This document shows, in pieces, positions 1 to 64,000 of a stretch of 64,000 bases of DNA. The stretch lies in IMG/VR virus record IMGVR_UViG_3300037808_002146; one strand, 5' to 3'. Source of the stretch: a virus (lineage: Duplodnaviria; Caudoviricetes). Under the pieces are notes generated by a model, which worked only from the letters and a program-made list of their open reading frames with translations, made no database searches and was not told the DNA's origin. Every line of letters starts with the position of its first letter. Within the stretch, counting starts at the first letter, position 1. The position numbers and the translations under genes were made by a program.

Positions 1-66
1 AAAATTTTCATTATAAGACTCCGATACTATAATAATAGAATAGATCTTATATGATAATTTGTTTTT

Positions 67-255
67 TTACAGTTGATTAATTAATTTGGCCAAAGAAGAT
101 ATAGCACCAAACATAGCATTAAAAGCTACTGTTGCGTATATAATTTCAAAAAGACCCGAGACAAAAAAGGCAGCAAAGCTAGCCCATAAAGCCCACCAAA
201 AATCTTTTTCAAAAATACCATAAATAAAAACTAAAACAGCTACACAAACGGCCAT
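67..255 (-). CDS. small membrane protein
   Basis: Hydrophobic 62-aa ORF with AAGGAGG RBS and a sigma70-like promoter directly upstream. Confidence 0.7.
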   Translation of the reverse strand: MAVCVAVLVFIYGIFEKDFWWALWASFAAFFVSGLFEIIYATVAFNAMFGAISSLAKLINQL

Positions 256-276
256 ACCAGACCTCCTTACATTACT

Positions 277-305
277 ATTATATCAAATGTAGGGAATTAT
301 TGCAC
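277..305 (-). promoter_or_regulatory. sigma70-type promoter GTGCAA-N17-TATAAT (extended TG)
   Basis: Minus strand reads GTGCAA taattccctacatttga TATAAT, followed by the RBS; same architecture recurs at 17297, 21179, 43146 and 53803. Confidence 0.7.
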
Positions 306-309
306 GAGT

Positions 310-534
310 TTAGTCTTCTATTCTTAAGTCAGAGGTAAAAAAGTTAGATAAAGTATCGTCATCGTGCTTGACTGTTGCGACTAACTTTTCTTGGCTAGTT
401 CCACCGATCATCCACTGCTTATGCTTCGAGCTAGAGATTTCTAAAATTATACCTGGTCGGTGCATTTGGCGAAAGTGATAAACTCTCATCCCGGGTTTAA
501 AATTCATTCTTTTTCCTTTATATATTTTACCCAA
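310..534 (-). CDS. hypothetical protein (small SH3/KOW-like; probable start at MNFKPG)
   Basis: FKPGMRVYH...GIILEI pattern; same strand as and coupled to neighbours. Confidence 0.55.
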   Translation of the reverse strand: MGKIYKGKRMNFKPGMRVYHFRQMHRPGIILEISSSKHKQWMIGGTSQEKLVATVKHDDDTLSNFFTSDLRIED

Positions 535-872
535 TTAAACCTGGGTCTGTTTTTTAAATAATCAATGTCTAGTTCATTCAAGTGTGCTTCTTTCTCGAAA
601 GGACTTTCTTTATAAGCTTTTGCTCCATCACGGTGTCTTACCAATCCGATAAGCCAAAATATCCCGTACAAAGCCCACTGGCCAAGAAAGAGTAGTTCGA
701 GCTGTTGCTGAAAATGAATTGTTTCGTGACGGCGGGTCGATTCCGAGAGTGACCCTCGACACCAAACCCAAAATCCGAAACTGATTGCCCATATATTAAT
801 AGGAGCAATGTATGATAACAAAACTGGTATTTTAGAATTTTCTATAAACTTTGGTTTTAAACTTTTGAGCAC
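504..872 (-). CDS. HExxH-containing membrane-associated protein (zincin-like)
   Basis: RRHETIH motif plus downstream SPFEKEA and hydrophobic segments. Confidence 0.55.
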   Translation of the reverse strand: MLKSLKPKFIENSKIPVLLSYIAPINIWAISFGFWVWCRGSLSESTRRHETIHFQQQLELLFLGQWALYGIFWLIGLVRHRDGAKAYKESPFEKEAHLNELDIDYLKNRPRFNWVKYIKEKE

Positions 873-1198
873 TATTCTGTCTTCTTTACTTTTAGTGTCG
901 CTTGAACAAGAGCTGATTTTCCGTGATGAGTCATTGTCAAATCTCCAGAAATCTTTTTAGGAATTTTATAAATAACCTCTCTCACAGTATTCGATTTAGC
1001 TCTTTGTTTAAGCGAAGAATTTTGATTTTCTCTTTTCCTAACCTTCATCTCGGATTCAAGTTCCATAGACTTTACATGAACGTTAGCTAACGCCCTATGT
1101 ATCTCAGATATCTTCCTATTATAAGTACTGATGGTTAAAAAAAGCATGCATGTACAACCGATAGCCAGCAATCCAAAAACTATTATTGCATATTCCAT
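872..1198 (-). CDS. hypothetical protein with N-terminal TM and coiled coil
   Basis: ORF track; hydrophobic N-terminus. Confidence 0.55.
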   Translation of the reverse strand: MEYAIIVFGLLAIGCTCMLFLTISTYNRKISEIHRALANVHVKSMELESEMKVRKRENQNSSLKQRAKSNTVREVIYKIPKKISGDLTMTHHGKSALVQATLKVKKTE

Positions 1199-1229
1199 TA
1201 TAAAAATATAATTTGTTATTTACAAACGT

Positions 1230-2074
1230 TTAAGCATTGTTAGACATGTACCTCTCTCCGCGATCGCAAAGTATTGTAACAGTCTTCTCGTAAGCCAAAT
1301 GATTTCTCTCGTACCATTCAGCTGCTAAAACGTTCGCGGCACCCGATATTCCCACAGGAATTCCTAGCTCTTTAGATAATGTTTTTGATTTTTTTATAGC
1401 GTCTACTGTTTTTATTTCAGCGATGTGAGTCGCTAAATCTTTATCGAATAAGTAGTCAGCGCCATCACCTACACCTTGAATTCCATGTTCTTTTTCGAGT
1501 GGTTTCATAAATACCAGTTGCGTAGCTAGATTTTTTTCATTAATGTATTTTTGTATCCCCATTATTGTACCACCGGTTCCAGCCCCAGATACGAATGCGC
1601 CCCAAGAAAGATTTTTTTTAGACAGCTGTTTGTGAATTTCCGTTGCAGTTGTCTCGTAGTGACACTCAATATTTAATGGATTCTCGAATTGATTAGGAGA
1701 CCAGCAGCCTTTAGCGACCATTTGATTCCTTAACTCTATCGCACCTTTAAAGTCGTGTGGAGCTACTTCTATTATTTCCGCTCCGAATAGCTTCATCATT
1801 TGTTTTCGTTCTTCCGACATATTAGAAGGCATAATGATCTTAACACGATGGCCTAAGTGAGATCCTATAGCTGATAAGCTATCCCAGTGTTACCAGAAGT
1901 CGCTTCAACCATAACCATACTAGGCCTGAGATCATCTAGTTCTAGCGCTTTCCTTACAATATAAGAAACAACCCTATCTTTAATCGATCCAGTCGGGTTG
2001 TAAGTCTCAAGTTTTGCAAGGATTCCGGAAGATAGTTCTATAAGCGGTGTATTACCAATTAAGTCTTTTAGCAT
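1230..2074 (-). pseudogene. cysK: cysteine synthase (PLP-dependent CysK/CysM), interrupted by a 1-nt frameshift near 1875
   Basis: IGNTPL, KLETYNPTGSIKDR and EATSGNTGIA lie in ORF 1865-2074; QFENPLN, GAGTGGT, GIQGVG and TILCDRGERY lie in ORF 1230-1832; one extra T restores IALSAIGSHLGHRVKIIMPSNMS. Confidence 0.85.
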
Positions 2075-2077
2075 ACT

Positions 2078-4270
2078 CTAGAGTTTGATTCTATCAACAA
2101 TATGAGCTGAAGAGTAGCTTAGCTCTCTATAAAGTTTCTTGATAACAGCTTTTGTTATCTCTCCAATCTCGTTTTGAGTCGCTTTATCTTTAAACATCTT
2201 CTCTACTTCTTTCTGGATAGTGGTGCTGACGAATTTGTTGATCTTACCAGGTTCTCCAATAAATGAGACTCCAAGAGCTTTTTTTAATTCTTTATTGAAT
2301 TCTGCTTGAAAAACTTTTTGGGTTGCTTTTTTATTCGATGTACCCTCAATCTCTTTTGCAATCATACGCTTGATCTCAGATTTATCTGCGCCTGTAAGTT
2401 CTTCAATGATTAGGCGCGCCTTCGCTTCTGAAACCTGATTTTCTAATATTTCACTTATAATACTCTTGACATGTCTTTGGATTCCAGCAGCAAGCCGCTT
2501 TAGTTCTTCTGGCGTAGCTTTTCTGTCTATTCCAGATTCAGGAATAGAGAAGCGTTTCCGAACCGAAGGCTGAAGCTTCACAGAGGCTGACTTTTCAACA
2601 GACTTATCCTGATCTCCTGGAGTCTCTACTTGAACTGAGGCAGAAAAGACTTCTTCTTTGTACTTAAAAAATTTATCTGCCTTAGCTGTTGGGTGAATCT
2701 TTAACTGAGGTGGATGCCCTTGTTTGCTCGTTCTTGTTTCAATCTGAAACGCGACTTGGCCCTGATACAAAATGTCAAAAGTATATGTGGTATCATCATC
2801 ATATCTAGGCTCTATCGTAAACTCGCTAGGCTTCCCAATCATTCTTGTGACGGTGAGGCTGACGTTATATGTCGGTACGGTTGTAGAGATCTTGTCAGGA
2901 CTACTGCTGTAATTAAAGAAATAGACAGGGGTGCCTTCTTCTTTAAAGAACCTTCTCACTAAATCCAGGAAGCCTTTGTCAATCTTATTCTTCACTAAGA
3001 AGTCTATGAATTTCTTCCTGTTATTTTGTTCGCCATAGGTCGTAAACATCCTAAGCTCTACACTTTTAGTTTTAAACTCTCCTTCTCTAGAACCAGACTT
3101 AACTTTCTTCTGTATTTTCTTGCCTTGGGCGTCGATTTTTACATTACCGGTATCATCCAATTCGTAATCAGGTTCAAGGTAATCAGCCAGGTGTTTGATC
3201 TTAGGGACTCCCTCAGGGGCAGGTCCGATTTCAGGTCCGCCGGCGACTTTGACTGCGCTTTTTATCTGTTCCATGACTTCCGGATGGGCCCTTAAGAACG
3301 CATTTCTCGCTATTTTGAATTGATTAGCAACTGGCATCGCCATTCGCTCAGCTTCCGGGATGTCACTCATTAGGTCGTTACCGGTCAGTTTATCTTTTTT
3401 GTCTTGTGTTTGCTGAAAACCTATCAGTCTGTCGTCATCGTTAAACTTTACGTGAACGTCTGCGGTAATACCTTCGGCACCTCCATCAGAAGACAAATAT
3501 ACATCGACAGGAGCCTGTTTACTAACCACATTGCCCGCGATTCCCGTCCCTGCTTCAGGCATACCGCCACGGGCCCGCCTTGTGAGATCAGCCATGACTT
3601 CGTACATGGCATCTACAAGACCTTTCTGCCTAGAGTCATAACTAGCGTACTTCGTTTTGGCGGCGGAAGCTGTATCGTTTCTAGCCGTTTCTATCGTAGA
3701 AGAACCACCTAAACCCTGGATGCATGCATGCTCTGCAAAGATGCCGATAGCGTCGTTATTTAATACATCATCTTCTGGGGTTTTACCCTTGTTTCTTCCT
3801 TGAATTAATTCAAAATCCTGGCCATTAACTCTTATCTTTTTAAAGGGCTTGGTTGGATCAGGGTGCCCAACGTCGAAACCTTTATCTTTTAGAATGTCAA
3901 ATATATTATTTCTTAGACCGCGTGAACCTAAATTAGTAATCCTTGCTATACTTGCTTTGTCTGGATCTTTGATAGGTTGAAGAGCTGCGTCTTGGTAAGT
4001 AGAATTCTGAACGAGCGCAGTTAGTACCTTGTTCACAACACTCATATCCACTTTTTCAGATAAAAAGTCCTTAACCAAGACCCGCATAATGTCTTCATTG
4101 ATCTCTTCGCCGTAATCTTCGTCAGACTCATGAGCCCAAGCCATGGCCGCGTCGTACTGTTTTTTAGATTTGTAACAGCGTTTGGTACCATTTTTCTTAA
4201 TAGTCTGGTATTTGCCTTTTGAGCCGTCTGATTGGGTGCAATCTTTCTTACCTTTAGATTTATATGGCAT
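2078..4270 (-). CDS. 730-aa mosaic hypothetical protein (probable virion/head protein)
   Basis: Long ORF; basic N-terminal module, central globular region, C-terminal helical module after IISEILE/IIEE. Confidence 0.75.
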   Translation of the reverse strand: MPYKSKGKKDCTQSDGSKGKYQTIKKNGTKRCYKSKKQYDAAMAWAHESDEDYGEEINEDIMRVLVKDFLSEKVDMSVVNKVLTALVQNSTYQDAALQPIKDPDKASIARITNLGSRGLRNNIFDILKDKGFDVGHPDPTKPFKKIRVNGQDFELIQGRNKGKTPEDDVLNNDAIGIFAEHACIQGLGGSSTIETARNDTASAAKTKYASYDSRQKGLVDAMYEVMADLTRRARGGMPEAGTGIAGNVVSKQAPVDVYLSSDGGAEGITADVHVKFNDDDRLIGFQQTQDKKDKLTGNDLMSDIPEAERMAMPVANQFKIARNAFLRAHPEVMEQIKSAVKVAGGPEIGPAPEGVPKIKHLADYLEPDYELDDTGNVKIDAQGKKIQKKVKSGSREGEFKTKSVELRMFTTYGEQNNRKKFIDFLVKNKIDKGFLDLVRRFFKEEGTPVYFFNYSSSPDKISTTVPTYNVSLTVTRMIGKPSEFTIEPRYDDDTTYTFDILYQGQVAFQIETRTSKQGHPPQLKIHPTAKADKFFKYKEEVFSASVQVETPGDQDKSVEKSASVKLQPSVRKRFSIPESGIDRKATPEELKRLAAGIQRHVKSIISEILENQVSEAKARLIIEELTGADKSEIKRMIAKEIEGTSNKKATQKVFQAEFNKELKKALGVSFIGEPGKINKFVSTTIQKEVEKMFKDKATQNEIGEITKAVIKKLYRELSYSSAHIVDRIKL

Positions 4271-4338
4271 CTAATATCTCCAATGTTGATCTATTTTAAT
4301 CTAATTATTTAATAAATTAATCGATATCAAGTGTTTTT

Positions 4339-4659
4339 TCAATTTTCTTCGTGATGACAGCAATCATGTTCTAGTTTCTTGTCACTCTTTTTTATCTTTA
4401 TCCACCAAGACCAAAGAAGCGGGACCATAAGCCAGTGGAGACAGATAATCCAAGCTACAGGAATCCCTGTAAAGAATATGGGGTGAACATAGTTTCCAAG
4501 CAGCGCAAATATTGCTGGAAATATTACATCTTCTATTATTTCCCACCCAACAATAATCACAACTAACACTAAGCCATGCTCTCTAAATGTTTCTTTAATG
4601 CTAGACCAGCTAAAGTGACCCCATTTATGCTTCAGTCTTTCTTTAGCCCATTTGATCAT
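4339..4659 (-). CDS. membrane protein
   Basis: 2-3 hydrophobic helices; overlaps the upstream gene. Confidence 0.65.
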   Translation of the reverse strand: MIKWAKERLKHKWGHFSWSSIKETFREHGLVLVVIIVGWEIIEDVIFPAIFALLGNYVHPIFFTGIPVAWIICLHWLMVPLLWSWWIKIKKSDKKLEHDCCHHEEN

Positions 4660-6202
4660 ATACTAATTTATCTTGTGGCGTGTCACCGCCCAAGCCTTCC
4701 TTTATTTGCGAATATAGGGATTCAGCAACTTCTCTGCCGTACTCTATATCAGTGGGAAAATGAACTCCCCTGTCTACCCTAGATTGGGAAATCACTTCTG
4801 CTATTTTGACTAGATTTTCTTCGTGCTCTGGAAACTGGCTACTTAACATCTTTGCCACTACGTAGGCCTGAATCGTATGGCCGCTTGGGTATGATGGCGA
4901 TTGAGCTGACTCAAGTTTATCGCCAGAAAAATCTACGCCCATACTTGATGCTAACGCTACAGGCCGGGGTCTATCGTAGTAATCTTTCAGTTTTATAATA
5001 AAAGGTTTTAAACTGCCAATCAGCATATCGTAGTAGTCTACGTTATATGTTTTGCCTTTGGATTCTAAGAATATTTGAAATAGTTTATCGAAGCTTTCAT
5101 CGCACATTTTTTGTAGTTTGTTCGAAACTTTTCTTTTTTGATATTGCGCCACAACAGTTGCTAGATCTTTTGCTTGCTCTTCGACAGACAACGGGTAACT
5201 CTTATGCTCGAAATAGTATTTCCCAGATGGAATAACTGAGATGGATTCTCCTATCAATCTATCTAAAGACTCTTTAACAGTTGGATCGTTTTTCCCAGTG
5301 TCTGCTTCTTCCTTTTCCTCTTCTGGGTTTTCTATCTTTTTTACAAATGCTTTTATTGGATTTGCAACAACTGCCCACACCACTTTAATTCCGCCAAATA
5401 TTTTCCCTAAAAACTTGAAGAGAGTTACTATTCCACCAGAGACTGCCCCCGCTATCGCATCAACGGCTAACCCTTTTATAAAATCAGCGCCTATACTCTT
5501 TGCAGCAAGTTTAACTTTCTCTATCATCTTTTTTAATTCAGACGAATTTTCGCTCGACATGCCGGGAACACTTTCTGATTCCTCTTTTAGTAAAGAGCTG
5601 TCATATAGAGATGAAACTAAACTCAATTTAGCAACATAAGACTCGCTTAATCCAGACTTTATTTTTTCAACAAGGTCAAAATCTAAAAGCTCTGCGTCTT
5701 CGAGTTTGTCCCATACAAATTTAACTCCAACGGAGGCTGCTATTGCGAATAGAACTTTTTTCCACCCATCGATACTTTTGACTTTCTCATAAGCAGCCAC
5801 TACAGCACTTTTTATTTTTTCGATAAAGGTGACCAACACTTCAGCAGGTTTAAACTTACTTAAGAGATTTTTTCCAATATCGAGAATATTCTTCATCCAC
5901 TCTATTAGCTTGTCGTATTTTTTGTCAACTATTTTCATTACTTCGCTAACAAAAATTTTAATCCTAGAAGCATCTTCCATTACATACCGCATAGCTAAAC
6001 CCGCGGTTTTCATATCGCCTGCTAGCTCTTTAAAGCTGTCGAAAAAACCTTCGAGTAAAAGTTGCTCCTCTATTATTCTTTGCCTTAACCCTGAGGAATA
6101 TGGCGTAGATTCATTGAGGGGAATCTTAATCCCTAATACGCCTGTAACATAGCTGTGTTCGAATATTTTTGGAGAAAACTTATTGATAATTAAAGAACTC
6201 AT
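4643..6202 (-). CDS. N-terminal helical domain fused to a C-terminal PAP2/acid phosphatase-haloperoxidase domain
   Basis: PAP2 signature KDYYDRPRP, SYPSGH and SRVDRGVHFPTD in the last ~200 aa. Confidence 0.8.
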   Translation of the reverse strand: MSSLIINKFSPKIFEHSYVTGVLGIKIPLNESTPYSSGLRQRIIEEQLLLEGFFDSFKELAGDMKTAGLAMRYVMEDASRIKIFVSEVMKIVDKKYDKLIEWMKNILDIGKNLLSKFKPAEVLVTFIEKIKSAVVAAYEKVKSIDGWKKVLFAIAASVGVKFVWDKLEDAELLDFDLVEKIKSGLSESYVAKLSLVSSLYDSSLLKEESESVPGMSSENSSELKKMIEKVKLAAKSIGADFIKGLAVDAIAGAVSGGIVTLFKFLGKIFGGIKVVWAVVANPIKAFVKKIENPEEEKEEADTGKNDPTVKESLDRLIGESISVIPSGKYYFEHKSYPLSVEEQAKDLATVVAQYQKRKVSNKLQKMCDESFDKLFQIFLESKGKTYNVDYYDMLIGSLKPFIIKLKDYYDRPRPVALASSMGVDFSGDKLESAQSPSYPSGHTIQAYVVAKMLSSQFPEHEENLVKIAEVISQSRVDRGVHFPTDIEYGREVAESLYSQIKEGLGGDTPQDKLVYDQMG

Positions 6203-6208
6203 GCTATA

Positions 6209-7018
6209 CTAACCCGCTTCCTTGATACTAAGTATTCTGACTGGAGTCGCAATATACTCATTCCACAGAGAAGTTCGAACTTCACTGTCACATGAATCCA
6301 GTTCTCTGCAAATATTATCTTGATCTCGACCCGGATACTCTAACCGATGCATGTTACAAGCTCGTCTGCCAGTGTCAACTGCTACTGACTTAATGTCACT
6401 TCTAAAGCCTCCACGGACGTTACCTACTAGTTCTATCACCAAGTTAGACTCTGGGCGGAAGAAGGGACGTTCTGCAACCGTGAAGCATGATATATCGAAA
6501 GGGTGGCCTGAATCAATGGCTGCCTGGATTCTTTCTACTCCCGTCTGAGTTGTATAGTGACTCAAGCGCTTTTGGTTATTTAGACCACCATAAATCTGAG
6601 TGGTAAACTCTTCATCCATTAGCGCATAAGGCTCAAGATCGCCACGAGAATAAAAATAAGCAAACTTCAATTTACTTATATCGGGAAAGTAACTACCAAA
6701 CTCTCGATCTAATCCCCAAAATCGGTGGTTGGCAAAGTCCTCGATGAAGTCTAGAATGTTCTTCTGAGTTAGGAGATCATATCTCTCTACCTCTGTATTA
6801 TATTGAAAACCAAAATATTCATCGATTATCTGAAGTAGTCTCTGATTTAAACTCTGGCCTCCGCGAGTATCGACACCTTGCTTTTGAAGTTCTAGTAATT
6901 CTTCTACCACGAGCTCCCATTGCAAAAGTGTATGAAAAGAGGAAGACGGTTTAATGTATCCAAGCACTCTCGTCTTCTCATTCAGTAACCCTCTTATGTA
7001 TTCACGGAGTAGATTCAT
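6209..7018 (-). CDS. leader-tagged (MNLLREYI) hypothetical protein
   Basis: N-terminus MNLLREYIRGLLNE; 269-aa ORF. Confidence 0.75.
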   Translation of the reverse strand: MNLLREYIRGLLNEKTRVLGYIKPSSSFHTLLQWELVVEELLELQKQGVDTRGGQSLNQRLLQIIDEYFGFQYNTEVERYDLLTQKNILDFIEDFANHRFWGLDREFGSYFPDISKLKFAYFYSRGDLEPYALMDEEFTTQIYGGLNNQKRLSHYTTQTGVERIQAAIDSGHPFDISCFTVAERPFFRPESNLVIELVGNVRGGFRSDIKSVAVDTGRRACNMHRLEYPGRDQDNICRELDSCDSEVRTSLWNEYIATPVRILSIKEAG

Positions 7019-7632
7019 TTTTCTATTAGCCTTCCTGCTGCGCGCAGCTTATTTAAAGTTGTTGGCGGCTTAGTATATCGTTTACTGAGAGGTGATTGAT
7101 CCCACTTATCTCCGTATGTGTTGATTGTTTTTGACTGCAAGCAATCGTCTTCTTCGATGTCTGGCGTGAGCTTCTGGACATTTAGGTCAGTATAATAAGC
7201 AGCTTCTATGTCAGTTAAGTCCAGCTGGTATGATTGAACATCTCCTCTGTCATTGAAGTAATAGCTCCAAACATTTTGAGCTGCATTTGAAACTGATCTT
7301 CTGTCGGGTGTTAGACCGCCGCCGTCTTGCGTAGCAACTTCCATTGCAACATCATAAAGCATAGGACCCCAACCCTTTGTCGCCATGGTAGACACTACAA
7401 TGAATGCGCCGTCGCATGGGCCGGTTCCTTTGGAAGCGCGGTCAATGGTGACCTCGCCGTAGACGCCTCTGTACCCGTCTTTTGGTTCGCCATTTTTGTC
7501 TGAATAATATATAGTGTAGTCAGTAAGTTCGTCTTTGGAAACAGTGACGTATATGTCTTTTTCGACTAGCGCATCTACGCCTAAGGCGGCTTCCTTCAGT
7601 AACTCACTTATGTACTCGCGGAGTAGACTCAT
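7015..7632 (-). CDS. leader-tagged protein, possible GNAT-like fold; paralog of 10086-10664
   Basis: MSLLREYISELLKE leader; GWGPMLYDVAMEVAT...GLTPDRRSVS..AQNVW. Confidence 0.75.
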   Translation of the reverse strand: MSLLREYISELLKEAALGVDALVEKDIYVTVSKDELTDYTIYYSDKNGEPKDGYRGVYGEVTIDRASKGTGPCDGAFIVVSTMATKGWGPMLYDVAMEVATQDGGGLTPDRRSVSNAAQNVWSYYFNDRGDVQSYQLDLTDIEAAYYTDLNVQKLTPDIEEDDCLQSKTINTYGDKWDQSPLSKRYTKPPTTLNKLRAAGRLIEK

Positions 7633-7633
7633 T

Positions 7634-7936
7634 TTAGTAACCGGCTTTTCCTCTAACGCCTACGTCCATGTCGCCGTAAGTGGTCTGTAGCTGCTCGCGA
7701 GATCTTACACGTCGGTCAGGAATCTCCTCCATTCCTGAGCCATCTTCGTAGCCTCGATCATAAGAAGCCATTAATTCCTCATCGCCATCGATCCAGTCAT
7801 GATAACTACCGGCGTCATACCCTTCCTCTGCATCTGTAGCACCAGAATCATATGCACTCACAATTTGATCCTCACGATCACGATTGCGGATCGATTCTCG
7901 AATAACTCTTCTTAGCTGGCGTTTGGTGATTCTCAT
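7634..7936 (-). CDS. leader-tagged (MRITKRQL) acidic hypothetical protein
   Basis: Leader plus YDxGYEDG-like motifs. Confidence 0.75.
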   Translation of the reverse strand: MRITKRQLRRVIRESIRNRDREDQIVSAYDSGATDAEEGYDAGSYHDWIDGDEELMASYDRGYEDGSGMEEIPDRRVRSREQLQTTYGDMDVGVRGKAGY

Positions 7937-8265
7937 TAGAGTACTCCTTTTAAAATCTGTTTCCAGGAAGCAGGCATATTGTCTGGCGATGTGCCTTCGT
8001 ATACCTCTTCGCGTTCGATGAAACTGTGATCTGCATGCGGATCATTCATACTATCTCTTTCTCCAGCTTTTTTTCCCGCCATATAATCTGGATCTTCTAA
8101 GCTACTCATAGATACGGGCATTTTCCCTTCTAGTCCATCAGTATAGCCCATGGAATTCATACGGTCTTTCCAGCTCTGACGTTTTGTAACGTCTGGAATC
8201 TCATTGCCCGCCTTGTCAATAGCTTCGCGAATAATTCTTTGAAGTTGTCTCTTTGTTATTTTCAT
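7936..8265 (-). CDS. leader-tagged (MKITKRQL) hypothetical protein
   Basis: Leader; GYTDG...DYMAG motif resembling the neighbouring ORF. Confidence 0.75.
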   Translation of the reverse strand: MKITKRQLQRIIREAIDKAGNEIPDVTKRQSWKDRMNSMGYTDGLEGKMPVSMSSLEDPDYMAGKKAGERDSMNDPHADHSFIEREEVYEGTSPDNMPASWKQILKGVL

Positions 8266-8882
8266 TATGCTCCACCCATCCTAGTCACTGCGGCAACAAT
8301 ATCTTCGTAAGTAAATTCGCCTGGATAACTTGCTAACGCATCATCGATAGCTTGCTGATTTCCATCTTGCATCATAGGCGCATCTAAACTGTATCCCATT
8401 TCACGTGCGGCTGCTAACGCACCTTTTGGATCTGGATTTGATGGGGGTTTTCCATAACTACCACCCAAGGCAATTGCATGCTTGCCAGAGATAGGTGGGC
8501 CAGCAGTCTGGCTTTCATTAATGGTTTGTCGAATGATTCTTCTTAATCGTCTCTTTGTGATTCTCATTTTAGATTCCCCTAGTTCGCTTGGTACTTTATT
8601 TAATGTGCCAGGTGCCCAATGCTGGCGTACTGATTCTAGATCAGCTGGGTCTGCATCACTTCCATTGTATGCGTACGGATCGGGTGCTAGCAGTATTTCT
8701 ACAGGGACGGCACCTTCTCCACCATAACCGCTGTCATAAGCTTGCTGCGCGCCGGCTTCATTACTCCACCAAATTGGAGTCCGTGTTTTCTGAGATTTTG
8801 CAAGTGTACCATCGAGGCCGAGTAGAAACCAGCCTTTAGATTCTTTAATGATTCTTCTTAGCTGTCGTTTTGTGATTTTCAT
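8265..8882 (-). CDS. leader-tagged protein with a second internal leader (two fused modules)
   Basis: MKITKRQLRRIIKES at the start and LGESKMRITKRRLRRIIRQTINES internally. Confidence 0.75.
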   Translation of the reverse strand: MKITKRQLRRIIKESKGWFLLGLDGTLAKSQKTRTPIWWSNEAGAQQAYDSGYGGEGAVPVEILLAPDPYAYNGSDADPADLESVRQHWAPGTLNKVPSELGESKMRITKRRLRRIIRQTINESQTAGPPISGKHAIALGGSYGKPPSNPDPKGALAAAREMGYSLDAPMMQDGNQQAIDDALASYPGEFTYEDIVAAVTRMGGA

Positions 8883-9172
8883 AAAGTTTGTCCCGCGTTT
8901 TTTGCCTTTGCCTTTAGGGCTGAAAGAAAATGTCGAATTAATTCTAGCTGTCGAGCCGTCACCGTTTCATCCGCAGTATAATCATCTACGTCAGCTACAA
9001 AATTTTGAATCTCATACCACAAGTCTTTTGGAATTGATATAGAATCTCCTGTCGAACTTGGATCGGGGCCACCGACAGATGCGTACGGATCGTCGGGAGG
9101 GATTTGCTCATTGAGCAGTCTCTGCTTCTCTTCTCGAATGATTCTTCTTAGTTGCCTCTTTGTGATTTTCAT
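8879..9172 (-). CDS. leader-tagged (MKITKRQL) hypothetical protein
   Basis: MKITKRQLRRIIREEKQRLLNE. Confidence 0.75.
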   Translation of the reverse strand: MKITKRQLRRIIREEKQRLLNEQIPPDDPYASVGGPDPSSTGDSISIPKDLWYEIQNFVADVDDYTADETVTARQLELIRHFLSALKAKAKNAGQTL

Positions 9173-9184
9173 ACTATCCTTTTT

Positions 9185-10054
9185 TCAGTCGTACATTGGT
9201 GGTACGTGTTTAATTGGTGGACGCTTCTTTCTCAATTTAGCTCCGCCTTTATTCAAAACATCCATCACGGCTTGAAGCGTTGTGCTAAAATGTTTCATGT
9301 CGCTAGCTCTCAGGGTGACGCTCATATTACCCAAACGATCGCTAATGTCCTCTAGCGATATGGCCGTGACCTGTCCGCCTTTTTTTCGCGGTTGGTACAC
9401 AATATACTTCACATCAGCGTCACCCACCGCGGCTTGGAACGCGTCGCCTAGCGCGGCCAACTCATTTTTATTTGGGGATGAAACAATAGCGGTATTCAGT
9501 CGGTTGTCCTGTTCGTCGTATACTGCATCTTCTATTTCGGGATCACGCAATAAGTCTCTAACATCTTCAAAATCCGGGTCATCAAACTTCATGTCTTCCA
9601 ATTGGAGGTAAGCATCCTGTCCATACTCATCCACCATCAACCGGGCAAACTCATCGAGATCATCGGCCTGGAGCGCTGCTTTAGTTGCTGCAACGAAGTT
9701 ATAAGGCTGCGTACTCTCCCTAACGATTCTGATTAGTTGTCGCTTTGAGATCTTTATTTTACCCTCCTCCATAAGGTGGGCCAAGTCTACGTAGTTACCT
9801 TCCTTATCAAAACGGTAAGGCAACCCCTCCTCGTCCCATTCTACATCGTCATATTGATCTAGTGCAGAAGGGCGATCAGGGTGATCCGTAGGTGGACTCG
9901 AGGCCGGATGTCGGTCCTTTCTAGCGTCACGCTCGTTATCTGCGCGAACATTCATCTCATCATAATCGGCCTTCGATGGGATATAGATATCCCTTGGGGA
10001 TAGCATTTGGGCCTCTCTGATCATTCTTCTTAGTTGTCGTTTTGTGATTCTCAT
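9185..10054 (-). CDS. leader-tagged protein with a second internal leader
   Basis: MRITKRQLRRMIREA at the start and LMEEGKIKISKRQLIRIVRES internally. Confidence 0.75.
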   Translation of the reverse strand: MRITKRQLRRMIREAQMLSPRDIYIPSKADYDEMNVRADNERDARKDRHPASSPPTDHPDRPSALDQYDDVEWDEEGLPYRFDKEGNYVDLAHLMEEGKIKISKRQLIRIVRESTQPYNFVAATKAALQADDLDEFARLMVDEYGQDAYLQLEDMKFDDPDFEDVRDLLRDPEIEDAVYDEQDNRLNTAIVSSPNKNELAALGDAFQAAVGDADVKYIVYQPRKKGGQVTAISLEDISDRLGNMSVTLRASDMKHFSTTLQAVMDVLNKGGAKLRKKRPPIKHVPPMYD

Positions 10055-10085
10055 TTTGTTACCTTTACGTATTCACACTGTAGTT

Positions 10086-10664
10086 TCATTCTTTTATCAT
10101 CCCACGCTTTCGTAGCTCATCCATCACGGGTGTACCCACTTTGCTTATCTTCTTTGATAAACCAGATTCATTCCAAGAAGGGCCGTACTTGTCGTACGCC
10201 GGTACTTGATCACAATCATCAGACTTGTCACCGGGCGTAAGCTGGTCTTCTCCGTAAGAATTCATGTAATCGATATCTAATTGGTCTACTTGGACGTCCT
10301 TACGATAGTTTGTGTAGTAATCCCAAACTGCTTCAGCTTCGTCGGAAACCTGGGTTCTGTCGGCAGCTAGACCACCTGTAGCTTCAATCGCAATGTCGTA
10401 GGCCAGCGGACCATATCCACCTTCCGCCTCAGCAATGCTTACGATGCTTGCTCCGGAGCACTTACCATGCATACCGTCGGTCGGATCGAAACTAACTTGA
10501 GCTAATGTTTTATTTTGCCGGTCTTTTACTAGTACTTGATATCTATTGATTTTGACTTTGCCGCCTTCTTCATCTTCTAGTCTATCGATCATTTTCATGA
10601 TTTTAGGGTGGATAGTAGTAGATTCAGTTAGCAGCTCTCTTATGTATTCGCGCAGTAGATTCAT
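10086..10664 (-). CDS. leader-tagged protein, possible GNAT-like fold; paralog of 7015-7632
   Basis: MNLLREYIRELLTE; GYGPLAYDIAIEATGGLAADRTQVSDEAEAVWDYY. Confidence 0.75.
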   Translation of the reverse strand: MNLLREYIRELLTESTTIHPKIMKMIDRLEDEEGGKVKINRYQVLVKDRQNKTLAQVSFDPTDGMHGKCSGASIVSIAEAEGGYGPLAYDIAIEATGGLAADRTQVSDEAEAVWDYYTNYRKDVQVDQLDIDYMNSYGEDQLTPGDKSDDCDQVPAYDKYGPSWNESGLSKKISKVGTPVMDELRKRGMIKE

Positions 10665-10930
10665 TTTTTAGACTTGTCTTTTTTATCGATGATGGCTTTT
10701 TGCAAGCCGTCTGGTAACGTAGTTTGATCACCGACAAGAGCTGGATTCGCGTTGTATTTGATTGTTGACTCTTGCTCAGCCTCATCAATATCTAGAGTCT
10801 TTGGATACCCTTTTTCCCCAGGCTTAGCTGGCCTTTCACCACGCTTACGCTTAGCATGAATATTTGCCCATAAGCCTTTACCTTTTTTTTCTATCAATAA
10901 CTCTCTTATATATTTTCGCAATAAATTCAT
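10661..10930 (-). CDS. leader-tagged small basic protein
   Basis: MNLLRKYIRELLIE; GLWANIHAKRKRGERPAKPGEKGYP basic motif. Confidence 0.75.
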   Translation of the reverse strand: MNLLRKYIRELLIEKKGKGLWANIHAKRKRGERPAKPGEKGYPKTLDIDEAEQESTIKYNANPALVGDQTTLPDGLQKAIIDKKDKSKK

Positions 10931-10959
10931 TTTTTGTCTATTTTCCTATTATTAGATTG

Positions 10960-11373
10960 TTAACCTAAGTGATCATCCCATACTTCGTCAGCTGGATCTG
11001 GAAAGAAAGCCGGAAACCAACGAGAAGCTTTCATGCCTAGAATAGTTTTTTCCCACGGCGGTTCTTTATTTGGGTTTTGATTTTTCCACTCTTCTCTGGC
11101 TTCCTCTGCGCGGAGTGTTACGTTTGCAATTTTTTCTTTTAAATCTTTAACATATTTTTCGTCGCCATACCCAGGGATAGACTCTGCATTAGACTCCATC
11201 CATTTATGTAACTTCTCAAAGTAGGGTGCAATCATTCTCTCTGTGCCGTTATGGATTGCATCGTCTATTTTTTTGACAAAACCCATAGCAGTTTTAATAA
11301 TATTTTCTTCTAAAACTTTTTGCTGGTGTTCTTCTTCTAGCAATTCTCTTATGTATTCGCGGAGAAGATTCAT
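10960..11373 (-). CDS. leader-tagged (MNLLREYI) hypothetical protein
   Basis: Start revised to the ATG at 11373, which overlaps the upstream TGA (ATGA). Confidence 0.7.
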   Translation of the reverse strand: MNLLREYIRELLEEEHQQKVLEENIIKTAMGFVKKIDDAIHNGTERMIAPYFEKLHKWMESNAESIPGYGDEKYVKDLKEKIANVTLRAEEAREEWKNQNPNKEPPWEKTILGMKASRWFPAFFPDPADEVWDDHLG

Positions 11374-11582
11374 ACCTTGCACCCCTTGGGGAGTTGAGAT
11401 ACTAAGCTTTTTTTATAAACTTCAATGTTGGGTTGTGACCACTTAATTTGAGGGCAGTATATCCTATACTCTTCTTGATCTTTGAGAAACAGCTCGAGCG
11501 CGGTGACGTCGCGTTTCATATTATTTGTATCTTGGACAGAAGCAACGCTAAATACCGCTGCAAATAATATTTCAGCAATCAT
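11370..11582 (-). CDS. small secreted/membrane hypothetical protein
   Basis: Signal-peptide-like N-terminus; coupled to neighbours. Confidence 0.6.
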   Translation of the reverse strand: MIAEILFAAVFSVASVQDTNNMKRDVTALELFLKDQEEYRIYCPQIKWSQPNIEVYKKSLVSQLPKGCKV

Positions 11583-11854
11583 CTCGCTTTCCTCGTAATC
11601 ATAATTTCTATTCGGCCCAGCGATCCTTTCATATATTCGATATCTTTTTCGATACCAATTATCTGCTTCGCATTAGTGTCAGATCCCTCTATTTTTTTCG
11701 ATAGTACGCTAATAACTGCCTCTGCATCTCCCAAGTCGTTCTTGAGTTCAGCAACTTTTACGTTTGTGCTCCAGACCCAACCGGCGAGTGGAAGGACTAA
11801 AACTGACATTATTAGTGAAAACACTTTCCACAAATCATCTTTTGAAACGGCCAT
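11579..11854 (-). CDS. TM plus coiled-coil protein
   Basis: One TM helix followed by a heptad-like region. Confidence 0.65.
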   Translation of the reverse strand: MAVSKDDLWKVFSLIMSVLVLPLAGWVWSTNVKVAELKNDLGDAEAVISVLSKKIEGSDTNAKQIIGIEKDIEYMKGSLGRIEIMITRKAR

Positions 11855-11877
11855 TGTAACTTACCTCTCTTTCTTTT

Positions 11878-12522
11878 CTACGAAGGATTTCCTAGGATTA
11901 TTTTAGTAGAGCTATGACTACCAAAAGACTTCGTATACCACCCATTTACTGATTTAAATAATGCGGGAGCGTTAGAGTCGGGATGAGCGCCATGAAAAAT
12001 ATAATCATCGCCAGACAATAGTTTAGCGACTTTGTTCTCATCTTCAACGGCAATAGCCCCTCTTTTGAGCATAGCATATGCAGGTTTACCACTCACTTCT
12101 CCCCACCAGTTACCTATACCTGCGATAGCACCCCCCGCTCTTAAATCAGCTGACTTGCTTTTATATTCTGCAGCTGCAAGGCCAGAGCCGTCATTTGCTG
12201 CGGCTCCCATTTTTACGCCAGCTATATCGGGCTTTCCCATTATAGCAACGTCTATGTCTGGATCATCATCGATATCTTTCACAACCCAATATGTGTACCT
12301 GTCTAAGCTGCTTGGGCTTGAAATTTTAAAATGGCCGCCAATAGGCTCATACGTTTGTTGAACTAAATCAAACAAATTTTGCTTGACTAACTCTCTTCTA
12401 GGATCTCCCGAAGCTAGCAAAGTCCATTCATTTTCAGGTATCACCCCGCCAGTTTCAAGAAACAACCCTCTAGAAATTGACTCTCTAATAATTTTTCTTA
12501 ACTGTCTTTTTTTGATTTTCAT
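11878..12522 (-). CDS. leader-tagged (MKIKKRQL) hypothetical protein
   Basis: Start revised to the ATG at 12522 (ATGA overlap with upstream ORF); MKIKKRQLRKIIRES. Confidence 0.75.
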   Translation of the reverse strand: MKIKKRQLRKIIRESISRGLFLETGGVIPENEWTLLASGDPRRELVKQNLFDLVQQTYEPIGGHFKISSPSSLDRYTYWVVKDIDDDPDIDVAIMGKPDIAGVKMGAAANDGSGLAAAEYKSKSADLRAGGAIAGIGNWWGEVSGKPAYAMLKRGAIAVEDENKVAKLLSGDDYIFHGAHPDSNAPALFKSVNGWYTKSFGSHSSTKIILGNPS

Positions 12523-12797
12523 ATGTAGATTCCCGTGTGGATTATCCCATTGCCCTCTATAGAGCCATCGGGCCAAACCTTAACCCAGTATTGATGCATA
12601 TCCTCAGCGTGCTCAATATGACCGGTGTCGATAATAACTTCGCCGTCTCCCTCTACCGTGACGGGAGTGCGATCGCCAAATATATCCTCAGCAAATTTAG
12701 TCTCTCTTGCCAGTTTTGCTTCCCTACCATGAATCGGTCCATACGTACTAACAGCTTCTTTGATAATTTTCCTAAGTTGTTGTTTGGTCATTTTCAT
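12519..12797 (-). CDS. leader-tagged (MKMTKQQL) hypothetical protein
   Basis: MKMTKQQLRKIIKEA. Confidence 0.75.
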   Translation of the reverse strand: MKMTKQQLRKIIKEAVSTYGPIHGREAKLARETKFAEDIFGDRTPVTVEGDGEVIIDTGHIEHAEDMHQYWVKVWPDGSIEGNGIIHTGIYI

Positions 12798-12815
12798 TTT
12801 TTCTTTTTTCTACTT

Positions 12816-13061
12816 TCATCTCAAGGAGGGATCTTTTTTTGTAGATTTTAGCTTTGGAAGGAAATCCTTTTTAAGCTTCAACAATCCTTCAAAGTTAACT
12901 TTTTGTCGAGCGTCAGTATACAGAACTTGCGGTTTTTTATACTCTCCGTTTATCAACAAATCATCAAAATTATAAAACTTTGTCTTCAGAGGTTTAGGAT
13001 TTGATCCCATCAAAAAAAATGTAAGGAGTAATAAGAGAAATATATTTTTACGCAATGTCAA
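12816..13061 (-). CDS. secreted peptide resembling myxobacterial gliding protein CglF/GltF
   Basis: Signal peptide, then FYNFDDLLINGEYKKPQVLYTDARQKVNFEGLLKLKKDFLPKL; matches my recollection of the CglF pattern, not searched. Confidence 0.5.
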   Translation of the reverse strand: MTLRKNIFLLLLLTFFLMGSNPKPLKTKFYNFDDLLINGEYKKPQVLYTDARQKVNFEGLLKLKKDFLPKLKSTKKDPSLR

Positions 13062-13067
13062 CCTACC

Positions 13068-13406
13068 CTACATAAACACTTGAATAAGTATTATGCAGAG
13101 TGACAAAAATATACACAGAATGGTCTTTATGGTAAACATAGATTCCCCAAGCAAAAACCAAGTCATTACAGGGAAAGCTAAATAGGATATACCATAGCCA
13201 ACTAGTCTAACGGACCACGCTGATGCAAAGTGAGCATAGAGGAATTTTGCTCCAAAATATCCTAAAATCGATATCGGTATCCCGAGCGTGACACAAATAG
13301 CAAACGTATTGTAGTTTTTAAAATAATCAGAAAACTGGCCATTCGCACTAACCCACGCAAGTATTTGCAAAAGTAATATTAACAAAGTTCCATACAGCAA
13401 ATTCAT
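13068..13406 (-). CDS. 4-TM membrane protein (SMR/DMT-like size)
   Basis: 112 aa with four hydrophobic helices. Confidence 0.6.
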   Translation of the reverse strand: MNLLYGTLLILLLQILAWVSANGQFSDYFKNYNTFAICVTLGIPISILGYFGAKFLYAHFASAWSVRLVGYGISYLAFPVMTWFLLGESMFTIKTILCIFLSLCIILIQVFM

Positions 13407-13561
13407 TATTTTTTCTCAAAAAGTTCTTCCTCTGATAGAGATTCTAAAACTCCGTCTATCAGGACGTTATAAAAAATACCAACAAAAGTTTTTAAATGAG
13501 AAACTACTATCCCAATTCGGCCTTGCGTATCAATAACAAGATCACCTTTGTTAAACTTCAT
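13406..13561 (-). CDS. 51-aa hypothetical protein missing from the ORF track ([20 protein letters not shown]...)
   Basis: Fills the gap exactly, with ATGA and TAATG overlaps; SH3/KOW-like pattern. Confidence 0.65.
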   Translation of the reverse strand: MKFNKGDLVIDTQGRIGIVVSHLKTFVGIFYNVLIDGVLESLSEEELFEKK

Positions 13562-14574
13562 CTTAGTATGTGCGTAGAACTTTCAATTTGAGAAGAGTTA
13601 GATTGAATTATGAATTCCTTCTTAGACATAAACTCTTTTAAATTACGAGCTCCTGAATACGAACAAGCACTAGAAAGTTGTTTTTTCATAAGTTCTATAA
13701 TGTCAAGTACCGAACCTTTAAAAGGGATAGTTGTAGATATCCCTTCGACTGAATTGTGAGTACCCTTCCAATCCCTTTGCGCTTCAACAGAGGCCATCCC
13801 TCTATAAACTTTATATTTCTTACCGTCTTGTGTTGAGAATACTTCACCCGGGGATTCCTCGGTGCCAGCAAACATAGAACCGCACATAACTAAGTCGGCG
13901 CCTGCTGCCAACGCTTTTGCAATATCTCCCGTACTCTTCATGCCACCATCAGCGATTATCAAAGAGTCTCGATCAGTAGCAGCACAATCGAGAACACTTT
14001 GGAGCGTGGGAACGCCATGACCTGTTTGGATTCGTGTTGAACAAATAGAACCACCGCCAATTCCGACACGTATGCTATCGGCTCCCCAGTCAGCTAAATC
14101 GTTAAAGCCTTCGAGCGTTGCAACATTACCGGCCATGATGTGAATATTATCATCGAAAAAATCACGTAAAGATTTCAAGGTAGTTTTCATTAAGGAATGA
14201 TGTCCATGGGCAACATCAACACAAATAACCCGCGCGCCAGCTTCATAGACGCTCGAAGCCCTTTCCTTAAAATCGCCTGATATACCTATTGCTGCGCCTA
14301 CTTGTTTTCTTTCCCCAACGAGAGCTCTACTAACTAGCCTAGATTGTTCTTCTATTGTATTATAACGATGGATTATCCCTAACCCGCCAGAATTAGACAT
14401 CGAAAGAGCCATTAAATCTTCAGTCACAGTATCCATTGGGCTAGATATAAAGGGACATAGTAGATCTAGAAAATCTTCATTCGTATTGACAGAAAGATCT
14501 ATTTCTTTTCGAGAAAGTATTTCTGAATACTTTGGAACTAGTAAAACATCATCAAAAGTAATTGTTTCTCTCAA
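13558..14574 (-). CDS. IMP dehydrogenase / GMP reductase family protein (CBS-less)
   Basis: [41 protein letters not shown] catalytic loop, IIADGG, YRGMAS. Confidence 0.9.
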
Positions 14575-14831
14575 TTTTTAACCCTTTCGTACTCATCAGT
14601 TGCGCAAAACTTATAAGTTTTTTGATCGCACAAAATATCGATGACCATTTTTATTTCGGCATATTTTATTTTTTCTATTAGCCATGGTTGTAAGCTATAT
14701 ATAATATCCGATATGTTCTTTTCGTATGGGCCTTTAGTGACTAAACCAATTGACCCTACTTCCATTTCATTATAAAAAGAATTCGGGTTTTTTCTAACTC
14801 TTTTTACTAGATTGTTTTTTTTTATTGACAT
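14571..14831 (-). CDS. hypothetical protein
   Basis: ORF coupled to neighbours. Confidence 0.6.
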   Translation of the reverse strand: MSIKKNNLVKRVRKNPNSFYNEMEVGSIGLVTKGPYEKNISDIIYSLQPWLIEKIKYAEIKMVIDILCDQKTYKFCATDEYERVKN

Positions 14832-15100
14832 GATTCTTTCATTAGGGAGTATAACGTTTCTCTCGAACCTGTCGCGATAGAAATATTTTCTAAAGCAATT
14901 TCTAATAATTCTGGTTGACCTAAGAAAACCTTACGAACCCAATAGCGATAAACTGACGCTTCGTATATTTCATCCGGCTTTTTAAACTTATCGACTTCTT
15001 CTATCCAGTTAGTTATATCTTCTAGAGATTCGCTAGTTAGATTTGCTGGACACTTTCCGGCTGGTATTAAAACTCTAGCTTTTATGAAATCAAAACTCAT
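14822..15100 (-). CDS. hypothetical protein
   Basis: ORF coupled to neighbours. Confidence 0.6.
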   Translation of the reverse strand: MSFDFIKARVLIPAGKCPANLTSESLEDITNWIEEVDKFKKPDEIYEASVYRYWVRKVFLGQPELLEIALENISIATGSRETLYSLMKESCQ

Positions 15101-15711
15101 TTCTTTTTCGCTTTCCTTATAGATCTTTTCTTTTTCCTGGTTTTTAGTGATTTTGCCTTAGACTTTTCTTCTTTCGTCTGGGCATCACTCGCATTACTCA
15201 AAGTTTTTTCAATCTTATATTTTTTAATCTTCTTGATCAGTCTAGACTTTCTTAGTTGGGATATTTTATCTACAGTCAATATCCCGTCTAGGTGATCAAT
15301 CTCATGCTGGACACAAGCTGAGCTATAGTCTTTAAACCACTTTCTATTTTTGGTACCATCGCTGTTTAACCACTCTACCTCTACTTCCTTAAACCTCGAT
15401 ACTTCTAAAGATATATTCGGTAAAGAAAAGCATGCTTCTTCGAATTTTTTGTTATCTTTAAAATTTAGAATCTTAGGATTGATCATCAGCAAAAGTTCTA
15501 GGCCTGAATTATCTTTGTTTAAAAGTTTTTCGTTAACAGCAATCGCTCTTACATTTAACCCAATTTGTGGAGCAGAGAGTCCGTAGCCTCCTGATACTTT
15601 GAAGGTATCTATTAGATCTCTAATAACTTGAGAATCTTTTTGCAAGTCTAAATCTCTAGACGGAAAATTCAAGGATTTTTCTGGCCATTCTAAAATTCTT
15701 CTATAAACCAT
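15097..15711 (-). CDS. def: peptide deformylase with basic C-terminal tail
   Basis: GYGLSAPQIG, EEACFS and QHEIDHLDG motifs; start revised to MVYRRILEWP. Confidence 0.9.
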   Translation of the reverse strand: MVYRRILEWPEKSLNFPSRDLDLQKDSQVIRDLIDTFKVSGGYGLSAPQIGLNVRAIAVNEKLLNKDNSGLELLLMINPKILNFKDNKKFEEACFSLPNISLEVSRFKEVEVEWLNSDGTKNRKWFKDYSSACVQHEIDHLDGILTVDKISQLRKSRLIKKIKKYKIEKTLSNASDAQTKEEKSKAKSLKTRKKKRSIRKAKKK

Positions 15712-15865
15712 TTTGTACCTTTGATATCTTCCATGAAACGTAGCAAGTACACGCAATTAAAAAATTAAAAAAAGCTAAATCTTTACTAACCCAATGATAG
15801 TTGATAACGCTCATTACAATGTTTAAGATAGAACAAGGGAGCATCACTTTTTTTATGAAGGTCAT
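15701..15865 (-). CDS. 54-aa membrane protein missing from the ORF track (MTFIKKVMLPCSILN...)
   Basis: ATGA overlap with upstream ORF; two hydrophobic stretches; fills the gap. Confidence 0.55.
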   Translation of the reverse strand: MTFIKKVMLPCSILNIVMSVINYHWVSKDLAFFNFLIACTCYVSWKISKVQNGL

Positions 15866-16173
15866 TGAGCTTCTGTTTTTTTCCTCGACCTACGCCGTGT
15901 AGGTTTAGCTTTCTTTTCGTCTAGAGGCAGCGGATTTTTTGCCTTTACTTTAGGTTGCTGCGCCCTCTTGGGTCTGGGTTTTTCTACCTTAACCTTAGTT
16001 TCGTTAGCAACATTTTCTTCTTTTTCTTTAGAAAAGTATTTTTGCAGCGGAGTAGACATATTCTTCTCAACGCAATAATTTGCTAATTCTTCATCGCTCT
16101 TAATCCCAACTTCTTCGAGAAACTTTGATACTTCAATATTCCCCCTCGCTATAAATCTTTCGAATAAAATCAA
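15862..16173 (-). CDS. hypothetical protein with Lys/Pro-rich basic tail
   Basis: ORF track; low-complexity basic C-terminus. Confidence 0.65.
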   Translation of the reverse strand: MILFERFIARGNIEVSKFLEEVGIKSDEELANYCVEKNMSTPLQKYFSKEKEENVANETKVKVEKPRPKRAQQPKVKAKNPLPLDEKKAKPTRRRSRKKTEAQ

Positions 16174-16189
16174 ACTATATCTCCTTTAT

Positions 16190-16468
16190 CTAGATCATAG
16201 ATTCTTCTTCTAAATACGAGGCAACGCACTCTTGAAATCTAGGATCTCTCGCTACTTTCATAATATCGGTATCGTCCATATCGTATAGTTCGCAAACACC
16301 TACTGCTAATTTCTTCATAGCTTCTAATAGAATGTTTCTAGCTGCTGAATGTCTCATCTTAAACCCACGCTTAGTCATCTCTTCAGCGATGTCTTTATAA
16401 GACATACCTCCGGTTTTTATTACTGTCGCGTATCCATGCTCTGATTTAAACCCTCTTGGCATACTCAT
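16190..16468 (-). CDS. HTH protein resembling sigma70 region 4.2
   Basis: MSYKDIAEEM...RHSAARNILLEAMKKL; directly downstream of a sigma factor truncated in region 4. Confidence 0.6.
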   Translation of the reverse strand: MSMPRGFKSEHGYATVIKTGGMSYKDIAEEMTKRGFKMRHSAARNILLEAMKKLAVGVCELYDMDDTDIMKVARDPRFQECVASYLEEESMI

Positions 16469-17232
16469 TTAGCTACTCTCCTAATCTCTCTCATTTGTTC
16501 TTTGGACAAGAAAAAATCCTGTTTATCACTATCGTTAGACTCCCCAATACCGAATCTCAGTCTAATGATATTCTCTTCCCTGCTTGTAAGAGTTTTTAAC
16601 GCAGTTCTCATAACAGCTTTTATCTTAACAGAGTCAAGAATATCCTCTACTGAAGATCCTCTTTCATCAGGTATGATTTCGGCTATCTTTCTACCAGAAC
16701 CGCCTGATCTATCTCTTACATTCGCATCGAGAGAAGTTTGAGAAGAGCATTTTATCATAGACATAAGGGTACTTGTTGGAATGCCGAGTGCTTCAGAAAC
16801 TTCTTCGTAGGAAGGTTTTTGTCCAAACTCTTCGTCAAACTCCTTGATCATTTCATTCATCTTCCAGAGAAGATTCCTCGTATGAGCCGGAAGTTTAATG
16901 TCACTAGCATGACTAGCAACGTGAGTTCTAACGGATTGTTTAATCCACCAGTAAGCATAAGTAGAAAACTTAAATCCTTTCCTCCAATCAAAACGATCAA
17001 CAGCTTTGATTAAGCCCATATTAGATTCCTGGATTAGATCTTCTAAAGAGCAACCTTTACTTTGATATTTCTTTGCGATTGAAATCGCTAATCGTAAATT
17101 AGATTGAATCATTTCATTCTTAGCTCGGCGGTCTCCTGCCTCGATTCTTTTAGCTAAGGTAATCTCTTGTTCACGCGTTAGAAGCGGGTATTTACCAACT
17201 TTCGTAAAGTATGTTTGTAATGCTTCTGACAT
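16465..17232 (-). CDS. RpoD-like sigma70 factor (regions 1.2-3 and partial 4)
   Basis: YPLLTREQEITLA, NLRLAISIAKKY, DLIQESNMGLIKAVDRFD.RKGFKFSTYAYWWIKQ, LTSREENIIRLRFG. Confidence 0.92.
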   Translation of the reverse strand: MSEALQTYFTKVGKYPLLTREQEITLAKRIEAGDRRAKNEMIQSNLRLAISIAKKYQSKGCSLEDLIQESNMGLIKAVDRFDWRKGFKFSTYAYWWIKQSVRTHVASHASDIKLPAHTRNLLWKMNEMIKEFDEEFGQKPSYEEVSEALGIPTSTLMSMIKCSSQTSLDANVRDRSGGSGRKIAEIIPDERGSSVEDILDSVKIKAVMRTALKTLTSREENIIRLRFGIGESNDSDKQDFFLSKEQMREIRRVAK

Positions 17233-17296
17233 TATTTTAACCTTCCACTAGTTATTAACGAAGAACAAGGACTCATTCCTTGCTCCTTATGTTCTT

Positions 17297-17325
17297 ATTA
17301 TACCACACCCTCAGTTTATTTGCAC
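17297..17325 (-). promoter_or_regulatory. sigma70-type promoter GTGCAA-N17-TATAAT upstream of the sigma gene
   Basis: Minus strand GTGCAA ataaactgagggtgtgg TATAAT. Confidence 0.7.
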
Positions 17326-17337
17326 GATTTTGTTTTT

Positions 17338-17631
17338 TTATTTTCTCACAATTCTGTCGTGAGTCCTTTTTCTCTTAACTCTCTGATCAAACTCTCTTTG
17401 GATATAGCAGATTTCGCATTCTATAGTCTTAGAGGAATTTTCGTCTCTCTTCGATCTAGCTAGCCTAAGATTTTTGTTAAGACGATCGCTAAGAGATCTC
17501 ATCTCATCGTCACTCTTATGTGCTAAGTCTTCCCAATTTACGTTGATAATAATAATAGGATCATTCTTCCTATCTGTTTTCTTACCTTTACTTTTCACTA
17601 TTATTCTCCGAATTTTCAATAACTGCAGCAC
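17338..17631 (-). CDS. hypothetical protein (true start probably the internal GTG near 17598)
   Basis: ORF track; overlap with groEL suggests a shorter gene. Confidence 0.55.
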   Translation of the reverse strand: MLQLLKIRRIIVKSKGKKTDRKNDPIIIINVNWEDLAHKSDDEMRSLSDRLNKNLRLARSKRDENSSKTIECEICYIQREFDQRVKRKRTHDRIVRK

Positions 17632-19171
17632 ACCCTACTGAAAGTAGGTTGAGTGCTGCGCTGGTTGCATTTTCTAATGCGCAAATTGCGACTTTAACAG
17701 GATCAATTATCCCATCTTTCATTATATTAGAAATTTTTCCTGTACTAGCATCGTAGCCAGTATTTCCCTTTGTTGACTTAAGTTTTTCCAATATCACTTC
17801 TGGAACATCTCCAGCGTTTTTAGATATTTGATAAAGTGGCATCTTCAAAGAATAAGACAAGATTTGATAACCTATATCTTTGTTTTCAGACAACTTTTCT
17901 GAAATTCTAAAAAACGCTGTGCCGCCGCCAGGAATGATGCCATCTTCTAATGCTACCCTAGTGGCGTTAACAGCATCATCTACCCTATCTCTTCTCTCAT
18001 TTACTTCGCTCTCTGTAGAACCTCCAACATAAATAACCGCTACCCCACTGGTCATTCTCTTTCTACGACGATCTAAAACGTTTCTTTCGTCTAAGGAAAC
18101 ATTTGGCTCTTCGCACCTTAAGGTTATAGAAGCTATCCTTTGATTGACTATCTCTTCATTAGAATTACAGTCGACGAAAACGCTTTTTTCTTTATAAGCT
18201 TTGAAATTTTTGCAACTTCCGAGCATAGAGAAGACCGGCATATTAGGCCAACTATCCGGACTGTCATGAATAAGTTCTGCGCCTAATACTGCTGCTAAGT
18301 CTTCGAGGGATTGCTCTCTAGCTACTCCAAACTCTGGGGCTCTTAAAACACAACACTTGAGGTTTCCTTTAGACTTGTTTAAAATCAACCCTTGCAGTGC
18401 TTCTCCGGTGACATCGTTAGCTATAATCACCAAAGGTCGGTTTTCTTTAACTGACTCTTCCAAGATGGAAATAATGCCCTTCATATGCGTAATATTTTGA
18501 TTCGTTAGCATAATAAGCGGATTCTTAAATTCCACAGTTTGCTTAGATTGGTTAGTTACAAAATATGGAGAAATATAACCTCTATCAATCTGGTAACCAT
18601 CAACTAAAATTAGCTCTGTATTATATCCTTTTGAGTTTTCAACAGAAACGTAACCATGAGATCCTACTTGATTTACAGCTTCGGAGATTATCTCTCCTAA
18701 GTCTTCTTCTCCATTCGCAGAAATAGTAGCTACATTTTTTAAATCTTTTTCATTCCTAATATCGATAGACATATCTTTTAAGTGTTCTACTGATGCTGTC
18801 TTAGCTTCTAGTAAAGACTCTCTCAAATCTCTAATGTTACCACCAGTTCCCAGATACTTTGTCCCTTGCTCAAAAATAGCTTGGGCCAATACCGTAGAAG
18901 TTGTTGTACCATCTCCGGCTACTTCGGCTGTTTGACGAGCAGCTTCTTTGACTACTTGAGCGCCTAGATTCTCAAACCTATCGATTAGATTAATGGCTTC
19001 AGCGACTGTAACTCCATCTTTAGTTAAAATTGGTGGAGCATTTTCGAGTTCTATTAAAACGTTTTGACCTCGAGGGCCCATAGTAATCTTTACAGCACCA
19101 GACAATTTTGAAACACCTGAAAGCAGAGAGTTTCTTAATTCATCTGAATATCTCAATATTCTCTTTTGCAT
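17588..19171 (-). CDS. groEL: GroEL-like chaperonin
   Basis: ITMGPRGQNV, TKDGVTVA, GDGTTTSTVLA, GYISPYF, GGGTA; no GGM tail. Confidence 0.95.
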   Translation of the reverse strand: MQKRILRYSDELRNSLLSGVSKLSGAVKITMGPRGQNVLIELENAPPILTKDGVTVAEAINLIDRFENLGAQVVKEAARQTAEVAGDGTTTSTVLAQAIFEQGTKYLGTGGNIRDLRESLLEAKTASVEHLKDMSIDIRNEKDLKNVATISANGEEDLGEIISEAVNQVGSHGYVSVENSKGYNTELILVDGYQIDRGYISPYFVTNQSKQTVEFKNPLIMLTNQNITHMKGIISILEESVKENRPLVIIANDVTGEALQGLILNKSKGNLKCCVLRAPEFGVAREQSLEDLAAVLGAELIHDSPDSWPNMPVFSMLGSCKNFKAYKEKSVFVDCNSNEEIVNQRIASITLRCEEPNVSLDERNVLDRRRKRMTSGVAVIYVGGSTESEVNERRDRVDDAVNATRVALEDGIIPGGGTAFFRISEKLSENKDIGYQILSYSLKMPLYQISKNAGDVPEVILEKLKSTKGNTGYDASTGKISNIMKDGIIDPVKVAICALENATSAALNLLSVGCAAVIENSENNSEK

Positions 19172-19173
19172 AT

Positions 19174-19368
19174 TTAACCTTTCAACAAACCTGGTTTTAA
19201 AGAATTTTCTACTACAAAATCAGGTACACTCTGGAGTTGCCTTCTTACCCCAGAGATAGAATTTTCTGCTATGAACAAATCGCCAAACTTGTAAGCTACT
19301 TCTTGTTCGTTTATCATATTAATTTTTCTCAAAAAAGCTTGAGATTCGCTACTTAGTACAACTTTCAT
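19174..19368 (-). CDS. hypothetical protein
   Basis: 64-aa ORF; not GroES-like. Confidence 0.6.
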   Translation of the reverse strand: MKVVLSSESQAFLRKINMINEQEVAYKFGDLFIAENSISGVRRQLQSVPDFVVENSLKPGLLKG

Positions 19369-20176
19369 TTAAAATCCTCTCAAAAGTTTTCCTATATTTT
19401 TGCCATGCTTTTTCTTTAGTCATACTATGAAAATTTAGCTCTATGAACTTTTCTTTTACTTTCTCAAAATCGGAATCTATGCCTCCCATAAATACTTCAG
19501 AAATATTTTTAGGACGACGAAACTTTATTAGAGATCTATTTCTTTCATAGATTTCCCTATTAGATTTTTCTCGATCTAGAAATCCAGATAATTCATTTAA
19601 GTCTCTTGCTAACTTTTCCGCAGTTTTGTCTCCAACGCGAGGGATGCCAGATATATTATCAGAACCGTCGCCCCTAAGAGACTTCCAAGTTAGATAATCA
19701 TAATCTGGAGCTTCTCTCATTTTCTTAGTAATAGGATTATAAAGTTCGCAATTAGGATGTTCTTGAAGTAGCTGAATAAAATCAGTATCTGATGAAACTA
19801 TAACACACTCGTCTTCTTTGTGAGTTTCTAAAACTAGATAAGCAATCAAGTCGTCTGCTTCTAGATTTAAATCTCTACATACCATAATAGGGAAAAAGCT
19901 ATTGACTAAATTCTCTATCTCCCTCTTTTGCGAGAAAAAGTTTTCATCATGCTCCCTAATTCTATTCCCCTTGTATTCCGGAAGTATATCTAGCCTATCA
20001 ACAGGGGCGCCGTCTCTGACAAAATAGCAGGTATCCGGATCGAATTTTTCGATTAGTGGTCTTAAACTTCTAAAGAAAGAGTATATAATTGCAGCGTCGC
20101 CTTCACGAGCGTATTTTGCTGAGTATCTTGCCCTATAGATTAGATTGTTAGCGTCTAAAAGAAGTACTTTTTTCAA
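19349..20176 (-). CDS. 5'-3' exonuclease / flap endonuclease (T4 RNase H / PolI N-terminal family)
   Basis: LLLDANNL, VRDG, EADDLIA, SSDTDFIQL, GDGSDNISGIPRVGDKTA. Confidence 0.92.
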   Translation of the reverse strand: MKKVLLLDANNLIYRARYSAKYAREGDAAIIYSFFRSLRPLIEKFDPDTCYFVRDGAPVDRLDILPEYKGNRIREHDENFFSQKREIENLVNSFFPIMVCRDLNLEADDLIAYLVLETHKEDECVIVSSDTDFIQLLQEHPNCELYNPITKKMREAPDYDYLTWKSLRGDGSDNISGIPRVGDKTAEKLARDLNELSGFLDREKSNREIYERNRSLIKFRRPKNISEVFMGGIDSDFEKVKEKFIELNFHSMTKEKAWQKYRKTFERILNESCTK

Positions 20177-20514
20177 ATCTTACTCTCTTCCGGTTTTCTT
20201 TTTGCTGTCTCAAAAGTTTCCTTACATTCAAGCAGCATAGCGTTAACTGCTTGAGTGACGTGTTCATGCAGCTCTTTTTCTAAGTCTTCTAAATCGGAAA
20301 ACATTCTGCAATTATCTTCGTTATACTTAATTCTTTGAGATGATAAATGGTTTGCTTCTCGGTTATATGCTTCTAAAACATACTCCGTTTTTAAACCAGC
20401 TGATATAGTCTCTTTAACTGTTTTTTCTAAAATCCTAGCGGAAAAAATACTTCCAGATTTTTCAAAAAACAAAAATATATAATCTCCAACCTTGTTTACT
20501 TTATTAGTTTTCAA
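20173..20514 (-). CDS. hypothetical protein
   Basis: ORF coupled to neighbours. Confidence 0.6.
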   Translation of the reverse strand: MKTNKVNKVGDYIFLFFEKSGSIFSARILEKTVKETISAGLKTEYVLEAYNREANHLSSQRIKYNEDNCRMFSDLEDLEKELHEHVTQAVNAMLLECKETFETAKRKPEESKI

Positions 20515-21172
20515 CTATTTTCTCCAACTTAAAGGAATATTGCTTTTCTTTTCTATTCCAATTAACAATTCTTTCTAAAGCTTTTTTCTTTTGATACGGT
20601 GGCTTTTTTTCATCTTCAACAACTAGCTTAGCTCTATCGATAATTTCTTGATTTTTATCAACGAAATCCCCAAAGAGCGGGGTACATTTCAACATTGCGT
20701 TAGATTTCTTCATTCTTGATTTCCCACGAGAACCAGACGCGGGTGGGTGAAAATCATCTATGGAGAGTTCTTTAAAATATAATACAGCTGCTTTTTCAAA
20801 ATCTCTATCTACTAGCATGTACAGAAAATCTAAAGTGCCCTTCTTTCTAAGGGTTGCGTAATCGCATTGGAGGGCCCATGTTTTATTGATATGCGGAGAG
20901 GTTATTTTGCATTCGAGTTCTGTGTTAATTTCCCCAATAACAATATCGGGTTGGCCAGATCTTCCGTCGTTGATGACCCCAGAATAGACTTTTGAAAGTT
21001 CTTTAGAAAACTCTTTCTCTTGGATGGAAGACATTAAGATGTTTCTTCTACCGATGTCTGCTTTTATATTCAACCCTTCGGATTCGTAGAGGCTGGAAAG
21101 TTTTTGATTGAAGTCGTACATCCTGCTAAGAGCACGACTGGCCATTTGTTCTGTTAGGTATGTTTCATTCAT
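20504..21172 (-). CDS. putative PD-(D/E)xK endonuclease
   Basis: GQPDIVI...ELECK motif; start revised to MNETYL because the track start lies inside the promoter. Confidence 0.55.
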   Translation of the reverse strand: MNETYLTEQMASRALSRMYDFNQKLSSLYESEGLNIKADIGRRNILMSSIQEKEFSKELSKVYSGVINDGRSGQPDIVIGEINTELECKITSPHINKTWALQCDYATLRKKGTLDFLYMLVDRDFEKAAVLYFKELSIDDFHPPASGSRGKSRMKKSNAMLKCTPLFGDFVDKNQEIIDRAKLVVEDEKKPPYQKKKALERIVNWNRKEKQYSFKLEKIVEN

Positions 21173-21178
21173 GTATAA

Positions 21179-21207
21179 ATTATACAACAAAGAGGGATGA
21201 ATTACAC
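21179..21207 (-). promoter_or_regulatory. sigma70-type promoter GTGTAA-N17-TATAAT
   Basis: Minus strand GTGTAA ttcatccctctttgttg TATAAT; ATG lies 7 nt downstream (possibly leaderless). Confidence 0.65.
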
Positions 21208-21210
21208 GAT

Positions 21211-21549
21211 TTAGTTTAGATTTTCTCTTACTTTATTAGATACCTCTCGGCCTTTATCAGCAGCCACGCTTAAAGGTTCAAGGCCGAGCGCTAATCTAAC
21301 TTTATCAAAAGTTTTTGGATCTAAATTATTTTTTAAAGTAGACATATCTGCGTATTGATGTAAATCCATGTCGAAGATAGGTAGCGGGTTTCCATCTTCG
21401 CCGGGTTCAAACTCTCCCGTTTCACGAGACTCAAAAATAAATAAAAAACCAGGCATTTCTTTTCCGACTGGTATTTGTATGAATGGGATGTGAGAGCTTA
21501 GGCCTTCAGAATCTTCTTCGTAGCATATTTCAGGTATCCAATTTTGCAT
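21211..21549 (-). CDS. hypothetical protein
   Basis: ORF with RBS (AGAGG). Confidence 0.7.
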   Translation of the reverse strand: MQNWIPEICYEEDSEGLSSHIPFIQIPVGKEMPGFLFIFESRETGEFEPGEDGNPLPIFDMDLHQYADMSTLKNNLDPKTFDKVRLALGLEPLSVAADKGREVSNKVRENLN

Positions 21550-21616
21550 AATATTCCTCTACTTTTGTTTTTATTATACACAATAATACAAGCCTGTAAT
21601 TTAATATCACATAAAT

Positions 21617-22849
21617 TTATCTGAATTGAATCACTTTTATTATATCTGAAATTTTCGAAACTATTCTTTCTGCTTCTGAACTTGAATCGCTAAGCTCTTT
21701 TGTCATTTCTTCTATGCTTTCGTATGGAGCTAAGAGAATGCTAGATACTTCTGCCATATCTTTTTGAGTTTCTCTAAAAATCTTGCCGCCATCTTCTTGA
21801 AGATTTGATTTCAACGTATTAAATAGGTAGTCTTCCATCTCCCTTTCGTAATCTTTAGCTGTAACTTTCTCGCCAAGCTTTTTAATTCCTGGAAGTTTTT
21901 TCATTTGCTGCATCAACTTGGACTCTTTAGCTGCTTCTCCCGAATCTTCATCAGCAAATTTTTCTTTTATTTCTTCGTTGCCCCTAGACATTTCCGATTT
22001 GAAGTCTGCTAAGTAGTTACCTAAATCAACTCCGGCAGATTTAGCAGAAGCTACCGCAGCTTCGAGTTGATTATACTCTTTTGCAGACATCAAATCGGAT
22101 AAAGCTTTCATTCTTTCAGGAATTCCCTCATCAACAATTTCTTTTATTGCGTTTTCTTTGATGCTTACAAATTCTTGAAACCCTTTTTCAATTTTGCTTA
22201 AATCAAAATCTAAACCTTGCCTTTTTATTTCAGACTCAATTTCTTTCCCAATATCGATACTCTCTCCACCAACCTCAAGGAGGACATCTAAATGGTCTCT
22301 GCCTAAGGATTCGCCGAAAAATAGATTCTTTAAATCAGCTAGAGCTCCCCTAATGGGTCCACGAGCATCGCCGGTTACTTTTCCGCCCGGGCCGATGCCG
22401 CCTTCTTCTTGGTCTTTCACAGCTAGCCTTTGTTCCTTAAAAACATCGTTTACGAACTTGGCAGCACCAACGCCTTTTTTCAGAGCCTGAACTCCTAGAT
22501 ACGCGGTCGGGTTAGCCATGAAAGCAACTATCTTAGCGTCCGTTCCCATACCATCGGAAACTTTTTTTACAAAATCGGAATGTTCTTTTGCAAACTGTTC
22601 TTGTTTTTGTTGGTATGCATTCAATAGTCTCTGCTTCTTAGTAGTGCTAAAGGTAAACAAAATCCTCATGTTATATAAAACGCCTGTTCCAACGTCTTTG
22701 AGCGTAAGCTTAGCGGCCTTTAGGACATCCGTAAAAGGAGATACAAAGTACTCCATGAATTCGTCATTAGACAAATAGATGCCATATTGAGAACTTTCTT
22801 TTATAATTGACTCTCGAATAAATATTTTAGTAAATTTTTCTTTAATCAT
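21617..22849 (-). CDS. putative virion/head-associated protein
   Basis: 410 aa, helical, with IRES/IKES/FGES motifs. Confidence 0.7.
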   Translation of the reverse strand: MIKEKFTKIFIRESIIKESSQYGIYLSNDEFMEYFVSPFTDVLKAAKLTLKDVGTGVLYNMRILFTFSTTKKQRLLNAYQQKQEQFAKEHSDFVKKVSDGMGTDAKIVAFMANPTAYLGVQALKKGVGAAKFVNDVFKEQRLAVKDQEEGGIGPGGKVTGDARGPIRGALADLKNLFFGESLGRDHLDVLLEVGGESIDIGKEIESEIKRQGLDFDLSKIEKGFQEFVSIKENAIKEIVDEGIPERMKALSDLMSAKEYNQLEAAVASAKSAGVDLGNYLADFKSEMSRGNEEIKEKFADEDSGEAAKESKLMQQMKKLPGIKKLGEKVTAKDYEREMEDYLFNTLKSNLQEDGGKIFRETQKDMAEVSSILLAPYESIEEMTKELSDSSSEAERIVSKISDIIKVIQFR

Positions 22850-23078
22850 GATTACTCTCTAACTTCAATTTTATGCCTGTTTCTCCGTAATAAATATCAA
22901 TCATTTTTCTTTCGAAACTATTTAGACTTTGTTTTTTAGTTTTAGGATCCCTAGTGCTAAAGCTTCTCCTCATCCGAGGGGGAATAGACTTTAACATAAC
23001 TTTCTTAAAATCCATCCAATTTTTATTATCTTCAAGAACTAAAAAAGCAAATTTTATATACTCTCTGTATTCTTCCAC
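22842..23078 (-). CDS. hypothetical protein
   Basis: ORF track. Confidence 0.6.
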   Translation of the reverse strand: MEEYREYIKFAFLVLEDNKNWMDFKKVMLKSIPPRMRRSFSTRDPKTKKQSLNSFERKMIDIYYGETGIKLKLESNHD

Positions 23079-23082
23079 TTTA

Positions 23083-23706
23083 TTACCTAAATAACCTTAA
23101 TTTTTCAATATGACTTTTTATTAAAAAAGATCTGCAATCTAATACATTAAAGCCATCAAGTTTAGTCTTTCCATTTAATACTAACGATTTTTCTAAGAAT
23201 TGAAAAAATTTTTTCTTATCAGACTTAGAAAGTAACGAGATATTTTTATCTAAAGACTCAAAATTTTCCAACAAAAATGACATATCCGTAGCATACGATT
23301 CCCACTTAAGGGTTATTGGATTTTTCAGGATAGAAAAAAAGCCGTAATCAAAGTTTGCTAAATTTTCTAAAAATATAGAACACAATTTTCTAGTTGAGCG
23401 TGAACCCTTTGAGTCAATTTCTATAATTTGAATTAATTTCTTATCCTTGTTTATTCTGCACTTAGCCCAAATAGAGCCCGGGTTAATTGTTTTAATATCG
23501 AAAAAAAGAAATATAGCCCTAACTACTTTTAAAAAATCTATCCTAGGGTTGTCTAAACGCTTCTGAAGCTCCTTGTCAAAGAAAAATGATGAACCTATTG
23601 AATCATAACCAAAATAGACGGTATCGCCCTTTATCTCGTACAGAACTTGGTTAGCTTGCATTGATTCTAGGACATTACTAATAGTAAGATTACTTTTTTG
23701 AGCCAT
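23083..23706 (-). CDS. hypothetical protein
   Basis: ORF track. Confidence 0.65.
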   Translation of the reverse strand: MAQKSNLTISNVLESMQANQVLYEIKGDTVYFGYDSIGSSFFFDKELQKRLDNPRIDFLKVVRAIFLFFDIKTINPGSIWAKCRINKDKKLIQIIEIDSKGSRSTRKLCSIFLENLANFDYGFFSILKNPITLKWESYATDMSFLLENFESLDKNISLLSKSDKKKFFQFLEKSLVLNGKTKLDGFNVLDCRSFLIKSHIEKLRLFR

Positions 23707-24502
23707 TTACTTTTTGAGCAGATCTTAATTGCATCCTTAAGTGCTTGAGTAAGCCATTGTAACTAGATCGAGATTCAGTACCTCTAAAACAAGAGTCTCT
23801 TGAAGATTGTGCATCGATTATCCTAGCTTCTAAATCATTCACTGAAACTTGAGATCCGAAAGAAACTACTTTTCCATTAGCACACTTGTGATTGCTTTTC
23901 GTATTTTCTAAAACTATCATAGCTTCTCTTAACTTCTCTGAAACCTCACCTACGACTATTGGGGAATTACTTAAAGTTTTTGTTGGTTGAGTTTTTAAAT
24001 CACTTTTGCTATTTGGTTTTTCAAAATCATCTGGCATAGGAGCATCTTCAACTCCACCAGCTTTATTCATAATAGTAGCAAACCCGGACATCATAGAGAA
24101 GAGTTCTTGCTTTTCATCTGATTTTAAGTTGTCGAAATATTTTAGTAAGCCAGTTTTCACTTTATCGTCTTTTAAGCTAGCACCAGATCTCAACGCATTC
24201 AACTGAGTTACAATATCTTTGAATTGAACATTTTTTGGCATTTTTTCTGGAATTTCGTAAGAAAACTTTTTGTCGCCTTTTTCTTTTTTGTCGACTAAAT
24301 CTAAATTATCGTTTTTTTCCTCAGAAGACTCTTCTTCGTCTACTTCGGACTTAGACGAAGATTTTTTCCTTATCCCTTCGTCATCAATATCATTTGATAT
24401 AGCTTCTTGTTTTTCTTTTTCCTCTTGCGAAGGATCGATTTGATCAGCAATAGAAGCATAAGACTCTAAGACAGCTTTTTTCAAAAGGTCGTCATCAATC
24501 AT
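23690..24502 (-). CDS. acidic hypothetical protein (putative head/core)
   Basis: VLES near the N-terminus; D/E/K-rich. Confidence 0.65.
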   Translation of the reverse strand: MIDDDLLKKAVLESYASIADQIDPSQEEKEKQEAISNDIDDEGIRKKSSSKSEVDEEESSEEKNDNLDLVDKKEKGDKKFSYEIPEKMPKNVQFKDIVTQLNALRSGASLKDDKVKTGLLKYFDNLKSDEKQELFSMMSGFATIMNKAGGVEDAPMPDDFEKPNSKSDLKTQPTKTLSNSPIVVGEVSEKLREAMIVLENTKSNHKCANGKVVSFGSQVSVNDLEARIIDAQSSRDSCFRGTESRSSYNGLLKHLRMQLRSAQKVNGSKK

Positions 24503-24902
24503 TTAATATCTCCTTGTCTACTAAAGACAGTTCTAAAGAGTAAGTATCTTGATTATATTTAAAACAGTCTATATTTTCTATATTGCTAGAATCTATAGCG
24601 ATGCCTAAACTATCACATGTGATAACAAAAGTATCTAAAGATAAAATAAAGCTAACAATATCTGCGTTTATCAATAAAGAGACTCTAGATAGTTTGTTGT
24701 CCTTAGACGATATAGAAAAAGAGTCTAGCTTACATTCGAAATTATTGCTGCCGAAAGATATCGAAAAATCTATAGATTTGTCTGTATAACTTAGCCTATC
24801 TTTAAGAGATTCAGATACTATTTCATTACCAGGGTTACCCAATATTCTTCTGAATTCATCATTCACGTAATCACCCACCGTTAAAACTCGCAGAGACATC
24901 AT
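24495..24902 (-). CDS. hypothetical protein
   Basis: ORF track. Confidence 0.55.
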   Translation of the reverse strand: MMSLRVLTVGDYVNDEFRRILGNPGNEIVSESLKDRLSYTDKSIDFSISFGSNNFECKLDSFSISSKDNKLSRVSLLINADIVSFILSLDTFVITCDSLGIAIDSSNIENIDCFKYNQDTYSLELSLVDKEILND

Positions 24903-25251
24903 AATAGATATTGTCTACTTCCGAGAGGAAAGCTTTAAAATGATTACTAGCCATCATGTGGCGGGGTACCGTTATCTCTACTTCGTCTTTGTTGTAAACA
25001 TAATTTAAAGAAACCCTGATTCCATGTTGCTGTTCTAGATCGAAAATATATTCACAAAAAGAATGCTGCGAAATTCTTGACGAAAAAGAGAAAACTTTAG
25101 CAAAAAATTCCGAGCTCTCCTCCCAGCCAGTACTACTCTCAACTGAACATGGCGTTACGCTTTTGGAAATTGATAACTCGTTAGGCAAAAAAGAAGGGCT
25201 ATTGAATTCTCTCAGAAAACCTTCTCTCATGACGTTTTTAAGTTTCATCAT
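24871..25251 (-). CDS. hypothetical protein, weakly pterin-carbinolamine dehydratase-like
   Basis: W...KVFSFS...F..YIFDLEQQH pattern is only loosely PCD-like. Confidence 0.45.
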   Translation of the reverse strand: MMKLKNVMREGFLREFNSPSFLPNELSISKSVTPCSVESSTGWEESSEFFAKVFSFSSRISQHSFCEYIFDLEQQHGIRVSLNYVYNKDEVEITVPRHMMASNHFKAFLSEVDNIYYDVSASFNGG

Positions 25252-26426
25252 AATCCCAAGCTTGAAGTCTTGTTTTCGAAATCGTCAGTATCATCGATAG
25301 CAGAATATGTTATATCCATCTTCTCTTTTGCAGACTTCTTATCCCAAGCGTCTTTTACAGCTTTCACAAAATCAGCATTTGAAAGAAAATCTTTTTGGTA
25401 TTTGTCTGTATTAGATTTGATGAAGTTCGATGCTGCAGAAACGAGATTATCCATATCTTCAAGGTTTGTATCAGGGAAAGCTTTGTTTAGCTTCATTCTA
25501 ATTTTTTTACTATTGATAGGCGAAAGGCCCACAGTTTGGCTAAAAACCATATTTCCTATTTGAGATGGTATATTGGCAGAAGAAATCTCTCTTTTTAATT
25601 CTCTATCTCTTGCATTTCTAATTGGCTTCAAAGCTGGCTCTAAAAAGCCTAGATTGAAAAAGCTTAAAAAAGCAGGATTGGTTAGAGTGTAATCAGACTT
25701 TTTCAAAGCTGCAGCTTCTTCGGGGCTTAACGATTCTGAGTCTTCTAAAGTTTTAACCCAAATATCTCTTGCATAATTTTTTGCTTTTTGAATTTGGTCA
25801 TCACCAATCAAATATATAGCAGCCATTTTGCTCTTTTTTCGTCCGATCCACTGTTTTGCTCCAGATTCTCCAGATACTCCTGGCATCAAACCGGTTTTCA
25901 CTAAATCCGAAAGCGAAGCGTCACCTGATGATTTTGATGCTTTGAATTTTTTTGATTCGCCTGATTCTTCTTCTGATTCTTCTTCTACAGAATATCCAGA
26001 TCTAAATTCTTCTGGCATATCGCTGTCATCAGGAAGTTCAAACTCATCATAGTCTCCGTAACCTTCATTTACATTCTCGTCTTCTCCGCCTCTTTTTAAA
26101 ATATCTTTAATTTGTGAATATACTAAGGCTACTTCTTCGTTACTCATTAATTCGGATAGCGCTTTAATAGAAGCAGCTAAATCAGAAGGAGTTTTTGGAA
26201 CGTAGTTGTCATCTTCAACAGGAGGTCGAGACATAATAGAATTTATCCCCATGTTATCGCTTGGTTGTAGTGGCAACTCCTTAGGAAGTTCTGGCTTTGG
26301 ATCAGTTTCTTTTTTAGTTTGGTGAGCGGCAAATTGTCCAGCTCTGTGATCTTCGGTAGATCTTAGATTGTAAGAAGTTTCAAAAAGAATTTTATTAATG
26401 ATTTCTTTGACATTTTTATATTTCAT
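25248..26426 (-). CDS. putative head/core protein
   Basis: 392 aa; ILFE and VNEG motifs; acidic linker; upstream ATAATTA motif. Confidence 0.7.
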   Translation of the reverse strand: MKYKNVKEIINKILFETSYNLRSTEDHRAGQFAAHQTKKETDPKPELPKELPLQPSDNMGINSIMSRPPVEDDNYVPKTPSDLAASIKALSELMSNEEVALVYSQIKDILKRGGEDENVNEGYGDYDEFELPDDSDMPEEFRSGYSVEEESEEESGESKKFKASKSSGDASLSDLVKTGLMPGVSGESGAKQWIGRKKSKMAAIYLIGDDQIQKAKNYARDIWVKTLEDSESLSPEEAAALKKSDYTLTNPAFLSFFNLGFLEPALKPIRNARDRELKREISSANIPSQIGNMVFSQTVGLSPINSKKIRMKLNKAFPDTNLEDMDNLVSAASNFIKSNTDKYQKDFLSNADFVKAVKDAWDKKSAKEKMDITYSAIDDTDDFENKTSSLGL

Positions 26427-26474
26427 GTTATACCACCTCGAAGTTAATTATCGGTTAAAATTAAGACTATGCCA

Positions 26475-26912
26475 TCAATCGGCTATTTTATTAGCAACGT
26501 ACCCAGAACCAAGAGCAACTAAAGCCCCAAATACAAAACCACCGACGAACCACCATTCTGATGATACATCCTTTTTTTCAAGCTGCTTTACCGATAAGTT
26601 TATTTGTTTTCTTAAAAAATCGTTTTGTGATTTATAAACAGATATTTCAAACTCATTAGCTATTTTTAACTTTTCAACTGCAAAATTACAGTTTGATTTT
26701 TGGATTGCTATTTCTTCTTTTAGCTTTAACTGGCATATCTCTTGAGAGCTATTGAGTTTCACTAACATCTCGGCTACTGCTTCTTGGTTTAAAAGAGTAC
26801 CGGTGAACGGAACTATTTCTCCCTCGTTCACCGTTTTCACTGCGGCTTCTTGTGCGAACGCCGGAGTAAACAGCAACATGAATGAAAGTAAGATGCATAA
26901 AGTTTTTTTCAT
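26475..26912 (-). CDS. signal peptide, coiled coil and C-terminal TM protein (spanin-like architecture)
   Basis: AFA-Q signal cleavage site; C-terminal WWFVGGFVFGALVAL. Confidence 0.55.
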   Translation of the reverse strand: MKKTLCILLSFMLLFTPAFAQEAAVKTVNEGEIVPFTGTLLNQEAVAEMLVKLNSSQEICQLKLKEEIAIQKSNCNFAVEKLKIANEFEISVYKSQNDFLRKQINLSVKQLEKKDVSSEWWFVGGFVFGALVALGSGYVANKIAD

Positions 26913-26948
26913 GAAACAATAATATCTCGTGCTTAGATAAAGTTTAAG

Positions 26949-27359
26949 TTAGTTATCAATCTTGTCTAAGTTCTTTACGTTGAGGGATTTAGCGAGATAG
27001 TTAGTAGCTTTTCCAGCGCTTCCATTCTCTAGAGATAACTCTATTTTCTCTCGAAATGCTACCTTAATTAAATCCTTTTTTTTCTCGTAAATTTTTCTTA
27101 ACTTCGCGATTTCAACTTCGTGGTTTGATTGAGCTTTTTCTATTTTTTCTTCTCTTATTTCGTTAGCAATAATTACTTCATCTAAAGCAGCGACTCCAGC
27201 TTTTGTTGATTCTTTTATTACTTCGCTCGTTTTGTTTTTCTTAGTAAACAATATACTTCCAAAAATAGTTACAACTACCCCTAAGAAGAATTGCCAGTAT
27301 TTTTTAATAAATTCGTATGATTTTGAAAAAAACGATTTAACCGCTAGCCATTGGATCAT
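26949..27359 (-). CDS. N-terminal TM plus coiled-coil protein (i-spanin-like)
   Basis: TM near residues 22-39, followed by a charged helix. Confidence 0.5.
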   Translation of the reverse strand: MIQWLAVKSFFSKSYEFIKKYWQFFLGVVVTIFGSILFTKKNKTSEVIKESTKAGVAALDEVIIANEIREEKIEKAQSNHEVEIAKLRKIYEKKKDLIKVAFREKIELSLENGSAGKATNYLAKSLNVKNLDKIDN

Positions 27360-27559
27360 GAGTTTTTACCGTGCTTCCACTGAACTGCTAAGTCTACGAG
27401 AGCCTGAGAACCAATATAAGCTAACGTTACTGCAACCCAATCTCCGCTGGTTAATGTACCACCAAAACATAGCCCGGTCGCGGTAATCCACGCTAAAAAT
27501 TTTCTTGATATAAATCTCTCTAAATGTTTATCAGCGAATGCTTTTACTGCCTGAGTCAT
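27356..27559 (-). CDS. small 2-TM holin-like protein
   Basis: SRKFLAW...DWVAVTLAYIGSQALVD; 67 aa. Confidence 0.5.
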   Translation of the reverse strand: MTQAVKAFADKHLERFISRKFLAWITATGLCFGGTLTSGDWVAVTLAYIGSQALVDLAVQWKHGKNS

Positions 27560-27604
27560 ATTGCACCTCCATGTTAGTATTAACTATCACGTTAAAGCAA
27601 AATA

Positions 27605-27871
27605 TTACTCTTCAGGATTCCAAGGAGATCCGGAAACTATTTCATCAAAAATATCGATAGACTCGACATTCGTAATTTTTTTTAAATCTTTATTCTTTTT
27701 GTTACTTTTTAGTTTTTGCACTAAACTTTCTAGGTAGGGATCTTTATCAACTAAGCATGTTACTAAACCTGAAATTATCTCTTGCATAGATAGTTTGTTT
27801 TTAAAAGCAAGTATTCTAAATTCAGAGTGTACTGTTTCGTTGAGATTGATATGGACGGATTTTCTATTCAA
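27605..27871 (-). CDS. ribbon-helix-helix-like DNA-binding protein
   Basis: RKSVHINLNETVHSEFRILA...SMQEII pattern. Confidence 0.55.
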   Translation of the reverse strand: MNRKSVHINLNETVHSEFRILAFKNKLSMQEIISGLVTCLVDKDPYLESLVQKLKSNKKNKDLKKITNVESIDIFDEIVSGSPWNPEE

Positions 27872-28473
27872 GCCGCTCCTTCGCCTCCGCCGGCACCAAC
27901 AGCAATAGGGGTTGGTAACTCTCTCTGAGATTGATCTTTTTCATAGTCAGAGCGGTAATCGATGCTAAATCTTTTTTGCATTATGTCTAAGAAACTTTCC
28001 TCAGTATCTTCGCTATATTTAGAAATTAGATAATCCCTAGCTTTCGACATAATAATTTCTTCGATATCTAGTAGAACATCTGCATTTTTAATAATCCTAG
28101 CAGTTTCAGCAGCAAACCGCTCTATGTCTAGGTCCGGACCATCCTCTGATTCTGAGAGAAGAGCTGCCTTTAGGGAATACGACTCTTCTTGCTTTTGTAC
28201 TGCAGCACTTTTTAGTGCGTCTGTTTCAATATCAACAAATAAAGCGTTTAAAGAATCGTCTAGGCTTTTGTTAAGCTCAACTTTATCGTCTTTAGATACT
28301 TCTACTTCTTCTTCGTCACTAGACTCTTCGGAGTCTTCGGTAGTTTCTTCCTCGGTATCTTCTTCAGTGTCTTCTTCAGTGTCTTCGTCTTCTGGAGCTT
28401 CAGCTAGCATTCGGCTAGATCTCCTAAGACCTGATGCTAACTCTAGGAATTCTTTAATGTCGTCTCTTTTCAT
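27868..28473 (-). CDS. highly acidic putative prohead core/scaffold-like protein
   Basis: MLAEA and LLSES motifs; EEDT repeats. Confidence 0.65.
   Translation of the reverse strand: MKRDDIKEFLELASGLRRSSRMLAEAPEDEDTEEDTEEDTEEETTEDSEESSDEEEVEVSKDDKVELNKSLDDSLNALFVDIETDALKSAAVQKQEESYSLKAALLSESEDGPDLDIERFAAETARIIKNADVLLDIEEIIMSKARDYLISKYSEDTEESFLDIMQKRFSIDYRSDYEKDQSQRELPTPIAVGAGGGEGAA
28346..28390. repeat. 12-bp coding tandem repeat (EEDT units)
   Basis: tcttcttcagtg x2 plus degenerate flanking copies. Confidence 0.8.
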
Positions 28474-28475
28474 TA

Positions 28476-29162
28476 CTATTTTCCTTGCTTTGCTTTAGAC
28501 ATAGCTTCGACTTTTGCAATTCTTTCTTCTATCCTAGACCACCTAAGTTCTTTCATCATTGCGAAAGTATAAGATCTTTTATCGCCTAGGTAATCTCGGT
28601 AATATGCGTGCTCCCAGCAATCCAAAACCACAACCGGATAGCTAGCAAAAGGAACATGCTTACTGTTTAAGTCGATTATAACATTCATATACCGATTTAA
28701 GAAAAAGTTATATACAGTCACGGCCCAACCATTACGAGAACTAAGAGCGCACGCAATAAAATCCTTTTGCCACGCATCAAACGATCCAAAATCTCTCTCC
28801 AGTCTCATGAAAGCTATTGAGTCCATGTTGATAACTGAATTTTGGTCTCCTATATTTTCGAAATAATAAGCATGCAAAAAAGAAGCGTTTAAGTTATAAA
28901 CTTCGTCTTCCTTGAGGGATCGAAGCTTAGAGTTGTTAATGTCCGCTAATTCTCTCTCGGCGGTATCTAAAAAAGCTGATACTTCATTCAATTTCTTGAC
29001 ATGATCTTCCAGGATTTGCTGGTGGCTTTTCTTAGTTTTTTCGCTTAGAAGTTCGGTAGAGATTTCATACTTCTTAGACTGCGTAACGTACGCTTCATTT
29101 AATTCGTTTTTAAGAGAATTGTTTATCTCTTTTAAAACTCGCTTTTTCATATCTTTCATCAA
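28476..29162 (-). CDS. sod: Fe/Mn superoxide dismutase family protein with N-terminal extension
   Basis: KSH, FLHAYYFENI, DFGSFDAW, LDCWEHAYYRDY. Confidence 0.88.
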   Translation of the reverse strand: MMKDMKKRVLKEINNSLKNELNEAYVTQSKKYEISTELLSEKTKKSHQQILEDHVKKLNEVSAFLDTAERELADINNSKLRSLKEDEVYNLNASFLHAYYFENIGDQNSVINMDSIAFMRLERDFGSFDAWQKDFIACALSSRNGWAVTVYNFFLNRYMNVIIDLNSKHVPFASYPVVVLDCWEHAYYRDYLGDKRSYTFAMMKELRWSRIEERIAKVEAMSKAKQGK

Positions 29163-29536
29163 TCAACCTCGTAGTTCTTTTCAAAATCGTCTTCATCAAT
29201 AGAAAATTCAGAGTCGTTCGCGTCTGGCATTTTAACTAACTCTTCTTCTTGGCCAGCTATTACATGAGATGTAGAAACTGGGGCTTGAATCCTTGGAGAT
29301 TCTGGAGTTCGAAGGGTAATTTTAATTACCCCGTCTTTGTCTTTTATCTTTTTTATCGTATATTCAAAACCAGATTTCTTATGCCTAACTTTCAAATCAG
29401 GCTCTAAGACTATTCTGCCTTTTTTATCGCTAACGGAAGTCTCTTTTAGAAGAGAGACTATTTTTAATCTATCTTCGTATTCTTTTAGTAGAAGAGCTTT
29501 TAAAAAAGTTTCTGGTCTGTTCATCTTAAACCTCAT
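29159..29536 (-). CDS. hypothetical protein (putative virion)
   Basis: LLKEYE and LLKET motifs. Confidence 0.65.
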   Translation of the reverse strand: MRFKMNRPETFLKALLLKEYEDRLKIVSLLKETSVSDKKGRIVLEPDLKVRHKKSGFEYTIKKIKDKDGVIKITLRTPESPRIQAPVSTSHVIAGQEEELVKMPDANDSEFSIDEDDFEKNYEVD

Positions 29537-29957
29537 TATTAACTAAGTATTTTCTACAAATTATTCCAGACTTATCTAGAATACCTAAACCATCGCTATC
29601 ACGATAATCTTCGGTATACACTATTTCGGAAATGCCGGCATTCACTATTGCTTTAGCGCACATTTTGCAAGGGCTTAAAGTCAAATACATGACTTTCCGC
29701 TTAGGATTATTATAGTCCATTTTTAGCAAACAGTTTATTTCTGCATGAATAAAACCAGAATGTCCGGGTACTTCAGATTCAACTTTGTTTGGACCGCCGG
29801 CATGGTTCCCGTTGTACCCAACTGATAAAACTTGTGTATTGTCAGAAGTTACTACTATAGCACCTACTTTATATCTAGGATCATACGATCTTTCGGAAAT
29901 TGAGTTTGCTACATTTGCCCAAACTTTATCCCAAGATGGCCTTGATTCATTTATCAT
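29526..29957 (-). CDS. dCMP deaminase family protein
   Basis: KVGAIVV, GYNG, HAEINC, TLSPCKMCAKAI. Confidence 0.92.
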   Translation of the reverse strand: MINESRPSWDKVWANVANSISERSYDPRYKVGAIVVTSDNTQVLSVGYNGNHAGGPNKVESEVPGHSGFIHAEINCLLKMDYNNPKRKVMYLTLSPCKMCAKAIVNAGISEIVYTEDYRDSDGLGILDKSGIICRKYLVNNEV

Positions 29958-29958
29958 A

Positions 29959-31380
29959 TTAGCCTTTTAGTAAACCAGCATTCTTTTGCCAAGTTTCAAA
30001 TAGTTTATTAGGAGTTGCGAATTTTTCGTTTAACTTCTTATGTACAAATCTAGTTATCTCGGATTTTGAAATACTCTTTTGACGAGATTCCTGAGTTTGT
30101 GCCAAAACCTGCGCGGCTAAAGCGGGGATCATTTTTTCTAAAGAGTCAAAATTCTTTTTAGCAAACCTCTTAGACTTAATCAAAACTTCTTCATGAGATG
30201 CACGCCAAGTTTTCACAGCTTTAGCGACCGCTCTCTGGACTGCAACTTTGCCTTTATCTATACCGGTAAAAATACCATCTTTCAATTCTTGACTTCTATT
30301 TTTTCTACGAAGAGTATCTTGACTTGACTTAGAAAGAGAAGACTCCCAATCTGAAAGTGCTTTGCTTACAGCATCCTTTGGTGACATTGGCTTAGACTTG
30401 ACAGCCACAGCCGCAGCTTTAATCTCTGCAGCTGGATCAGACTCTGCTTCAGGGTTTTCCGGAATGTCTTCAGGTTTCTCTTCAGATTTCTCTTCAGATT
30501 TCTCTTCAGATTTCTCTTCGCTTTTTTCGTCGGTTTCATCTCCTGATTTTTCCTCAGGAGCCTCTTTGCCTGGAGGCGGAGCTTCCTCAGCGGAGGTTTG
30601 AATTGATTTTATAGCGTCTGTTGGAACTGCAGCTTTTTCAGCTGCTTGAGAAGACTTTTGAACATCTACATCTAGACTTTTTAACTGGCCGTAAGTTAGA
30701 TTCAAGAAGTCATCTGCTAATTTTTCAACTGGCAACTCGCCAACTTTTTCAGTCCCAGGTATATCAGCTACAAATTTGGATTTGCCAAGAAGCGAACCAA
30801 GCTTTGCCATGAAACCTTTTGGCTTTGAGCCTTTAAAAGCTTTAGATATTCCAGATTTTAAATCGTCGCTACTTAATCCATGCTTTTCTAAATCTAACTG
30901 GCCTAAAACCACGTCGTCATCGATATCTTTACCACCTAGGTTTTTAGAAATTAATTTTACTGCATTAGCGAGAGTAGTGCCAGCTGTGTTTGACTTATTT
31001 TGTAAATCGATTACAGCCTGAAGTGCTCTCGCAACATCCATTTTTTTCCCAAAGAAACCTTTGATTTGAGCTGCCATGCTATCTGGATCTGCTAGGTCTA
31101 GTTTACTAGCTAAGGTATCTGCTTTCTTCAAAGAATTTTTCAAGGTATTAAAATAATCTACTAAAGAAGTTAGTTTAAGTTCTTGTGAAGCTTTCAGGTT
31201 TTGATTTACAGCAGACAGTGTTGTTTTTACTGCAACTCTTAATTTTTCTATATCTGAATCTTCAATGTCTTCCATAAGCATACCGTAAACAGAACGATTG
31301 GAAAATGAGTGTTCAAGTAACACTGAGTCGTTTACTAGCTTTAGCGCTATTTCGTATAATATTTCGGAATTTTTTTTCAT
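29959..31380 (-). CDS. putative virion protein with acidic/Pro-rich linker
   Basis: 473 aa; VLLEH and LMED motifs; EEKS repeats. Confidence 0.7.
   Translation of the reverse strand: MKKNSEILYEIALKLVNDSVLLEHSFSNRSVYGMLMEDIEDSDIEKLRVAVKTTLSAVNQNLKASQELKLTSLVDYFNTLKNSLKKADTLASKLDLADPDSMAAQIKGFFGKKMDVARALQAVIDLQNKSNTAGTTLANAVKLISKNLGGKDIDDDVVLGQLDLEKHGLSSDDLKSGISKAFKGSKPKGFMAKLGSLLGKSKFVADIPGTEKVGELPVEKLADDFLNLTYGQLKSLDVDVQKSSQAAEKAAVPTDAIKSIQTSAEEAPPPGKEAPEEKSGDETDEKSEEKSEEKSEEKSEEKPEDIPENPEAESDPAAEIKAAAVAVKSKPMSPKDAVSKALSDWESSLSKSSQDTLRRKNRSQELKDGIFTGIDKGKVAVQRAVAKAVKTWRASHEEVLIKSKRFAKKNFDSLEKMIPALAAQVLAQTQESRQKSISKSEITRFVHKKLNEKFATPNKLFETWQKNAGLLKG
30475..30520. repeat. 12-bp coding tandem repeat (EEKS units)
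   Basis: tttctcttcaga, about 3.8 copies. Confidence 0.9.
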
Positions 31381-31401
31381 GCTATCCTCCGCATTAGTTA
31401 A

Positions 31402-32265
31402 TTATGAAGATTCTTCTTCTTTTTCTGGTTCAAGGGTAAATAAGTCGTCAATATGTTGATCTTTGGGGAGAATAAAGCCTGCAGCTTTTTTATGGCCACC
31501 GCCATTGAATTTTTTAGCAAATTCGCTAACGTCTACGTTTTCGTGAAAAGATCTCAAACTTACTTTTGTCACTCCGGTGTCATGATCGAAATACCAAATA
31601 ACTGCAAAGTCGCAGCCAGGAGACAACCTAGCTCCAATTTCAGACATCCAGTGTGAAGCGTTTACTATCATAACCTTTTTATTCTCGAAGTAACGGATAA
31701 CTGCTTTTTCACAAACTTTTTTAACCACAGTTTTACTATAAGCTAAAATATAAGATCCCCTTTTGACAGAATCGTCAAAGACAGAGTCGTCTTCGAATTT
31801 TTCAAATTCTTCAAACTCAAACGGAACCATATCAAAAGCAGCACTAAACTCTCTAGAATATTCAAGTTCCCACGTCCACAAATCTCTATCTTGTATATAT
31901 CTTATAAATTTGGGTGGCTCTTTACCTGGATGGAAAAAATCCCATGAAAGTATAGCACCCGACTTAGTCATATCGAAGTGAGTATTGGATATATCGTGTA
32001 GCTCTACCATAGCGGATTTATGATGATCTATAACGATGAGTGAAGATGCTTCTTCAATCATTTTCTTAGTAGTTGCATTGTCGAAAGAAAAATCTAAAAT
32101 GACAACAATTTTATCAGTCACGTCTGGAGGAGTTTGTCCATGCTTACACGCATGGTATTCTGCTCGACTTCCCAGTTGTTTCCAAGCCGAATATGCAGCG
32201 CCAAACCCATCGGTACAGTCTGCATGATAAATTACACAATTTACTTGACTAGGCTCTACTACCAT
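31402..32265 (-). CDS. DHH/DHHA1 phosphoesterase
   Basis: IYHADCTDG, LDFS, IDHH, QDRDLW, GGGHKKAAGF. Confidence 0.9.
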   Translation of the reverse strand: MVVEPSQVNCVIYHADCTDGFGAAYSAWKQLGSRAEYHACKHGQTPPDVTDKIVVILDFSFDNATTKKMIEEASSLIVIDHHKSAMVELHDISNTHFDMTKSGAILSWDFFHPGKEPPKFIRYIQDRDLWTWELEYSREFSAAFDMVPFEFEEFEKFEDDSVFDDSVKRGSYILAYSKTVVKKVCEKAVIRYFENKKVMIVNASHWMSEIGARLSPGCDFAVIWYFDHDTGVTKVSLRSFHENVDVSEFAKKFNGGGHKKAAGFILPKDQHIDDLFTLEPEKEEESS

Positions 32266-32334
32266 TATTACACTCTCTAAAATTACTAAATAAAACCATT
32301 TAGATTATAAAACTCTAATTATAAATATTCACTT

Positions 32335-32919
32335 TTACTCGTTTATGAAATGAGCAAAACATTTAGGCTGATACATTTCCGATCCCCCTACCTCTATTCT
32401 TTCATGACCTTCACCTGATATTTTTTCAGTAAAATAAGCATCTTCGCCACAACCGGAACAAACCGCGGGACATATTTGTATGTTAGTAGCCCATGGGAGC
32501 ATTTTATTCATTTCTTTATAGGGCTCCCCATTAGAAGAAAGTTGAAGACTAGAAACTAAAACGGTTTTTCCAGATTTATAAATATCTATCAAAACATCGG
32601 AAACCCCATCGATCATGAAAGCCTCGTCTAAAGCAACAACGTCTACTTCATGTTGCTTGTTATAGGCGTTAAAATATCGATATAAATCAAAGCTAGAGTT
32701 TACCCTAATCATTTTATTAAAATTATCCTTACCGCACTTCCACTCTATGCCAGAATGCGTTACTACCGAATCTTCAGAATACCTTACGTCGACTCTTGGC
32801 TTAAAAAGCAAGACATTCTTATTTTGATACTTGTATCTTTCCAAAGCGGAAAGCAACCTAGTAGTTTTTCCACCAAACATAGGACCAGTAAATATTTCAA
32901 ATCTAGGGTTATTCTTCAT
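32335..32919 (-). CDS. tdk: thymidine kinase (TK1 type)
   Basis: GPMFGGKTTRLL, LLFKP, DEAF, CSGCG zinc site, IEVGGSEMYQPKC. Confidence 0.92.
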   Translation of the reverse strand: MKNNPRFEIFTGPMFGGKTTRLLSALERYKYQNKNVLLFKPRVDVRYSEDSVVTHSGIEWKCGKDNFNKMIRVNSSFDLYRYFNAYNKQHEVDVVALDEAFMIDGVSDVLIDIYKSGKTVLVSSLQLSSNGEPYKEMNKMLPWATNIQICPAVCSGCGEDAYFTEKISGEGHERIEVGGSEMYQPKCFAHFINE

Positions 32920-33898
32920 TAGTACTCCACCAAGCTATAGTTTTATCCAAACCCTCCCTTAAATCTACTTTACTAGTAAAACCTAAGATTTCTCTAGATT
33001 TAGAAATTTCAGCTCTCGTATGCCTAACATCCCCAACTCTCTCTGGGGCATTTATTATCTTTATTTCAAACCTCTCCCTAAGCAAATCAAGTATATCATT
33101 ATTACTATAACTTTTGCCAGTTCCTATATTAAAAATATCGCCTGAAAATTTTGCTTTGTTTAGCGAAGCGATAATATTAGAATCTACAATATCACCAACA
33201 TATACCATATCACGAGTTTGTTCACCGTCGCCGTCGCTTCTGAGTGGCTGTAACCTTTTAATTTTATCCATCCAAGCTGATATTGCTGTAGAATATGGGC
33301 TGTCGCCTAACTGCCCTGGTCCATAAGCATTAAAGTACCTTAAGCAAACGCTGTCTAAGTCGTAAAGCTTCGAGTAAAGAGAACAATAATCTTCGACTAT
33401 TCTTTTTTGAAGTGCATATGGAGATTCAGGGTTAGTCTCTCCGGATTCTATAGATGGAAAATTATCTAAAGAGTTACCATAAATCGCAGATGAGCTACTA
33501 AACACAAACCTTTTAACGTTATCGATGCAAGCTGTCATAAGCAAGACTGATTTTGTAACATTCTGTTCTGTTGTTACAACCGGATTTTTTACAGAATACT
33601 CAACCCTTGGTAATGCTGCTAAGTGGAAAATTATATCGTATTTTTTTTCCGCAATCCTCGATAAAATCTGAGGAGCTGCAAAATCTCCCGTGATTACCAA
33701 AGTTTTATTAGAGTCTTTAGAAGAATCATATCTAGCTAGTAGTCCTGGAGTTATAACCCTAATATCTATAGAAGAGATGTTATCTATGTCTCCATTGGAG
33801 AGATCATCTACAACGTCTACTCTCCACCCTAGATTCACCAGTTTTTTAGTTAGGTTAGAACCAATAAAACCACACCCGCCGGTAACTAAAGCTCTCAT
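32909..33898 (-). CDS. NAD-dependent nucleotide-sugar epimerase/dehydratase
   Basis: TGGCGFIGS, FHLAA, SSSSAIYG, SPYALQK, LRYFNAYGP, TRDMVYV. Confidence 0.93.
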   Translation of the reverse strand: MRALVTGGCGFIGSNLTKKLVNLGWRVDVVDDLSNGDIDNISSIDIRVITPGLLARYDSSKDSNKTLVITGDFAAPQILSRIAEKKYDIIFHLAALPRVEYSVKNPVVTTEQNVTKSVLLMTACIDNVKRFVFSSSSAIYGNSLDNFPSIESGETNPESPYALQKRIVEDYCSLYSKLYDLDSVCLRYFNAYGPGQLGDSPYSTAISAWMDKIKRLQPLRSDGDGEQTRDMVYVGDIVDSNIIASLNKAKFSGDIFNIGTGKSYSNNDILDLLRERFEIKIINAPERVGDVRHTRAEISKSREILGFTSKVDLREGLDKTIAWWSTNEE

Positions 33899-35052
33899 AG
33901 TTCTCCCGAAGTTGTCTTTATGTTATCTTGTCTATAATTGGAAAAACCAGAATCTTCTAACTCTCCATGGAGATATTTTATTACTTCGTATGTCATATCT
34001 CTCGCGGTGCAAGTTGGAACATTTTGAGCTACATCATTTAATCTCTTGGTTTGAAGATTAAAGTCAGATGGAAGTCCCATTAGGTGCATTATCTCTCTAT
34101 GACTCATCCCTCGGGGTTGGGTAGGGTGCATTATCATTTGCAAAGTTCTTCCAACTATTGCGTTAGTACATGAATTATAAAAAGCTGGAGAATGATCTAA
34201 AAAACTTTTCCCCATAGACAGCTTGTTTTTGATGTGTTCAAATTTTCTAACTTCTTTGTGTTCTGGGTTGTGTGTTGTAAGCCACTCTAAACATTCATCA
34301 ATCAATTCGTTTCGTACGATAAATTGGTGAATTGAGTGAGCTGGACCAGAACCAAACTCGCCGATAAAGTCTTTATGCGAAAACCCATATTTTTCAAGCA
34401 AAAAAGTGTAAGAAGGGAATTTTTCAAAAATATTGTTTATATTGTATAAGTCTTGTTGTTTTGAACTGCCAGGAATTTTTCCTAAATAATCAATCAAATT
34501 ATCGTGCTCCCTATCATACCAATTCATAATCGGAGCATTTTTCGAATCCCAAAAAAAATAAAATGTTCGCAGCCTCTTTTGAGGAATCCCATGCTTGAAT
34601 GTCGAAGTTCTATATATTGAAAAAGAGTATCCATTATCTTCAGCGATTTGCTTAAGCTGCTCTCTAACGCTATTTCCTGATTTTGTATAAAGGGCTGGAG
34701 CATTTTCTCCCCAGTAAACCTTTGGCCTAAGTTGCTCTAAAACTAGTTTCGATGTTTTCATCATCCAAACATTTTGGCTATCTCTAGTTGACCGATCTTG
34801 ACTGGTATTCAGTTGACTCAATCCCGCACAAGGGCAAACTGAGTTGACAAAATCTAAATTATCTTCTGGCAAAATAGATTCGTCTAAGTCGATTCTCCTA
34901 ACATTAGGCCAGTAGTTAACTAAGTGGTTTTCGTTTTGCTCAAAAGCCTTAAAGCTCAAATGAAACTTGGGTAAGTTTCCAGTTGCTTGGCTACATCCTA
35001 TCGCAGATCCGCCTATTAACGGGATCATAGTAGCCCAAGATATATCACTCAT
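33895..35052 (-). CDS. C5-cytosine DNA methyltransferase-like protein
   Basis: Motif IV PCAGLS, motif VI GENAP, motif VIII PQKRLR; motif I is atypical (IPLIGG). Confidence 0.75.
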   Translation of the reverse strand: MSDISWATMIPLIGGSAIGCSQATGNLPKFHLSFKAFEQNENHLVNYWPNVRRIDLDESILPEDNLDFVNSVCPCAGLSQLNTSQDRSTRDSQNVWMMKTSKLVLEQLRPKVYWGENAPALYTKSGNSVREQLKQIAEDNGYSFSIYRTSTFKHGIPQKRLRTFYFFWDSKNAPIMNWYDREHDNLIDYLGKIPGSSKQQDLYNINNIFEKFPSYTFLLEKYGFSHKDFIGEFGSGPAHSIHQFIVRNELIDECLEWLTTHNPEHKEVRKFEHIKNKLSMGKSFLDHSPAFYNSCTNAIVGRTLQMIMHPTQPRGMSHREIMHLMGLPSDFNLQTKRLNDVAQNVPTCTARDMTYEVIKYLHGELEDSGFSNYRQDNIKTTSGEL

Positions 35053-36446
35053 TTTTTTCTCCTAACCCTCTTTTGCTTGTAACAAGCAAACTCTCTACGA
35101 GCTTTCTTCTCGAAGAAACATAACGATTGATTTGTAACTTGTTTAATACCAACAGCTGGGATTTTTCCTTGTTCGATTATCTTGAGGTAGTCTTCAAAAA
35201 CTCTTTCGCTTTGAAAGAGGTGGGTGAGCATCTCTTTGTCATTTGTGAATTTGTTGTTGTCTTTTCCAGCCTTTAGAATATAGTCAAACATTTCTGGCAA
35301 AACGTTGTCAGCGTTAAACTCTCTATCGATAAAATCAAAACTAGAATCCCTGTATTTTTGTTGCTCTAACGGGTTGTTAGCAATTGATATTAGTTTATCC
35401 GCTGTTTCTCCCAAGTCGTCTCGAGAAGACCAAACAGCTAGATAGTCGTTATCGATGTACTTACTCCCGTTGGAATCAGTGTTATGTTCTCCATAGTGTT
35501 TATCAAAAACAGGAATAGTTCCACATCCTATAATTTCGATTTGTGTATACTCCATCCTATCGCCATAGTTGTGTGGTTCTTTTGGTAGCCGGTAAAAAGA
35601 GCAGCCAAATAAAGAGGTGGAGATTAGATCCATACCGTCAGCATAATCATACGGGCCAAAAGTGGGAACTCCATCAAGATCCCAGTCATAATTTTCAAAC
35701 TTCAAATTATAGATAGAATTTGGGTGATCTATAATATCGAACTTAGCCCCAATAGAGCGTTCAATACCGTGAAGAGCTAAACGAAAAGATGGATCTTTTT
35801 CTTTCATTATAGGATATAAATCTAAAACGCGGCGAGGATCCTTCATAGAAGTCCAGCGACCTACGTAAGTTAGTTTTCGTTCCTTTTCATTTAAGCTAAA
35901 TTTATCCCTATAATTTTTCTTTAATTCAGATAAATCTACCCACATTTTGAATCTCTTTGTTCTTTCCCCTAAGACTTTGCTGGGCAAATATGAGGAAAAC
36001 TCTTTTGAAAAGAAAGTTTTTTCCGAGAAATTATAAACAATATCACAGTAATTTAGAATAGGGATAATCATCGGAATAGCATCGATATTAGCTTTTTTAA
36101 TTTCGTGCATCATTCCAACCAAGACTGGTTTTTTAATCTTTTTAACTAAACCCTCATAAAAAGACATCACTGCTTGAGGAGAATGCTTAGAGGAGGGATA
36201 AGAGTTGAGAATAACTGTATCATATTCGCGGTTTAGCTTCTCAACCAGAGAGGGGATCTCTGTATGCTTAAACTCAATTGGCTCAATTGGCATAGAGTGC
36301 CCTTTAGCTCTAGCAAAGCTTCGTCCTTTCATAAAAAATATATCAAATTTGACATCATTCCTTTGCGCCCAAGTAGCAATCTCAACTGCTCCTCTTTGAA
36401 CGCCACAGCCATCAAGCCCTTTGCCAAAAATCATAGCAATTTTCAT
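35049..36446 (-). CDS. GT-B glycosyltransferase resembling T4 DNA alpha-glucosyltransferase
   Basis: GKGLDGCGV, LNSYP, VGRWTSMKD, GIERS, MEYTQIEIIGCGTIPVF parallel T4 AGT segments as I recall them. Confidence 0.75.
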   Translation of the reverse strand: MKIAMIFGKGLDGCGVQRGAVEIATWAQRNDVKFDIFFMKGRSFARAKGHSMPIEPIEFKHTEIPSLVEKLNREYDTVILNSYPSSKHSPQAVMSFYEGLVKKIKKPVLVGMMHEIKKANIDAIPMIIPILNYCDIVYNFSEKTFFSKEFSSYLPSKVLGERTKRFKMWVDLSELKKNYRDKFSLNEKERKLTYVGRWTSMKDPRRVLDLYPIMKEKDPSFRLALHGIERSIGAKFDIIDHPNSIYNLKFENYDWDLDGVPTFGPYDYADGMDLISTSLFGCSFYRLPKEPHNYGDRMEYTQIEIIGCGTIPVFDKHYGEHNTDSNGSKYIDNDYLAVWSSRDDLGETADKLISIANNPLEQQKYRDSSFDFIDREFNADNVLPEMFDYILKAGKDNNKFTNDKEMLTHLFQSERVFEDYLKIIEQGKIPAVGIKQVTNQSLCFFEKKARREFACYKQKRVRRKK

Positions 36447-36898
36447 TTATTTTTTCTCCCCGTTTTTAAGACTCTTTCCCTCAACTGCGTAGTAGAGAAA
36501 GAATGCCTCCTATTATTATAATGGATAGGACATAAGTCAACGCCTGTATGGTTTGTGCCTTTGTACTCTTCTCCAACTACCCTAATGTCTGGGTTTATTG
36601 TCAAGATTACATCAACTAAATCTTTTTCAGAACCAAATGGAATTATTTCATCTACATATTTGCATGCAGCTAACTGCAAATATCTTTCCATAATACTTTG
36701 AATTGGCTTATTCTTTATTTCTGGACGATCGTTTGTAGGATCTGTCAAGAGTCCTACGATCAAGTAATCACAAAGCGATTTACTTTCCTGCAGCATCACA
36801 ACATGTCCAGCATGGAATAAGTCGAAAGTAGAACACGTAAAACCAACAATCGGATCTCTTCCCAAGCTTTCTGCTAGTTTCTTTTTATCTAAAAACAA
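36443..36898 (-). CDS. cytidylyltransferase (TagD/RfaE-like HxGH family)
   Basis: TFDLFHAGH, LIVGL, KYVDEII, GEEY, FSTTQLR. Confidence 0.88.
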   Translation of the reverse strand: MFLDKKKLAESLGRDPIVGFTCSTFDLFHAGHVVMLQESKSLCDYLIVGLLTDPTNDRPEIKNKPIQSIMERYLQLAACKYVDEIIPFGSEKDLVDVILTINPDIRVVGEEYKGTNHTGVDLCPIHYNNRRHSFSTTQLRERVLKTGRKNK

Positions 36899-37973
36899 TT
36901 TTTACTTCCTTGAAAATATCTTGAATTCTTTTTCTTACAAGGCTTTTTTGGTTTTCGGGCTTATACTTTAGCATTCTGATATAATGAATCATCTCGCACA
37001 ATAAGAAATACCTAGAAAAATTAGGTTTAAATAACCCAAGTAGATGACTAAAAAGATCCTCTTTATCAACTTTAGCTTCAAAACCAGAAAAACTTTCTTC
37101 GTAAGAAGAGTGTAAAGATTGATATATCTTTCCAACGTCCATAACCCAAGAACTATATACATTTCCTGGACAATTAGGGTCTATGAGGTATACTTTTTCA
37201 CCTCTAACGATGCAATTTTCAAAAGTAAGATCTCCATGAGAAAAGCTAGCTTCGATATTCATAAAATCAGCAACTTGATCGCTTTCTAAGAGTTTAATAA
37301 TATCACTTTCGTTTCTTACAGCGTTTAAAGACATATGATCTTTAACACGATCAACCATAGTTTGCCAATTGCTGTTAGTAACTTTTATATCACTAAACCT
37401 TGTTAGCAAATCTACCAAATAATCTATGTGCTCTTTGGTGCATACATCATTTAAGCTAACTCCGTCCAAGAACTCCATGTCCAAAGTATCTCCATAATAA
37501 GTATTAACTTTTGGAACATGACATAAACTACCAGCTGAATTATACCAGTGTGCTTGGTCTTTAGCGTTGCTAGCTTTTTTGATGATTCTATCACCAACTT
37601 TCTCTACAGAGCCTCCCGATCCACCTTTTAAGACTTCATAGTCTAAATCCATAAATTCCTCTGGGCGGATTGCTTTATCGTCGATGTAGTATACCCCGAT
37701 TGGTTTTCCAAACATCAAACTGTGATACTTCACGCTGTGTTTCTCCATCCAAGACTCTAAAACTGGTCGACGAAGCTGGTTTATTAAGTCTAAGTCTCCG
37801 CTACATGAAACCTGTCCTCGAGCGGTAAAATATATAATTTTCCAACCCGATTCATACATCTTGTTAAGTTTGTTGATAATTTTAGTATGAGGAACTGCAT
37901 TTTCATAATCACGATTCCGATGTGTAGATATCGTGTCATCAACATCGACGACTAGAGTTCGTGTTTCTACCAT
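36885..37973 (-). CDS. HAD phosphatase (capsule-biosynthesis type) fused to an APH/choline-kinase-like domain
   Basis: VDVDDT, YFTARG, FGKP, YYIDDKA; then HGDLTFEN and YLIDPN; start revised to MVETRTL (TAATG overlap). Confidence 0.8.
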   Translation of the reverse strand: MVETRTLVVDVDDTISTHRNRDYENAVPHTKIINKLNKMYESGWKIIYFTARGQVSCSGDLDLINQLRRPVLESWMEKHSVKYHSLMFGKPIGVYYIDDKAIRPEEFMDLDYEVLKGGSGGSVEKVGDRIIKKASNAKDQAHWYNSAGSLCHVPKVNTYYGDTLDMEFLDGVSLNDVCTKEHIDYLVDLLTRFSDIKVTNSNWQTMVDRVKDHMSLNAVRNESDIIKLLESDQVADFMNIEASFSHGDLTFENCIVRGEKVYLIDPNCPGNVYSSWVMDVGKIYQSLHSSYEESFSGFEAKVDKEDLFSHLLGLFKPNFSRYFLLCEMIHYIRMLKYKPENQKSLVRKRIQDIFKEVKIVFR

Positions 37974-38410
37974 TAAATTACTCCTGTACTCCCAAAACCA
38001 CCTTCGCCTCTTTGGGAATTTACACAAAATAAATCCTCAATGCAAACTTCCTCGATAGAATCGTAAAAAACTGGAACTAAAATCATTTGTACTAGTTTTT
38101 CACCAGCACAAATAGTTTCTGCTTTGTTTCCAAAATTGTAAACATGGAGATGGATTTCACCTTGATAGTCTTCATCTACGATACATGCGCCAACGGATAA
38201 ACTTCTCTTTAAAGCAACCCCGCTTTTATTAAAAACTATTAAAGCAAACCCATTAGGTACGTTCGCTTTTACGCCACTAGGAATGCAAGCTGAGTTTCCT
38301 GGTTCAACGACAAAATTTTCAAAATCGTTAGGGACAAAGAAATCTATACCGGCAGATTTTTCAGTTCCCCTAATTGGGGTTTTTACATCTTTAATTTTAG
38401 AAATCTTCAC
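37973..38410 (-). CDS. dut: trimeric dUTPase
   Basis: SAGIDF, NKSGVA, IVDEDYQGEI, KLVQMI, RGEGGFGSTG; probable GTG start at 38410. Confidence 0.92.
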   Translation of the reverse strand: MKISKIKDVKTPIRGTEKSAGIDFFVPNDFENFVVEPGNSACIPSGVKANVPNGFALIVFNKSGVALKRSLSVGACIVDEDYQGEIHLHVYNFGNKAETICAGEKLVQMILVPVFYDSIEEVCIEDLFCVNSQRGEGGFGSTGVI

Positions 38411-38685
38411 AGTTTTTCCTCTTTTATAAAATTGTGCCAAGCGCCTAAATAGGCAACAGCATCTAACAAATTGTCATCTTTGAAATTATAAGATTGGCGG
38501 CTTAGTTTGAGGGCAACAAGTGATATATACATATCATGAGCTGTAATATCCTTTCCGGACATGCCTCTAGCGATACTAGCAGCTCTTTGCATCCCTTCAC
38601 CAAAAGGTCCATACTCTCTTTCTTTTTCTTCAGATCTTTCGTTGACGATTTGATTTGCTTGCTTTAAGATATTGTCTTTATTCAT
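38407..38685 (-). CDS. small all-helical protein (DUF6378-like)
   Basis: ILKQANQIVNERS..YG...LKLSRQ...DNLLDAVAY; start revised to MNKDNILK. Confidence 0.6.
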   Translation of the reverse strand: MNKDNILKQANQIVNERSEEKEREYGPFGEGMQRAASIARGMSGKDITAHDMYISLVALKLSRQSYNFKDDNLLDAVAYLGAWHNFIKEEKL

Positions 38686-39508
38686 CACTAAAAATTTCTC
38701 CACTGCAGTTTTTAACATAATCGTATATTTCAGCTTTTTCAACCTCTGCGATAGGAAAAGAAAAATTTTCATTAATCAACTTCCAGTTAACGTTACTGTT
38801 CAATCTACAAGTATCTAATCCTTTGTCAACATTAAAGTCACTACTATTTATACTTTCAATCATTTTGTAATGCTTTTCATAAACATGCAAGCTACCAGCG
38901 TAGTGAAAGTAACTCCCTAGTTCTAAGCTCATGCCAGTTTCGTTTAGTTCATTCAACATAAGCTGCTGAAATAGCGAAAAGGTGAAAACATCGTTACACA
39001 AACCGAAAATTAAATCGTTAGATCTCATATTAACGCCTAGGTGGAGTTTATTATCCCTAACGAAAAACTGAATATAGTGCGTGCAAGGATAGTCTTTTGA
39101 ATTCTTGAACTTATGATAAGGTTGATTTATCACAAAAGTTGCACGGCGAGTATCTCGATCAATTATAATCTCGTTTTTCACCCAGTTCCATTGCGGTTTT
39201 AGATAGACTCCATAATTGGATTCAACTTCGCAAAATTGATCTGAAATCATTTTCCATATTTTAGCTAATTTCCCGATATTTAAGGAAGAAGAATTAGCAG
39301 ACAAGTACCACATCCACTCTGCTATGGCATAATTTTTGTTAAATTTTCTCTCTGGTAGCGTAACGTTAATACGCGTAGGATCTGAAATTTCAAAGCTTTG
39401 GAATATCACTTCCTTTTGTTTGGAGTTTCTTGCATTCACTTCAGGAGAATCTAGTAAAACAGAGCTATAGTGTTTTAGTAGATGGTTTATAGAGTTAAAT
39501 TTATTCAT
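38678..39508 (-). CDS. thymidylate synthase superfamily, dCMP hydroxymethylase-like
   Basis: DYPCTHYIQF...MRSNDLIFGLCND; the residue 31 positions after the catalytic Cys is Asp; GSLHVYE. Confidence 0.8.
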   Translation of the reverse strand: MNKFNSINHLLKHYSSVLLDSPEVNARNSKQKEVIFQSFEISDPTRINVTLPERKFNKNYAIAEWMWYLSANSSSLNIGKLAKIWKMISDQFCEVESNYGVYLKPQWNWVKNEIIIDRDTRRATFVINQPYHKFKNSKDYPCTHYIQFFVRDNKLHLGVNMRSNDLIFGLCNDVFTFSLFQQLMLNELNETGMSLELGSYFHYAGSLHVYEKHYKMIESINSSDFNVDKGLDTCRLNSNVNWKLINENFSFPIAEVEKAEIYDYVKNCSGEIFSDE

Positions 39509-39514
39509 GTAATA

Positions 39515-42500
39515 TTATACTTCAAAAATCTTAATTTTTCTAAATTGAGTTGAAAAGCCAAAATCAGACTTATCAAGTTCGGCAACACAAAGTGAGTAAG
39601 GATTCAAAATAGAATCTTCTTTCGTACCCCAACAGAATACCCTATTTTTTTCCCCATTAGATCCTATAGCATCTAAAAGAAAGTAAGGCTTATTGTTTTT
39701 AGTTTTCTTTTTATTAACCTTAGTAGCTACTAGCCAATAAAGATTTTTTTGATTCCACTCTTCTATAGGGAGGATAGATAACTCTTCAAACCTGCTAGAT
39801 AACTTTTCAGGAATTAAATTACCAACATTTATAGTTCCAAGTAAAGATTCTTCAAACTCCATATTTTCTTTAATGCTCCAGTCTTCACTCGGGTAATTTA
39901 GAGAAACTTCGTTCAAATTGTCTCTTCCTTGAAAAGGATTCTTTTTAGTGCTCTTTCTTAATGCTGGCCAATTTTCGCTAACACATTCGTAGAATTGCTT
40001 GTAAGATTCAAAATAACCTTGCCAATCTAGGGAATCCAGTGCTCTAATCTTCAGGAGAGATTCGAGAGTCTTTTTATTTAATTTTGAGTGTTTCCACTTG
40101 CCATCTTCATTCCAGAGCAGATCATCAATATTTTCATAAGGTCGGTTGTTAAGTATCTCTTCAATAGCTGCCTCGCCTATGCCTTTACAGGAAAAGAAAG
40201 ATGGCATCAAAACCTTATCGTCGACTGGTGTCCAATTTTTTCCAGCTTTATTAAGGTCAATATTTGTTGTCGTGTATCCCAACTTTTTAACTTCACTCAA
40301 TGCTTTGGAAAGCTTGTTTGGATTAGACGAAACTGCTTCGAGGTAAGCGGTTATCCATTCAGCCTCGTAGTAAGTCATTAGCCAAGCGCAATAGTACGAA
40401 TTTATAGCATAAGAAACAGCATGTGACTTATTGAAACCGTAGCCAGCAAAATACAAAATCTTCTCGTAGAGATCTTCGGCGACGTGCTTTTGAACTCCAT
40501 TAGAAATAGATCCGGCAAGGAACTTATCTTTAAGATCTCGAGCTTTTTCGATATTTTCATTTCCAGAACCAACAGGCTTCATCATCTTACGCATTGCGTT
40601 ACATTCGTCTTTCGGGATACCCGCGACGACATGACATAAGTTCATGACTTGCTCTTGAAAGATTATACAACCATAAGTTTCTTTCAAACATTCTTCAATA
40701 AGCGGATGGCCATAAACTACACTTTCTGGATTCTTTTTTGCTCCAATATAAAGTTTATCTACCTTAGCACTCAGCGGGCCAGGACGGTATATAGACGTCA
40801 GAGTTGCGATATCTATTATTGATTCTGGTTTAGCACGCTTAAAGAGGGCTTGAGCGCCCCTCTGCGTGCACTGGAATATAGCAGCCCACTTTCCAGAATG
40901 ATAGACATTTTTATAAACTTTTTGATCGTTAAAATCAATTTCTTTAGTTGACATATTGACATCGAACCATTTTTTCACTTGTTGAAAATCTGGATTTTCA
41001 ATACCCTCTTTCTTAAGAACCAGTCTAATAGTTTGCTCAATTATTCTCAAAGTTTCTAATCCAAGCAAATCAAACTTAATCCACCCAAACTCTTCTAAAT
41101 GCTTATAGTTCATACCTTCAACCCACGGAGTTTGAACTTCTCCACGAGCTAAAATTACAGGCATCCTCTCGGCAATTCTTTCTGAAATTATAACACCACC
41201 AGCGTGGCGACCGAGAGCTTTGTTTTGCTTGAATAAAACCTTTAGAGGATCAAGTATTTCTGGATACTTTTCTAAATAGTTCTTCAAAGATTCTGAGTAC
41301 TTTAAAGCTTCATCAATATGAATATCGAAAGAATCTTCTGATTCTGCATCGTTCTTCCGTCCTCTCTTTACATCTACTTCCAATGGAGCTAAAGCTTTGT
41401 TTGCTTCTTCGAATGGGACTCTATAAAACCTCGAAACGTCCTTAATCAATGACTTCAACTTAAAGGTGTTATAATTCGAAATTGGTACAACATTTGATTC
41501 TCCAAAGTTATCCCTTAATAAAGATATTAACTCGTCACGGTCTCCTACATCAGAATCGATGTCTGGCATTTCGTTTCTCTCTGGAGATAAAAATCTTTCA
41601 AAAAGCAAACCGTTAGAAACTGGATCAACATCCGTGATTCCTAAAGCGTAATTCACCAAACTACCCGCGCCAGAGCCTCTGCCCGGGCCGATGAGCATTT
41701 TTTCTCGCGCAATATCGAGGATAGCTTTCATCGTTAGAAAATATTCGGAAAAATTCTTGCTTTTTATAACCACGAACTCTTCTCTCAATCTCTCAATATA
41801 GATAGGGTTTTCATGTAGACCTCGATCTATCAAGCCTTTCTTACAAAAATCTAAAAGAGCTTGAGTTGCTGTTTTTCCTTTAGGGATTACATAAGATGGT
41901 AATTTCATGCTTCGATCTGGGTTGATGTCTCCAATCTCGTCGTGGACTATGTTGTATGGACGTTCAATAGCTTCGCAAATTATTTGATCGTCGTAAAAAT
42001 CCATGTCAGAAGTTGTACTTAAGTAAGAATCCCACACTTGCTCTGCGTTTTTTGGATAAAGTTCGCAAGAAAGATCGCTTTGAGATTTAGGTAAAGAGTC
42101 TGGATCAAAGTCTCTGAAGTTAAGCCAGCCAAGCTTTTTGTATATTTCTCTTTCCCTCCAGTGTTCCGGGCGAGCGTAATGTGAATCTGTCGTAACTACC
42201 AACTTGTCTGTTAAACCTTGAGATTTTGCAAATTCAATTATAGATCTATTGACCAAGTGCTGAGCCGGAAGCTTGTTAAACTGTAACTCTAACATTACGT
42301 CGTCTATTCCGACGGAATCTACCAAGCCTTGATATGCATTTCCTACGCCATTCATAACTTTGCTTCGAAAAGAGTTATCATCTAAGAGTGTATGACTAAG
42401 ATCGTTAAACTCTACTTGTTGGGCATGCCTAAAAACTTCATAAGCGATTGGGCCGCCTATACATGCAGTAGAAACCATCAAATGACCTCCTTCGGCGGCT

Positions 42501-43096
42501 TCTTTTAACATCTTATAGTCAATCCTAGGAAATCTATAGAAACCTTCTAGGTAACCTTTAGAGACTAAGTTAAAAAGCCTAGACAAGCCTTCTGATGTTT
42601 TTGGAAGGACAACCAAGTGGTGACGCCTCTTGACAGGATCATAAAACTTTGCTGATTTTGATTCTTCCTCGTTTTCAATAGTCAAACTTCCTTCGTCCGT
42701 AGAGAGTTCTACCGTTTCATCGTCTCCATCTACTTTGGCGAACAGTGGAGTTCTAATTCTCTCTCTTTGTTCTCTAAGCTTTAGAATAGACTCTTTGTCG
42801 CCTTTCTTTGCAGCTTTAGCTAATTCATAATCCAGATTCCAAATATCTAGATTTGGGTGAACATACATTTCACATCCGGGGACAAACTTAAAATTACCTC
42901 CACGCTTTTTAATTTTCTCTGCATGCAAGAAAGCGTGAGCAAAACTGTTCATGTGACCATGATTAGTGAGACACCAGCTATCCATCCCGTTTTCTAAAAC
43001 AAAATCTATGTGTTCTTGTGGATATCCCAAGCCATCGAAGGTTGAAAAACCATCATGTGCATGGAGGGAGGTAAACTTTTTTGGAACAATTTTCAT
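39515..43096 (-). CDS. dnaE: DNA polymerase III alpha subunit (DnaE, family C)
   Basis: PHP LHAHDGFS..DG, GPGRGSGAGSLV, MPDIDSD, GRHAGG, KFDLLGL, YGFNKSHA. Confidence 0.96.
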   Translation of the reverse strand: MKIVPKKFTSLHAHDGFSTFDGLGYPQEHIDFVLENGMDSWCLTNHGHMNSFAHAFLHAEKIKKRGGNFKFVPGCEMYVHPNLDIWNLDYELAKAAKKGDKESILKLREQRERIRTPLFAKVDGDDETVELSTDEGSLTIENEEESKSAKFYDPVKRRHHLVVLPKTSEGLSRLFNLVSKGYLEGFYRFPRIDYKMLKEAAEGGHLMVSTACIGGPIAYEVFRHAQQVEFNDLSHTLLDDNSFRSKVMNGVGNAYQGLVDSVGIDDVMLELQFNKLPAQHLVNRSIIEFAKSQGLTDKLVVTTDSHYARPEHWREREIYKKLGWLNFRDFDPDSLPKSQSDLSCELYPKNAEQVWDSYLSTTSDMDFYDDQIICEAIERPYNIVHDEIGDINPDRSMKLPSYVIPKGKTATQALLDFCKKGLIDRGLHENPIYIERLREEFVVIKSKNFSEYFLTMKAILDIAREKMLIGPGRGSGAGSLVNYALGITDVDPVSNGLLFERFLSPERNEMPDIDSDVGDRDELISLLRDNFGESNVVPISNYNTFKLKSLIKDVSRFYRVPFEEANKALAPLEVDVKRGRKNDAESEDSFDIHIDEALKYSESLKNYLEKYPEILDPLKVLFKQNKALGRHAGGVIISERIAERMPVILARGEVQTPWVEGMNYKHLEEFGWIKFDLLGLETLRIIEQTIRLVLKKEGIENPDFQQVKKWFDVNMSTKEIDFNDQKVYKNVYHSGKWAAIFQCTQRGAQALFKRAKPESIIDIATLTSIYRPGPLSAKVDKLYIGAKKNPESVVYGHPLIEECLKETYGCIIFQEQVMNLCHVVAGIPKDECNAMRKMMKPVGSGNENIEKARDLKDKFLAGSISNGVQKHVAEDLYEKILYFAGYGFNKSHAVSYAINSYYCAWLMTYYEAEWITAYLEAVSSNPNKLSKALSEVKKLGYTTTNIDLNKAGKNWTPVDDKVLMPSFFSCKGIGEAAIEEILNNRPYENIDDLLWNEDGKWKHSKLNKKTLESLLKIRALDSLDWQGYFESYKQFYECVSENWPALRKSTKKNPFQGRDNLNEVSLNYPSEDWSIKENMEFEESLLGTINVGNLIPEKLSSRFEELSILPIEEWNQKNLYWLVATKVNKKKTKNNKPYFLLDAIGSNGEKNRVFCWGTKEDSILNPYSLCVAELDKSDFGFSTQFRKIKIFEV

Positions 43097-43145
43097 CTAA
43101 TTTTCCTATCGAAGAATGAGTTTTAAGAACGATTTATTCTAATTG

Positions 43146-43174
43146 ATTATAATAGGAATTAGGGATTTATTCAG
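43146..43174 (-). promoter_or_regulatory. candidate sigma70-type promoter CTGAAT-N17-TATAAT upstream of dnaE
   Basis: Exact 17-nt spacer. Confidence 0.5.
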
Positions 43175-43859
43175 CTTTTATTTTTACTAAAATATCGCCT
43201 AAAACTTCATGAGATTCTAAACTTATCCCGTAATGGGGAAGCACAGATAAGAGAATTTTTTTTCTTAGCGGAAGGTCGTCGTAAGCTTCACACCAAATCC
43301 ATGGCAAAGATTCAGTAACTTTTTTCAAATCGCCTTTAATAGATTCTTGTCTCTTTAAGTTATATCCAAGTTCTACTTTCGGATCTATATCGTTTTCTAT
43401 AGAGAGGATTTGACAAATTTCTAAAAGAAGATCGTAATTTTCCTCAGTAATCGCTGAGTTGGCTTGAGAGTATAACTCTTGCATTTCCTGCGCGTTTTCT
43501 TGATCTTTAAGTTTGTCAGGATGAGTTTTTAGAGCAATTTTTCGAAAAGCTTTCTTAACCCAGCTAGGAGCTGTGTTTTTTACTTCGAGCTCCTCTCTAT
43601 CCTCTCTAGACTGGTTGGTGCTTTGTTGCTCGAAATTTTCGGTATTAACAAAATTAGTGTTATCTTTTTTATCTTCCGTTTTTCTTTCGCTGGAAAGCTC
43701 TTTTAGAATAAAGTTAATATCTTCGCTCCATTCTATCGAATATTCTCGTAATGCTTCTTCGCACTCGAACAAGTAAGAAGATAGCATTGACAACTCGGCT
43801 TTAGCTTTCCTAAGCTCTCTTGAATTTTTTATTTTGTTTAATTTTTTGTTTTGTTTCAC
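43167..43859 (-). CDS. J-domain (DnaJ-like) protein
   Basis: KKAFRKIALKTHPDK (HPD motif) flanked by coiled coils. Confidence 0.75.
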   Translation of the reverse strand: MKQNKKLNKIKNSRELRKAKAELSMLSSYLFECEEALREYSIEWSEDINFILKELSSERKTEDKKDNTNFVNTENFEQQSTNQSREDREELEVKNTAPSWVKKAFRKIALKTHPDKLKDQENAQEMQELYSQANSAITEENYDLLLEICQILSIENDIDPKVELGYNLKRQESIKGDLKKVTESLPWIWCEAYDDLPLRKKILLSVLPHYGISLESHEVLGDILVKIKAE

Positions 43860-43880
43860 AAAATTAACTATGACAAAAAG

Positions 43881-44120
43881 TTATTCTTGAACTTCTTCAG
43901 AGCTTCTTATTTCATCAACTTGGCTTAAGAGTTTTTCTATATTAGAGTCTAGGTTATTTTGAAAATTTTCATGAACCTCTAGAACTCCATCCTGAGCTTC
44001 TGATAATCTTATCATTCTTAAATTGTCGACAATATCCGTCCCTGTTATAATCGCGATTTGTAAAACTTTAGCAATGTTCGCAATAACTTCATCATTAAAT
44101 CTTAATTCTTTTTTCTTCAT
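43881..44120 (-). CDS. hypothetical protein
   Basis: ORF track. Confidence 0.65.
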   Translation of the reverse strand: MKKKELRFNDEVIANIAKVLQIAIITGTDIVDNLRMIRLSEAQDGVLEVHENFQNNLDSNIEKLLSQVDEIRSSEEVQE

Positions 44121-44123
44121 AAA

Positions 44124-44930
44124 TCACCTTTGAATTTCTGGTACCCAGTGTGTTGTTCTCCCATCGGGAGTTTTATCTTTAATAACTTCATTCCCGTCTG
44201 GATCTTGCTTTTGGTTATACACTAAAAATCTAGAACTGAAATTTCCTACTTCTCCATAAAAATCTTTGTAAGATTTTATTGTAGCTCCGCCTGTTTTGAA
44301 AGATTCTCTCATTACCGACTTTATAGTCTTGTTAAGAATCTGTAAATTTGTATCTGAAATGTCTCTTACTTTTCGAAAGGGGCTAATCCTAGCTAGATAA
44401 AGAGATTCTGATTTAATATAGTTTCCAACGCCAGCAATTACCGATTGATCCATTAAAGCTTTAGTAATGTTTTGTTCTTCTTTTTTTCTTAATGATAGAA
44501 CAAAATCATCGTTGCTAACATCTTCCGATAGCATGTCTGGCCCGAAAGAAGATAGCTTAGCGGATAATTGCTTTGGATCCTGAGAGAGTTTAATAGTTCC
44601 AAAATTTCTCATATCGTTAAAATAGACGCGTTTCCCAGTATCGAAAGTGAAAGACAGCCTTGTATGTTTAGATTCTTTACTCTGCCAAGCCCCCGACATA
44701 CCTAAAGTTGACCACATGCTACTTTTATCTTCAAAAATTACATATATAAATTTTCCATGAACGCCTACGCCTTTTACTTTAGAAGGCAATTTTTCCTTAA
44801 AACTATTTAGATTAGGTAGTTCTTTTTTCAAATACCTTCCTGAAACTACTTCAACCGCAGTTAAAGTTTCCCCACCAATATAGTCTCCTAAAAAAAGGGC
44901 GTACCTCCTGCATTCGGGTCCTTCAGGCAT
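44124..44930 (-). CDS. mutM: Fpg/Nei DNA glycosylase (zincless finger)
   Basis: N-terminal MPEGPE, HGKF, LGMSG, DMRNFG, H2TH MDQSVIAGVGNYIKSESL; C-terminal GRTTHW without Cys. Confidence 0.9.
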   Translation of the reverse strand: MPEGPECRRYALFLGDYIGGETLTAVEVVSGRYLKKELPNLNSFKEKLPSKVKGVGVHGKFIYVIFEDKSSMWSTLGMSGAWQSKESKHTRLSFTFDTGKRVYFNDMRNFGTIKLSQDPKQLSAKLSSFGPDMLSEDVSNDDFVLSLRKKEEQNITKALMDQSVIAGVGNYIKSESLYLARISPFRKVRDISDTNLQILNKTIKSVMRESFKTGGATIKSYKDFYGEVGNFSSRFLVYNQKQDPDGNEVIKDKTPDGRTTHWVPEIQR

Positions 44931-44970
44931 TATTAATCCTCTCCATAATCATCTACGTAATTATGAATAA

Positions 44971-44998
44971 ATTATAATAATTTTTTGGAAATTTTCAA
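44971..44998 (-). promoter_or_regulatory. candidate sigma70-type promoter TTGAAA-N16-TATAAT upstream of the Fpg gene
   Basis: Intergenic; 16-nt spacer. Confidence 0.45.
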
Positions 44999-45002
44999 AT
45001 TT

Positions 45003-45323
45003 TTATGTGATAAATTTTATTGCCCAAGCGAAAAGTGCCATAGCAACCTGAGCAACAGCAAAAACTGTCACTGCTTTTGTTTTAAAAACCTTGAGGGTCT
45101 CTACTTCACCAACTAAAGTTTGGAGTTGCGTGGGGGAAACAACTTCATCAACTTTTTCTTTCCATTGGCGTAGTTCTGTTACTCTATCTTCCCTGTCCCT
45201 TAAGAGCGCAATCTCTTGCTTTAAATTTTGCATTTCGTCTCTTAATGACTCAATCCCGGTAGATAAAGTTTCCAGTTCTTTTAGTACTAGTCTTGAATAT
45301 TCTGCCCATCCATTTTCAGCCAT
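45003..45323 (-). CDS. coiled-coil protein with C-terminal TM
   Basis: Heptad region followed by a hydrophobic tail. Confidence 0.65.
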   Translation of the reverse strand: MAENGWAEYSRLVLKELETLSTGIESLRDEMQNLKQEIALLRDREDRVTELRQWKEKVDEVVSPTQLQTLVGEVETLKVFKTKAVTVFAVAQVAMALFAWAIKFIT

Positions 45324-45540
45324 TGATTTCAGCCTCGCCGCTTATAGTCTCTTTTATAGAAGCTTGTATTTTTCTTAGTTCTTGGATAATGTCATCATTC
45401 TCTTTGCAACTAGATTTATACTTGCTTAAGCACTCATCGAAACGTAACCACAAGGAAACCAAGGTAGAGCTTACTTTTTTACCTCTAGCTCGAGAAGCTA
45501 ATTTTAGCCGAAGTTCTTCAAGATGTTCGTATTTCCTCAT
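45316..45540 (-). CDS. hypothetical protein
   Basis: ORF track. Confidence 0.55.
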   Translation of the reverse strand: MRKYEHLEELRLKLASRARGKKVSSTLVSLWLRFDECLSKYKSSCKENDDIIQELRKIQASIKETISGEAEING

Positions 45541-45548
45541 GGAATTAA

Positions 45549-46286
45549 CTATGGAGAAATTTGAGATACGACACTTATAATTTGCTGGAGTATCGAAGAA
45601 TTTGATCCTAGATTTTCAACTTCTACTTTATCTTCAAAGAGGGATAGGTTTTTTAATTTAGATAGTTTCTTTTTTTCGCTAACTTTTAATTTTTTTAAAA
45701 GCTTTATAGAAAATTTTAATAAATTAGAGCTTCTTTTAGTAATAGGAACTATCGAGCAATGGGCCGAAATGAAAAAATTTAAACAAAAAAACCTTGTGAA
45801 CTCGATGTCTGATATTAAATCTAAAAAGCTATCGCTCTCAATACCTAACAAAATCGTGTTCGAATCTTTTATTTCGAATTTTCGTATAGATATTCCCAAA
45901 CTTAAGAGTTGATCGCACAAAGACTTTATTGAAGAATTTAGTCTAGCGTTAATATTAACTGCGCCTATATTTTCGTATTCAGTTAACTTACTTTCTTCTT
46001 TCAAAATATATCTTAAGGGAATAGTTCCGCTGGCTTCGCTCGTAGTAGAGGCTAAATTTTCGCTTAAGGATTTAACTGACTTTGAATTTGGAGAACAGTA
46101 ACAAACGAGGCCATTAACAGGATCGTTATAAACTTTGAAAGGAAAAGATTCATGATTTTCTTCAAAACTTGGATTTTCTATAATATAAGTGAATTCTCCA
46201 TTCTCTTCTTTTCGTTCTAACCTTTGAGTATAAGTCCTATAGACTGCAGAATCATTTAATAGATTTTCAAAGTAAGTAACCCACAT
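45549..46286 (-). CDS. hypothetical protein
   Basis: ORF track. Confidence 0.6.
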   Translation of the reverse strand: MWVTYFENLLNDSAVYRTYTQRLERKEENGEFTYIIENPSFEENHESFPFKVYNDPVNGLVCYCSPNSKSVKSLSENLASTTSEASGTIPLRYILKEESKLTEYENIGAVNINARLNSSIKSLCDQLLSLGISIRKFEIKDSNTILLGIESDSFLDLISDIEFTRFFCLNFFISAHCSIVPITKRSSNLLKFSIKLLKKLKVSEKKKLSKLKNLSLFEDKVEVENLGSNSSILQQIISVVSQISP

Positions 46287-46888
46287 TATTCAAGCTCTAT
46301 CTCGATATTTACGTCTACTGTAATCTTCGGTACTCTTAACTGATTAGCTAATCCGTGCTTCTTAGCTTCATCTGCATCTAGAAACCAATCTGCATGCTTT
46401 TTCTTATCGACTAACTTCATGAAGTAGTCATCCTTTTTGCCGCAATTTCTCGCCATCATTGTGTAGATAGTCGTATTGAGTCGATCAGCTTCTTTTGCAC
46501 CAGCTTTGAGTTCCTCAACCTTACCGAAGTCCATGCTAGCAACATCATGAATCATAACCGTTGCATTTGGGTCCATAAATCTTAAACCCTCTTCCCCAAA
46601 AGAGAATAGAATTGCCCCACAAGACATTGCTTTCCCTTCGACAATTGTCGCAATCGGCAACTCTGAATGCTTTATCGCAGATATCATCGCCATTAAGCTA
46701 TAAACTTGACCCCCATATGAGTCGATCACAACTGGTATTACTTTTTGACCAGTGTTATGAGCTCTTGCAATTTCTTGATCAAATTTCTTAGCAGCTTCTT
46801 CGTCGAATTTGTTAACTCTTACGATAACAGGATTGTGACGCATCTCTACTTCTTTTATCAGGGGCGATATTTTTGTTGTCCACTTCAA
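46286..46888 (-). CDS. clpP: ClpP-like protease subunit
   Basis: IDSYGG, GKAMSCG (catalytic Ser), PNATVMIHD (His), DWFLDADEA..GL; probable TTG start after the AAGGAG RBS. Confidence 0.88.
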   Translation of the reverse strand: MKWTTKISPLIKEVEMRHNPVIVRVNKFDEEAAKKFDQEIARAHNTGQKVIPVVIDSYGGQVYSLMAMISAIKHSELPIATIVEGKAMSCGAILFSFGEEGLRFMDPNATVMIHDVASMDFGKVEELKAGAKEADRLNTTIYTMMARNCGKKDDYFMKLVDKKKHADWFLDADEAKKHGLANQLRVPKITVDVNIEIELE

Positions 46889-46901
46889 TTTTCTTTTCTC
46901 C

Positions 46902-49370
46902 TTAAGAACACTTTGAATAGCCGCAAGAAGTACATGCAACGCAACCCTCTTGGTACTTTAATGAATTTTCAGCTCCGCACTCGGGACAAACTTTACTCCC
47001 GCCAGGAACTGTTCCATCATCAATATATTTTTTAAGAACTCTAGAGATAACCTTCGCAAAAGAAAATAAGTGAGCATCTCTATCTTTCTGAAGTTGTTCT
47101 ACTATATACTGAATTGGAGCTCCATGACGTAACGCTAAAGATATAACTCGGGTGAAGCCAGCGTAATCTGGGTTATCGAATACCTTAACAATATCCTTAA
47201 CTACAACTTCACTGCCATTTTCCCCAAAATGCAAATCATACTTCGAAGCCATAGTTTTTCTAGAACGTTTCGTAATTTTCCCATACGAATAAGTTGGTGG
47301 GATTTCAATATATTCAGATTTTCCACCTAAAACCTCATAAGGTCGGCCGGACATTAGACCAACCAAAATAGTCCAAGCTTCGCCTTTTACCTGAGTCCTA
47401 TGTATTTCACACTCCAGAGTTTCTGGTCGTTTTGGAGCATTAACAACTTCTACAGAATTGTTGTTTTCTCTCGACTCAGCACTCACTAAAACTCCAGAAC
47501 GACATCCATCCCTATAGACTGTCAAACCTTTTAGTCCTTGCTTCCAACCCCTCCAATAGACATTTTTAACATCGTCTATTGAGACTTCTCTTGGCAAGTT
47601 TATCGTTTTGCTAATCGCATGGCAAACCCATTTTTGAGCCGCAGCTTGTACGTCAACAGCGGATTCCCAGTTAATCTCGTTTGCAGTGGACAAGTTGTAG
47701 GGACTATCCTCTATTTTAGACAACCCTGATATATTCATCCAGTCTTTGAAGCCATGATGATAAACATCGAACTCTCGCCACTCATCTCCTAGATCATCAA
47801 CAAAGTCTACTTGAGCTTCGAGATCATTCGGATTAACCTTTTTCCTCCTCGTATACTTTAGCATAAAGGCTGGTTCAATCCCGGATGTTGTTTGAGTGAG
47901 CATCGATACACTTCCGCAAGGTGCTGTGGTTGTCAATGCTATGTTTCTTCTACCATGAAGAGAGTGCAAATCTCTAACTTCTGAGCTTTGTTCAAAAATT
48001 CTTTTGATAAATGGGTGATTTAATTCTTTTTCGAAATCGTATACAGGGAAAGCTCCACGCTCTTTAGCTAACAAGCAAGAAGAAGTATACGAAGAGATGC
48101 AAAGGTTTTTATATATCTTTTCTGTCTCATTTATGCTCTCTTCACTGCCATACGTTAACCCGAGCATTGCTAAAGTATCCCCTAGACCTGTAACTCCTAA
48201 ACCTGTCCTTCTCCCATTAATTGCAGCTTTTTTTACTTTGTTCCAAAGATCGAGCTCTGTAGATTTAACGGAATCTGACTCTGGATCTGCTTTAATTTTT
48301 AAAATGATTTTATCAACGCATTCCATTTCAAGATCAATCAAATCATCCATCAGTCTTTGAGCTTTTTTGGTGTTTTTATCAAAAAGCTCGTAATTAAACC
48401 TGCTTTGTTTTGTGAATGGCTTTTCAACAAATGACGTTAGATTCAAAAGTAAAAGTCGGCAACTATCATATGCTGAGAGCGTTATTTCGCTGCATGGGTT
48501 TGTACTAACAGTGTCGAAACCAACATCGCTGTAAGCTTGCGCGGGAGTGTATTTTAAGACATTGTCCCAAAACAAAAGACCAGGTTCAGCGGAAGTATGA
48601 GCTGACTCAATTATTTGATCCCAAAGCTTTGACGCATCAGTTGTTCTAGACACTAGCTTATTTTCTTCACCGGAAACCGGATACCTTAGTTCAAATTCCT
48701 TTTTTTCCTCAACGGCTTCCATAAATTCGTCGGAAAGCCTTATTGATATATTGGCTCCAGTTACTTTCGTCAAGTCTCGCTTGATATTAACAAAAGTTTC
48801 AATATCGGGGTGGTGAACTGAGATTGTTAGCATTAGAGCACCGCGGCGTCCTCCTTGAGCAACTTCTCTGCAACTATTTGAAAACCTTTCCATAAAGATG
48901 CCAATTCCGTCTGTTGTTTTTGCTGCGTTGGAAGTAGATAGACCTTGAGGTCTAATTGAGGATATATCAAACCCTACGCCTCCGCGGCGTTTCATAATCT
49001 GGACTTGCTCTTGATCAGTTTTTAAAATTCCACCGTAGGAATCTTGAGGTGCTTCTACAACAAAACAGTTAGAAAGAGACTGAATTTGGTTTGTGTTGCC
49101 AATGCCAGACATTGGAGATCCCTGGGGAACTACGTACTTAAAGCCCTCTAGCAGCGAGTATATTTCGCTTTCAGACATAGGGTTAGGATAATTCGATTCA
49201 ATCCTAGCAAACTCAGAAGCAATTCTTTTATGCATATCATTTGGATTTTTTTCCAAAAAAGATCCGTCTTTTGAGACTAAAGCGTATTTAGTAGCAAAAA
49301 CATTGGCTGCTAATTCGTCTCCACCAAAATATTTCTTGCTTGATTCCACGACTTCTTCAAAAGTATACAT
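46902..49370 (-). CDS. nrdJ: ribonucleotide reductase, class II (adenosylcobalamin-dependent)
   Basis: SLSNCFV, RRGGVG, TNPCSEI, RRTGLGVTG, TAPCGSVS, C-terminal CxxC...GYSKC; no beta subunit adjacent. Confidence 0.9.
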   Translation of the reverse strand: MYTFEEVVESSKKYFGGDELAANVFATKYALVSKDGSFLEKNPNDMHKRIASEFARIESNYPNPMSESEIYSLLEGFKYVVPQGSPMSGIGNTNQIQSLSNCFVVEAPQDSYGGILKTDQEQVQIMKRRGGVGFDISSIRPQGLSTSNAAKTTDGIGIFMERFSNSCREVAQGGRRGALMLTISVHHPDIETFVNIKRDLTKVTGANISIRLSDEFMEAVEEKKEFELRYPVSGEENKLVSRTTDASKLWDQIIESAHTSAEPGLLFWDNVLKYTPAQAYSDVGFDTVSTNPCSEITLSAYDSCRLLLLNLTSFVEKPFTKQSRFNYELFDKNTKKAQRLMDDLIDLEMECVDKIILKIKADPESDSVKSTELDLWNKVKKAAINGRRTGLGVTGLGDTLAMLGLTYGSEESINETEKIYKNLCISSYTSSCLLAKERGAFPVYDFEKELNHPFIKRIFEQSSEVRDLHSLHGRRNIALTTTAPCGSVSMLTQTTSGIEPAFMLKYTRRKKVNPNDLEAQVDFVDDLGDEWREFDVYHHGFKDWMNISGLSKIEDSPYNLSTANEINWESAVDVQAAAQKWVCHAISKTINLPREVSIDDVKNVYWRGWKQGLKGLTVYRDGCRSGVLVSAESRENNNSVEVVNAPKRPETLECEIHRTQVKGEAWTILVGLMSGRPYEVLGGKSEYIEIPPTYSYGKITKRSRKTMASKYDLHFGENGSEVVVKDIVKVFDNPDYAGFTRVISLALRHGAPIQYIVEQLQKDRDAHLFSFAKVISRVLKKYIDDGTVPGGSKVCPECGAENSLKYQEGCVACTSCGYSKCS

Positions 49371-49373
49371 TTT

Positions 49374-50804
49374 TTATCCCTTCAATTCATCCCACTTTTT
49401 CTTTAGGTTTTCTTTCATTACTTTTTCATCACTCTGAACTGCTTCTGCTAAAGTTTGAACTTCTTCGTTTAGAAGTTCAAATCTTGACATGCTGGTGTCA
49501 ATATGGACTGGGAAGAGTATACCGTCTTTACCAGCCCTATTTTTAGCGACAAACAACCTGCCATGACCCGTAGCTTTTTCCATTGGTTTTCTAGATAAAG
49601 TTACAACAAAATCTGCGACCATCGCTTTGCCATATGCTTCTGCCATATTTTCTAAACCAACAATTTCAGAGTTAGATGAGTCTCTGTTCGCTTGAGAAGC
49701 TGTCCAAACCGGTATGCTCATTTCCATTGCCAAATTTCTTAATTCTTCGTAAATCAATTTTAACTCGTGCCTTAAGGAATCATAAGCCCTCGTTGATCTC
49801 ATAATATCTGCGTAATCAATTATTATTACGCTTGGCTTAAAACCTCTCAACATCAACTTATCAATGTGATTTCTAAGAGTAACAACAGACGCTGAATTGG
49901 TCGGATACTCTTTTATTATCAATCTTCCTAAGTCTTCGTTGCTTTCATAAAAATTAATCACTTTTTCCTTTTGGTTAATGACATCAGAGGAATTAATTCC
50001 ACAAAGGTTAGAATCGTACCTAAGACCAACGGATTGCTCCGTTAACTCAAACGTATAATGAAGAACGTTTTTTCCAGCTTTCATTGCGTTTGCTCCCATA
50101 GCAACGAGCCAATGAGATTTGCCAACGCCAGTATTAGCTGTTATGATGCCTATTTCTCCCCTTCCTAAGCCACCATTGAGAATATCTGCTGCATCGAGTT
50201 TACTTAGGCCGGTTGGACATACCTGCCTATTAATTTTAATAAATCGAGCTTCAATATCTTCAAAAAAATCATGACCTGCAGAGTTGGGTAAACCAATAGA
50301 AATAGCGTTTTTCATCAAAGTTAAAACATGATCAAACTTATCTTCAGAGATTAGCTCAACTGATTTCTCTAGTGCTTCTTTAAAAGCTTGCCTTTTACAA
50401 AAATCAAGAATTTTTTCTTTCACGTAAGCAACATCACCTGGATGTGGGTTCTTTTTCATACGGTGCAAAAAATCTATGACTTGTGTTTTTAGAAGATCAT
50501 CATTTTCTTCCTGAAATGATTCTTTGACAATTGAAACTAATAATTGAGTCGTTGGGAAACAACGATATCTGAAGAAATAATTGAAATATTTTTCGCACAA
50601 AAAACGTAAGTAAACTAACTCAAAAAAATCAAATCGCATTACTTCAACCATCTGTGCAGCCCAAGCGTGGTCGGTTAAAAGCCCTTGAAGTATTTTTTCT
50701 TGAAACTGCTTATTATATTTAGAAAACTGTCCAGCTGGGACGTGATCAAGGACGGTGATTGGTGCGTTATCAAGGATGATAACTTCGTTTTCGTTATTTT
50801 CCAT
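49374..50804 (-). CDS. dnaB: replicative DNA helicase (DnaB/T4 gp41 family)
   Basis: Walker A ANTGVGKS, IIDYAD, WTASQANR, AKNRAG. Confidence 0.9.
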   Translation of the reverse strand: MENNENEVIILDNAPITVLDHVPAGQFSKYNKQFQEKILQGLLTDHAWAAQMVEVMRFDFFELVYLRFLCEKYFNYFFRYRCFPTTQLLVSIVKESFQEENDDLLKTQVIDFLHRMKKNPHPGDVAYVKEKILDFCKRQAFKEALEKSVELISEDKFDHVLTLMKNAISIGLPNSAGHDFFEDIEARFIKINRQVCPTGLSKLDAADILNGGLGRGEIGIITANTGVGKSHWLVAMGANAMKAGKNVLHYTFELTEQSVGLRYDSNLCGINSSDVINQKEKVINFYESNEDLGRLIIKEYPTNSASVVTLRNHIDKLMLRGFKPSVIIIDYADIMRSTRAYDSLRHELKLIYEELRNLAMEMSIPVWTASQANRDSSNSEIVGLENMAEAYGKAMVADFVVTLSRKPMEKATGHGRLFVAKNRAGKDGILFPVHIDTSMSRFELLNEEVQTLAEAVQSDEKVMKENLKKKWDELKG

Positions 50805-50806
50805 TA

Positions 50807-51766
50807 TTATTTCAAATTCCTAACTGCTAAAAAAAATCTTTCTACATCAAAATTCTTAACGCCGATCGCATTTTGTTCACGAATAAAACTCAGTTTATCT
50901 CTTTTTTTATCTTCACTATCTCGGATGTAACTTTCTATTTTCTGTATTTGAAAAGCTGACAGGTTTCTCACACCTAAATTCATGAGTTTCCAATTTTTCA
51001 TTGGTACCTCTGGGTTGTTAGCAATTTCAGCGTATAGTTTTAATTTGCTATTTTCGCTTTTTAGCTTCGCTAACTCAACTAGATCATCTATGAGTAAATT
51101 TTTTTCATTAATTTCTGGAAATCTTTTAACCATACTCTTAAAGCCTGCGCCCTTTATGCCTCGCAAGTTGTCGGAAGGATCTCCTACAAAAGATCTAACT
51201 AAACAAAAATCCTCAGGATAGATAGAAAATTTTTGTTTCACTGCTTCTTTATCGATTATCTTCTTTTGTCCTGGTGACCATTGCAAGGTGTTTTCATCAA
51301 TTAGCTGGTATAAATCTTTATCTGAAGATATTATTATTTTATCTTGAGATGGAAAAGTAAGCTTGCACATATACCCTATGATGTCGTCAGCTTCGCAATC
51401 TGCAACATACAGCTGTTTTATACCTGATTTATTTAAGAGTTTAATCAACTTTGATATTTGCCAGTTCCTATTTTCGTAAGTGTCGGGCATCTCTTCTTCT
51501 GCATAAAATCTATTTAGCTTTTGTGGCCTTTTTGTATGTTTATAAGAAGATTGAATGAACCTCCTGCGCGGGGATCCACCACCTTCCCAGATAACATAGA
51601 TGCTCGAAGGAGTAAATCGTTCAGATAATAATTGTATCGCTTTCAAAAACCCGACTACACCCCCTACATGCTCGCCATTTTGAGATATAGTCGGATTAGC
51701 GATAAAATGTCTAGTGAATAAATTTAAAGAATCGATTATGAGAATCGGTCTTTTAAGCTGTTTCAC
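50807..51766 (-). CDS. second 5'-3' exonuclease / flap endonuclease
   Basis: IIDSLN, WEGGG, EADDIIG, SSDKDLYQL, GDPSDNLRGIKGAG. Confidence 0.9.
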   Translation of the reverse strand: MKQLKRPILIIDSLNLFTRHFIANPTISQNGEHVGGVVGFLKAIQLLSERFTPSSIYVIWEGGGSPRRRFIQSSYKHTKRPQKLNRFYAEEEMPDTYENRNWQISKLIKLLNKSGIKQLYVADCEADDIIGYMCKLTFPSQDKIIISSDKDLYQLIDENTLQWSPGQKKIIDKEAVKQKFSIYPEDFCLVRSFVGDPSDNLRGIKGAGFKSMVKRFPEINEKNLLIDDLVELAKLKSENSKLKLYAEIANNPEVPMKNWKLMNLGVRNLSAFQIQKIESYIRDSEDKKRDKLSFIREQNAIGVKNFDVERFFLAVRNLK

Positions 51767-52956
51767 GTATCTAATTCCAAAAAGTCTTGCTCTGATTCTA
51801 AAGAGATAGATCTTATTTCTTCGTAAGATTCTAAATCAATGTCTAATGAGTTTGGATCAGACATTTTTCTTACCATCGTAGCTTCTAGAAGATCATCTAT
51901 GTAATTAGAAAACTCGGGATCTCTCCAAACTTCATTAAAGTCTGCTTTGTAGAACTTCTTTTCTACTAAAACTTCGCCTGTCTTCTTGTTGTTTACAATA
52001 AGCGTTTTCCAAGCGCCAGTTCCAGCTAGCTCTATTTTGTTATCGCCAACTATGGCTGGTCCGGACTTTCTTAACTCGTCAAAAACTTGCTCATGCTCTA
52101 AAATACCTTTTCCAAAGTGTATCTCGAAGTTAACTGTTCTAAATGGCGGAGCTACTTTATTTTTAATAGTTTTGGCAGAAACATTTATACCTATGACTTC
52201 CTTCTTTTTGTTTTCAATCTTCTGGCCAGCCCCGAGCTTAATTCTTACAGAAGAATGAAATGGTATAGCTTTACCGCCTGGAGTTGTAGTTGGATCGCCA
52301 TACATAACTCCAATATTTGTTCGAATTTGGTTTAAACAAATTAAAAGAGTGTTAGTTTGACCAATTACGCCTGTTATTTTTCTCATACCTTTAGAGATTG
52401 CTCGAGCTTGAAGGCCGATAGAATTTTGATCGTAATCACCAACCAATTCCGCTTTGGGTGACGAAGCAGCAACAGAGTCCCAAATTATAGTAATCGGAAC
52501 ATCCTTGTCCATTGCTTTCGCTTTTATGATTGTGCCTTCTGCAATTGCTAACACCTCTTCAGTACAGTGAGTGTCAACATAGACAAACCTTTTTGTAATA
52601 TCGACCCCTAAGAGACCTAAGTTTTCAACGCTAGTTGCATTTTCTGTATCGATATAAACAACTATACCTCCCATTTGCTGGGTCGACCTTGCTATTTGAA
52701 TTGCAATGTGAGACTTACCAATAGAAGGTGGACCGAAAATCTCTACGATCCGACCTTCAGGTAAGCCACCATCTCTTTTGTTTGAAATGATATAATCAAG
52801 CTGCTTCGATCCGGTACTGACCCACCTCTTCACATGCGTTGGAGATGAGTCAGTATGCAAATTATAAGCAACTTTGGATCCGTGTTCTTTATTTAGCGAA
52901 GAAATAAGATCGGAAGTAAAATCGTCTGATTGATTTTTAGACTTTTTTTTTGACAT
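51763..52956 (-). CDS. recA: RecA recombinase
   Basis: GLPEGRIVEIFGPPSIGKS, YIDTE, WDSVAA, LNQIR, TTPGGKAIPF, KNKVAPPFR. Confidence 0.95.
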   Translation of the reverse strand: MSKKKSKNQSDDFTSDLISSLNKEHGSKVAYNLHTDSSPTHVKRWVSTGSKQLDYIISNKRDGGLPEGRIVEIFGPPSIGKSHIAIQIARSTQQMGGIVVYIDTENATSVENLGLLGVDITKRFVYVDTHCTEEVLAIAEGTIIKAKAMDKDVPITIIWDSVAASSPKAELVGDYDQNSIGLQARAISKGMRKITGVIGQTNTLLICLNQIRTNIGVMYGDPTTTPGGKAIPFHSSVRIKLGAGQKIENKKKEVIGINVSAKTIKNKVAPPFRTVNFEIHFGKGILEHEQVFDELRKSGPAIVGDNKIELAGTGAWKTLIVNNKKTGEVLVEKKFYKADFNEVWRDPEFSNYIDDLLEATMVRKMSDPNSLDIDLESYEEIRSISLESEQDFLELDT

Positions 52957-52967
52957 TAATATTTACC

Positions 52968-53759
52968 TTAAAAATCACTTTCAAGATCGGCAAAAGCGTC
53001 ATCTAAGCTACTGAACTTCTTTTTAGTTTCAGTATTACTCTCTTGGACCTTTGCGTTTCTTGTCGTTCCTGTATTTTCAACCCCGGAGTCTGAATCATCT
53101 AGATCTCCGTTGAGCCAATCGTTAATAATTTTCTCAAGCTCTTCGCTAGATTTAAGTGCGTACATATCATCAAGGTTTGGAATACTCGAAGTCCAACTCT
53201 TGATTTGATCATGATTTTCAGACAGCCGGCTTTGCTTACCACGTGGTCTGACTTCGGTAGTCGCCCACATTCTCCCGGGAGCTTTGGTACAGATTACTTT
53301 TACGTCCCTACCCTCAGCTAGATCAGTAATATCTCCATAGTCTTCATCTAACATAATGTTTAGCAGAGATTGATATACTGTCTTGCCAAAAGACCAAACT
53401 CTCACCCCTCTATCTTCCTCTCCGCGGACAATGACTGGGGCGTAGTACCTCGGCTTAGGATATAGCTTCTTAGCTAATTCATAAGACTCTTTAGTTCCTT
53501 CATCTCTCAATTTATTAATAAGATCCTGAATTGGATCAGGCTTGCTAAATTGGTAAGGAGCTAGAAGCCCGGGATTATTTCCAATGTTATAATAAAACCA
53601 GCGCTCTACAAAAGGTAGTCCATCCTCATTGTCCGGAAATGAGAGAATACGTACAGTAACCTCTTCTCCTTCTTGGGGACGCCACATAGCATTCCTCTTA
53701 TTACCTTGACCACTAAGCTGGTTTAGCTTTCTTCTAATTGCTTCAAAATCAACTGCCAT
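52968..53759 (-). CDS. single-stranded DNA-binding protein (T4 gp32-like)
   Basis: Position in the replication block; VRILS, YYAPVIVRG, WSFGK, DITD..EGRD; acidic C-terminal tail ending DLESDF. Confidence 0.75.
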   Translation of the reverse strand: MAVDFEAIRRKLNQLSGQGNKRNAMWRPQEGEEVTVRILSFPDNEDGLPFVERWFYYNIGNNPGLLAPYQFSKPDPIQDLINKLRDEGTKESYELAKKLYPKPRYYAPVIVRGEEDRGVRVWSFGKTVYQSLLNIMLDEDYGDITDLAEGRDVKVICTKAPGRMWATTEVRPRGKQSRLSENHDQIKSWTSSIPNLDDMYALKSSEELEKIINDWLNGDLDDSDSGVENTGTTRNAKVQESNTETKKKFSSLDDAFADLESDF

Positions 53760-53802
53760 AATTAGTTCCTCCTAGTTTGACAAATTTTCAACTTGTATTA
53801 TG

Positions 53803-53831
53803 ATTATAAGCTTAGGAAGGTGGGTTTTCAG
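53803..53831 (-). promoter_or_regulatory. sigma70-type promoter CTGAAA-N17-TATAAT upstream of the SSB gene
   Basis: Exact 17-nt spacer, followed by the AGGAGG RBS. Confidence 0.6.
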
Positions 53832-53846
53832 TAATATTTAAAGATT

Positions 53847-54083
53847 TTATTTTTTCTTTTTCTTAGTACGTTTAATAACCTTTTTGGGATAAGATGGCCC
53901 CGTTCCTAAGGGTGTAGAAACTCCAGGCATACCAGCTGCGACTGACATTTCGTCTGATTTTTCGTGATCTCTATCTTCTTTTTCACGAGTGTCTTGATTG
54001 GTGAGATCAGGCTCTCCTAACACATCATTCTTTCTTTCGAGAAAAAGTAAACGTATATAAGTTCTTAGTAATTGTTTGTTCAT
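53847..54083 (-). CDS. small protein with leader-like N-terminus (MNKQLLRTYIRLLFLE)
   Basis: Variant of the LLREYI leader outside the array. Confidence 0.65.
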   Translation of the reverse strand: MNKQLLRTYIRLLFLERKNDVLGEPDLTNQDTREKEDRDHEKSDEMSVAAGMPGVSTPLGTGPSYPKKVIKRTKKKKK

Positions 54084-54091
54084 ATTCTTAA

Positions 54092-54913
54092 TTATTTAGA
54101 AAACCTGTATTTTGGATCAATTTCGAAAATTTGTGGCTCCACTCCTTGTAAATTTTCTAGCAACCAAGCCTCTTCGACTTGACCTTGCTCTCTATTCTCT
54201 ATAGACAGCCACCAACTTCCAATATCCGGATTCCACCTATACCTTCGTTCTTTTAGGAGGTTGTTAGAACCCCTCGGCGAATTTGCTGCGAAAATTTGTA
54301 AATCTGGTGTATGAGCTCGCGTAATCATGCTTGAAGTCTTTCGATTGATATCCAAAACGTGAGTAAGAGCTTCCAGAGCGGCAGCAGAGTCCTTGAAATC
54401 GTAAAAGAAACCGGTAAATACTGAAAGCACGCTTAAACTTCTAGAAGGGAACCCGGTGGTATTCCAATCAATGTGTTCCATCGAACAACCCCACAAAGTG
54501 CTAGTTGTCCCTATATGCTTTTCAATCCACGGTTTGACGAAAGATGAATTATGAGAAACGACTAAGTCAGCTCCTTCAAAAAGTCTAGAAATAAGATCCC
54601 AGTCTATTTTTGAACCAGATTTTTCAACTAAGGAAAAATCTAAAAATCTTTGTTCGTCTTCAGATAATTTTCTACACGGATCTTGGAAAAAAGAAACAGT
54701 TTTTCTAGACTTTGAAAAATCTCCGCTCTTGTTTATATAGCAAAGCTTCAAATTTACCCTCAACAAATCTCCATTGCTGCTGTTAAGAGATGTTGTCGCT
54801 ATACTACAGAATATTACTTTCAAATCATCATCACATAGTTTTGACATTTTCAAAGTCGGAATTTTGCTTATATTTTTAATTTCAATAAAATCTTTTTCGT
54901 TATCAATAATCAT
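54092..54913 (-). CDS. degenerate DnaQ/DEDDh exonuclease-like protein
   Basis: Fold-marking segments (IATTSL, VSHNSSF, WGCSM, LLKERRYRW) are present but the catalytic acidic residues are replaced. Confidence 0.6.
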   Translation of the reverse strand: MIIDNEKDFIEIKNISKIPTLKMSKLCDDDLKVIFCSIATTSLNSSNGDLLRVNLKLCYINKSGDFSKSRKTVSFFQDPCRKLSEDEQRFLDFSLVEKSGSKIDWDLISRLFEGADLVVSHNSSFVKPWIEKHIGTTSTLWGCSMEHIDWNTTGFPSRSLSVLSVFTGFFYDFKDSAAALEALTHVLDINRKTSSMITRAHTPDLQIFAANSPRGSNNLLKERRYRWNPDIGSWWLSIENREQGQVEEAWLLENLQGVEPQIFEIDPKYRFSK

Positions 54914-55413
54914 TAATCATCCCAAGTCTTTTTGTTTCCTTGATATATTATAATCGCTCCTGAATTGTTTTCAACTTGAATCAAGGAACTAACTTTTAAC
55001 AAGCCAGCATTTTGCGACCCAATTAATGTATGGTAGATATATTTGACACCATCACGAGAGCTAATTTCTGAAGTTTTTACTTTTAATCCCGACTTAGCGC
55101 CTCTAGTAACTTGGGAAAGACCAGTATAAACTTTTTTCATAGTCTCCGTGCCAACAAAAGCTTGACGTAATATATTTTTTATTTTTTCCATATCGTCAAC
55201 TCCAGTAGCTGATGATATCTTTAAGTTCTTCATAAGCTGCTTTGGATCCTCCGCGGCTAGTGCGCCGGCTTCTTTTACACCAGTGGAGAAACGACCGCTG
55301 CCAGTAGAGGCCTCTATTCCAGCTTTACTCTTTTTTTCCGGCTTCGCAACTGTCTTCTCTTCTTTTTCTTCAGTAAGAATATCTCGAATAATATCTTTTG
55401 TTGAAACTTTCAT
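54913..55413 (-). CDS. hypothetical protein (putative virion)
   Basis: MKVSTKDIIRDILTE leader-like start. Confidence 0.65.
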   Translation of the reverse strand: MKVSTKDIIRDILTEEKEEKTVAKPEKKSKAGIEASTGSGRFSTGVKEAGALAAEDPKQLMKNLKISSATGVDDMEKIKNILRQAFVGTETMKKVYTGLSQVTRGAKSGLKVKTSEISSRDGVKYIYHTLIGSQNAGLLKVSSLIQVENNSGAIIIYQGNKKTWDD

Positions 55414-56567
55414 ATAATATCACACTCCAAATAAAAATGTCCAATGTCAGGAATATCTACGCCTTCTTTAACTATTTTACAAACTTCTTCTAAATCAAAA
55501 TTATTAACGTCTGCGACCAAAGCATCGTGGACTACCGCTAAGGGTTTGAAAGAGCTTGGCATTTTTTTAGATATTTTAGAAAACCCAAAAAGAGAAACAT
55601 CAACCCCCGTACTTTGAATAAAGTTATTTACTGCTATGTTAGCTGTATTCCTTTTTAAAGTAATTGGTCTTCCAAAATAGTTCTTTATTTTACCCGACTT
55701 AAAATCTCCTGTTTTTTTCAAAATAGATTTCAAATCGAAATATTCATCAATAGCTTTCTTTATTATAATAGCTTCTTTTCCGACAATCTCAGTTAGCTTA
55801 GATATCCCGGCACCAAAAAGCGTTGAAAGAACCGCTGCTTTTACTTTTTTTCGGCTATAAGTAAGCTTATATTCTTCTATTATGTCGTTGTATATGTCTT
55901 CTTTAGCAGAGTTTGAAGTCATCAGCTTTGCTAATCTAGGCTCTAAAGAGACAAAATCAATCCACAAAATCTTTCCATTCTCGTATCTGCTTTTAAATAT
56001 GTTTTTCATTTCACGTGGTAATAGCAAAACCTGCGGACCTGATTTCACAACTAGCCTCCCGGTGACTGTTTTAAATCTATTGTACTCTATACGAGAAGTT
56101 AATCCATCTTTTTGTGGTCGAAACGATTGGATTGTTTTGCTAACAGTAGCATTCTCTATAGATTTTTTTAATAAATTTTCATTTGGGCAAAATCGGTTTA
56201 AGTTCTGGAGAATTTCATTTCCTTCAGAAAAAATATTAGAGTACCTATTTGTAGTTACTCCTTTCATATTTTTCAAAAAAGCGTGTAAGTCATCTATTTT
56301 TTTAGAGTATATCCTGGTAGGTAAAACGTGCTTCCAAGGAGGATTAGAAGATCCTACGGAAAGCATCATCCTGCGGTGCTTTTCCTCGATGAATTCTAGA
56401 GGCTCAAAATCGTATAAAGATAAGTAATCATTTAAGGTATTATGCTTATTGATATCTAAGAACAAATCAAAGTTTGAATCAAGATCATCATGCCAAGAGT
56501 ATTCTTCGTTGTTTAGAACTAGGTATTGGCCATTACTAAAGATATTTTTGTCTATCATAATTTTCAT
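55410..56567 (-). CDS. minimal family A DNA polymerase-like protein
   Basis: TVTGRL, motif A IDFVSLEPR, motif B RKKVKAAVLSTLFG, NYFGR, NNFIQSTGVD, motif C VVHDAL. Confidence 0.8.
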   Translation of the reverse strand: MKIMIDKNIFSNGQYLVLNNEEYSWHDDLDSNFDLFLDINKHNTLNDYLSLYDFEPLEFIEEKHRRMMLSVGSSNPPWKHVLPTRIYSKKIDDLHAFLKNMKGVTTNRYSNIFSEGNEILQNLNRFCPNENLLKKSIENATVSKTIQSFRPQKDGLTSRIEYNRFKTVTGRLVVKSGPQVLLLPREMKNIFKSRYENGKILWIDFVSLEPRLAKLMTSNSAKEDIYNDIIEEYKLTYSRKKVKAAVLSTLFGAGISKLTEIVGKEAIIIKKAIDEYFDLKSILKKTGDFKSGKIKNYFGRPITLKRNTANIAVNNFIQSTGVDVSLFGFSKISKKMPSSFKPLAVVHDALVADVNNFDLEEVCKIVKEGVDIPDIGHFYLECDII

Positions 56568-56572
56568 GATAT

Positions 56573-56601
56573 ATTTTAAAAGAGTATACGAATTTTTTCA
56601 T
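56573..56601 (-). promoter_or_regulatory. candidate promoter ATGAAA-N17-TAAAAT upstream of the PolA-like gene
   Basis: 17-nt spacer; weaker match than the other promoters. Confidence 0.4.
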
Positions 56602-56607
56602 ATCATA

Positions 56608-59550
56608 TTAAGTAGATTCAATTTCCTTAATAGCTCGGCTGATAGAGCTTCCTACGTTAGTATATGCTCCATAGGCATTCAACGGCTGGAATGTCCAGTT
56701 AGTTTCGAATTTGTCCGCTGAGATTTCGTGAGAAACTTTAGAACAGCAATAGATGTTATCAGCGCTAGTGCCGGTACCGAAATCAACAAAAAATGTTTGG
56801 CCTATAGTTGCTATAGGAAAACCAAAAGATGTCATTGAAAGAGACGTAGGCGCAATCTGGAGAGGTAGTCCGGCTTCTCTCAAACCTAACGCGCTGATTC
56901 CGTTACCTAATCCTGACCTTCTCATATTGATGTTAGTCAAAGCTGGGTTATTCATTGAGGCCAAGTTAGCAGAAGTAATATTCGTATTACTAGTTCCGTA
57001 CATTAAACTTGGCATAGATTGGGCTATGAAGTTTTTAACTTTTTGAAAATCAGTTTTTACCCTAAAAGTAATACCACCAGAATCCGTAAAATCTGATTCA
57101 CTGACTGAGGTCGTTTCAGGGTCAGCTACAATAATCCCGGCTGTCAAGGCCTGATTTATATGATTAATCATTGTTGCTTTATTGCCGCTCTTATCTTCTC
57201 CTTTTTTCATTGCGGTTTTAGAGACGCCAGCCGAAAACGAAGACAGAGAATCTGACTGGGCTGCTTGCAACATTTGTGATAAAGACGAATAAGAAGTTGC
57301 ATTTTGATCGAAAATGTGAATCCTGTATATTGACTGACTCTCCAACTTACCTGCTAAACACTCACACTGCATTTGTATTCTAGGGACTTTAAAACCAAAA
57401 TCTTCATCTTTGTCTGATATCCCATAAGCATCCATGAGTCTAAGATCTTTTTCACTACGTAATAAATCTTTTCCGGTTTTTTCATCTTCGAACTTTTTAT
57501 GCAGCTTCTTTTTTCCTGGATTTTCTTTATCATTTACATAAAGGTTGGATAGCCCGTAGGCTTCTGCAGTTTGACTTGAAATAAAATTTTTAGTCAAAAA
57601 TTTTATAAATGCGCCAATAGGCATGTTAGTGGAGGTTTTACAAGCTTCTTTAAATTTTTCAGTAAAAGTTGAAAACTTTATTGGAAAACTTGCTATTGAC
57701 GCGTTTTTCATATAAGAAGCTTTATCATTAAAAGAATAAAAAACAAATTGTACTTCGTCAAATTGACCAGTGCCACATAGCGGAGCTCCAGCGAACGCTA
57801 ATACCAAGCTACCAAAAGTGGTATAAGCAGCATCATCTGATTTAATGTTAATGTATTCAGAAATTTTTCCTTTAAAATCTTGTGCAAAAGGATCTTTTTG
57901 TGGATGCTTATCTTCCTTGGCTGTAAATTTTCTCTTAATTTTGTGGCCTCTAAGCTTAGCATCCACTATAGCAGCCATACTTTTTTGAGCTTTTGGAATT
58001 GCTTTTTGAAGTTTTTTCAAAAGAGGCAGTACTTTCTTTAAATCCCCGGGAGAACCAGCTTTCCTAACAGCTTTAATATACTCGTTTATTTCTTTCTTAA
58101 TATCTCCATCAAATCCCATAGCGGAACGTGTATCGGACATACTTGATAAAATTTTACTGCTGCTTACGCTTTTAGAACCTTTTTTGCCTCCGCGTTTTTT
58201 GCTTCTAGCTATTTTGACAGCTTCAGTCAAATCTTTAACGTCTTTTAATGCAGTAGCTACTGCGGTTCCTTCTGTTATCCTAGATAGTTCTATTTGAGAC
58301 GATCCCTTAAGAGAAAGTTTTAAACTAATTTGAACTTGGCCGACTTGATCGAAGGTAAAACTTGAATTTACAATTCCGTATTGTTCAGTACACTTTAAAC
58401 TATCTAAAAACTTTCCGTATACATTACTATTCAATAGCCCATCAGGATGAGACCACCCATACGTAACTAACATACTGGTTTTCCCATAGAGATCTGGTTT
58501 AACGAACTCTGCAATTTCTGAAAGTCTAGAGCGGTCATGCAAAACTAAATTCATTTGAGCTGATTTAAAAGAGAGTAAACCGGCGGATGGAACTAAGTCT
58601 ACTTTAAAACTAGATAGACTCATAAGCGGCCTAAACTTATCAATAATTGCAGCGCCTCTGTGACTTGGAACACTTCCGTCGCCATAAGATTCATCTGCGT
58701 TAACAAGCGTTTGCGGAGAAGTAAAGATCTCCATACCAGCAGAAGTCATTGCTGGATCTTCTCTTTTTTCACTTTCGTCAGTATGCTTTGGAGGCGGGGT
58801 ATTTAAAATATTCTTTTTAACCCTCAAATCTACAGCGTTAGCTATTGTTTTGTCCGCATCATCGGGTTCGAAATTACCTCTTAGAAATTGGAGCATCGAT
58901 ATAGATTGAACTTTTTTTGTATCTGAAATTGCTGGTGTTGGGGGAACTAAAACAACATCTAAAAAAGGAACACATCTAGACATTTCTAGCGTAGGGATAG
59001 CACTTAAAAATATTTGCGCAGACGGAGTTCCTCTTTTCGTAGGGTTTAGTGCGTGCGGCCCTACAACAAACGCAGAAAGCGCGGGCTTTGCTTTGGAAGG
59101 TTGCTGCGGATTCTGGTTAACGGGAATTAGTGATTTGTCTTTTGGACCAGCACTAAAAGGTTCAGTGAAATCCCTCAAACTAGTTTGACGGCCTAACTTA
59201 TCGCCGCCTTTGGTAATTGCTGCTTCTGAATCTTCATATACCACTAGCAAAGTATCTTGTAACATCTTTATGTGATCGTTGTTTGTTCCAGTATTGAACT
59301 TATTAATTTTTTCTATTATCTCATAAGCAAAGTACGCATGCCCTTGCGATTGTAACAAACTAATTACGCTTGCTATCCCAGATTCAGGGGGTGCTTTTCC
59401 ATCAATCATATCAAAATATATTTTCTTGATATCTTTAGATTCAGAAGCTCCCGTTAATATGTTAAAAACATCGTCTTTTGATAGTACTCCGAAGTAAGCT
59501 TTTAAGTCTTCGACAGCTTGATCTAACCTAGTTTTTGAACTTCTTGACAT
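56608..59550 (-). CDS. large tail/baseplate hub-like protein
   Basis: 980 aa next to a LysM/tail-X gene; beta-rich segments and C-terminal GQTFFVDFGTG...IYC..V.HEI typical of hub-type proteins. Confidence 0.55.
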   Translation of the reverse strand: MSRSSKTRLDQAVEDLKAYFGVLSKDDVFNILTGASESKDIKKIYFDMIDGKAPPESGIASVISLLQSQGHAYFAYEIIEKINKFNTGTNNDHIKMLQDTLLVVYEDSEAAITKGGDKLGRQTSLRDFTEPFSAGPKDKSLIPVNQNPQQPSKAKPALSAFVVGPHALNPTKRGTPSAQIFLSAIPTLEMSRCVPFLDVVLVPPTPAISDTKKVQSISMLQFLRGNFEPDDADKTIANAVDLRVKKNILNTPPPKHTDESEKREDPAMTSAGMEIFTSPQTLVNADESYGDGSVPSHRGAAIIDKFRPLMSLSSFKVDLVPSAGLLSFKSAQMNLVLHDRSRLSEIAEFVKPDLYGKTSMLVTYGWSHPDGLLNSNVYGKFLDSLKCTEQYGIVNSSFTFDQVGQVQISLKLSLKGSSQIELSRITEGTAVATALKDVKDLTEAVKIARSKKRGGKKGSKSVSSSKILSSMSDTRSAMGFDGDIKKEINEYIKAVRKAGSPGDLKKVLPLLKKLQKAIPKAQKSMAAIVDAKLRGHKIKRKFTAKEDKHPQKDPFAQDFKGKISEYINIKSDDAAYTTFGSLVLAFAGAPLCGTGQFDEVQFVFYSFNDKASYMKNASIASFPIKFSTFTEKFKEACKTSTNMPIGAFIKFLTKNFISSQTAEAYGLSNLYVNDKENPGKKKLHKKFEDEKTGKDLLRSEKDLRLMDAYGISDKDEDFGFKVPRIQMQCECLAGKLESQSIYRIHIFDQNATSYSSLSQMLQAAQSDSLSSFSAGVSKTAMKKGEDKSGNKATMINHINQALTAGIIVADPETTSVSESDFTDSGGITFRVKTDFQKVKNFIAQSMPSLMYGTSNTNITSANLASMNNPALTNINMRRSGLGNGISALGLREAGLPLQIAPTSLSMTSFGFPIATIGQTFFVDFGTGTSADNIYCCSKVSHEISADKFETNWTFQPLNAYGAYTNVGSSISRAIKEIEST

Positions 59551-59564
59551 ATTTGAGCAAACCT

Positions 59565-59852
59565 CTATACAAGCGCAGCAACTTGCATTAGATTAGTAGG
59601 GATAAGTAAATGAGTTCCTGGTGGGACTTGCAAATTCCAACCGATACCACTAGTACCGGCAATTACCCACCATAACCTAGAATCTCCATATTCTTCTCCT
59701 GCAAGCGTATCTAGCCTCTCTCCTTCTCTTAGGAAATCTTCCCTAACAGAAATTATACCGCTTGTAGCTGCATCTCTTAGAATTTTACCTGGTATGTAAG
59801 TTCCGTAAAAGGTTCCTCCTCCTAGAACAGGCGCTGGTAGATATCTTTTCAA
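59565..59852 (-). CDS. LysM / tail protein X-like baseplate protein
   Basis: GERLDTLAGEEYGDSRLWWVIA...PPGTHLLIP. Confidence 0.8.
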   Translation of the reverse strand: MKRYLPAPVLGGGTFYGTYIPGKILRDAATSGIISVREDFLREGERLDTLAGEEYGDSRLWWVIAGTSGIGWNLQVPPGTHLLIPTNLMQVAALV

Positions 59853-59864
59853 TTTATTATCCCC

Positions 59865-62800
59865 TTAGTCATCTTGTCTCTTTCCTAAAGAAGATTGGAC
59901 TTTGTCAAAAGATTCCTGTGTTTTTGAAGATTCGACTCCATAATCAAGAGTATTCGCTAACTCATCTCCGGAGAGATGGGCTGATATATCCCCAACAGGG
60001 TATAATGGTGCGCGCATTCCACCTTGAGAATCCATCCCGGGAGCAATATCATGAATAGGAGCAAATGATATACTAACTTTAATCATCTTGGGAGCTCTTT
60101 TCGTCAACTTGCCAGTTTCGAAGGTAGAGTCTGCATAATCAAAATCTAAAGATGTTATAAAGCCGGCTAGCCCTCGACCTTGAGTTGATTCATAAGCCTT
60201 CATTATAGAGTTCTTCTTTGGATCAAAAAATTCTCCTGCGGCAGCAGCTTCTGATAAATCATTCAACTTATTCTTAGTTGGAGCTGCCTCAGTCGTAATA
60301 AGCTTGAGATCCGAAGCTAACACTATCATTTCAAATTTGTCATCTTTATAAGGGTTAGCGGGATCTTTGCTATTAGCGAATTTTACTCTATATTGATAAG
60401 GTTTTTTAATTACGTACTCTTCCCCCAAACTATCATCTACTTTTGGACCGCCAGGTCTATCTTCTGCTTTTTCTATAGTAACTACAGCATCCGATCTAGT
60501 CCAGGTATAGATAGGGAGTTTTGGAGGGCCCATGAAACCAGTGGATCCATTTTTCATAGTAACATATGGGTGAGCGGTAGATCTTTTTAAAATAACGGTA
60601 GAGCCAGCTTTAAAAGTATCTTGCTCACTTATTATGTCTATTGCACCAACTAAGTTATTCCTATGCTTATCAACTTCTTCGTTGGCCGGGTCGGCATCAT
60701 CATATTTTGGTTTGCCATAAGTAAATTTAGAATCTGGTTCTTTGCTAGCGTCTTGCGCGCCAAACAACTTCATTAAGTTAAACTTAGAACCATTAGATCT
60801 AATAAAATCACCAACCCTCAACCTAATCATAGGGCTAGCGGTTGGTATTTGCGAAAACGGCATAATAAAGCTATTTTTTTCAGATGCTAGTTGACGGCCT
60901 TGAGACCATTGCGGGTAAACCATATTCGTTAACTTATTAACACTAAGCCACATGGAGTCAAAGTCATCTTCTGAAGTTGAGATCAGCCAAAAGCTTAGGT
61001 TTATCGATCTTGAAGTTTTTGTATATATTTTGACTGTATCGACTCGGCCATAAGCGTCAGTATCTGCATATGAAACGGAGAAAGAGTCTTTCATATCGGT
61101 GATAAAAGCATGAAAGCTGATTATTTCGTTTGTTCTAAGATCATGAAAGTAAAATGGCATATACTCTGATTCTAACTCATCTTCAAATTTTTTAACTTCT
61201 TCACTTTCTATTCTTCCGTTAGAGACAAAGTCTATCCTGCGGCGATGACTCTCTGTTCCTTCGAAGTCTCCAACTTTAGCCGCTACAGCAGTCATAATAT
61301 CCGGACCGTTGTTAACGATATCTTTAGCGTTCAACAGCCCAAGTGGCAAAATCATTCTTGCTGGTGCGCTGCGATGTCTCCAAGCTAAAGCATTGGAAGT
61401 TTTTTGCACCCTGCTTTTTGTAACTCGAGTTGCGCCATTGTCTTGCATTTGTTCGATTCTCTGTCCACTTAAACCAGAGAAATCCATTATTTCCCCCATT
61501 TTTACGCGTTCACCAACTACTGCACAAGCCATAAAGAATTTAAATGAAGCTAGCCCTGAAAATAAAGAGAGCAACTTCGTCAACACAGCCTTGACAGAAC
61601 CTCCCAATAAGGCAGCTTCGCCAACAGCACCTAAGACTAAGAGTGGATCTGCGAATATCTCTAAAATTGTATCATTATCTCTCATAATGTTACGAATAAT
61701 ATTTACATAAAAACCTTTCGACTCATTGATACGATCAATAAAATCAAAAATATTTATTACTTCGCCGGCGAACCATATACCGAGGGTCAAAAAATTGCCT
61801 AAGTCTCCATCTGGACGTCTTTCCTTTTTCATTCGAAAAAATGCTGCTAGTCCATATCCAATGCATGTAAACACAGGATATCTGAGGTTGGGTACGCCAA
61901 TATTGACTAATCCCGCTGACGGAGCATCTGTTGATTGACCCATGGGCAATGAACTTGGATCTTTACCTTGCGCTCTTTCATCGGTGAATTCCTTAAAAAG
62001 CAGCTCTAAAAATATTCCGATTACGAAGCTGAGTCCAAAGAGAGTTACTAAACCTTGCAATATGAAAGTCGTAGCTGCTAGTGGATTACCGGTAAACGTT
62101 TCTAAGTAAGAGTTTGTAGCACCATAAGATTTTCCATCGTTTATAGAGTAAAAATTTTCATCGCCATCAAAAGGGTTTTGGCCTTCTGACCAGCTGTCTT
62201 CAGCATCATCAGCTAGTCCTATGTCCACTTTAGGTCGGCCACGCCTGTTAGAACCTTTATGAGCATTCATTGCATAGGTATCACTCACAGATACTCTTGT
62301 GTCTATAAAAGATCCAGGTATAACAGTGAAAAAATTCTCGTCAGATGGGTCTCCCTCTTTTCCTGAATGTCCTGTTTGCTTTAGCATCAAAGAAGCAGCA
62401 ATTTTCTTAAGATCTGAAATTGCTAAATCACCTAGTGGGGTATTTCTAGTATAAACGCCAAGTTCTGGTTGAATGGAACCGTAGGCAGCTTTGGGATTAG
62501 TAAAAGCACTATCTCTTATATAAGGAGACTTTTCCGAAGGAGAAAAACGATTATTTTGTAAAATCGAGGAAATCCTTTTTTGAACTATAGGAGCTTGATC
62601 GGGCACTACATACGCGAGTTTATTTCTCCCTGTTGGATCTGTAAGAGCTGAAGTTTGCGGATTAGTCCCTTTAATCTCCCTTAAGAGATTATGCCCAGAG
62701 CCTCTTTCGTTTTTATCAAAAAAAGTTTTGAGAGTAGCGGTCTTATCTTCGATGTCTGTAAAGGCTCCCGAGTCCGATGCCGTTCTTAACCCACGGGCTT

Positions 62801-63125
62801 CTTGTGTATCTGCCGCTAATGAAACAAATTGGTTTTCGTTGGTATCTGTCCTTATCTCCGCTACTTTGCCCGTTGAGTTTGAGTGGATGTCAATCTCTTC
62901 GTCTAAGCTTGTCTTTTCTTTAGTTTTCGGATCGGTTAGCTGGTTGTGAGATATCGGGAAAGCATTACCTCTGTCTTTTGTTAACCCACTTAGATAGTCT
63001 TTTAGGGTAGCTTTAGTAGCTTTAGGTAAATCATCTTTCCCTAACTCTACTCGACCAGGACGACCAGTATCAGGCGCACCAAACTCTCCAGAACCTTCGG
63101 GATATATTTTTTTATCATCAGACAC
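59865..63125 (-). CDS. large tail protein with tube-initiator/baseplate-like segments
   Basis: YMPFYFHDLRTNEIISFHAFIT...YGRVD.VKIY..TSRSINLSF and GFITSLDFDY...APKMIKVSISF..IHD; GTG start. Confidence 0.6.
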   Translation of the reverse strand: MSDDKKIYPEGSGEFGAPDTGRPGRVELGKDDLPKATKATLKDYLSGLTKDRGNAFPISHNQLTDPKTKEKTSLDEEIDIHSNSTGKVAEIRTDTNENQFVSLAADTQEARGLRTASDSGAFTDIEDKTATLKTFFDKNERGSGHNLLREIKGTNPQTSALTDPTGRNKLAYVVPDQAPIVQKRISSILQNNRFSPSEKSPYIRDSAFTNPKAAYGSIQPELGVYTRNTPLGDLAISDLKKIAASLMLKQTGHSGKEGDPSDENFFTVIPGSFIDTRVSVSDTYAMNAHKGSNRRGRPKVDIGLADDAEDSWSEGQNPFDGDENFYSINDGKSYGATNSYLETFTGNPLAATTFILQGLVTLFGLSFVIGIFLELLFKEFTDERAQGKDPSSLPMGQSTDAPSAGLVNIGVPNLRYPVFTCIGYGLAAFFRMKKERRPDGDLGNFLTLGIWFAGEVINIFDFIDRINESKGFYVNIIRNIMRDNDTILEIFADPLLVLGAVGEAALLGGSVKAVLTKLLSLFSGLASFKFFMACAVVGERVKMGEIMDFSGLSGQRIEQMQDNGATRVTKSRVQKTSNALAWRHRSAPARMILPLGLLNAKDIVNNGPDIMTAVAAKVGDFEGTESHRRRIDFVSNGRIESEEVKKFEDELESEYMPFYFHDLRTNEIISFHAFITDMKDSFSVSYADTDAYGRVDTVKIYTKTSRSINLSFWLISTSEDDFDSMWLSVNKLTNMVYPQWSQGRQLASEKNSFIMPFSQIPTASPMIRLRVGDFIRSNGSKFNLMKLFGAQDASKEPDSKFTYGKPKYDDADPANEEVDKHRNNLVGAIDIISEQDTFKAGSTVILKRSTAHPYVTMKNGSTGFMGPPKLPIYTWTRSDAVVTIEKAEDRPGGPKVDDSLGEEYVIKKPYQYRVKFANSKDPANPYKDDKFEMIVLASDLKLITTEAAPTKNKLNDLSEAAAAGEFFDPKKNSIMKAYESTQGRGLAGFITSLDFDYADSTFETGKLTKRAPKMIKVSISFAPIHDIAPGMDSQGGMRAPLYPVGDISAHLSGDELANTLDYGVESSKTQESFDKVQSSLGKRQDD

Positions 63126-63297
63126 TGTTTTTATCTACCAATTCTTCTTTGATGTATTTTAACAAACCTTTTCTAGCACTTGGGTGATCAAGAAGCTTCC
63201 TTATGTTAAGTATGATATCATCGTATTTATCAAAAGGAAAATTTTCTAAAATTTTCTCATAAGTTTTTTCTAGTTTCTCTTTTTCTTCTTTAGTCAT
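63118..63297 (-). CDS. 59-aa hypothetical protein missing from the ORF track (MTKEEKEKLEKTY...)
   Basis: Fills the gap between the tape-measure-like gene and the downstream gene. Confidence 0.6.
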   Translation of the reverse strand: MTKEEKEKLEKTYEKILENFPFDKYDDIILNIRKLLDHPSARKGLLKYIKEELVDKNSV

Positions 63298-63301
63298 TCT
63301 G

Positions 63302-64000
63302 TTACCTCGCCGCTAACTTAACTGTTCGTTCGCCCATCTTTTTCTTATCAGATATAGTATCTACCATCTTTTCAGCGTCTAGTTCTACTTTTATGTTAAC
63401 TGTGAAATTTAATTGGTCACTCTTAATCGTAAATTTATCGCTTGTTACGCCAAGGGCTTCTGCAAATTTATCAAGTTTGAGGGATAAATCAATTGGCGCT
63501 CCGCCATTTAAATTTTGGAAAGCTTCGTAAGTACTGTTGTATGCTTCAACCATGTCTCCAGCTGCAGTTGCCATTATACCATCGGGGCCGAAATACTTAG
63601 CTTGATATCCTTTAAAGATACTACTAACTCTCATCAAGGCTTTTCCAAAAGATTTAAGGGGACCCATTTTAATTTTAACTCCGCCAATATCATTGAGAGA
63701 GTTGAGGGTTCCCACACTTGTCTTTAAACCTCCAACTAGGCCTTCTATTTTTCCGGCCAAGGAGCCGATGCTGGTGGCCATTGGCAGATCAGCTACAACA
63801 GATCCAAACTTAGAAACTTTTCCTATAGTTTTTATAGCAGAGTCAACTTTTGTCAATAGCGATTCATCTGGTTTAAAGGTTTTGAGATAATCAAAAATAT
63901 CCGATATATCCCATCCGCCAGCTGTAGGGCCGATGGCTTTGACAAAACCTTCAACAACAGCCGCAACGGTTGCAATGAAGACTGCAGCACCCATTTTACC
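63302..64000 (-). CDS. C-terminal part of a probable tape measure protein (5' end beyond the window)
   Basis: Frame is open to the window edge; Ala/Gly-rich amphipathic helices; lies upstream of baseplate genes. Confidence 0.55.
   Translation of the reverse strand, partial: GKMGAAVFIATVAAVVEGFVKAIGPTAGGWDISDIFDYLKTFKPDESLLTKVDSAIKTIGKVSKFGSVVADLPMATSIGSLAGKIEGLVGGLKTSVGTLNSLNDIGGVKIKMGPLKSFGKALMRVSSIFKGYQAKYFGPDGIMATAAGDMVEAYNSTYEAFQNLNGGAPIDLSLKLDKFAEALGVTSDKFTIKSDQLNFTVNIKVELDAEKMVDTISDKKKMGERTVKLAAR

Follow-up and report, generated by a model that had tools for sequence, protein, structure and literature searches.

Two short N-terminal leaders on an array of mostly unrelated proteins in a T4-like marine jumbo phage: candidate prohead-targeting propeptides

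The stretch of DNA analysed here (the window, 64,000 nucleotides) derives from a 201.6-kb contig of an uncultured, marine, T4-like jumbo phage. Between positions 6209 and 12797, twelve minus-strand genes begin with one of two 14-residue leaders, leader A (MNLLREYIRELLxE) on five genes and leader B (M[KR]ITKRQLRRII[RK]E) on seven, and two further copies of leader B lie in frame within genes (8526-8567 and 9716-9757). The leaders were located using the ORF list and a six-frame motif scan of the window, which together confirm the at least 12 adjacent tagged ORFs noted in a preliminary description of this DNA. Leader A genes start at the minus-strand ATGs 7018, 7632, 10664, 10930 and 11373, and leader B genes at 7936, 8265, 8882, 9172, 10054, 12522 and 12797 on the same strand. 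Two starts in the mechanical list of ORFs were corrected: at 11373 and at 12522 the leader ATG falls inside a longer ORF started by GTG/TTG. Within the array the genes are closely spaced, and their stop and start codons overlap. The features are:

4643..6202, minus strand: neighbouring 519-aa protein without leader, C-terminal PAP2 phosphatase domain (PF01569, E 7e-12)
6209..7018, minus strand: 269-aa protein, leader A MNLLREYIRGLLNE; conserved two-domain body, C-terminal domain (residues 144-269) with a putative ADP-ribosyltransferase-like fold
7015..7632, minus strand: 205-aa protein, leader A MSLLREYISELLKE; GNAT-like body, paralogue of 10086-10664
7634..7936, minus strand: 100-aa acidic protein, leader B MRITKRQLRRVIRE (ORF list, motif)
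7936..8265, minus strand: 109-aa protein, leader B MKITKRQLQRIIRE (ORF list, motif)
8265..8882, minus strand: 205-aa protein, leader B and a second in-frame copy MRITKRRLRRIIRQ (DNA 8526-8567); leader-cargo-leader-cargo fusion
8879..9172, minus strand: 97-aa acidic protein, leader B MKITKRQLRRIIRE (ORF list, motif)
9185..10054, minus strand: 289-aa protein, leader B and an internal leader copy KISKRQLIRIVRE (DNA 9716-9757) (motif scan)
10086..10664, minus strand: 192-aa protein, leader A MNLLREYIRELLTE; GNAT-like fold in the AF2 model
10661..10930, minus strand: 89-aa basic protein, leader A MNLLRKYIRELLIE; two short modules, PHROGs of unknown function
10960..11373, minus strand: 137-aa protein, leader A MNLLREYIRELLEE; start taken as ATG 11373
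11370-11582 and 11579-11854, minus strand: two small leaderless hydrophobic ORFs (70 and 91 aa) that interrupt the array
11878..12522, minus strand: 214-aa protein, leader B MKIKKRQLRKIIRE; start taken as ATG 12522, overlapping the stop of the upstream gene
12519..12797, minus strand: 92-aa protein, leader B MKMTKQQLRKIIKE; first gene of the array
53847..54083, minus strand: 78-aa ORF outside the array, divergent A-like N-terminus MNKQLLRTYIRLLFLE
54913..55413, minus strand: 166-aa ORF outside the array, leader-like N-terminus MKVSTKDIIRDILTE ending I-L-T-E

A short N-terminal leader is thus common to proteins whose mature parts are mostly unrelated, as the preliminary description had held, the single exception being the paralogous pair 7015-7632 and 10086-10664 (39% identity, in an 18-member family). 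Neither paralogue has a Pfam match. The AF2 model of 10086..10664 (pLDDT 80) gave GNAT acetyltransferases as every top PDB match, weakly (E 0.01-0.08), and its atlas features lie at 0.93-0.94 to GNAT clusters. The 269-aa protein has more than 623 homologues at 62-92% identity and no Pfam match; in its AF2 model (pLDDT 89.9) the leader helix (residues 2-11) is detached and the linker (residues 12-20), which carries the putative cleavage site, is disordered. Its fold matches include CteC, TreTu/TreX, Scabin, PARPs and DarT (Z 3.5-5.4). The matches to ART/PARP proteins are weak but consistent (Foldseek PARP E 8e-3; VIA Z 5-6; an atlas lead), and the model suggests, at that same strength, that the C-terminal domain is ADP-ribosyltransferase-like. 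Some of the cargo looks enzymatic (ART-like, GNAT-like), and RNase T and pentapeptide-repeat proteins are also found behind leaders. The 100-aa protein at 7634..7936 has no match in Pfam or PHROG.

The mature cargo is mostly acidic, with a median pI of 4.6 for leader B and 5.1 for leader A proteins; only 6-9% lie above pI 8.5, and 84% of the B cargo falls below pI 5.5. This differs from the small and highly basic mature internal proteins (IPs) of T4. Leader A proteins have a median size of 192 aa and leader B proteins of 105 aa.

The degenerate DNA patterns of the two leaders gave 7 and 5 matches in the window and none in 100 dinucleotide-preserving shuffles. Mean pairwise nucleotide identity is 0.77 across the 42-nt leaders and 0.24-0.29 in the flanking 42 nt on each side, the similarity ending abruptly at the ATG and at codon 14. 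Synonymous exceed non-synonymous codon differences by about 2:1 (50:26 for leader A, 101:65 for leader B). These sharp borders and the synonymous excess argue that selection acts on the peptide; hence the tags are conserved at the DNA level, as had been proposed, but only as a by-product of peptide conservation. Among the relatives that were fetched, Glu14 is kept in 440 of 448 B leaders and 91 of 103 A leaders, and position 12 is I or L in 431 of 448 and 95 of 103, respectively. Both leaders therefore end in the motif of a prohead-protease site, L/I-x-E, and the earlier statement that both tags end in this way extends, near-invariantly, to about 450 tagged proteins. A Glu14 so strictly kept behind I/L12 fits the site of T4 gp21, which cuts after L/I-X-E; in T4 the IP leaders are propeptides of 10-19 residues that target the core (PMC9026906).

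A locus (L115) on the walked contig is 100% identical to positions 46608-64000 in a sequence comparison, which shows that this contig is the window's own genome. About 18-30 kb past the window it carries a T4-type portal, an S77 (gp21-type) prohead protease, a scaffold and a Gp23 capsid protein. The protease matches Peptidase_S77 (PF03420, E 1.2e-24; bit score 87, cut-off 27); aligned with T4 gp21 it shows 31% identity (E 1e-19), and the blocks GE(L/C)(N/D)HP and SSRG(L/V)GS are kept; the capsid protein matches Gp23 (PF07068, E 2.5e-77) and the portal Portal_T4 (Pfam). The genome thus encodes the gp21-type protease together with the scaffold core and capsid protein. The scaffold starts with MTSNLYEQAIAEAKQ, to be compared with MLKEQLIAEAQK in T4 gp22. 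Near residue 60, each of the six capsid proteins has retained L-[RK]-E with S/A directly after it; the counterpart in T4 gp23 is L-T-E|A at 65. From these sequences, the specificity of the gp21-type protease looks to be retained.

Searched with an HMM of leader B, both this genome and its relatives give as top hits small genes that lie between protease and scaffold. In the window's own genome the top hit among 42 ORFs is an 88-aa protein (containing KLTPRVLRRMIREE; E 8.8e-5), and in five relatives orthologous proteins of 136-153 aa (MAK[IV]S[KR]..LK.[LI]VKE) and of 91-110 aa come top, with scores that are weak throughout (at most 13.5 bits). The leader A HMM had no match in the head module of this genome or the relatives.

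Of 14 tag-bearing IMG/VR records (135-293 kb), 13 encode the S77 protease; the one without it is a 45%-complete fragment. Five records scanned for tags held 17-35 tagged genes each, all on the coding strand, and a reversed control pattern gave no matches. The 448 distinct tagged proteins of the relatives form 211 cargo clusters, of which 139 are singletons, and the arrays lie in variable regions far from the head module. A tblastn search of the leaders against 50,697 phage records returned nothing except one chance-level match (E = 4); the phage collection searched held no isolate with these tags and none of this clade, and the tags are not reported in the literature searched.

Related cargo may begin with tag A or tag B, have its tag internally, or lack one. 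Members of the 269-aa family occur with the leader, with divergent leaders, with the leader plus a 47-aa insert ending [IL]-M-E right before the body, behind other domains, and leaderless. Their extensions contain [ILVM]-x-E in 88 of 89 cases, with the Glu 2-5 residues before the conserved body in 62, and in some relatives PAP2 is fused to the ART-like body (445-aa fusions P0115 and P0118). In one related phage with tag arrays the ART-like gene lacks the tag; this protein, at least, can do without it. The C-terminal half of the 8265..8882 protein also stands behind a leader in relatives (e.g. L043:5132-5491), the C-terminal domain of the 9185..10054 protein is a stand-alone leader-B protein in relatives (L042:5552-6181 and L012:1089-1706; E 7e-27 and 3e-22), and in other phages the modules of the 10661..10930 protein follow leader B (matches to leader-B proteins at E 1.8e-12 and 1.2e-10). 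The suggestion that repeated tag DNA lets new cargo be recruited by recombination gains only indirect support from these tag swaps and fusions; the longest exact DNA run common to two leaders in this genome is, however, only 15-17 nt.

We propose, with a probability of roughly 0.6, that the tags are prohead-targeting propeptides of the same kind as the capsid-targeting sequence (CTS) of T4, cut by the S77 protease, and that the cargo is loaded into the head and probably delivered to the host. Each leader would form a short amphipathic helix, with hydrophobic residues at 3/4, 7/8 and 11/12, that docks the attached protein onto the scaffolding core during prohead assembly. The protease would then cut after Glu14 in I/L(12)-x-E(14), freeing the cargo inside the head; leader A may offer an extra site at I8-x-E10, and internal leader copies would let the same protease separate fused cargo proteins. 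On this view the virion would carry the cargo, a large and fast-changing set that comprises ART-like and GNAT-like enzymes as well as numerous small acidic proteins, and the cargo would probably reach the host along with the DNA, to act there in host takeover or anti-defence. ART-like (compare T4 Alt), GNAT-like, RNase T and pentapeptide-repeat cargo would fit such host-acting enzymes. Packaging, docking, cleavage, head retention and ejection are all steps that we infer.

By analogy, we read the system as a greatly expanded, two-tag version of the T4 CTS/internal-protein system. The T4 precedent is as the preliminary description gave it, a leader MKTYQEFIAE removed by gp21 (PMC8442874, PMC9026906, PMC3012670). 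Like the T4 and T-even internal proteins (IPI, IPII, IPIII and the polymorphic ip loci), the present array puts a short leader ending L/I-x-E on unrelated, non-essential proteins, its genes cluster at variable loci away from the head module, and the genome encodes a protease of the gp21 type along with scaffold and Gp23 capsid; in T4 the cargo counteracts host defences (PMC3012670, PMC9026906, PMC12373910, PMC8442874). Residues 1-10 of leader A (MNLLREYIRE) share M1, E6, I8 and E10 with the T4 CTS and have hydrophobic or aromatic residues at 4 and 7, positions that matter in the T4 CTS (sequence MKTYQEFIAE: PMC8442874), whereas leader B shares the I-x-E ending alone; both comparisons are too short for statistics, and sequence similarity to the CTS is merely suggestive for leader A and absent for leader B. 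T4 has one leader of about 10 residues on 3 genes, with about 10 such genes known across T-evens, in contrast to two distinct 14-residue leaders on 17-35 genes per genome here. T4 internal proteins are highly basic; the cargo here is mostly acidic and includes fusions made by internal leader copies, and the phage belongs to the uncultured marine jumbo phages of about 200-290 kb and has a DnaE-type polymerase.

Other phages offer partial parallels. T4 Alt, a head-packaged, injected and gp21-processed ADP-ribosyltransferase, resembles the 6209-7018 protein in having an ART-like domain behind a short propeptide-like leader, and it sets a precedent for injecting such an enzyme to modify host proteins (PMC9026906). 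The ART likeness here is a weak fold match (Z 5-6) with no known sequence similarity to Alt, and some orthologues are leaderless. The jumbo phages phiKZ, 201phi2-1 and SPN3US pack numerous proteins into the head, with propeptides trimmed after Glu (PMC9026906), but they cut at S/A-x-E with a diverged gp21-like (gp175-like) protease, their head proteins form paralogous families and are not described as sharing one short leader, and the resemblance of their capsid and protease to those of T4 is remote, in contrast to the direct matches to the Pfam T4 models here. We rejected assignment to this inner-body class on the I/L rather than S/A before Glu, the mostly unrelated cargo and the protease match to the T4 Pfam model. 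In phage P1 an N-terminal signal, the first 30 residues of DarB, suffices to load this anti-restriction protein and a reporter into the capsid (PMC9024508); DarB, however, is one large protein whose loading proceeds in steps together with partner Dar proteins, and it has no shared leader family and no described I/L-x-E processing.

The tagged proteins could also be targeted to the prohead and cut yet meet another fate. Most of them, especially the small acidic B proteins, may be expendable core or filler that helps to build or size a large prohead, as T4 gp67, gp68 and gp22 do, and is degraded or expelled before DNA entry. The strongly acidic cargo (84% of B below pI 5.5) is like T4 core proteins and unlike T4 IPs, the B proteins are small (median 105 aa), and tag B resembles the N-termini of small head-module genes sited where T4 has core genes. 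We nevertheless regard this as unlikely, since cargo of such extreme diversity and fast turnover points to conflict-driven rather than structural genes, enzyme folds occur in part of it, and the arrays are far from the head module. Our proposal of a capsid-targeting, protease-processed label, first made in the preliminary description, withstood every computational attempt at refutation (S77 protease, I/L-x-E, likeness of tag B to the head module, modularity), but with mostly acidic cargo the idea that it is loaded as T4 IPs are may fail in detail. Counting against it are the empty head-module search with leader A, the low scores of the tag-B hits there, the ART-like gene found without a tag, the shortness of the I/L-x-E motif, and the acidity of the mature cargo, which is more like the core proteins that T4 degrades and expels.

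It is less probable still that the tags are amphipathic helices with another role in the cell, such as docking to a phage chaperone or protease (GroEL, ClpP) as a timing degron, or joining a common cytoplasmic complex. GroEL is encoded within the window (Pfam), as is a ClpP-like protein (precomputed Pfam match listed for L115), some orthologues lack the tag, and a tag on unrelated proteins could equally, by inference, be a chaperone or protease recognition signal. Such a role would leave unexplained why Glu14 hardly varies two residues beyond I/L, why insert variants conserve [IL]-x-E immediately ahead of the mature body, why there is a likeness to head-module N-termini and why the tags strictly co-occur with S77. 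Very improbable, in our view, is a conserved element that works as nucleic acid, either as a translational operator at the mRNA start or as a recombination joint, with the peptide incidental. The codon bias of leader A (Ile8 is ATA in 68 of 71 versions, Tyr7 TAC in 58 of 71) and the tight gene packing with overlapping stop and start codons would suit it, yet conserved positions use all six Leu and Arg, four Thr and three Ile codons, synonymous differences predominate about 2:1, and the hydrophobic pattern and I/L-x-E persist in internal in-frame copies as well as in divergent peptide variants.

An extension of the propeptide reading that we hold only tentatively is a two-channel, recombination-friendly address system in which about 7-10% of genes clade-wide would be head-loaded, leader A carrying mid-sized enzymes and leader B small, very acidic, possibly DNA-mimicking anti-defence proteins, with internal tags as protease-cut polyprotein joints. 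If so, sequence alone would suffice to recognise which effectors uncultured phages inject. Head-carried injected proteins are the first weapons to reach the host; their sequences make them hard to spot, and beyond T4 no more than a handful are known. Should the tags work as proposed, a 14-residue motif would flag hundreds of candidates in abundant uncultured ocean phages, with 448 distinct proteins in 211 families from this small sample alone as a catalogue for anti-defence and host-takeover discovery. The T4 CTS principle would then extend to acidic cargo and to a distant phage that is much larger and replicates with a different apparatus, with natural modular cargo exchange through tag swaps, fusions, and tag gain or loss on the same enzyme; the two tags might also serve, as the T4 CTS does, for loading foreign proteins into capsids.

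Outside the array, the leader-like N-termini at 53847-54083 and 54913-55413 are weaker than those inside, and that of the 54913..55413 ORF resembles the divergent leaders on homologues of the 269-aa protein.

Every gene of the window lies on the minus strand, and the region 6209-12797 holds twelve consecutive genes that each start with leader A (MNLLREYIRELLxE) or leader B (M[KR]ITKRQLRRII[RK]E), the sole interruption being two small hydrophobic ORFs (11370-11854). The preliminary description had claimed at least 12 adjacent tag-bearing ORFs with mostly unrelated bodies, and both points were borne out. Degenerate DNA patterns of the leader type gave 7 and 5 matches in the window and none in 100 shuffles, and the cargo bodies are mutually unrelated with the exception of one paralogous pair (7015-7632 and 10086-10664), which is GNAT-like. 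A single recently duplicated gene family was rejected, since there is no alignment between the bodies and the leaders have diverged at numerous synonymous sites. The tagged proteins of the window had no Pfam or PHROG match, except for PHROGs of unknown function with the 89-aa protein (10661-10930). A scan for promoters and terminators between 4 and 14 kb gave counts equal to those expected by chance.

Leader positions in the window
ATGs 7018, 7632, 10664, 10930, 11373; minus strand; five leader A gene starts
ATGs 7936, 8265, 8882, 9172, 10054, 12522, 12797; minus strand; seven leader B gene starts
8526-8567 and 9716-9757; in-frame internal leader B copies

Conservation of the tags at the DNA level had also been claimed, and the mean nucleotide identity is indeed 77% across the 42 leader bases compared with 24-29% in the flanking 42 bases on either side, giving sharp borders. 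However, synonymous codon differences exceed non-synonymous ones (50:26 for leader A, 101:65 for leader B), and in a larger sample the conserved leader positions use all six Leu and all six Arg codons. Hence the conserved entity is the peptide and not the DNA as such. These codon data count against the minor, disfavoured alternative of an RNA- or DNA-level element, although a bias inside leader A still stands in its favour, Ile8 being ATA in 68 and Tyr7 being TAC in 58 of the 71 distinct DNA versions from the window and relatives. The isoleucines of leader B are encoded by ATC or ATT.

Against 50,697 phage records, megablast of the array and tblastn of one cargo protein gave no match, and tblastn of the two leader peptides gave none for one and a single chance-level match (E = 4) for the other; no isolate phage is close to the window. 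By exact scanning, 85 IMG/VR stretches contained leader B and 21 contained leader A, many of them on common contigs of 135-293 kb. Five tag-bearing records of 201-293 kb, one of which has terminal repeats, encode a DnaE 44-67% identical to that of the window, together with Gp23 and the gp21-type prohead protease S77. Tagged genes number 12-29 for B and 0-9 for A in each of these records and invariably lie on the coding strand; a reversed control pattern matched nowhere. S77 was present in eight of nine further tag-bearing records, the remaining one being a 45%-complete fragment. The fetched loci yielded 448 distinct tagged proteins (382 B and 66 A, with median lengths of 105 and 192 aa, respectively), and their cargo was resolved into 211 clusters (139 singletons). 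The I/L-x-E ending ascribed to both tags held in this larger set, with Glu14 retained in 440 of 448 B leaders and 91 of 103 A leaders and I/L at position 12. No paper in the searched literature contains or reports the tag strings. The 'moraphages' encode PolB (PMC12619734), whereas the tag-bearing clade encodes DnaE, and the two could not be equated.

We followed the window's own genome past the end of the window along an ENA marine contig (201,597 bp) by exact-protein look-ups; the contig and window 46608-64000 agree at every one of 17,393 bases. A T4-type morphogenesis block lies 18-30 kb past the window end.

Morphogenesis block of the own genome
Two sheath genes, gp19 tube, baseplate, gp13; terminase, Portal_T4; 289-aa gene
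Peptidase_S77 (L121:9022-9630; E 1.2e-24)
Genes of 123, 136, 88, 158 and 181 aa
523-aa acidic scaffold; Gp23 capsid protein (E 2.5e-77)

The window itself encodes a DnaE-type polymerase, GroEL, ribonucleotide reductase, DnaB helicase, IMPDH/GMP reductase and a T4-like alpha-glucosyltransferase. For T4-type morphogenesis the company of DnaE polymerase III alpha, GroEL, a ClpP-like protease, RecA/UvsX and a sigma-70-like factor is unusual (replication/expression set at 16190-19171, 39515-43096, 46286-46939 and 51763-52956, minus strand). Given the DNA alpha-glucosyltransferase (35049-36446, minus strand; PF11440 E 1e-9, phrog_2888 E 4e-98), the phage may add glucose to hydroxymethylated DNA; in T4, it is in this context that the injected internal proteins block type IV restriction. 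Gp23-type capsid genes occur as a tandem, near-identical pair (632 and 629 aa) in two relatives, G001 (L114:13270-17151) and G004, and singly in the window's own genome.

The own-genome S77 protease shares 31% identity with T4 gp21 (E 1e-19), and both the His and the Ser block are preserved. The scaffold N-terminus reads MTSNLYEQAIAEAKQ, compared with MLKEQLIAEAQK in T4 gp22, and near residue 60 all six capsid proteins carry L-[RK]-E with S/A next, the T4 gp23 counterpart being L-T-E then A at residue 65. As judged from these sequences, the T4 gp21-type cleavage specificity seems to be retained. Among the small genes between protease and scaffold, two have N-termini that resemble leader B: a 136-153-aa protein begins MAK[IV]S[KR]..LK.[LI]VKECLVE, and an 88-110-aa protein contains …KLTPRVLRRMIREE… and a second similar motif close to its C-terminus. 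A leader B HMM run on the head-module ORFs ranked these genes first (E 8.8e-5 in the own genome, 0.0013-0.4 for orthologues in relatives), the scores being weak and the rank and register consistent. The leader A HMM gave no meaningful match on the head modules, so the likeness between NLLREYIRE of leader A and NLYEQAIAE of the scaffold N-terminus stays at eye level. We do not call the small proteins gp67/gp68 homologues, since BLASTP against T4 gp67, gp68 and gp22 gave weak matches of low-complexity type.

Several further genes at 21617-31380 (minus strand) carry a short N-terminus with [ILF]-x-E at its end, such as MIKEKFTKIFIRES, MIDDDLLKKAVLES and MKYKNVKEIINKILFET, which may be other propeptides for the S77 protease. 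A C-terminal W-x-x-L-A-[GF] motif recurs beyond the window and could be a second route into the capsid; it is found in one of the 448 leader proteins (L050:917-1996).

Carriers of the C-terminal motif in locus L121 of the own genome
L121:11831-13402; scaffold, ending ..RWATLAGIKR
L121:15436-17001; kinase-like gene after the capsid gene, ending ..RWNKLAGLLND
L121:10001-10411; 136-aa protein, ending ..NWATLAFSEKK

The underlying principle is already known from T4, where propeptides of 10-19 residues target the internal proteins to the scaffolding core and are cut off by gp21 after L/I-X-E (PMC9026906). The T4 capsid-targeting sequence is MKTYQEFIAE (PMC8442874), in which targeting depends on residues 4 and 7 and processing on residues 8 and 10 (PMC9026906). 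Residues 1-10 of leader A match it at M1, E6, I8 and E10 and are hydrophobic or aromatic at 4 and 7, a likeness that is suggestive only. The best reading, to which we give a probability of about 0.6, is that the tags would act as prohead-targeting propeptides and would be cut off by the S77 protease of the same genome; retention and ejection of the cargo are less certain. Structure prediction with the G001 protease and a leader-B N-terminus scored 0.02, which is evidence in neither direction. In an AF2 model (pLDDT 89.9) of the 269-aa leader-A protein (6209-7018), the leader is a detached helix (residues 2-11) and a disordered linker (residues 12-20) holds the presumed site. A minor alternative to the best reading is that the tags are non-capsid docking or degron helices.

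The main rival accepts targeting to the prohead and takes the tagged proteins as expendable core or filler. The internal proteins of T-even phages are varied anti-restriction proteins with the leader alone in common (PMC3012670, PMC12373910). T4 internal proteins are basic, whereas the mature cargo here is mostly acidic, so that two readings remain, namely DNA-mimic-like anti-defence proteins or expendable core components. Of 70 cargo representatives searched with Pfam, one is a pentapeptide-repeat protein and one an RNase T-type exonuclease, and there was a borderline match to ART-PolyVal.

Compared with T4, several features are new: the scale is larger (17-35 tagged genes per genome), there are two different tags, internal tags and fusions occur, the cargo is mostly acidic, and the carriers are an uncultured clade of marine jumbo phages. 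Two or more tags occur in 22 of the 448 proteins. In relatives, the C-terminal half of each of the two window proteins that have an internal leader occurs as a separate leader-B protein, and the 89-aa leader-A protein comprises two modules that other phages carry behind leader B (E 1.8e-12 and 1.2e-10).

The 269-aa protein has more than 623 homologues, which differ in what stands ahead of the conserved body: a canonical leader, a divergent leader (e.g. MIREIVKEVLQE) or nothing; in other arrangements the leader is followed by a ~47-aa insert ending in [IL]-M-E just before the body, or stands behind another domain. N-terminal extensions in the family contain [ILVM]-x-E in 88 of 89 cases, with the Glu 2-5 residues ahead of the body in 62. 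The 269-aa protein itself comprises a helical domain and a C-terminal one whose fold matches are ART-like: it resembles CteC, TreTu/TreX, Scabin, PARPs and DarT at Z 3.5-5.4, Foldseek pairs it with a PARP at E 8e-3, and there is an atlas lead. At the level of these predicted fold matches the domain recalls T4 Alt. In G005, a related 201-kb phage, an ART-like gene without a leader (L123:6001-6774) adjoins that phage's own leader-A/B array, which shows that the tag has been gained or lost on one enzyme. Adjoining the ART-like gene of the window, 4643-6202 (minus strand) encodes a protein in which a soluble PAP2 phosphatase domain follows a long helical region, and in two 445-aa proteins from relatives (P0115 and P0118) PAP2 is joined directly to the ART-like body.

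Follow-up and report, generated by a model that had tools for sequence, protein, structure and literature searches.

A predicted cytosine-hypermodification operon with its own sugar-activation cassette in a marine jumbo phage

RESULTS AND DISCUSSION

The stretch of viral DNA analysed here (64,000 nucleotides, hereafter the window) encodes what we consider, with moderate confidence, to be a pre-replicative cytosine-hypermodification operon of a marine jumbo phage, which would make 5-hydroxymethylcytosine (5hmC), activate its own sugar, probably a heptose, and transfer that sugar to DNA. We infer both the identity of the sugar and the product in DNA. The component parts are already known from recent work, which does not account for their combination or for the conserved methyltransferase-like partner. 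The product is expected to be a heptosyl-type 5-(glycosyloxymethyl)cytosine that would shield phage DNA from host nucleases; the undescribed glycosyl-hmC of the original prediction is possible, but not indicated.

Gene order and recurrence of the locus

As originally proposed, a coupled cluster of eight genes lies directly after dnaE, all on the minus strand and overlapping or nearly so. Immediately upstream, on the same strand, is a DnaE-type replicative polymerase (39515-43096) with PHP, DNA_pol3_alpha, finger and HHH_6 domains. A ThyA-like gene (38678-39508; Pfam Thymidylat_synt, E 4e-15) starts 6 nt past it and overlaps the gene for a DUF6378 protein (38407-38718; PF19905, E 6e-10), beyond which lies a trimeric dUTPase (37973-38440; Pfam dUTPase, E 2e-21). 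A 362-aa HAD-kinase fusion (36885-37973) has 1 nt in common with the dUTPase stop codon and overlaps a small nucleotidyltransferase (36443-36898; CTP_transf_like PF01467, E 9e-16) by 14 nt. Overlaps of 4 nt then join, in turn, an AGT-like glycosyltransferase (GT; 35049-36446; Pfam AGT, E 1e-9, above the gathering score), a C5-methyltransferase-like gene (33895-35052; DNA_methylase PF00145, E 2e-16) and an SDR epimerase (32909-33898; Epimerase PF01370, E 2e-47). The last coupled gene of the string, a thymidine kinase (32335-32919; PF00265, E 7e-35), overlaps the epimerase by 11 nt, and a further pyrimidine-pool gene of the same strand, for dCMP deaminase (29526-29957; phrog_174, E 2e-43), is nearby; it adjoins ThyA in many related loci. 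The same gene string was found on independent metagenome contigs, including ones of 201.6 and 209 kb, so this is a genuine conserved phage locus and not a chance order. The earlier assignment of the cluster to a large DnaE-using phage is supported, at a size of at least 200 kb.

Predicted synthesis of the modified base

The ThyA homologue is predicted from its sequence to be a dCMP 5-hydroxymethylase similar to T4 gp42. Its nearest solved structure is gp42 itself (1b49, E 2e-20), followed by the CMP hydroxymethylase MilA, and true thymidylate synthases scored far lower in the PDB comparison. In the alignment with gp42, Glu64 corresponds to T4 Glu60, Asp139 to Asp145, the catalytic Cys142 to Cys148, Asp165 to Asp171 (E. 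coli D169), and Asp173, at the dCMP-specificity position, to Asp179 (E. coli N177). D169N is the signature of 5-hydroxy-dCMP synthases (PMC13326640); since Asp165 is kept, the window enzyme does not carry this 5-hydroxycytosine signature. The gp42-type active-site residues were present in all 44 scorable ThyA homologues adjoining this cassette. Proven 5-methyl-dCMP synthases are also found among ThyA homologues whose N177 position holds Asp (10.1101/2024.12.05.627091), and the possibility that such an enzyme is a dCMP methylase was counted against our preferred explanation. In the proposed pathway, the enzyme would convert dCMP to 5-hydroxymethyl-dCMP, dUTPase, dCMP deaminase and thymidine kinase would manage the pyrimidine pool, and hm-dCTP would be taken into DNA by the phage DnaE replisome.

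The order ThyA-DUF6378-dUTPase also occurs in close relatives of the window and in loci L011 and L013, and only the DUF6378-dUTPase pair is retained in L001. Relatives of the DUF6378 protein were 66-77% identical in the alignment and up to 99% in a separate listing; its assignment as a MazG-like dCTPase was tried and found unsupported. The dUTPase scored just under the TIGR00576 cut-off (101.6 versus 102.55 bits). Neither the window nor partial relatives yielded a GmhA/SIS isomerase, a dCTPase or an hm-dCMP kinase, which was also counted against the preferred explanation.

Proposed activation of the sugar donor

That the cluster encodes its own donor-activation cassette of kinase, phosphatase and nucleotidyltransferase agrees with our results. 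The HAD-kinase protein had zero matches in Pfam and matched Bud32-type kinase models weakly. Its HAD part matches TIGR01689 (E 2e-23), 1xpj (E 2e-19) and 9iqw (E 6e-15), and a Foldseek search with an AF2 model of the protein (pLDDT 91) retrieved fructosamine-3-kinase, choline/ethanolamine kinase, LicA, methylthioribose kinase, APH and maltokinase (E 1e-7 to 1e-9). Across 34 homologues, D10, D12, K90, D98 and D99 of the HAD domain and K132, H246-G247-D248, N253 and D265 of the kinase are invariant. Judged by sequence and model, the protein combines a HAD phosphatase with a sugar kinase of the APH/choline-kinase fold, both motif sets being intact. Phosphatases of the arabinose-1,5-bisphosphate type (1xpj, 9iqw) are equally close to the HAD domain, which was counted against the preferred explanation.

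The neighbouring HIGH-type, cytidylyltransferase-like protein is predicted to be a sugar-1-phosphate nucleotidyltransferase. It matched rfaE_dom_II at 71.5 bits and TagD at 64.3 bits, both under the cut-off; among PDB structures it was slightly nearer TagD (1coz, E 1.5e-17) than HldC (5x9q, E 1e-9), an observation likewise counted against the preferred explanation. Its C-terminal RRHSFSTT places an Arg five residues before STT, a position at which Arg permits synthesis of CDP- or UDP-heptose (PMC11461863); because of this residue and the likeness to TagD, the donor nucleotide may be CDP. The kinase would phosphorylate a sugar phosphate drawn from the host at its anomeric hydroxyl, D-glycero-D-manno-heptose 7-phosphate being the likeliest substrate; the HAD domain would then strip the distal phosphate, and the nucleotidyltransferase would form the NDP-sugar.

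The nucleotidyltransferase was directly downstream of the HAD-kinase in every one of 53 non-redundant viral loci, and in 39 of them a recognised DNA glycosyltransferase adjoined the pair: AGT-like in 13, another GT-B enzyme in 17 and a TET-associated GT (TAGT, PF20691) in nine. No GT was recognised after the pair in the other 14. ThyA was found in 24 of 30 GT-B loci. One relative, L066, has the layout of contig 53, which was described in a 2023 bioRxiv preprint: a canonical C5-MT and Tet_JBP together with the HAD-kinase, the nucleotidyltransferase and a GT-B enzyme of 426 aa. In E. coli, contig 53 gave mono- and di-heptosyl-5hmC (5-heptosyl-mC, 449 u; di-heptosyl-mC, 641 u), and its HAD-APH, CTP-transferase and GT were each required (10.1101/2023.12.21.572611). 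As L066 shares the layout reconstituted to heptosyl-5hmC, the donor in the window is most likely an NDP-heptose, perhaps CDP-linked. The CDP-polyol originally suggested as one option is less likely, for the kinase-phosphatase fusion points instead to an NDP-sugar made by way of a sugar-1,omega-bisphosphate. Nor is the cassette new, a homologous HAD-APH, CTP-transferase and GT-B set having made heptosyl-5hmC in the E. coli work (10.1101/2023.12.21.572611). The HAD-kinases of the window and L066 are full-length homologues with only ~32% identity and their GTs have no detectable relationship, so sugar specificity may differ from the contig-53-like locus.

Proposed transfer to DNA and accessory enzymes

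By homology, the window GT is a DNA glycosyltransferase of the T4 alpha-glucosyltransferase family (GT72-like), and would move the sugar onto 5hmC in duplex DNA. Its residues 1-392 align with residues 2-401 of T4 AGT (1xv5, E 4e-19), the GRxxxxK and EYTxxE...CGTIPVF blocks are kept, and it matches phrog_2888 at E 4e-98; a basic C-terminal extension of ~70 aa ends in ...KQKRVRRKK. This end-to-end homology and the ThyA active-site residues support the predicted pairing of a gp42-type dCMP hydroxymethylase with a T4-AGT-family GT in a cytosine-hypermodification cluster.

The epimerase appears from its matches to be an accessory, NAD-dependent NDP-sugar epimerase, GalE-like and not HldD-like, and this distinction was also counted against the preferred explanation. 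Its top PDB matches (167-168 bits) were UDP-glucose 4-epimerase 4zrm and 6wjb, which is deposited only as an NAD-dependent epimerase/dehydratase family protein; WbgU and WbpP, which we take to be UDP-HexNAc 4-epimerases, scored 129-143 bits, and the ADP-heptose 6-epimerase 3sxp only 86 bits. The gene's position differs between relatives, and in L025 and L033 unrelated SDR epimerases are placed between the nucleotidyltransferase and the GT. An NDP-sugar epimerase is present, as the donor pathway first envisaged had it, but it is not a constant cassette member; in this phage it would probably alter one stereocentre of the NDP-sugar.

The product of 33895-35052 is, by its motifs, a divergent C5-cytosine-methyltransferase-fold protein. 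In 18 homologues PLxGGS (motif I, atypical), NE (II), CPCAGLS (IV), GENAP (VI), PQxRxRTFYF (VIII), RE..H.MG.P (IX) and AQNVP (X) are invariant. Of 26 assessable GT-B loci, 18 have the gene directly 3' of the GT, as against none of nine TAGT loci, and in L012 the same family has sugar genes and a PhyH-type 2OG oxygenase nearby, with ThyA not in view. The protein would act on DNA after replication, perhaps, as our best guess, as a SAM-dependent methylase of those cytosines that had not been replaced. This idea is weakened by T4-like relatives that carry a PRA-PH (MazG-clan) protein, a possible dCTPase, and yet retain the gene.

Alternative explanations

The same pathway logic might serve an activated sugar other than heptose, which we regard as possible but rather unlikely. 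Arabinose 5-phosphate, ribose 5-phosphate or a hexose 6-phosphate would be converted to the 1-phosphate and then to a pentose or hexose linked to CDP or UDP; 4-epimerisation by the GalE-like enzyme would precede transfer to 5hmC. The matches to 1xpj and 9iqw are those reported for phage arabinose-1,5-bisphosphate phosphatases, the same HAD domain occurs in hundreds of arabinosylating Straboviridae, and the epimerase falls among enzymes that 4-epimerise UDP-hexoses and UDP-HexNAc. The low identity to the contig-53-like cassette (~32%), a GT of a different family and the lack of a phage GmhA in the window and partial relatives point the same way. However, the nucleotidyltransferase of the arabinose systems is of a different, MurU type and kinase-fused, and a HAD-APH fusion with a PF01467-type transferase gave heptose experimentally, despite the far more abundant hexose phosphates of E. 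coli.

We think it very improbable that the ThyA homologue supplies no 5hmC, whether as an Xp12-like dCMP methylase or for some other reason, the hydroxymethyl acceptor arising by another route, such as the C5-MTase-fold protein with an unrecognised oxygenase after replication. The proven 5-methyl-dCMP synthases among Asp-at-N177 homologues, the conservation of the C5-MTase-fold gene in the cluster and the oxygenase neighbourhood of L012 would suit this reading, but gp42 is the nearest solved relative, and Asp139 (T4 Asp145; E. coli L143) occupies a position said to track hydroxymethyl versus methyl product. Moreover, no Tet_JBP was detected among the larger window genes, which were scanned with Pfam, nor in a relative of 143 kb, and the MTase-like protein is absent from 8 of the 26 assessable GT-B loci, a class of locus that usually has ThyA. 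About as improbable, or slightly more so, is the reading that the sugar cassette, GT and epimerase have no DNA role and instead glycosylate another target, such as proteins of the virion or precursors of the host envelope, or deplete an LPS precursor of the host, beside a ThyA block of ordinary nucleotide metabolism that is a neighbour by chance. Surface glycans are the normal use of GT-B and NDP-heptose enzymes, and in the 2023 survey the majority of phage contigs with a GT lacked a base-modification neighbour. Against this, the window GT is a full-length homologue of the T4 DNA alpha-glucosyltransferase, the cassette is joined to three DNA-type GT kinds across phage lineages and always lies near ThyA(Asp) or a TET/MT pair, plus replication genes, and translational coupling links the sugar genes with the hydroxymethylase block.

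Comparison with known systems

T4 resembles the window in its gp42-type dCMP hydroxymethylase, whose catalytic residues the window enzyme shares, in its AGT, to which the window GT is homologous over the full length, and in dCMP deaminase and thymidine kinase, but uses host UDP-glucose without donor genes, has no C5-MTase-fold protein and replicates with a family-B polymerase; its gp56-type dCTPase and gp1 kinase had no recognisable counterpart in the window. In RB69-type phages, kinase/phosphatase/nucleotidyltransferase logic yields UDP-arabinose (PMC13326640). This arabinosyl-5-hydroxycytosine pathway of RB69, DLP3 and HY126 (AfhE/AfhF; PMC13326640) shares with the window an APH-fold anomeric kinase, a HAD distal phosphatase with 1xpj as common relative, a nucleotidyltransferase, and donor genes near a ThyA homologue and GT-B enzymes. 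Its ThyA carries D169N and makes 5-hydroxy-dCMP, whereas D169 is kept in the window; its kinase is fused to a MurU-type transferase with a separate phosphatase, in contrast to the window's phosphatase-kinase fusion and TagD/HldC-like transferase; and it encodes a phage arabinose-5-P isomerase, which was not found in the window. The PfkB/GmhB/HldD heptose route runs in the same order, from a C1 kinase and a C7 phosphatase through nucleotidyl transfer to epimerisation, and the window transferase matches rfaE domain II, under the cut-off as given above (71.5 bits). The window differs in its APH-fold kinase, TIGR01689-group HAD, GalE-like epimerase and absence of GmhA.

Two cultured phages have uncharacterised clusters with low sequence similarity to that of the window. 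Bacillus phage G (gp306-gp319) encodes two AGT-like GTs, an NTP-transferase, a HAD protein and a ThyA homologue, with one GT gene matching the window over 329 bases of DNA (66.5% identical), and Pseudoalteromonas phage vB_Psh_XG4 encodes ThyA(Asp), HAD, an AfhE-like protein, GT-B and an MTase-like protein of the same family (33% identity). The donor cassettes of both are of other types than that of the window, and we found no published DNA chemistry for either phage in the literature. The metagenome survey that described contig 53 also reported GT-B/ThyS contigs with APH, epimerase and methyltransferase genes (10.1101/2023.12.21.572611). Contig 53 itself makes 5hmC after replication with a canonical C5-MTase and TET, as opposed to the pre-replicative gp42-like ThyA of the window, and its GT is GT4-like (429 aa) where that of the window is T4-AGT-like (465 aa); the GalE-like epimerase and divergent MTase-fold protein are extra in the window. 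Both encode, in order, a HAD-APH bifunctional enzyme, a PF01467 cytidylyltransferase-like enzyme and a GT-B DNA glycosylating enzyme, and the annotation keys of contig 53, TIGR01689 and TIGR02199, are the best NCBIfam matches in the window too.

Gene content and genome setting of the cluster

The cluster at 32909 to 39508 is real and is predicted to glycosylate cytosine with a sugar donor made by a pathway of its own. It comprised eight minus-strand genes that overlapped or abutted one another, the first separated by 6 nt from the DnaE-type polymerase gene (39515 to 43096, minus strand) immediately upstream, and on the downstream side the string continued into a thymidine kinase gene. Matches to Pfam, PHROGs and NCBIfam gave the gene order as a ThyA homologue, a DUF6378 protein, a dUTPase, a HAD-kinase fusion enzyme, a PF01467 nucleotidyltransferase, a glycosyltransferase of the T4 AGT family, a PF00145 methyltransferase-like (MTase-like) protein and an SDR epimerase. 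Independent metagenome contigs, 201.6 and 209 kb long, carried an identical string; given these family matches and this recurrence, the original prediction of a contiguous eight-gene cluster beside dnaE was correct, and the size of the contigs, with the adjoining DnaE gene, agrees with its assignment to a DnaE-using jumbo phage. The cluster is carried by a marine jumbo phage, and seawater or marine sequencing runs of 20 studies contained the window sequence, whole or in part. Promoter and terminator scans performed no better than on shuffled sequence, and a Walker-A search among unannotated ORFs of the window recognized no hydroxymethyl-dCMP kinase.

Near DnaE, the window encoded a full-length Fpg/Nei-type DNA glycosylase with three Pfam domains (44124 to 44930, minus strand), a base-excision enzyme that is unexpected where the phage DNA is predicted to contain hypermodified cytosine; L013, a locus from another DnaE phage, likewise had one. 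The genome encoding DnaE also had a gene for a 385-amino-acid protein that matched family-A DNA polymerase (55410 to 56567, minus strand) and two separate 5'-3' exonuclease/FEN genes (19349 to 20176 and 50807 to 51766). The nucleotide-metabolism block also contained, flanked by a DHH phosphoesterase and a dCMP deaminase, a 473-amino-acid protein (29959 to 31380, minus strand) that was conserved in near-identical contigs and had no Pfam, PHROG or atlas match. The many auxiliary host-like genes of the window (13558 to 19171 and 46286 to 46939, minus strand) encoded a GMP reductase/IMPDH-family enzyme, peptide deformylase, a sigma-70 factor, GroEL and ClpP, with further genes for an Fe/Mn superoxide dismutase C-terminal-domain protein (28476 to 29162) and a PAP2-domain protein (4643 to 6202).

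A predicted T4-like hydroxymethylase and glycosyltransferase

Among solved structures, phmmer placed the ThyA homologue nearest to T4 dCMP hydroxymethylase (gp42; 1b49, E = 2e-20) and the CMP hydroxymethylase MilA, with true thymidylate synthases scoring far lower. Alignment to 1b49 paired Glu64, Asp139, Cys142, Asp165 and Asp173 with T4 Glu60, Asp145, Cys148, Asp171 and Asp179, respectively. Cys142 is the catalytic cysteine, Asp173 occupies the cytosine-specificity position (Asn177 in E. coli), and Asp139 corresponds to the L143 position of E. coli. Both the catalytic Cys and an Asp at the Asn177 position were found in all 44 scorable ThyA homologues from related loci. The enzyme is thus dCMP-hydroxymethylase-like, as had been proposed, and hydroxymethyl-dCMP is a well-supported product that we infer rather than assign, because dCMP methylases, too, occur among ThyA-family enzymes with Asp at the Asn177 position (10.1101/2024.12.05.627091). 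5-Hydroxycytosine chemistry of the RB69 gp48 type was rejected: the recently described 5-hydroxy-dCMP synthases bear a D169N signature (PMC13326640), which is absent here, Asp165 being retained (RSND), and Asn at the E. coli Asp169 position occurred in none of the 44 scorable homologues in the fetched loci.

DUF6378 was highly conserved, and the order ThyA-DUF6378-dUTPase recurred in close relatives of the window and in the fetched viral loci L011 and L013; L001 retained the DUF6378-dUTPase pair only. A MazG-like dCTPase identity for DUF6378 found no support. Its AF2 model reached a pLDDT of only 70 and gave no significant Foldseek match, with mouse and human DCTPP1 listed at E = 4 to 10, and an hhalign comparison with PRA-PH proteins from L003 and L007 gave a probability of 0.6%.

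Residues 1 to 392 of the glycosyltransferase aligned with residues 2 to 401 of T4 AGT (1xv5, E = 4e-19), and the Pfam AGT model scored 38 bits against a cut-off of 25, so that the T4-AGT-like identity originally proposed was upheld from end to end. The nucleotide-sugar binding blocks GRxxxxK and EYTxxE...CGTIPVF were conserved, and the protein carried an extra basic C-terminal tail relative to the T4 alpha-glucosyltransferase. From its context, the acceptor would be 5-hydroxymethylcytosine (5hmC) in duplex DNA. As the cluster includes a dedicated donor cassette, the donor is probably other than the UDP-glucose used by T4.

The donor cassette and the identity of the sugar

The donor cassette consists of the fusion enzyme and the adjoining nucleotidyltransferase. 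A family search of the 362-amino-acid fusion enzyme found a TIGR01689-type HAD domain and a weak Bud32/APH-type kinase signal. Across 34 homologues, D10, D12, K90, D98 and D99 of the HAD part and K132, H246-G247-D248, N253 and D265 of the kinase part were invariant. In the structural model (pLDDT 91), the HAD part matched 1xpj and the kinase part matched small-molecule kinases of the APH/choline-kinase fold, among them methylthioribose kinase and maltokinase, which phosphorylate sugars at the anomeric position. Judged by its conserved residues and predicted fold, this one chain combines a HAD phosphatase and an APH-fold kinase, both with their catalytic residues in place. The fusion of kinase to phosphatase points to a route from a distal sugar phosphate through a 1,omega-bisphosphate and a 1-phosphate to an NDP-sugar. 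The nucleotidyltransferase was about equally near HldE domain II and TagD. Five residues ahead of its STT motif stood an Arg, which is reported to allow synthesis of CDP- or UDP-heptose (PMC11461863). The original prediction of a sugar-donor pathway within the cluster is supported.

Which sugar this pathway would activate was weighed among several candidates. A CDP-polyol, which the original prediction had listed as an option, is unlikely even though the transferase resembles TagD, since a fused anomeric kinase and distal phosphatase would be superfluous for CDP-glycerol or CDP-ribitol and point instead to an NDP-sugar, and since the partner of the transferase is a sugar GT-B enzyme. The canonical ADP-heptose enzymes were also rejected, the kinase being of the APH fold, not PfkB, and the epimerase GalE-like, not HldD-like. 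The epimerase grouped at 129 to 168 bits with the hexose-type SDR epimerases 4zrm (UDP-glucose 4-epimerase), WbgU and WbpP and with the unnamed SDR 6wjb, whereas the ADP-heptose 6-epimerase HldD (3sxp) reached 86 bits, which led us to reject it as an HldD. All NCBIfam models fell below cut-off for this protein. Its position varied, following the MTase-like gene in close relatives, lying 7 kb away in L001 and following dUTPase in L013, and unrelated SDRs stood between transferase and glycosyltransferase in L025 and L033. Its likeliest part is an accessory one, in tailoring the donor. An arabinose route of the RB69 type uses an APH-fold kinase, a 1xpj-type HAD and a MurU-type transferase (PMC13326640), and the HAD part of the window enzyme was equally near arabinose-type phosphatases, which counts against treating heptose as certain. 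So do the roughly 32% identity between the window cassette and that of L066, a locus with a TET-partnered methyltransferase, and the different families of their glycosyltransferases. Heptose is nevertheless the best-supported guess, to which we give about an even chance, since this cassette type has no other product determined by experiment; that product comes solely from LC-MS of reconstituted enzymes of contig 53, a published phage gene set with which the window was compared through layout and annotation keys. No GmhA or SIS isomerase was found in the three partial relatives searched, which is not proof of absence, and on this evidence the phage would have to draw on a sugar phosphate of its host.

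The methyltransferase-like protein

The MTase-like protein belongs to a large family (>859 clusters) from marine samples, including Tara Oceans sources and cultured marine phages. The PF00145 alignment to it began only at profile position 49 and scored 61 bits, versus 185 for the TET-partnered methyltransferase of L066, to which the protein was 21% identical. Among 18 diverse homologues, CPCAGLS (motif IV), GENAP (VI), PQxRxR (VIII), RE..H.MG.P (IX) and AQNVP (X) were invariant, as was a motif I of (I/V)PL(I/V)GGS in place of the canonical SAM-binding FxGxGG; Glu41 of motif II was retained. The residues on which covalent attack at C6 relies are all retained, with the cofactor loop rewired. The gene lay directly downstream of the glycosyltransferase in 18 of the 26 assessable GT-B loci, behind two unrelated glycosyltransferase families. 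It accompanied ThyA, DUF6378, dUTPase and an epimerase in L013, where no glycosyltransferase was recognized, and was found near a ThyA in S-TIM5-type cyanophages and Pseudoalteromonas phage XG4.

Full replacement of cytosine would leave a C5-methylase without a substrate, and the MTase-like gene persists in T4-like relatives that encode a PRA-PH (MazG-clan) protein, itself a possible dCTPase. We favor, with low confidence, a role in methylating residual cytosines. Improbable, in our estimation, is a reading in which the protein acts on 5hmC or glycosyl-5hmC DNA rather than leftover cytosines and, separately, the GalE-like step gives an NDP-heptose epimer unknown in bacteria; there the protein could, for example, flip bases for the transferase or exchange the C5 substituent, and virion DNA would contain a cytosine adduct not yet described.

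In the cultured but unannotated Pseudoalteromonas phage vB_Psh_XG4 (L095), genes at 100 to 6580 encode a ThyA with the specificity Asp, a HAD, an AfhE-like transferase-kinase, a GT-B enzyme and an MTase-like protein, making this phage a tractable model for the ThyA, glycosyltransferase and MTase-like partnership. In L012 (4733 to 12361) a member of the MTase-like family sat beside an epimerase, a GT-B enzyme, a sugar aminotransferase, an acetyltransferase and a 2OG oxygenase of the PhyH type. This locus, where no ThyA was seen, could be a post-replicative route with a non-TET oxygenase.

Distribution of the cassette and comparison with known systems

DNA hypermodification decides which restriction and CRISPR systems a phage evades and supplies enzymes for epigenetic sequencing. 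When IMG/VR was scanned with an alignment of the fusion protein, 352 relatives emerged; 80 loci and others were analyzed, 53 of them non-redundant. The nucleotidyltransferase directly followed the fusion gene in all 53, and a glycosyltransferase came next in 39 (AGT-like in 13, a second GT-B family in 17 and the TET-associated PF20691 in 9), with none recognized in the remaining 14. For homology between the AGT-like glycosyltransferase and the second GT-B family, hhalign gave a probability of 9%, and the window enzyme had no detectable relationship to the GT-B enzyme of L066. A gp42-type ThyA was present in 24 of 30 GT-B loci and absent from all loci with the TET-associated enzyme. Contigs L006 and L008 (8001 to 13600), which carry a phage portal, had the HAD-kinase/transferase pair, PF20691, then two unknown proteins, ParB-like proteins and a radical-SAM enzyme, and may represent a different hypermodification. 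In L017, whose HAD-kinase was 84% identical to that of the window, a second pair of epimerase and nucleotidyltransferase, absent from the window, lay upstream of DnaE (66 to 1500).

Production of 5-heptosyl- and di-heptosyl-methylcytosine in E. coli took three contig 53 proteins together, namely a bifunctional HAD-APH enzyme, a cytidylyltransferase and a GT-B enzyme (bioRxiv 10.1101/2023.12.21.572611). The annotation keys given there for these enzymes, TIGR01689 and TIGR02199, were the best NCBIfam matches of the fusion enzyme and transferase of the window, where a PF01467 transferase and then a DNA glycosyltransferase also stand directly downstream of the fusion enzyme; the glycosyltransferase of the contig 53 type is, however, GT4-like, and that of the window AGT-like. 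L066 reproduced the contig 53 layout, with PolB, a canonical C5-methyltransferase (185 bits), Tet_JBP, fusion enzyme, transferase and a 426-amino-acid GT-B enzyme. No Tet_JBP was found in three partial relatives of the window, a result that is not proof of absence since the TET model was also blank in control genomes. Because it joins both ThyA-type and L066-type loci, the cassette is a mobile donor module for pre-replicative (ThyA) and post-replicative (methyltransferase/TET) 5hmC systems, and its occurrence in both is a strong argument, from context, for DNA as the destination of its product. As its components and logic are already in the literature, the cluster is not categorically new; the uncharacterized feature is the combination, in a DnaE jumbo phage, of a gp42-type hydroxymethylase, a heptose-type cassette, an AGT-family glycosyltransferase, a GalE-like epimerase and a remodeled C5-methyltransferase fold. 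This exposes a recurrent partnership of that fold with gp42-type enzymes and DNA glycosyltransferases. A heptose-type cassette previously tested only with the TET-made 5hmC of an anonymous contig is also joined to T4-style pre-replicative hydroxymethylation, a pairing carried by abundant marine phages.

Follow-up and report, generated by a model that had tools for sequence, protein, structure and literature searches.

Whether a phage protein with the thymidylate synthase (TS) fold acts on dUMP or on a cytosine nucleotide, and which group it adds, is the question raised by one gene in a 64,000-nucleotide stretch of DNA from a virus of the Caudoviricetes (IMG/VR record IMGVR_UViG_3300037808_002146). 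The whole stretch is referred to below as the window. All of its long open reading frames (ORFs) are on the minus strand, it has no tRNAs and a GC content of ~37%, and it reads like part of a large-phage genome. No DNA-level match to any cultured phage was found, and the lineage is known from metagenomes alone. Automatic pipelines would mis-annotate the gene as a thymidylate synthase, which is how JGI names its relatives. Features of the gene and its neighbourhood are listed in Table 1.

Table 1. Features of the TS homologue and of neighbouring genes in the window
Feature	Positions	Strand	Remarks
TS-fold dCMP hydroxymethylase homologue (predicted)	38678..39508	-	276 aa; PF00303, PDB matches, AlphaFold2 model, alignments
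Key residues of the TS homologue			Glu64, Ser97-Asn-Tyr99, Arg121/Arg122, Asp139, Cys142, Thr143, Arg162-Ser163, Asp165, Asp173, His208, Tyr210
Asp173 codon	38990..38992	-	= T4 gp42 Asp179, E. coli ThyA Asn177; cytosine-versus-uracil residue (PMC8670742, PMC13326640)
Asp139 codon	39092..39094	-	Cys-3 position; = T4 Asp145, E. coli Leu143 (PMC6400193)
Asp165 codon	39014..39016	-	folate-site Asp; = E. coli Asp169, T4 Asp171; Asn in flavin-dependent 5-hydroxy-dCMP synthases (PMC13326640)
Catalytic Cys142 codon	39083..39085	-	
DnaE-type DNA polymerase III alpha	39515..43096	-	1193 aa; ends 6 nt before the TS-homologue start
DUF6378 helical protein	38407..38685	-	~92 aa from Met30; directly after the TS homologue in every relative examined
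Trimeric-type dUTPase homologue	37973..38440	-	155 aa
HAD phosphatase/APH-like kinase fusion	36885..38027	-	HAD part 39% identical to RB69 gp51
Cytidylyltransferase-like nucleotidyltransferase	36443..36898	-	151 aa
T4 DNA alpha-glucosyltransferase (AGT) homologue	35049..36446	-	465 aa; PF11440 AGT
C5 cytosine DNA methylase-like protein	33895..35052	-	385 aa; end of variable decoration block
NAD-dependent sugar epimerase/dehydratase	32909..33898	-	329 aa
Thymidine kinase (TK)	32335..32919	-	194 aa
dCMP deaminase	29526..29957	-	143 aa

A conserved aspartate at the specificity site

The ORF is a real gene, because its product matches PF00303 (Thymidylat_synt; E = 3.8e-15), has 925 homologues at E <= 1e-5 in a database search and gives an AlphaFold2 model with a mean pLDDT of 97, built on a 101-sequence alignment (A1). 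It also matches four PHROG families named thymidylate synthase. The translation includes ...KDYPCTHY...NMRSNDLIFGLCND..., and a residue count from Cys142 in DYPCTHY places Asp173, within GLCND, at +31, where the initial annotation had reported an Asp. That annotation had also equated this position with Asn177 of E. coli TS (Cys146) and Asp179 of the T4 enzyme (Cys148). Alignment with fetched sequences of E. coli K-12 ThyA (NC_000913) and T4 gp42 (NC_000866) bears this out: the three catalytic cysteines fall in one column, and Asp173, ThyA Asn177 and gp42 Asp179 in another. Residue equivalences at E. coli positions 143, 169 and 177 were set by counting from the catalytic Cys.

Asp at the specificity site is not a chance occurrence, because it is present in all 120 of the closest database relatives and is kept, down to ~33% identity, in 255 of 259 metagenomic relatives, a set that took in representatives of 50%-identity clusters; indels alone explain three of the four exceptions. 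The rule that Asp in place of Asn177 indicates a cytosine substrate has been known since 1992. It has already been used on metagenomic phages in the MetaGPA study, in which Asp177 and a residue other than His147 were enriched on contigs of phages whose cytosine had been shown experimentally to be modified (PMC8670742). Thr143 of the query protein occupies the ThyA His147 position, which is the second residue that differs in that study (PMC8670742).

Signature residues and enzyme class

Asp173 alone marks cytosine, and three separate cytosine-nucleotide chemistries exist in the TS fold. Several published residue rules bear on them. In T4 dCMP hydroxymethylase (dCH), the Asp at Cys-3, three residues ahead of the catalytic Cys, activates the water molecule by which the methylene intermediate is hydrated; the D145N mutant is inactive, and TS has Leu at this position (PMC6400193). 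This Asp, together with a Ser-x-Tyr motif, constitutes the hydroxymethylase signature of Park et al. (PMC6400193). RB69 gp48, for which 5-hydroxy-dCMP synthase activity is proven, and its relatives make 5-hydroxy-dCMP in a flavin-dependent reaction and can be recognised by an Asn where E. coli has Asp169; N177D, L143D/E and D169N changes are described in the same work (Lee et al. 2026, PMC13326640). MilA prefers CMP, with Ala176 and Lys133 standing in place of a Ser and an Arg (Zhao et al., PMC5175136).

At the positions of E. coli L143, D169 and N177, alignment and the count from Cys give D, D, D in the query, identical to T4 gp42; the corresponding residues are E, N, D in RB69 gp48, N, D, D in the TS-like protein of Xanthomonas phage Xp12 and L, D, N in E. 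coli ThyA (EcThyA). Asp139, the Cys-3 residue, is invariant in alignment A1, as are Cys142 and the general acid Glu64 (Cys148 and Glu60 in T4). Ser97-x-Tyr99 corresponds to T4 Ser94-x-Tyr96, with the string SNYG in both proteins, and Ser163 with Arg121/Arg122 corresponds to T4 Ser169 with Arg123/124, where MilA has Ala176 and Lys133. Residues typical of ThyA are replaced in the query (Asn177 by Asp, Leu143 by Asp, His147 by Thr and Trp83 by Ile), and the NCBIfam ThyA equivalog models score it at 46 (cut-off 175) and 42 (cut-off 327). At the level of sequence, the protein agrees with a T4-type dCMP hydroxymethylase in each test applied (fold, Cys/Glu, specificity Asp, Cys-3 Asp, Ser-x-Tyr motif, and the Ser and Arg that prefer deoxyribose), and it does not have the features that define ThyA, the 5-hydroxy-dCMP synthases or the MilA-type CMP enzymes.

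These residues bear directly on whether the protein could belong, with RB69 gp48 and HY126 AfhB (PDB 9IQU, 9IQC), to the flavin-dependent 5-hydroxy-dCMP synthases and make 5-hydroxycytosine that would then be glycosylated through an ether bond. The query shares with RB69 gp48 the TS fold, the dCMP-specifying Asp at N177 and an acidic Cys-3 residue at L143, and the gp48/AfhB product is glycosylated in DNA, as is proposed here for the query product. The D169N change is absent, however: Asp is kept in the query and in 258 of 260 aligned relatives (rule from PMC13326640). The query also keeps Gly169 (EcThyA G173), a Trp (EcThyA W80) and Tyr210 (EcThyA Y209), which RB69 gp48 replaces; several folate-site residues are lost in the gp48/AfhB enzymes, whereas the query keeps all of them. 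With a match to RB69 gp48 (5e-13) far weaker than that to T4 gp42 (1e-23), a 5-hydroxy-dCMP synthase is a very improbable identity for this protein.

Similarity, fold and phylogeny

Searches by sequence and by structure place the protein nearest to hydroxymethylases. The best matches in a PDB sequence search are T4 dCMP hydroxymethylase (1.9e-20) and MilA (3e-17), with true TS at 1e-9 or weaker. Foldseek searches with the AlphaFold2 model rank the MilA CMP hydroxymethylase (6e-20) and T4 dCH (3e-18) above all true TS; the HY126 dCMP hydroxylase AfhB, at 1.4e-15, also ranks below these two, and this match counts in favour of a 5-hydroxy-dCMP synthase. Enzymes of the TS fold are well known to dimerise.

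MilA of Streptomyces rimofaciens (PDB 5B6D, 5JNH) is the top structural match (TM 0.74-0.79), and it resembles the query further in having Asp at both N177 and L143 and a long C-terminal region. The output of a CMP (ribonucleotide) hydroxymethylase of this kind would go into a free base or nucleoside, not into DNA. The query, however, has the dCMP-favouring Ser163 and Arg in place of the MilA Ala176 and Lys133, which favour ribose, and MilA serves antibiotic biosynthesis, not DNA. The position of the gene between those for the DNA polymerase and dUTPase, in a block with a DNA glycosyltransferase homologue, TK and dCMP deaminase, also argues against a MilA-type role, and no MilB-like N-glycosidase was seen. 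We give almost no credence to a ribonucleotide substrate.

ThyA clusters with the Xp12 protein (100/97) in an IQ-TREE phylogeny built from 64 sequences. A branch with 99/97 support separates these two and the long-branched BF503P4_13 of a Bacteroides phage from all other sequences, which include the query, T4 gp42 and the SPO1-type dUMP hydroxymethylase (gp29 type). A second tree, to which RB69 gp48 was added, has the same split (99) and groups the query with T4 gp42. The trees give the side on which the query lies, that of the hydroxymethylases, and not its exact sister group, because deep branches on this side are poorly resolved and the references are long-branched.

The tree is also relevant to a dCMP methyltransferase that would hold dCMP with the equivalent of Asp173 and form 5-methyl-dCMP by folate hydride transfer, as reported for Xp12. 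The Xp12 TS-like protein, presumed to be such an enzyme, has Asp at the N177 position as the query does, and shares with the query and E. coli ThyA the fold and the catalytic Cys, Glu, Tyr and Arg. True TS mutated to N177D methylates dCMP, as cited in PMC8670742, and the query C-terminus is longer than that of T4 gp42, which could suit a methyltransferase. Against a methyltransferase stands the grouping of the Xp12 protein with ThyA in a separate, well-supported clade apart from the query (99-100% support). Xp12 and ThyA have Asn and Leu, respectively, at Cys-3, where Asp-to-Asn substitution abolishes T4 dCH hydroxymethylation (PMC6400193). They also have a TS-like C-terminal tail, and their methyl transfer generates DHF; the Xp12 enzyme gene has a DHFR gene beside it, and DHFR was not found among the scanned ORFs of the window. 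Methylation of dCMP by the query is thus highly unlikely.

Hydroxymethylation of dCMP is the reading to which these comparisons lead. The gene product is very probably a folate-dependent deoxycytidylate 5-hydroxymethyltransferase that functions as T4 gp42 does, and most likely it catalyses the first step of cytosine replacement by a familiar type of pathway. The initial annotation had proposed an enzyme that acts on dCMP rather than a true TS. That proposal is supported by Asp, Asp, Thr and Ile at ThyA sites, by the sub-cut-off ThyA scores, by the PDB matches and by trees with gp42, ThyA and a dUMP hydroxymethylase, in which the query splits from ThyA and Xp12 with 99/97 and 99 support. It can also be sharpened: judged from sequence features, the expected product is 5-hydroxymethyl-dCMP rather than 5-methyl-dCMP or 5-hydroxy-dCMP.

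Gene neighbourhood and the probable sugar donor

Genes from the TS homologue through TK are tightly packed, and most overlap by 4-14 nt; genes for ribonucleotide reductase and an Fpg glycosylase are also close to the cluster. A TATAAT just upstream of the TS-homologue start codon was considered as an operon start and dropped, sigma-70-like sites being no commoner in the window (39) than in shuffled sequence (43.3).

The AGT homologue is four genes downstream of the TS homologue, and its sole PDB match is T4 AGT (residues 1-392, E = 4e-19), a match that spans the full catalytic region. DNA glycosyltransferases of the T4 AGT family require a hydroxyl on the base, so this gene fits a hydroxymethyl product and argues against a methyl product. 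The acceptor is presumed to be a hydroxymethyl group in DNA. The glycosyltransferase is like T4 AGT and unlike the RB69 arabinosyltransferases, which also argues against 5-hydroxycytosine.

Other genes of the block appear to provide the sugar. RB69 gp51 is a sugar-bisphosphate phosphatase in the arabinose donor route (PMC13326640), and its homology to the HAD domain encoded next to the query block speaks for RB69-type 5-hydroxylation. The HAD/APH-like fusion probably activates the sugar donor, and the nucleotidyltransferase probably makes an NDP-sugar. Because the HAD domain is 39% identical to gp51, the donor is probably a phage-made NDP-sugar rather than host UDP-glucose.

Thymidylate supply

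The window contains no ThyA or ThyX: a single TS-fold locus answers six reference proteins, the ThyX proteins of relatives match nothing, and Pfam and PHROG scans of all window ORFs of at least 190 aa detected neither enzyme. An RHR...S motif in a small ORF at 507-956, the only ThyX-like string in the window, is taken as chance, given that the ThyX proteins of relatives have no match. The earlier statement that the window lacks a canonical thymidylate synthase is thus correct. This absence carries little weight, because the window is about one quarter of the genome and relatives carry ThyX nearby. The genome estimate comes from a 143-kb IMG/VR fragment of a relative, rated 52% complete, which implies a genome of ~275 kb. 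In relatives at 51-54% identity, a gene for a canonical ThyX, RHR motif included, lies 6-9 kb upstream of dnaE; ThyX is absent from the 143-kb fragment. The material examined for absence of ThyX, a dCTPase or a dNMP kinase was the window together with three IMG/VR fragments. Since these relatives encode ThyX, the Asp-type enzyme is not their thymidylate synthase, and their thymidylate supply is independent of it.

These observations weigh on the remaining alternative, that the gene encodes a true thymidylate synthase or a dUMP hydroxymethylase with dUMP as its substrate. Annotation of the gene family as thymidylate synthase by automatic pipelines, a window without any other TS, and the nearby genes for dUTPase and dCMP deaminase, both of them dUMP-making enzymes, are what such an enzyme would lead one to expect. 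The residue at 177 is nevertheless Asp, in contrast to the Asn found in ThyA and in the dUMP hydroxymethylase of SPO1 type, the ThyA equivalog scores fall far under their cut-offs, and relatives have ThyX besides the TS homologue. The SPO1 gp29-type dUMP hydroxymethylase of Bacillus phage Goe9 (gp29) is like the query in lying on the hydroxymethylase side of the tree and in having Asp at Cys-3, but this dUMP-acting protein of 383 aa has Asn, accompanied by an insertion of one residue, where the query has its specificity Asp. That the query uses dUMP is therefore extremely unlikely. The dCMP deaminase yields dUMP and so would compete with a dCMP hydroxymethylase for dCMP.

Completeness of the predicted cytosine replacement

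A gp56-like dCTPase was not found within the window, which covers about one quarter of the genome. The DUF6378 protein is not supported as the missing dCTPase. Its predicted structure is helical (pLDDT 85), with no PDB sequence match and no Foldseek match at E <= 0.001. VIA-align gave tied rows at Z about 5-6, two of them MazG-related, which is under the noise level for helical bundles; hhalign against T4 gp56 gave a probability of 0.1%, and a literature search on the DUF6378 family yielded nothing. A T4 gp1-type dNMP kinase was likewise not found in the window, where the Walker-A proteins are TK and RecA only in a scan that demanded GK followed by Ser or Thr, a pattern that a gp1-type loop could escape. 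The C5 cytosine methylase-like protein would be without a substrate if all cytosine were replaced, so its conserved gene suggests either incomplete cytosine replacement or another role for the protein.

Relatives and a possible modular decoration

The TS homologue is a member of a large marine metagenomic family, with Tara and JGI sequences among its entries. Loci at 70-76% identity have the whole gene order of the window, and relatives sharing 51-76% identity retain its DnaE, TS homologue, DUF6378, dUTPase succession. Three loci at 51-54% identity (P0108, P0090 and L020) all keep TK and DHHA1 at the far end. In P0108 and P0090, and not in L020, TK comes after the C5-methylase-like gene and the epimerase; likewise, the variable block of decoration genes closes with the C5-methylase-like gene in the window and in PF00145-called relatives, and not in L020. 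A dCMP deaminase gene follows in L019 and L020, the two loci whose DNA extends that far.

The middle genes differ between these loci. In P0108 and P0090 they encode an inositol-1-phosphate synthase, a methyltransferase and a protein of 481-494 aa, which in one of the two loci has a weak match to the helical domain of a 5-hmdU DNA kinase; in L020 they encode three unknown proteins. With conserved ends and differing middle genes, the Asp-type enzyme appears as the constant entry point and decoration as a swappable module. It is plausible, though somewhat less likely than not, that this lineage of abundant, uncultured marine giant T4-like phages with DnaE replicases has a modular cytosine hypermodification, in which a non-glucose sugar is placed on 5-hydroxymethylcytosine through phage genes partly related to those of the RB69 arabinose route. 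Relatives would swap modules, for example for inositol-1-phosphate synthase with a methyltransferase and a 5-hmdU-kinase-like protein, and the resulting DNA bases would be ones not yet described.

Correct reading of the gene predicts that widespread marine giant phages replace or supplement cytosine with 5-hydroxymethylcytosine and then decorate it. The predicted modification would affect how their DNA fares against host restriction and CRISPR, in restriction-based and bisulfite-type methods, and in sequencing. The enzyme itself is no surprise: its identification is correct but ordinary, although the host phage is unusual. Interest lies in the variable decoration module behind it.

Proposed mechanism and comparison with T4

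From the established fold, residues, phylogenetic side and gene context we infer the substrate, the product, its incorporation into DNA and its glycosylation, with the chemistry taken from the T4 enzyme. Cys142 would attack dCMP at C6, while Asp173 would bind N3 and the 4-amino group of cytosine and thereby exclude dUMP. The methylene of 5,10-methylene-THF would be moved to C5, and water activated by Asp139 and positioned by Ser97 and Tyr99 would hydrate the exocyclic methylene, with no hydride transfer, to give 5-hydroxymethyl-dCMP and THF. The product would be phosphorylated by some kinase, none being identified within the window, and incorporated by the DnaE-type replicase of the phage. The T4-AGT-like glycosyltransferase encoded downstream may then decorate the hydroxymethyl group in DNA with a sugar that is probably activated by the products of the phage HAD-kinase, nucleotidyltransferase and epimerase genes.

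T4 gp42 (PDB 1B5D, 6A9A) and the query have in common the TS fold, the Glu, Ser-x-Tyr, Arg-Arg, the Cys-3 Asp, Cys-Thr, Met-Arg-Ser-Asn-Asp, Asn-Asp and His-x-Tyr, and a homologue of the T4 DNA alpha-glucosyltransferase also occurs in the query genome. The two systems differ in several respects. Sequence identity to gp42 is ~28%, the query phage replicates with a DnaE-type polymerase whereas that of T4 is of family B, and neither a gp56-type dCTPase nor a gp1-type kinase lies near the query gene. The donor sugar is likely phage-made in the query system, in contrast to the host UDP-glucose used by T4. The query protein also has ~55 additional C-terminal residues, which form two helices after the HVY motif; T4 gp42 is without them, and they may bear on active-site closure.

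Putative decoration genes in the window and its relatives

The gene set that would decorate the hydroxymethyl base differs among relatives. In relatives at 51–54% identity (L019, positions 12603–16387, and the P0090 locus), the HAD-kinase, nucleotidyltransferase and AGT (T4 DNA alpha-glucosyltransferase homologue) genes are swapped out, and L019 and P0090 carry instead genes for a myo-inositol-1-phosphate synthase, a methyltransferase, a small protein and a 481–494-aa protein; the L019 version of this last protein gives a weak hit to the 5-hmdU DNA kinase helical domain. This replacement set suggests that both loci decorate the same hydroxymethyl base in another way.

In the window's HAD/APH-kinase fusion, the HAD domain shares 39% identity with RB69 gp51 (E 3e-18), the phosphatase for the arabinose-1,5-bisphosphate step of the published UDP-arabinose route (PMC13326640). 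The nucleotidyltransferase that follows the fusion is from another family, of the HIGH-motif type, and no gene for a sugar-phosphate isomerase (SIS) was seen.

After the variable decoration genes and before the epimerase lies a C5-cytosine-DNA-methylase-like gene, a position common to the window, relatives L002–L004, L019 and the P0090 locus; the gene is absent at the corresponding place in L020, another relative in the 51–54% group. The window protein matches PF00145 at 2e-16 and scores well under the NCBI dcm cut-off. The gene is present in a phage predicted to replace cytosine.

Neighbours and counterparts of the TS homologue

The DUF6378 gene is always the next gene downstream of the TS homologue; its helical product shows very strong conservation (41 columns invariant across 40 sequences) and has no convincing match among solved structures. 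Its start is most likely Met30, with an 8-nt overlap at the TS stop codon. Canonical ThyX genes occur in L019 and L020; none was found in the window or in the available sequence, a 143-kb fragment, of its nearest relatives.

Two other phages also show the D,D,D signature (cytosine, hydroxymethyl). AB434P2_00007 has these residues despite its annotation as a deoxyuridylate hydroxymethyltransferase. RsoM2USA_10, annotated as hypothetical, has them too, and therefore, judging from these residues, Ralstonia phage RsoM2USA (344 kb) may also make hmC.

Locations of the features discussed
Feature	Location	Strand	Remarks
HAD/APH-kinase fusion	window 36885–38027	-	
C5-cytosine-DNA-methylase-like gene	window 33895–35052	-	
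C5-cytosine-DNA-methylase-like gene	L002 14447–15604		same place as in window
C5-cytosine-DNA-methylase-like gene	L019 16387–17565		same place as in window
DUF6378 protein	window 38407–38685	-	
ThyX	L019 448–1164		RHR motif; few kb upstream of dnaE
ThyX	L020 3460–4179		RHR motif; few kb upstream of dnaE
AB434P2_00007	L014 284–946		Agathobaculum phage AB434P2
RsoM2USA_10	L013 353–1189		Ralstonia phage RsoM2USA
DnaE-type polymerase	window 39515–43096	-	
Fpg/Nei-type DNA glycosylase	window 44124–44930	-	complete
Family A DNA polymerase domain ORF	window 55410–56567	-	385 aa; PF00476 at 6e-12
Cell-like auxiliary genes	window 13558–19171, 28476–29162, 46286–46939	-	

Replication, repair and auxiliary genes

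Between the DnaE-type and family A polymerase ORFs are genes for RecA, a gp32-like SSB, a DnaB-like helicase and a flap endonuclease. The Fpg/Nei-type glycosylase gene, flanked by dnaE and ribonucleotide reductase, keeps the same place in relatives and is worth noting given the modified pyrimidines predicted for this phage. The cell-like auxiliary genes encode GroEL (527 aa), a sigma-factor-like protein, peptide deformylase, a dehydrogenase, a protein with an Fe/Mn superoxide-dismutase C-terminal domain and ClpP protease.
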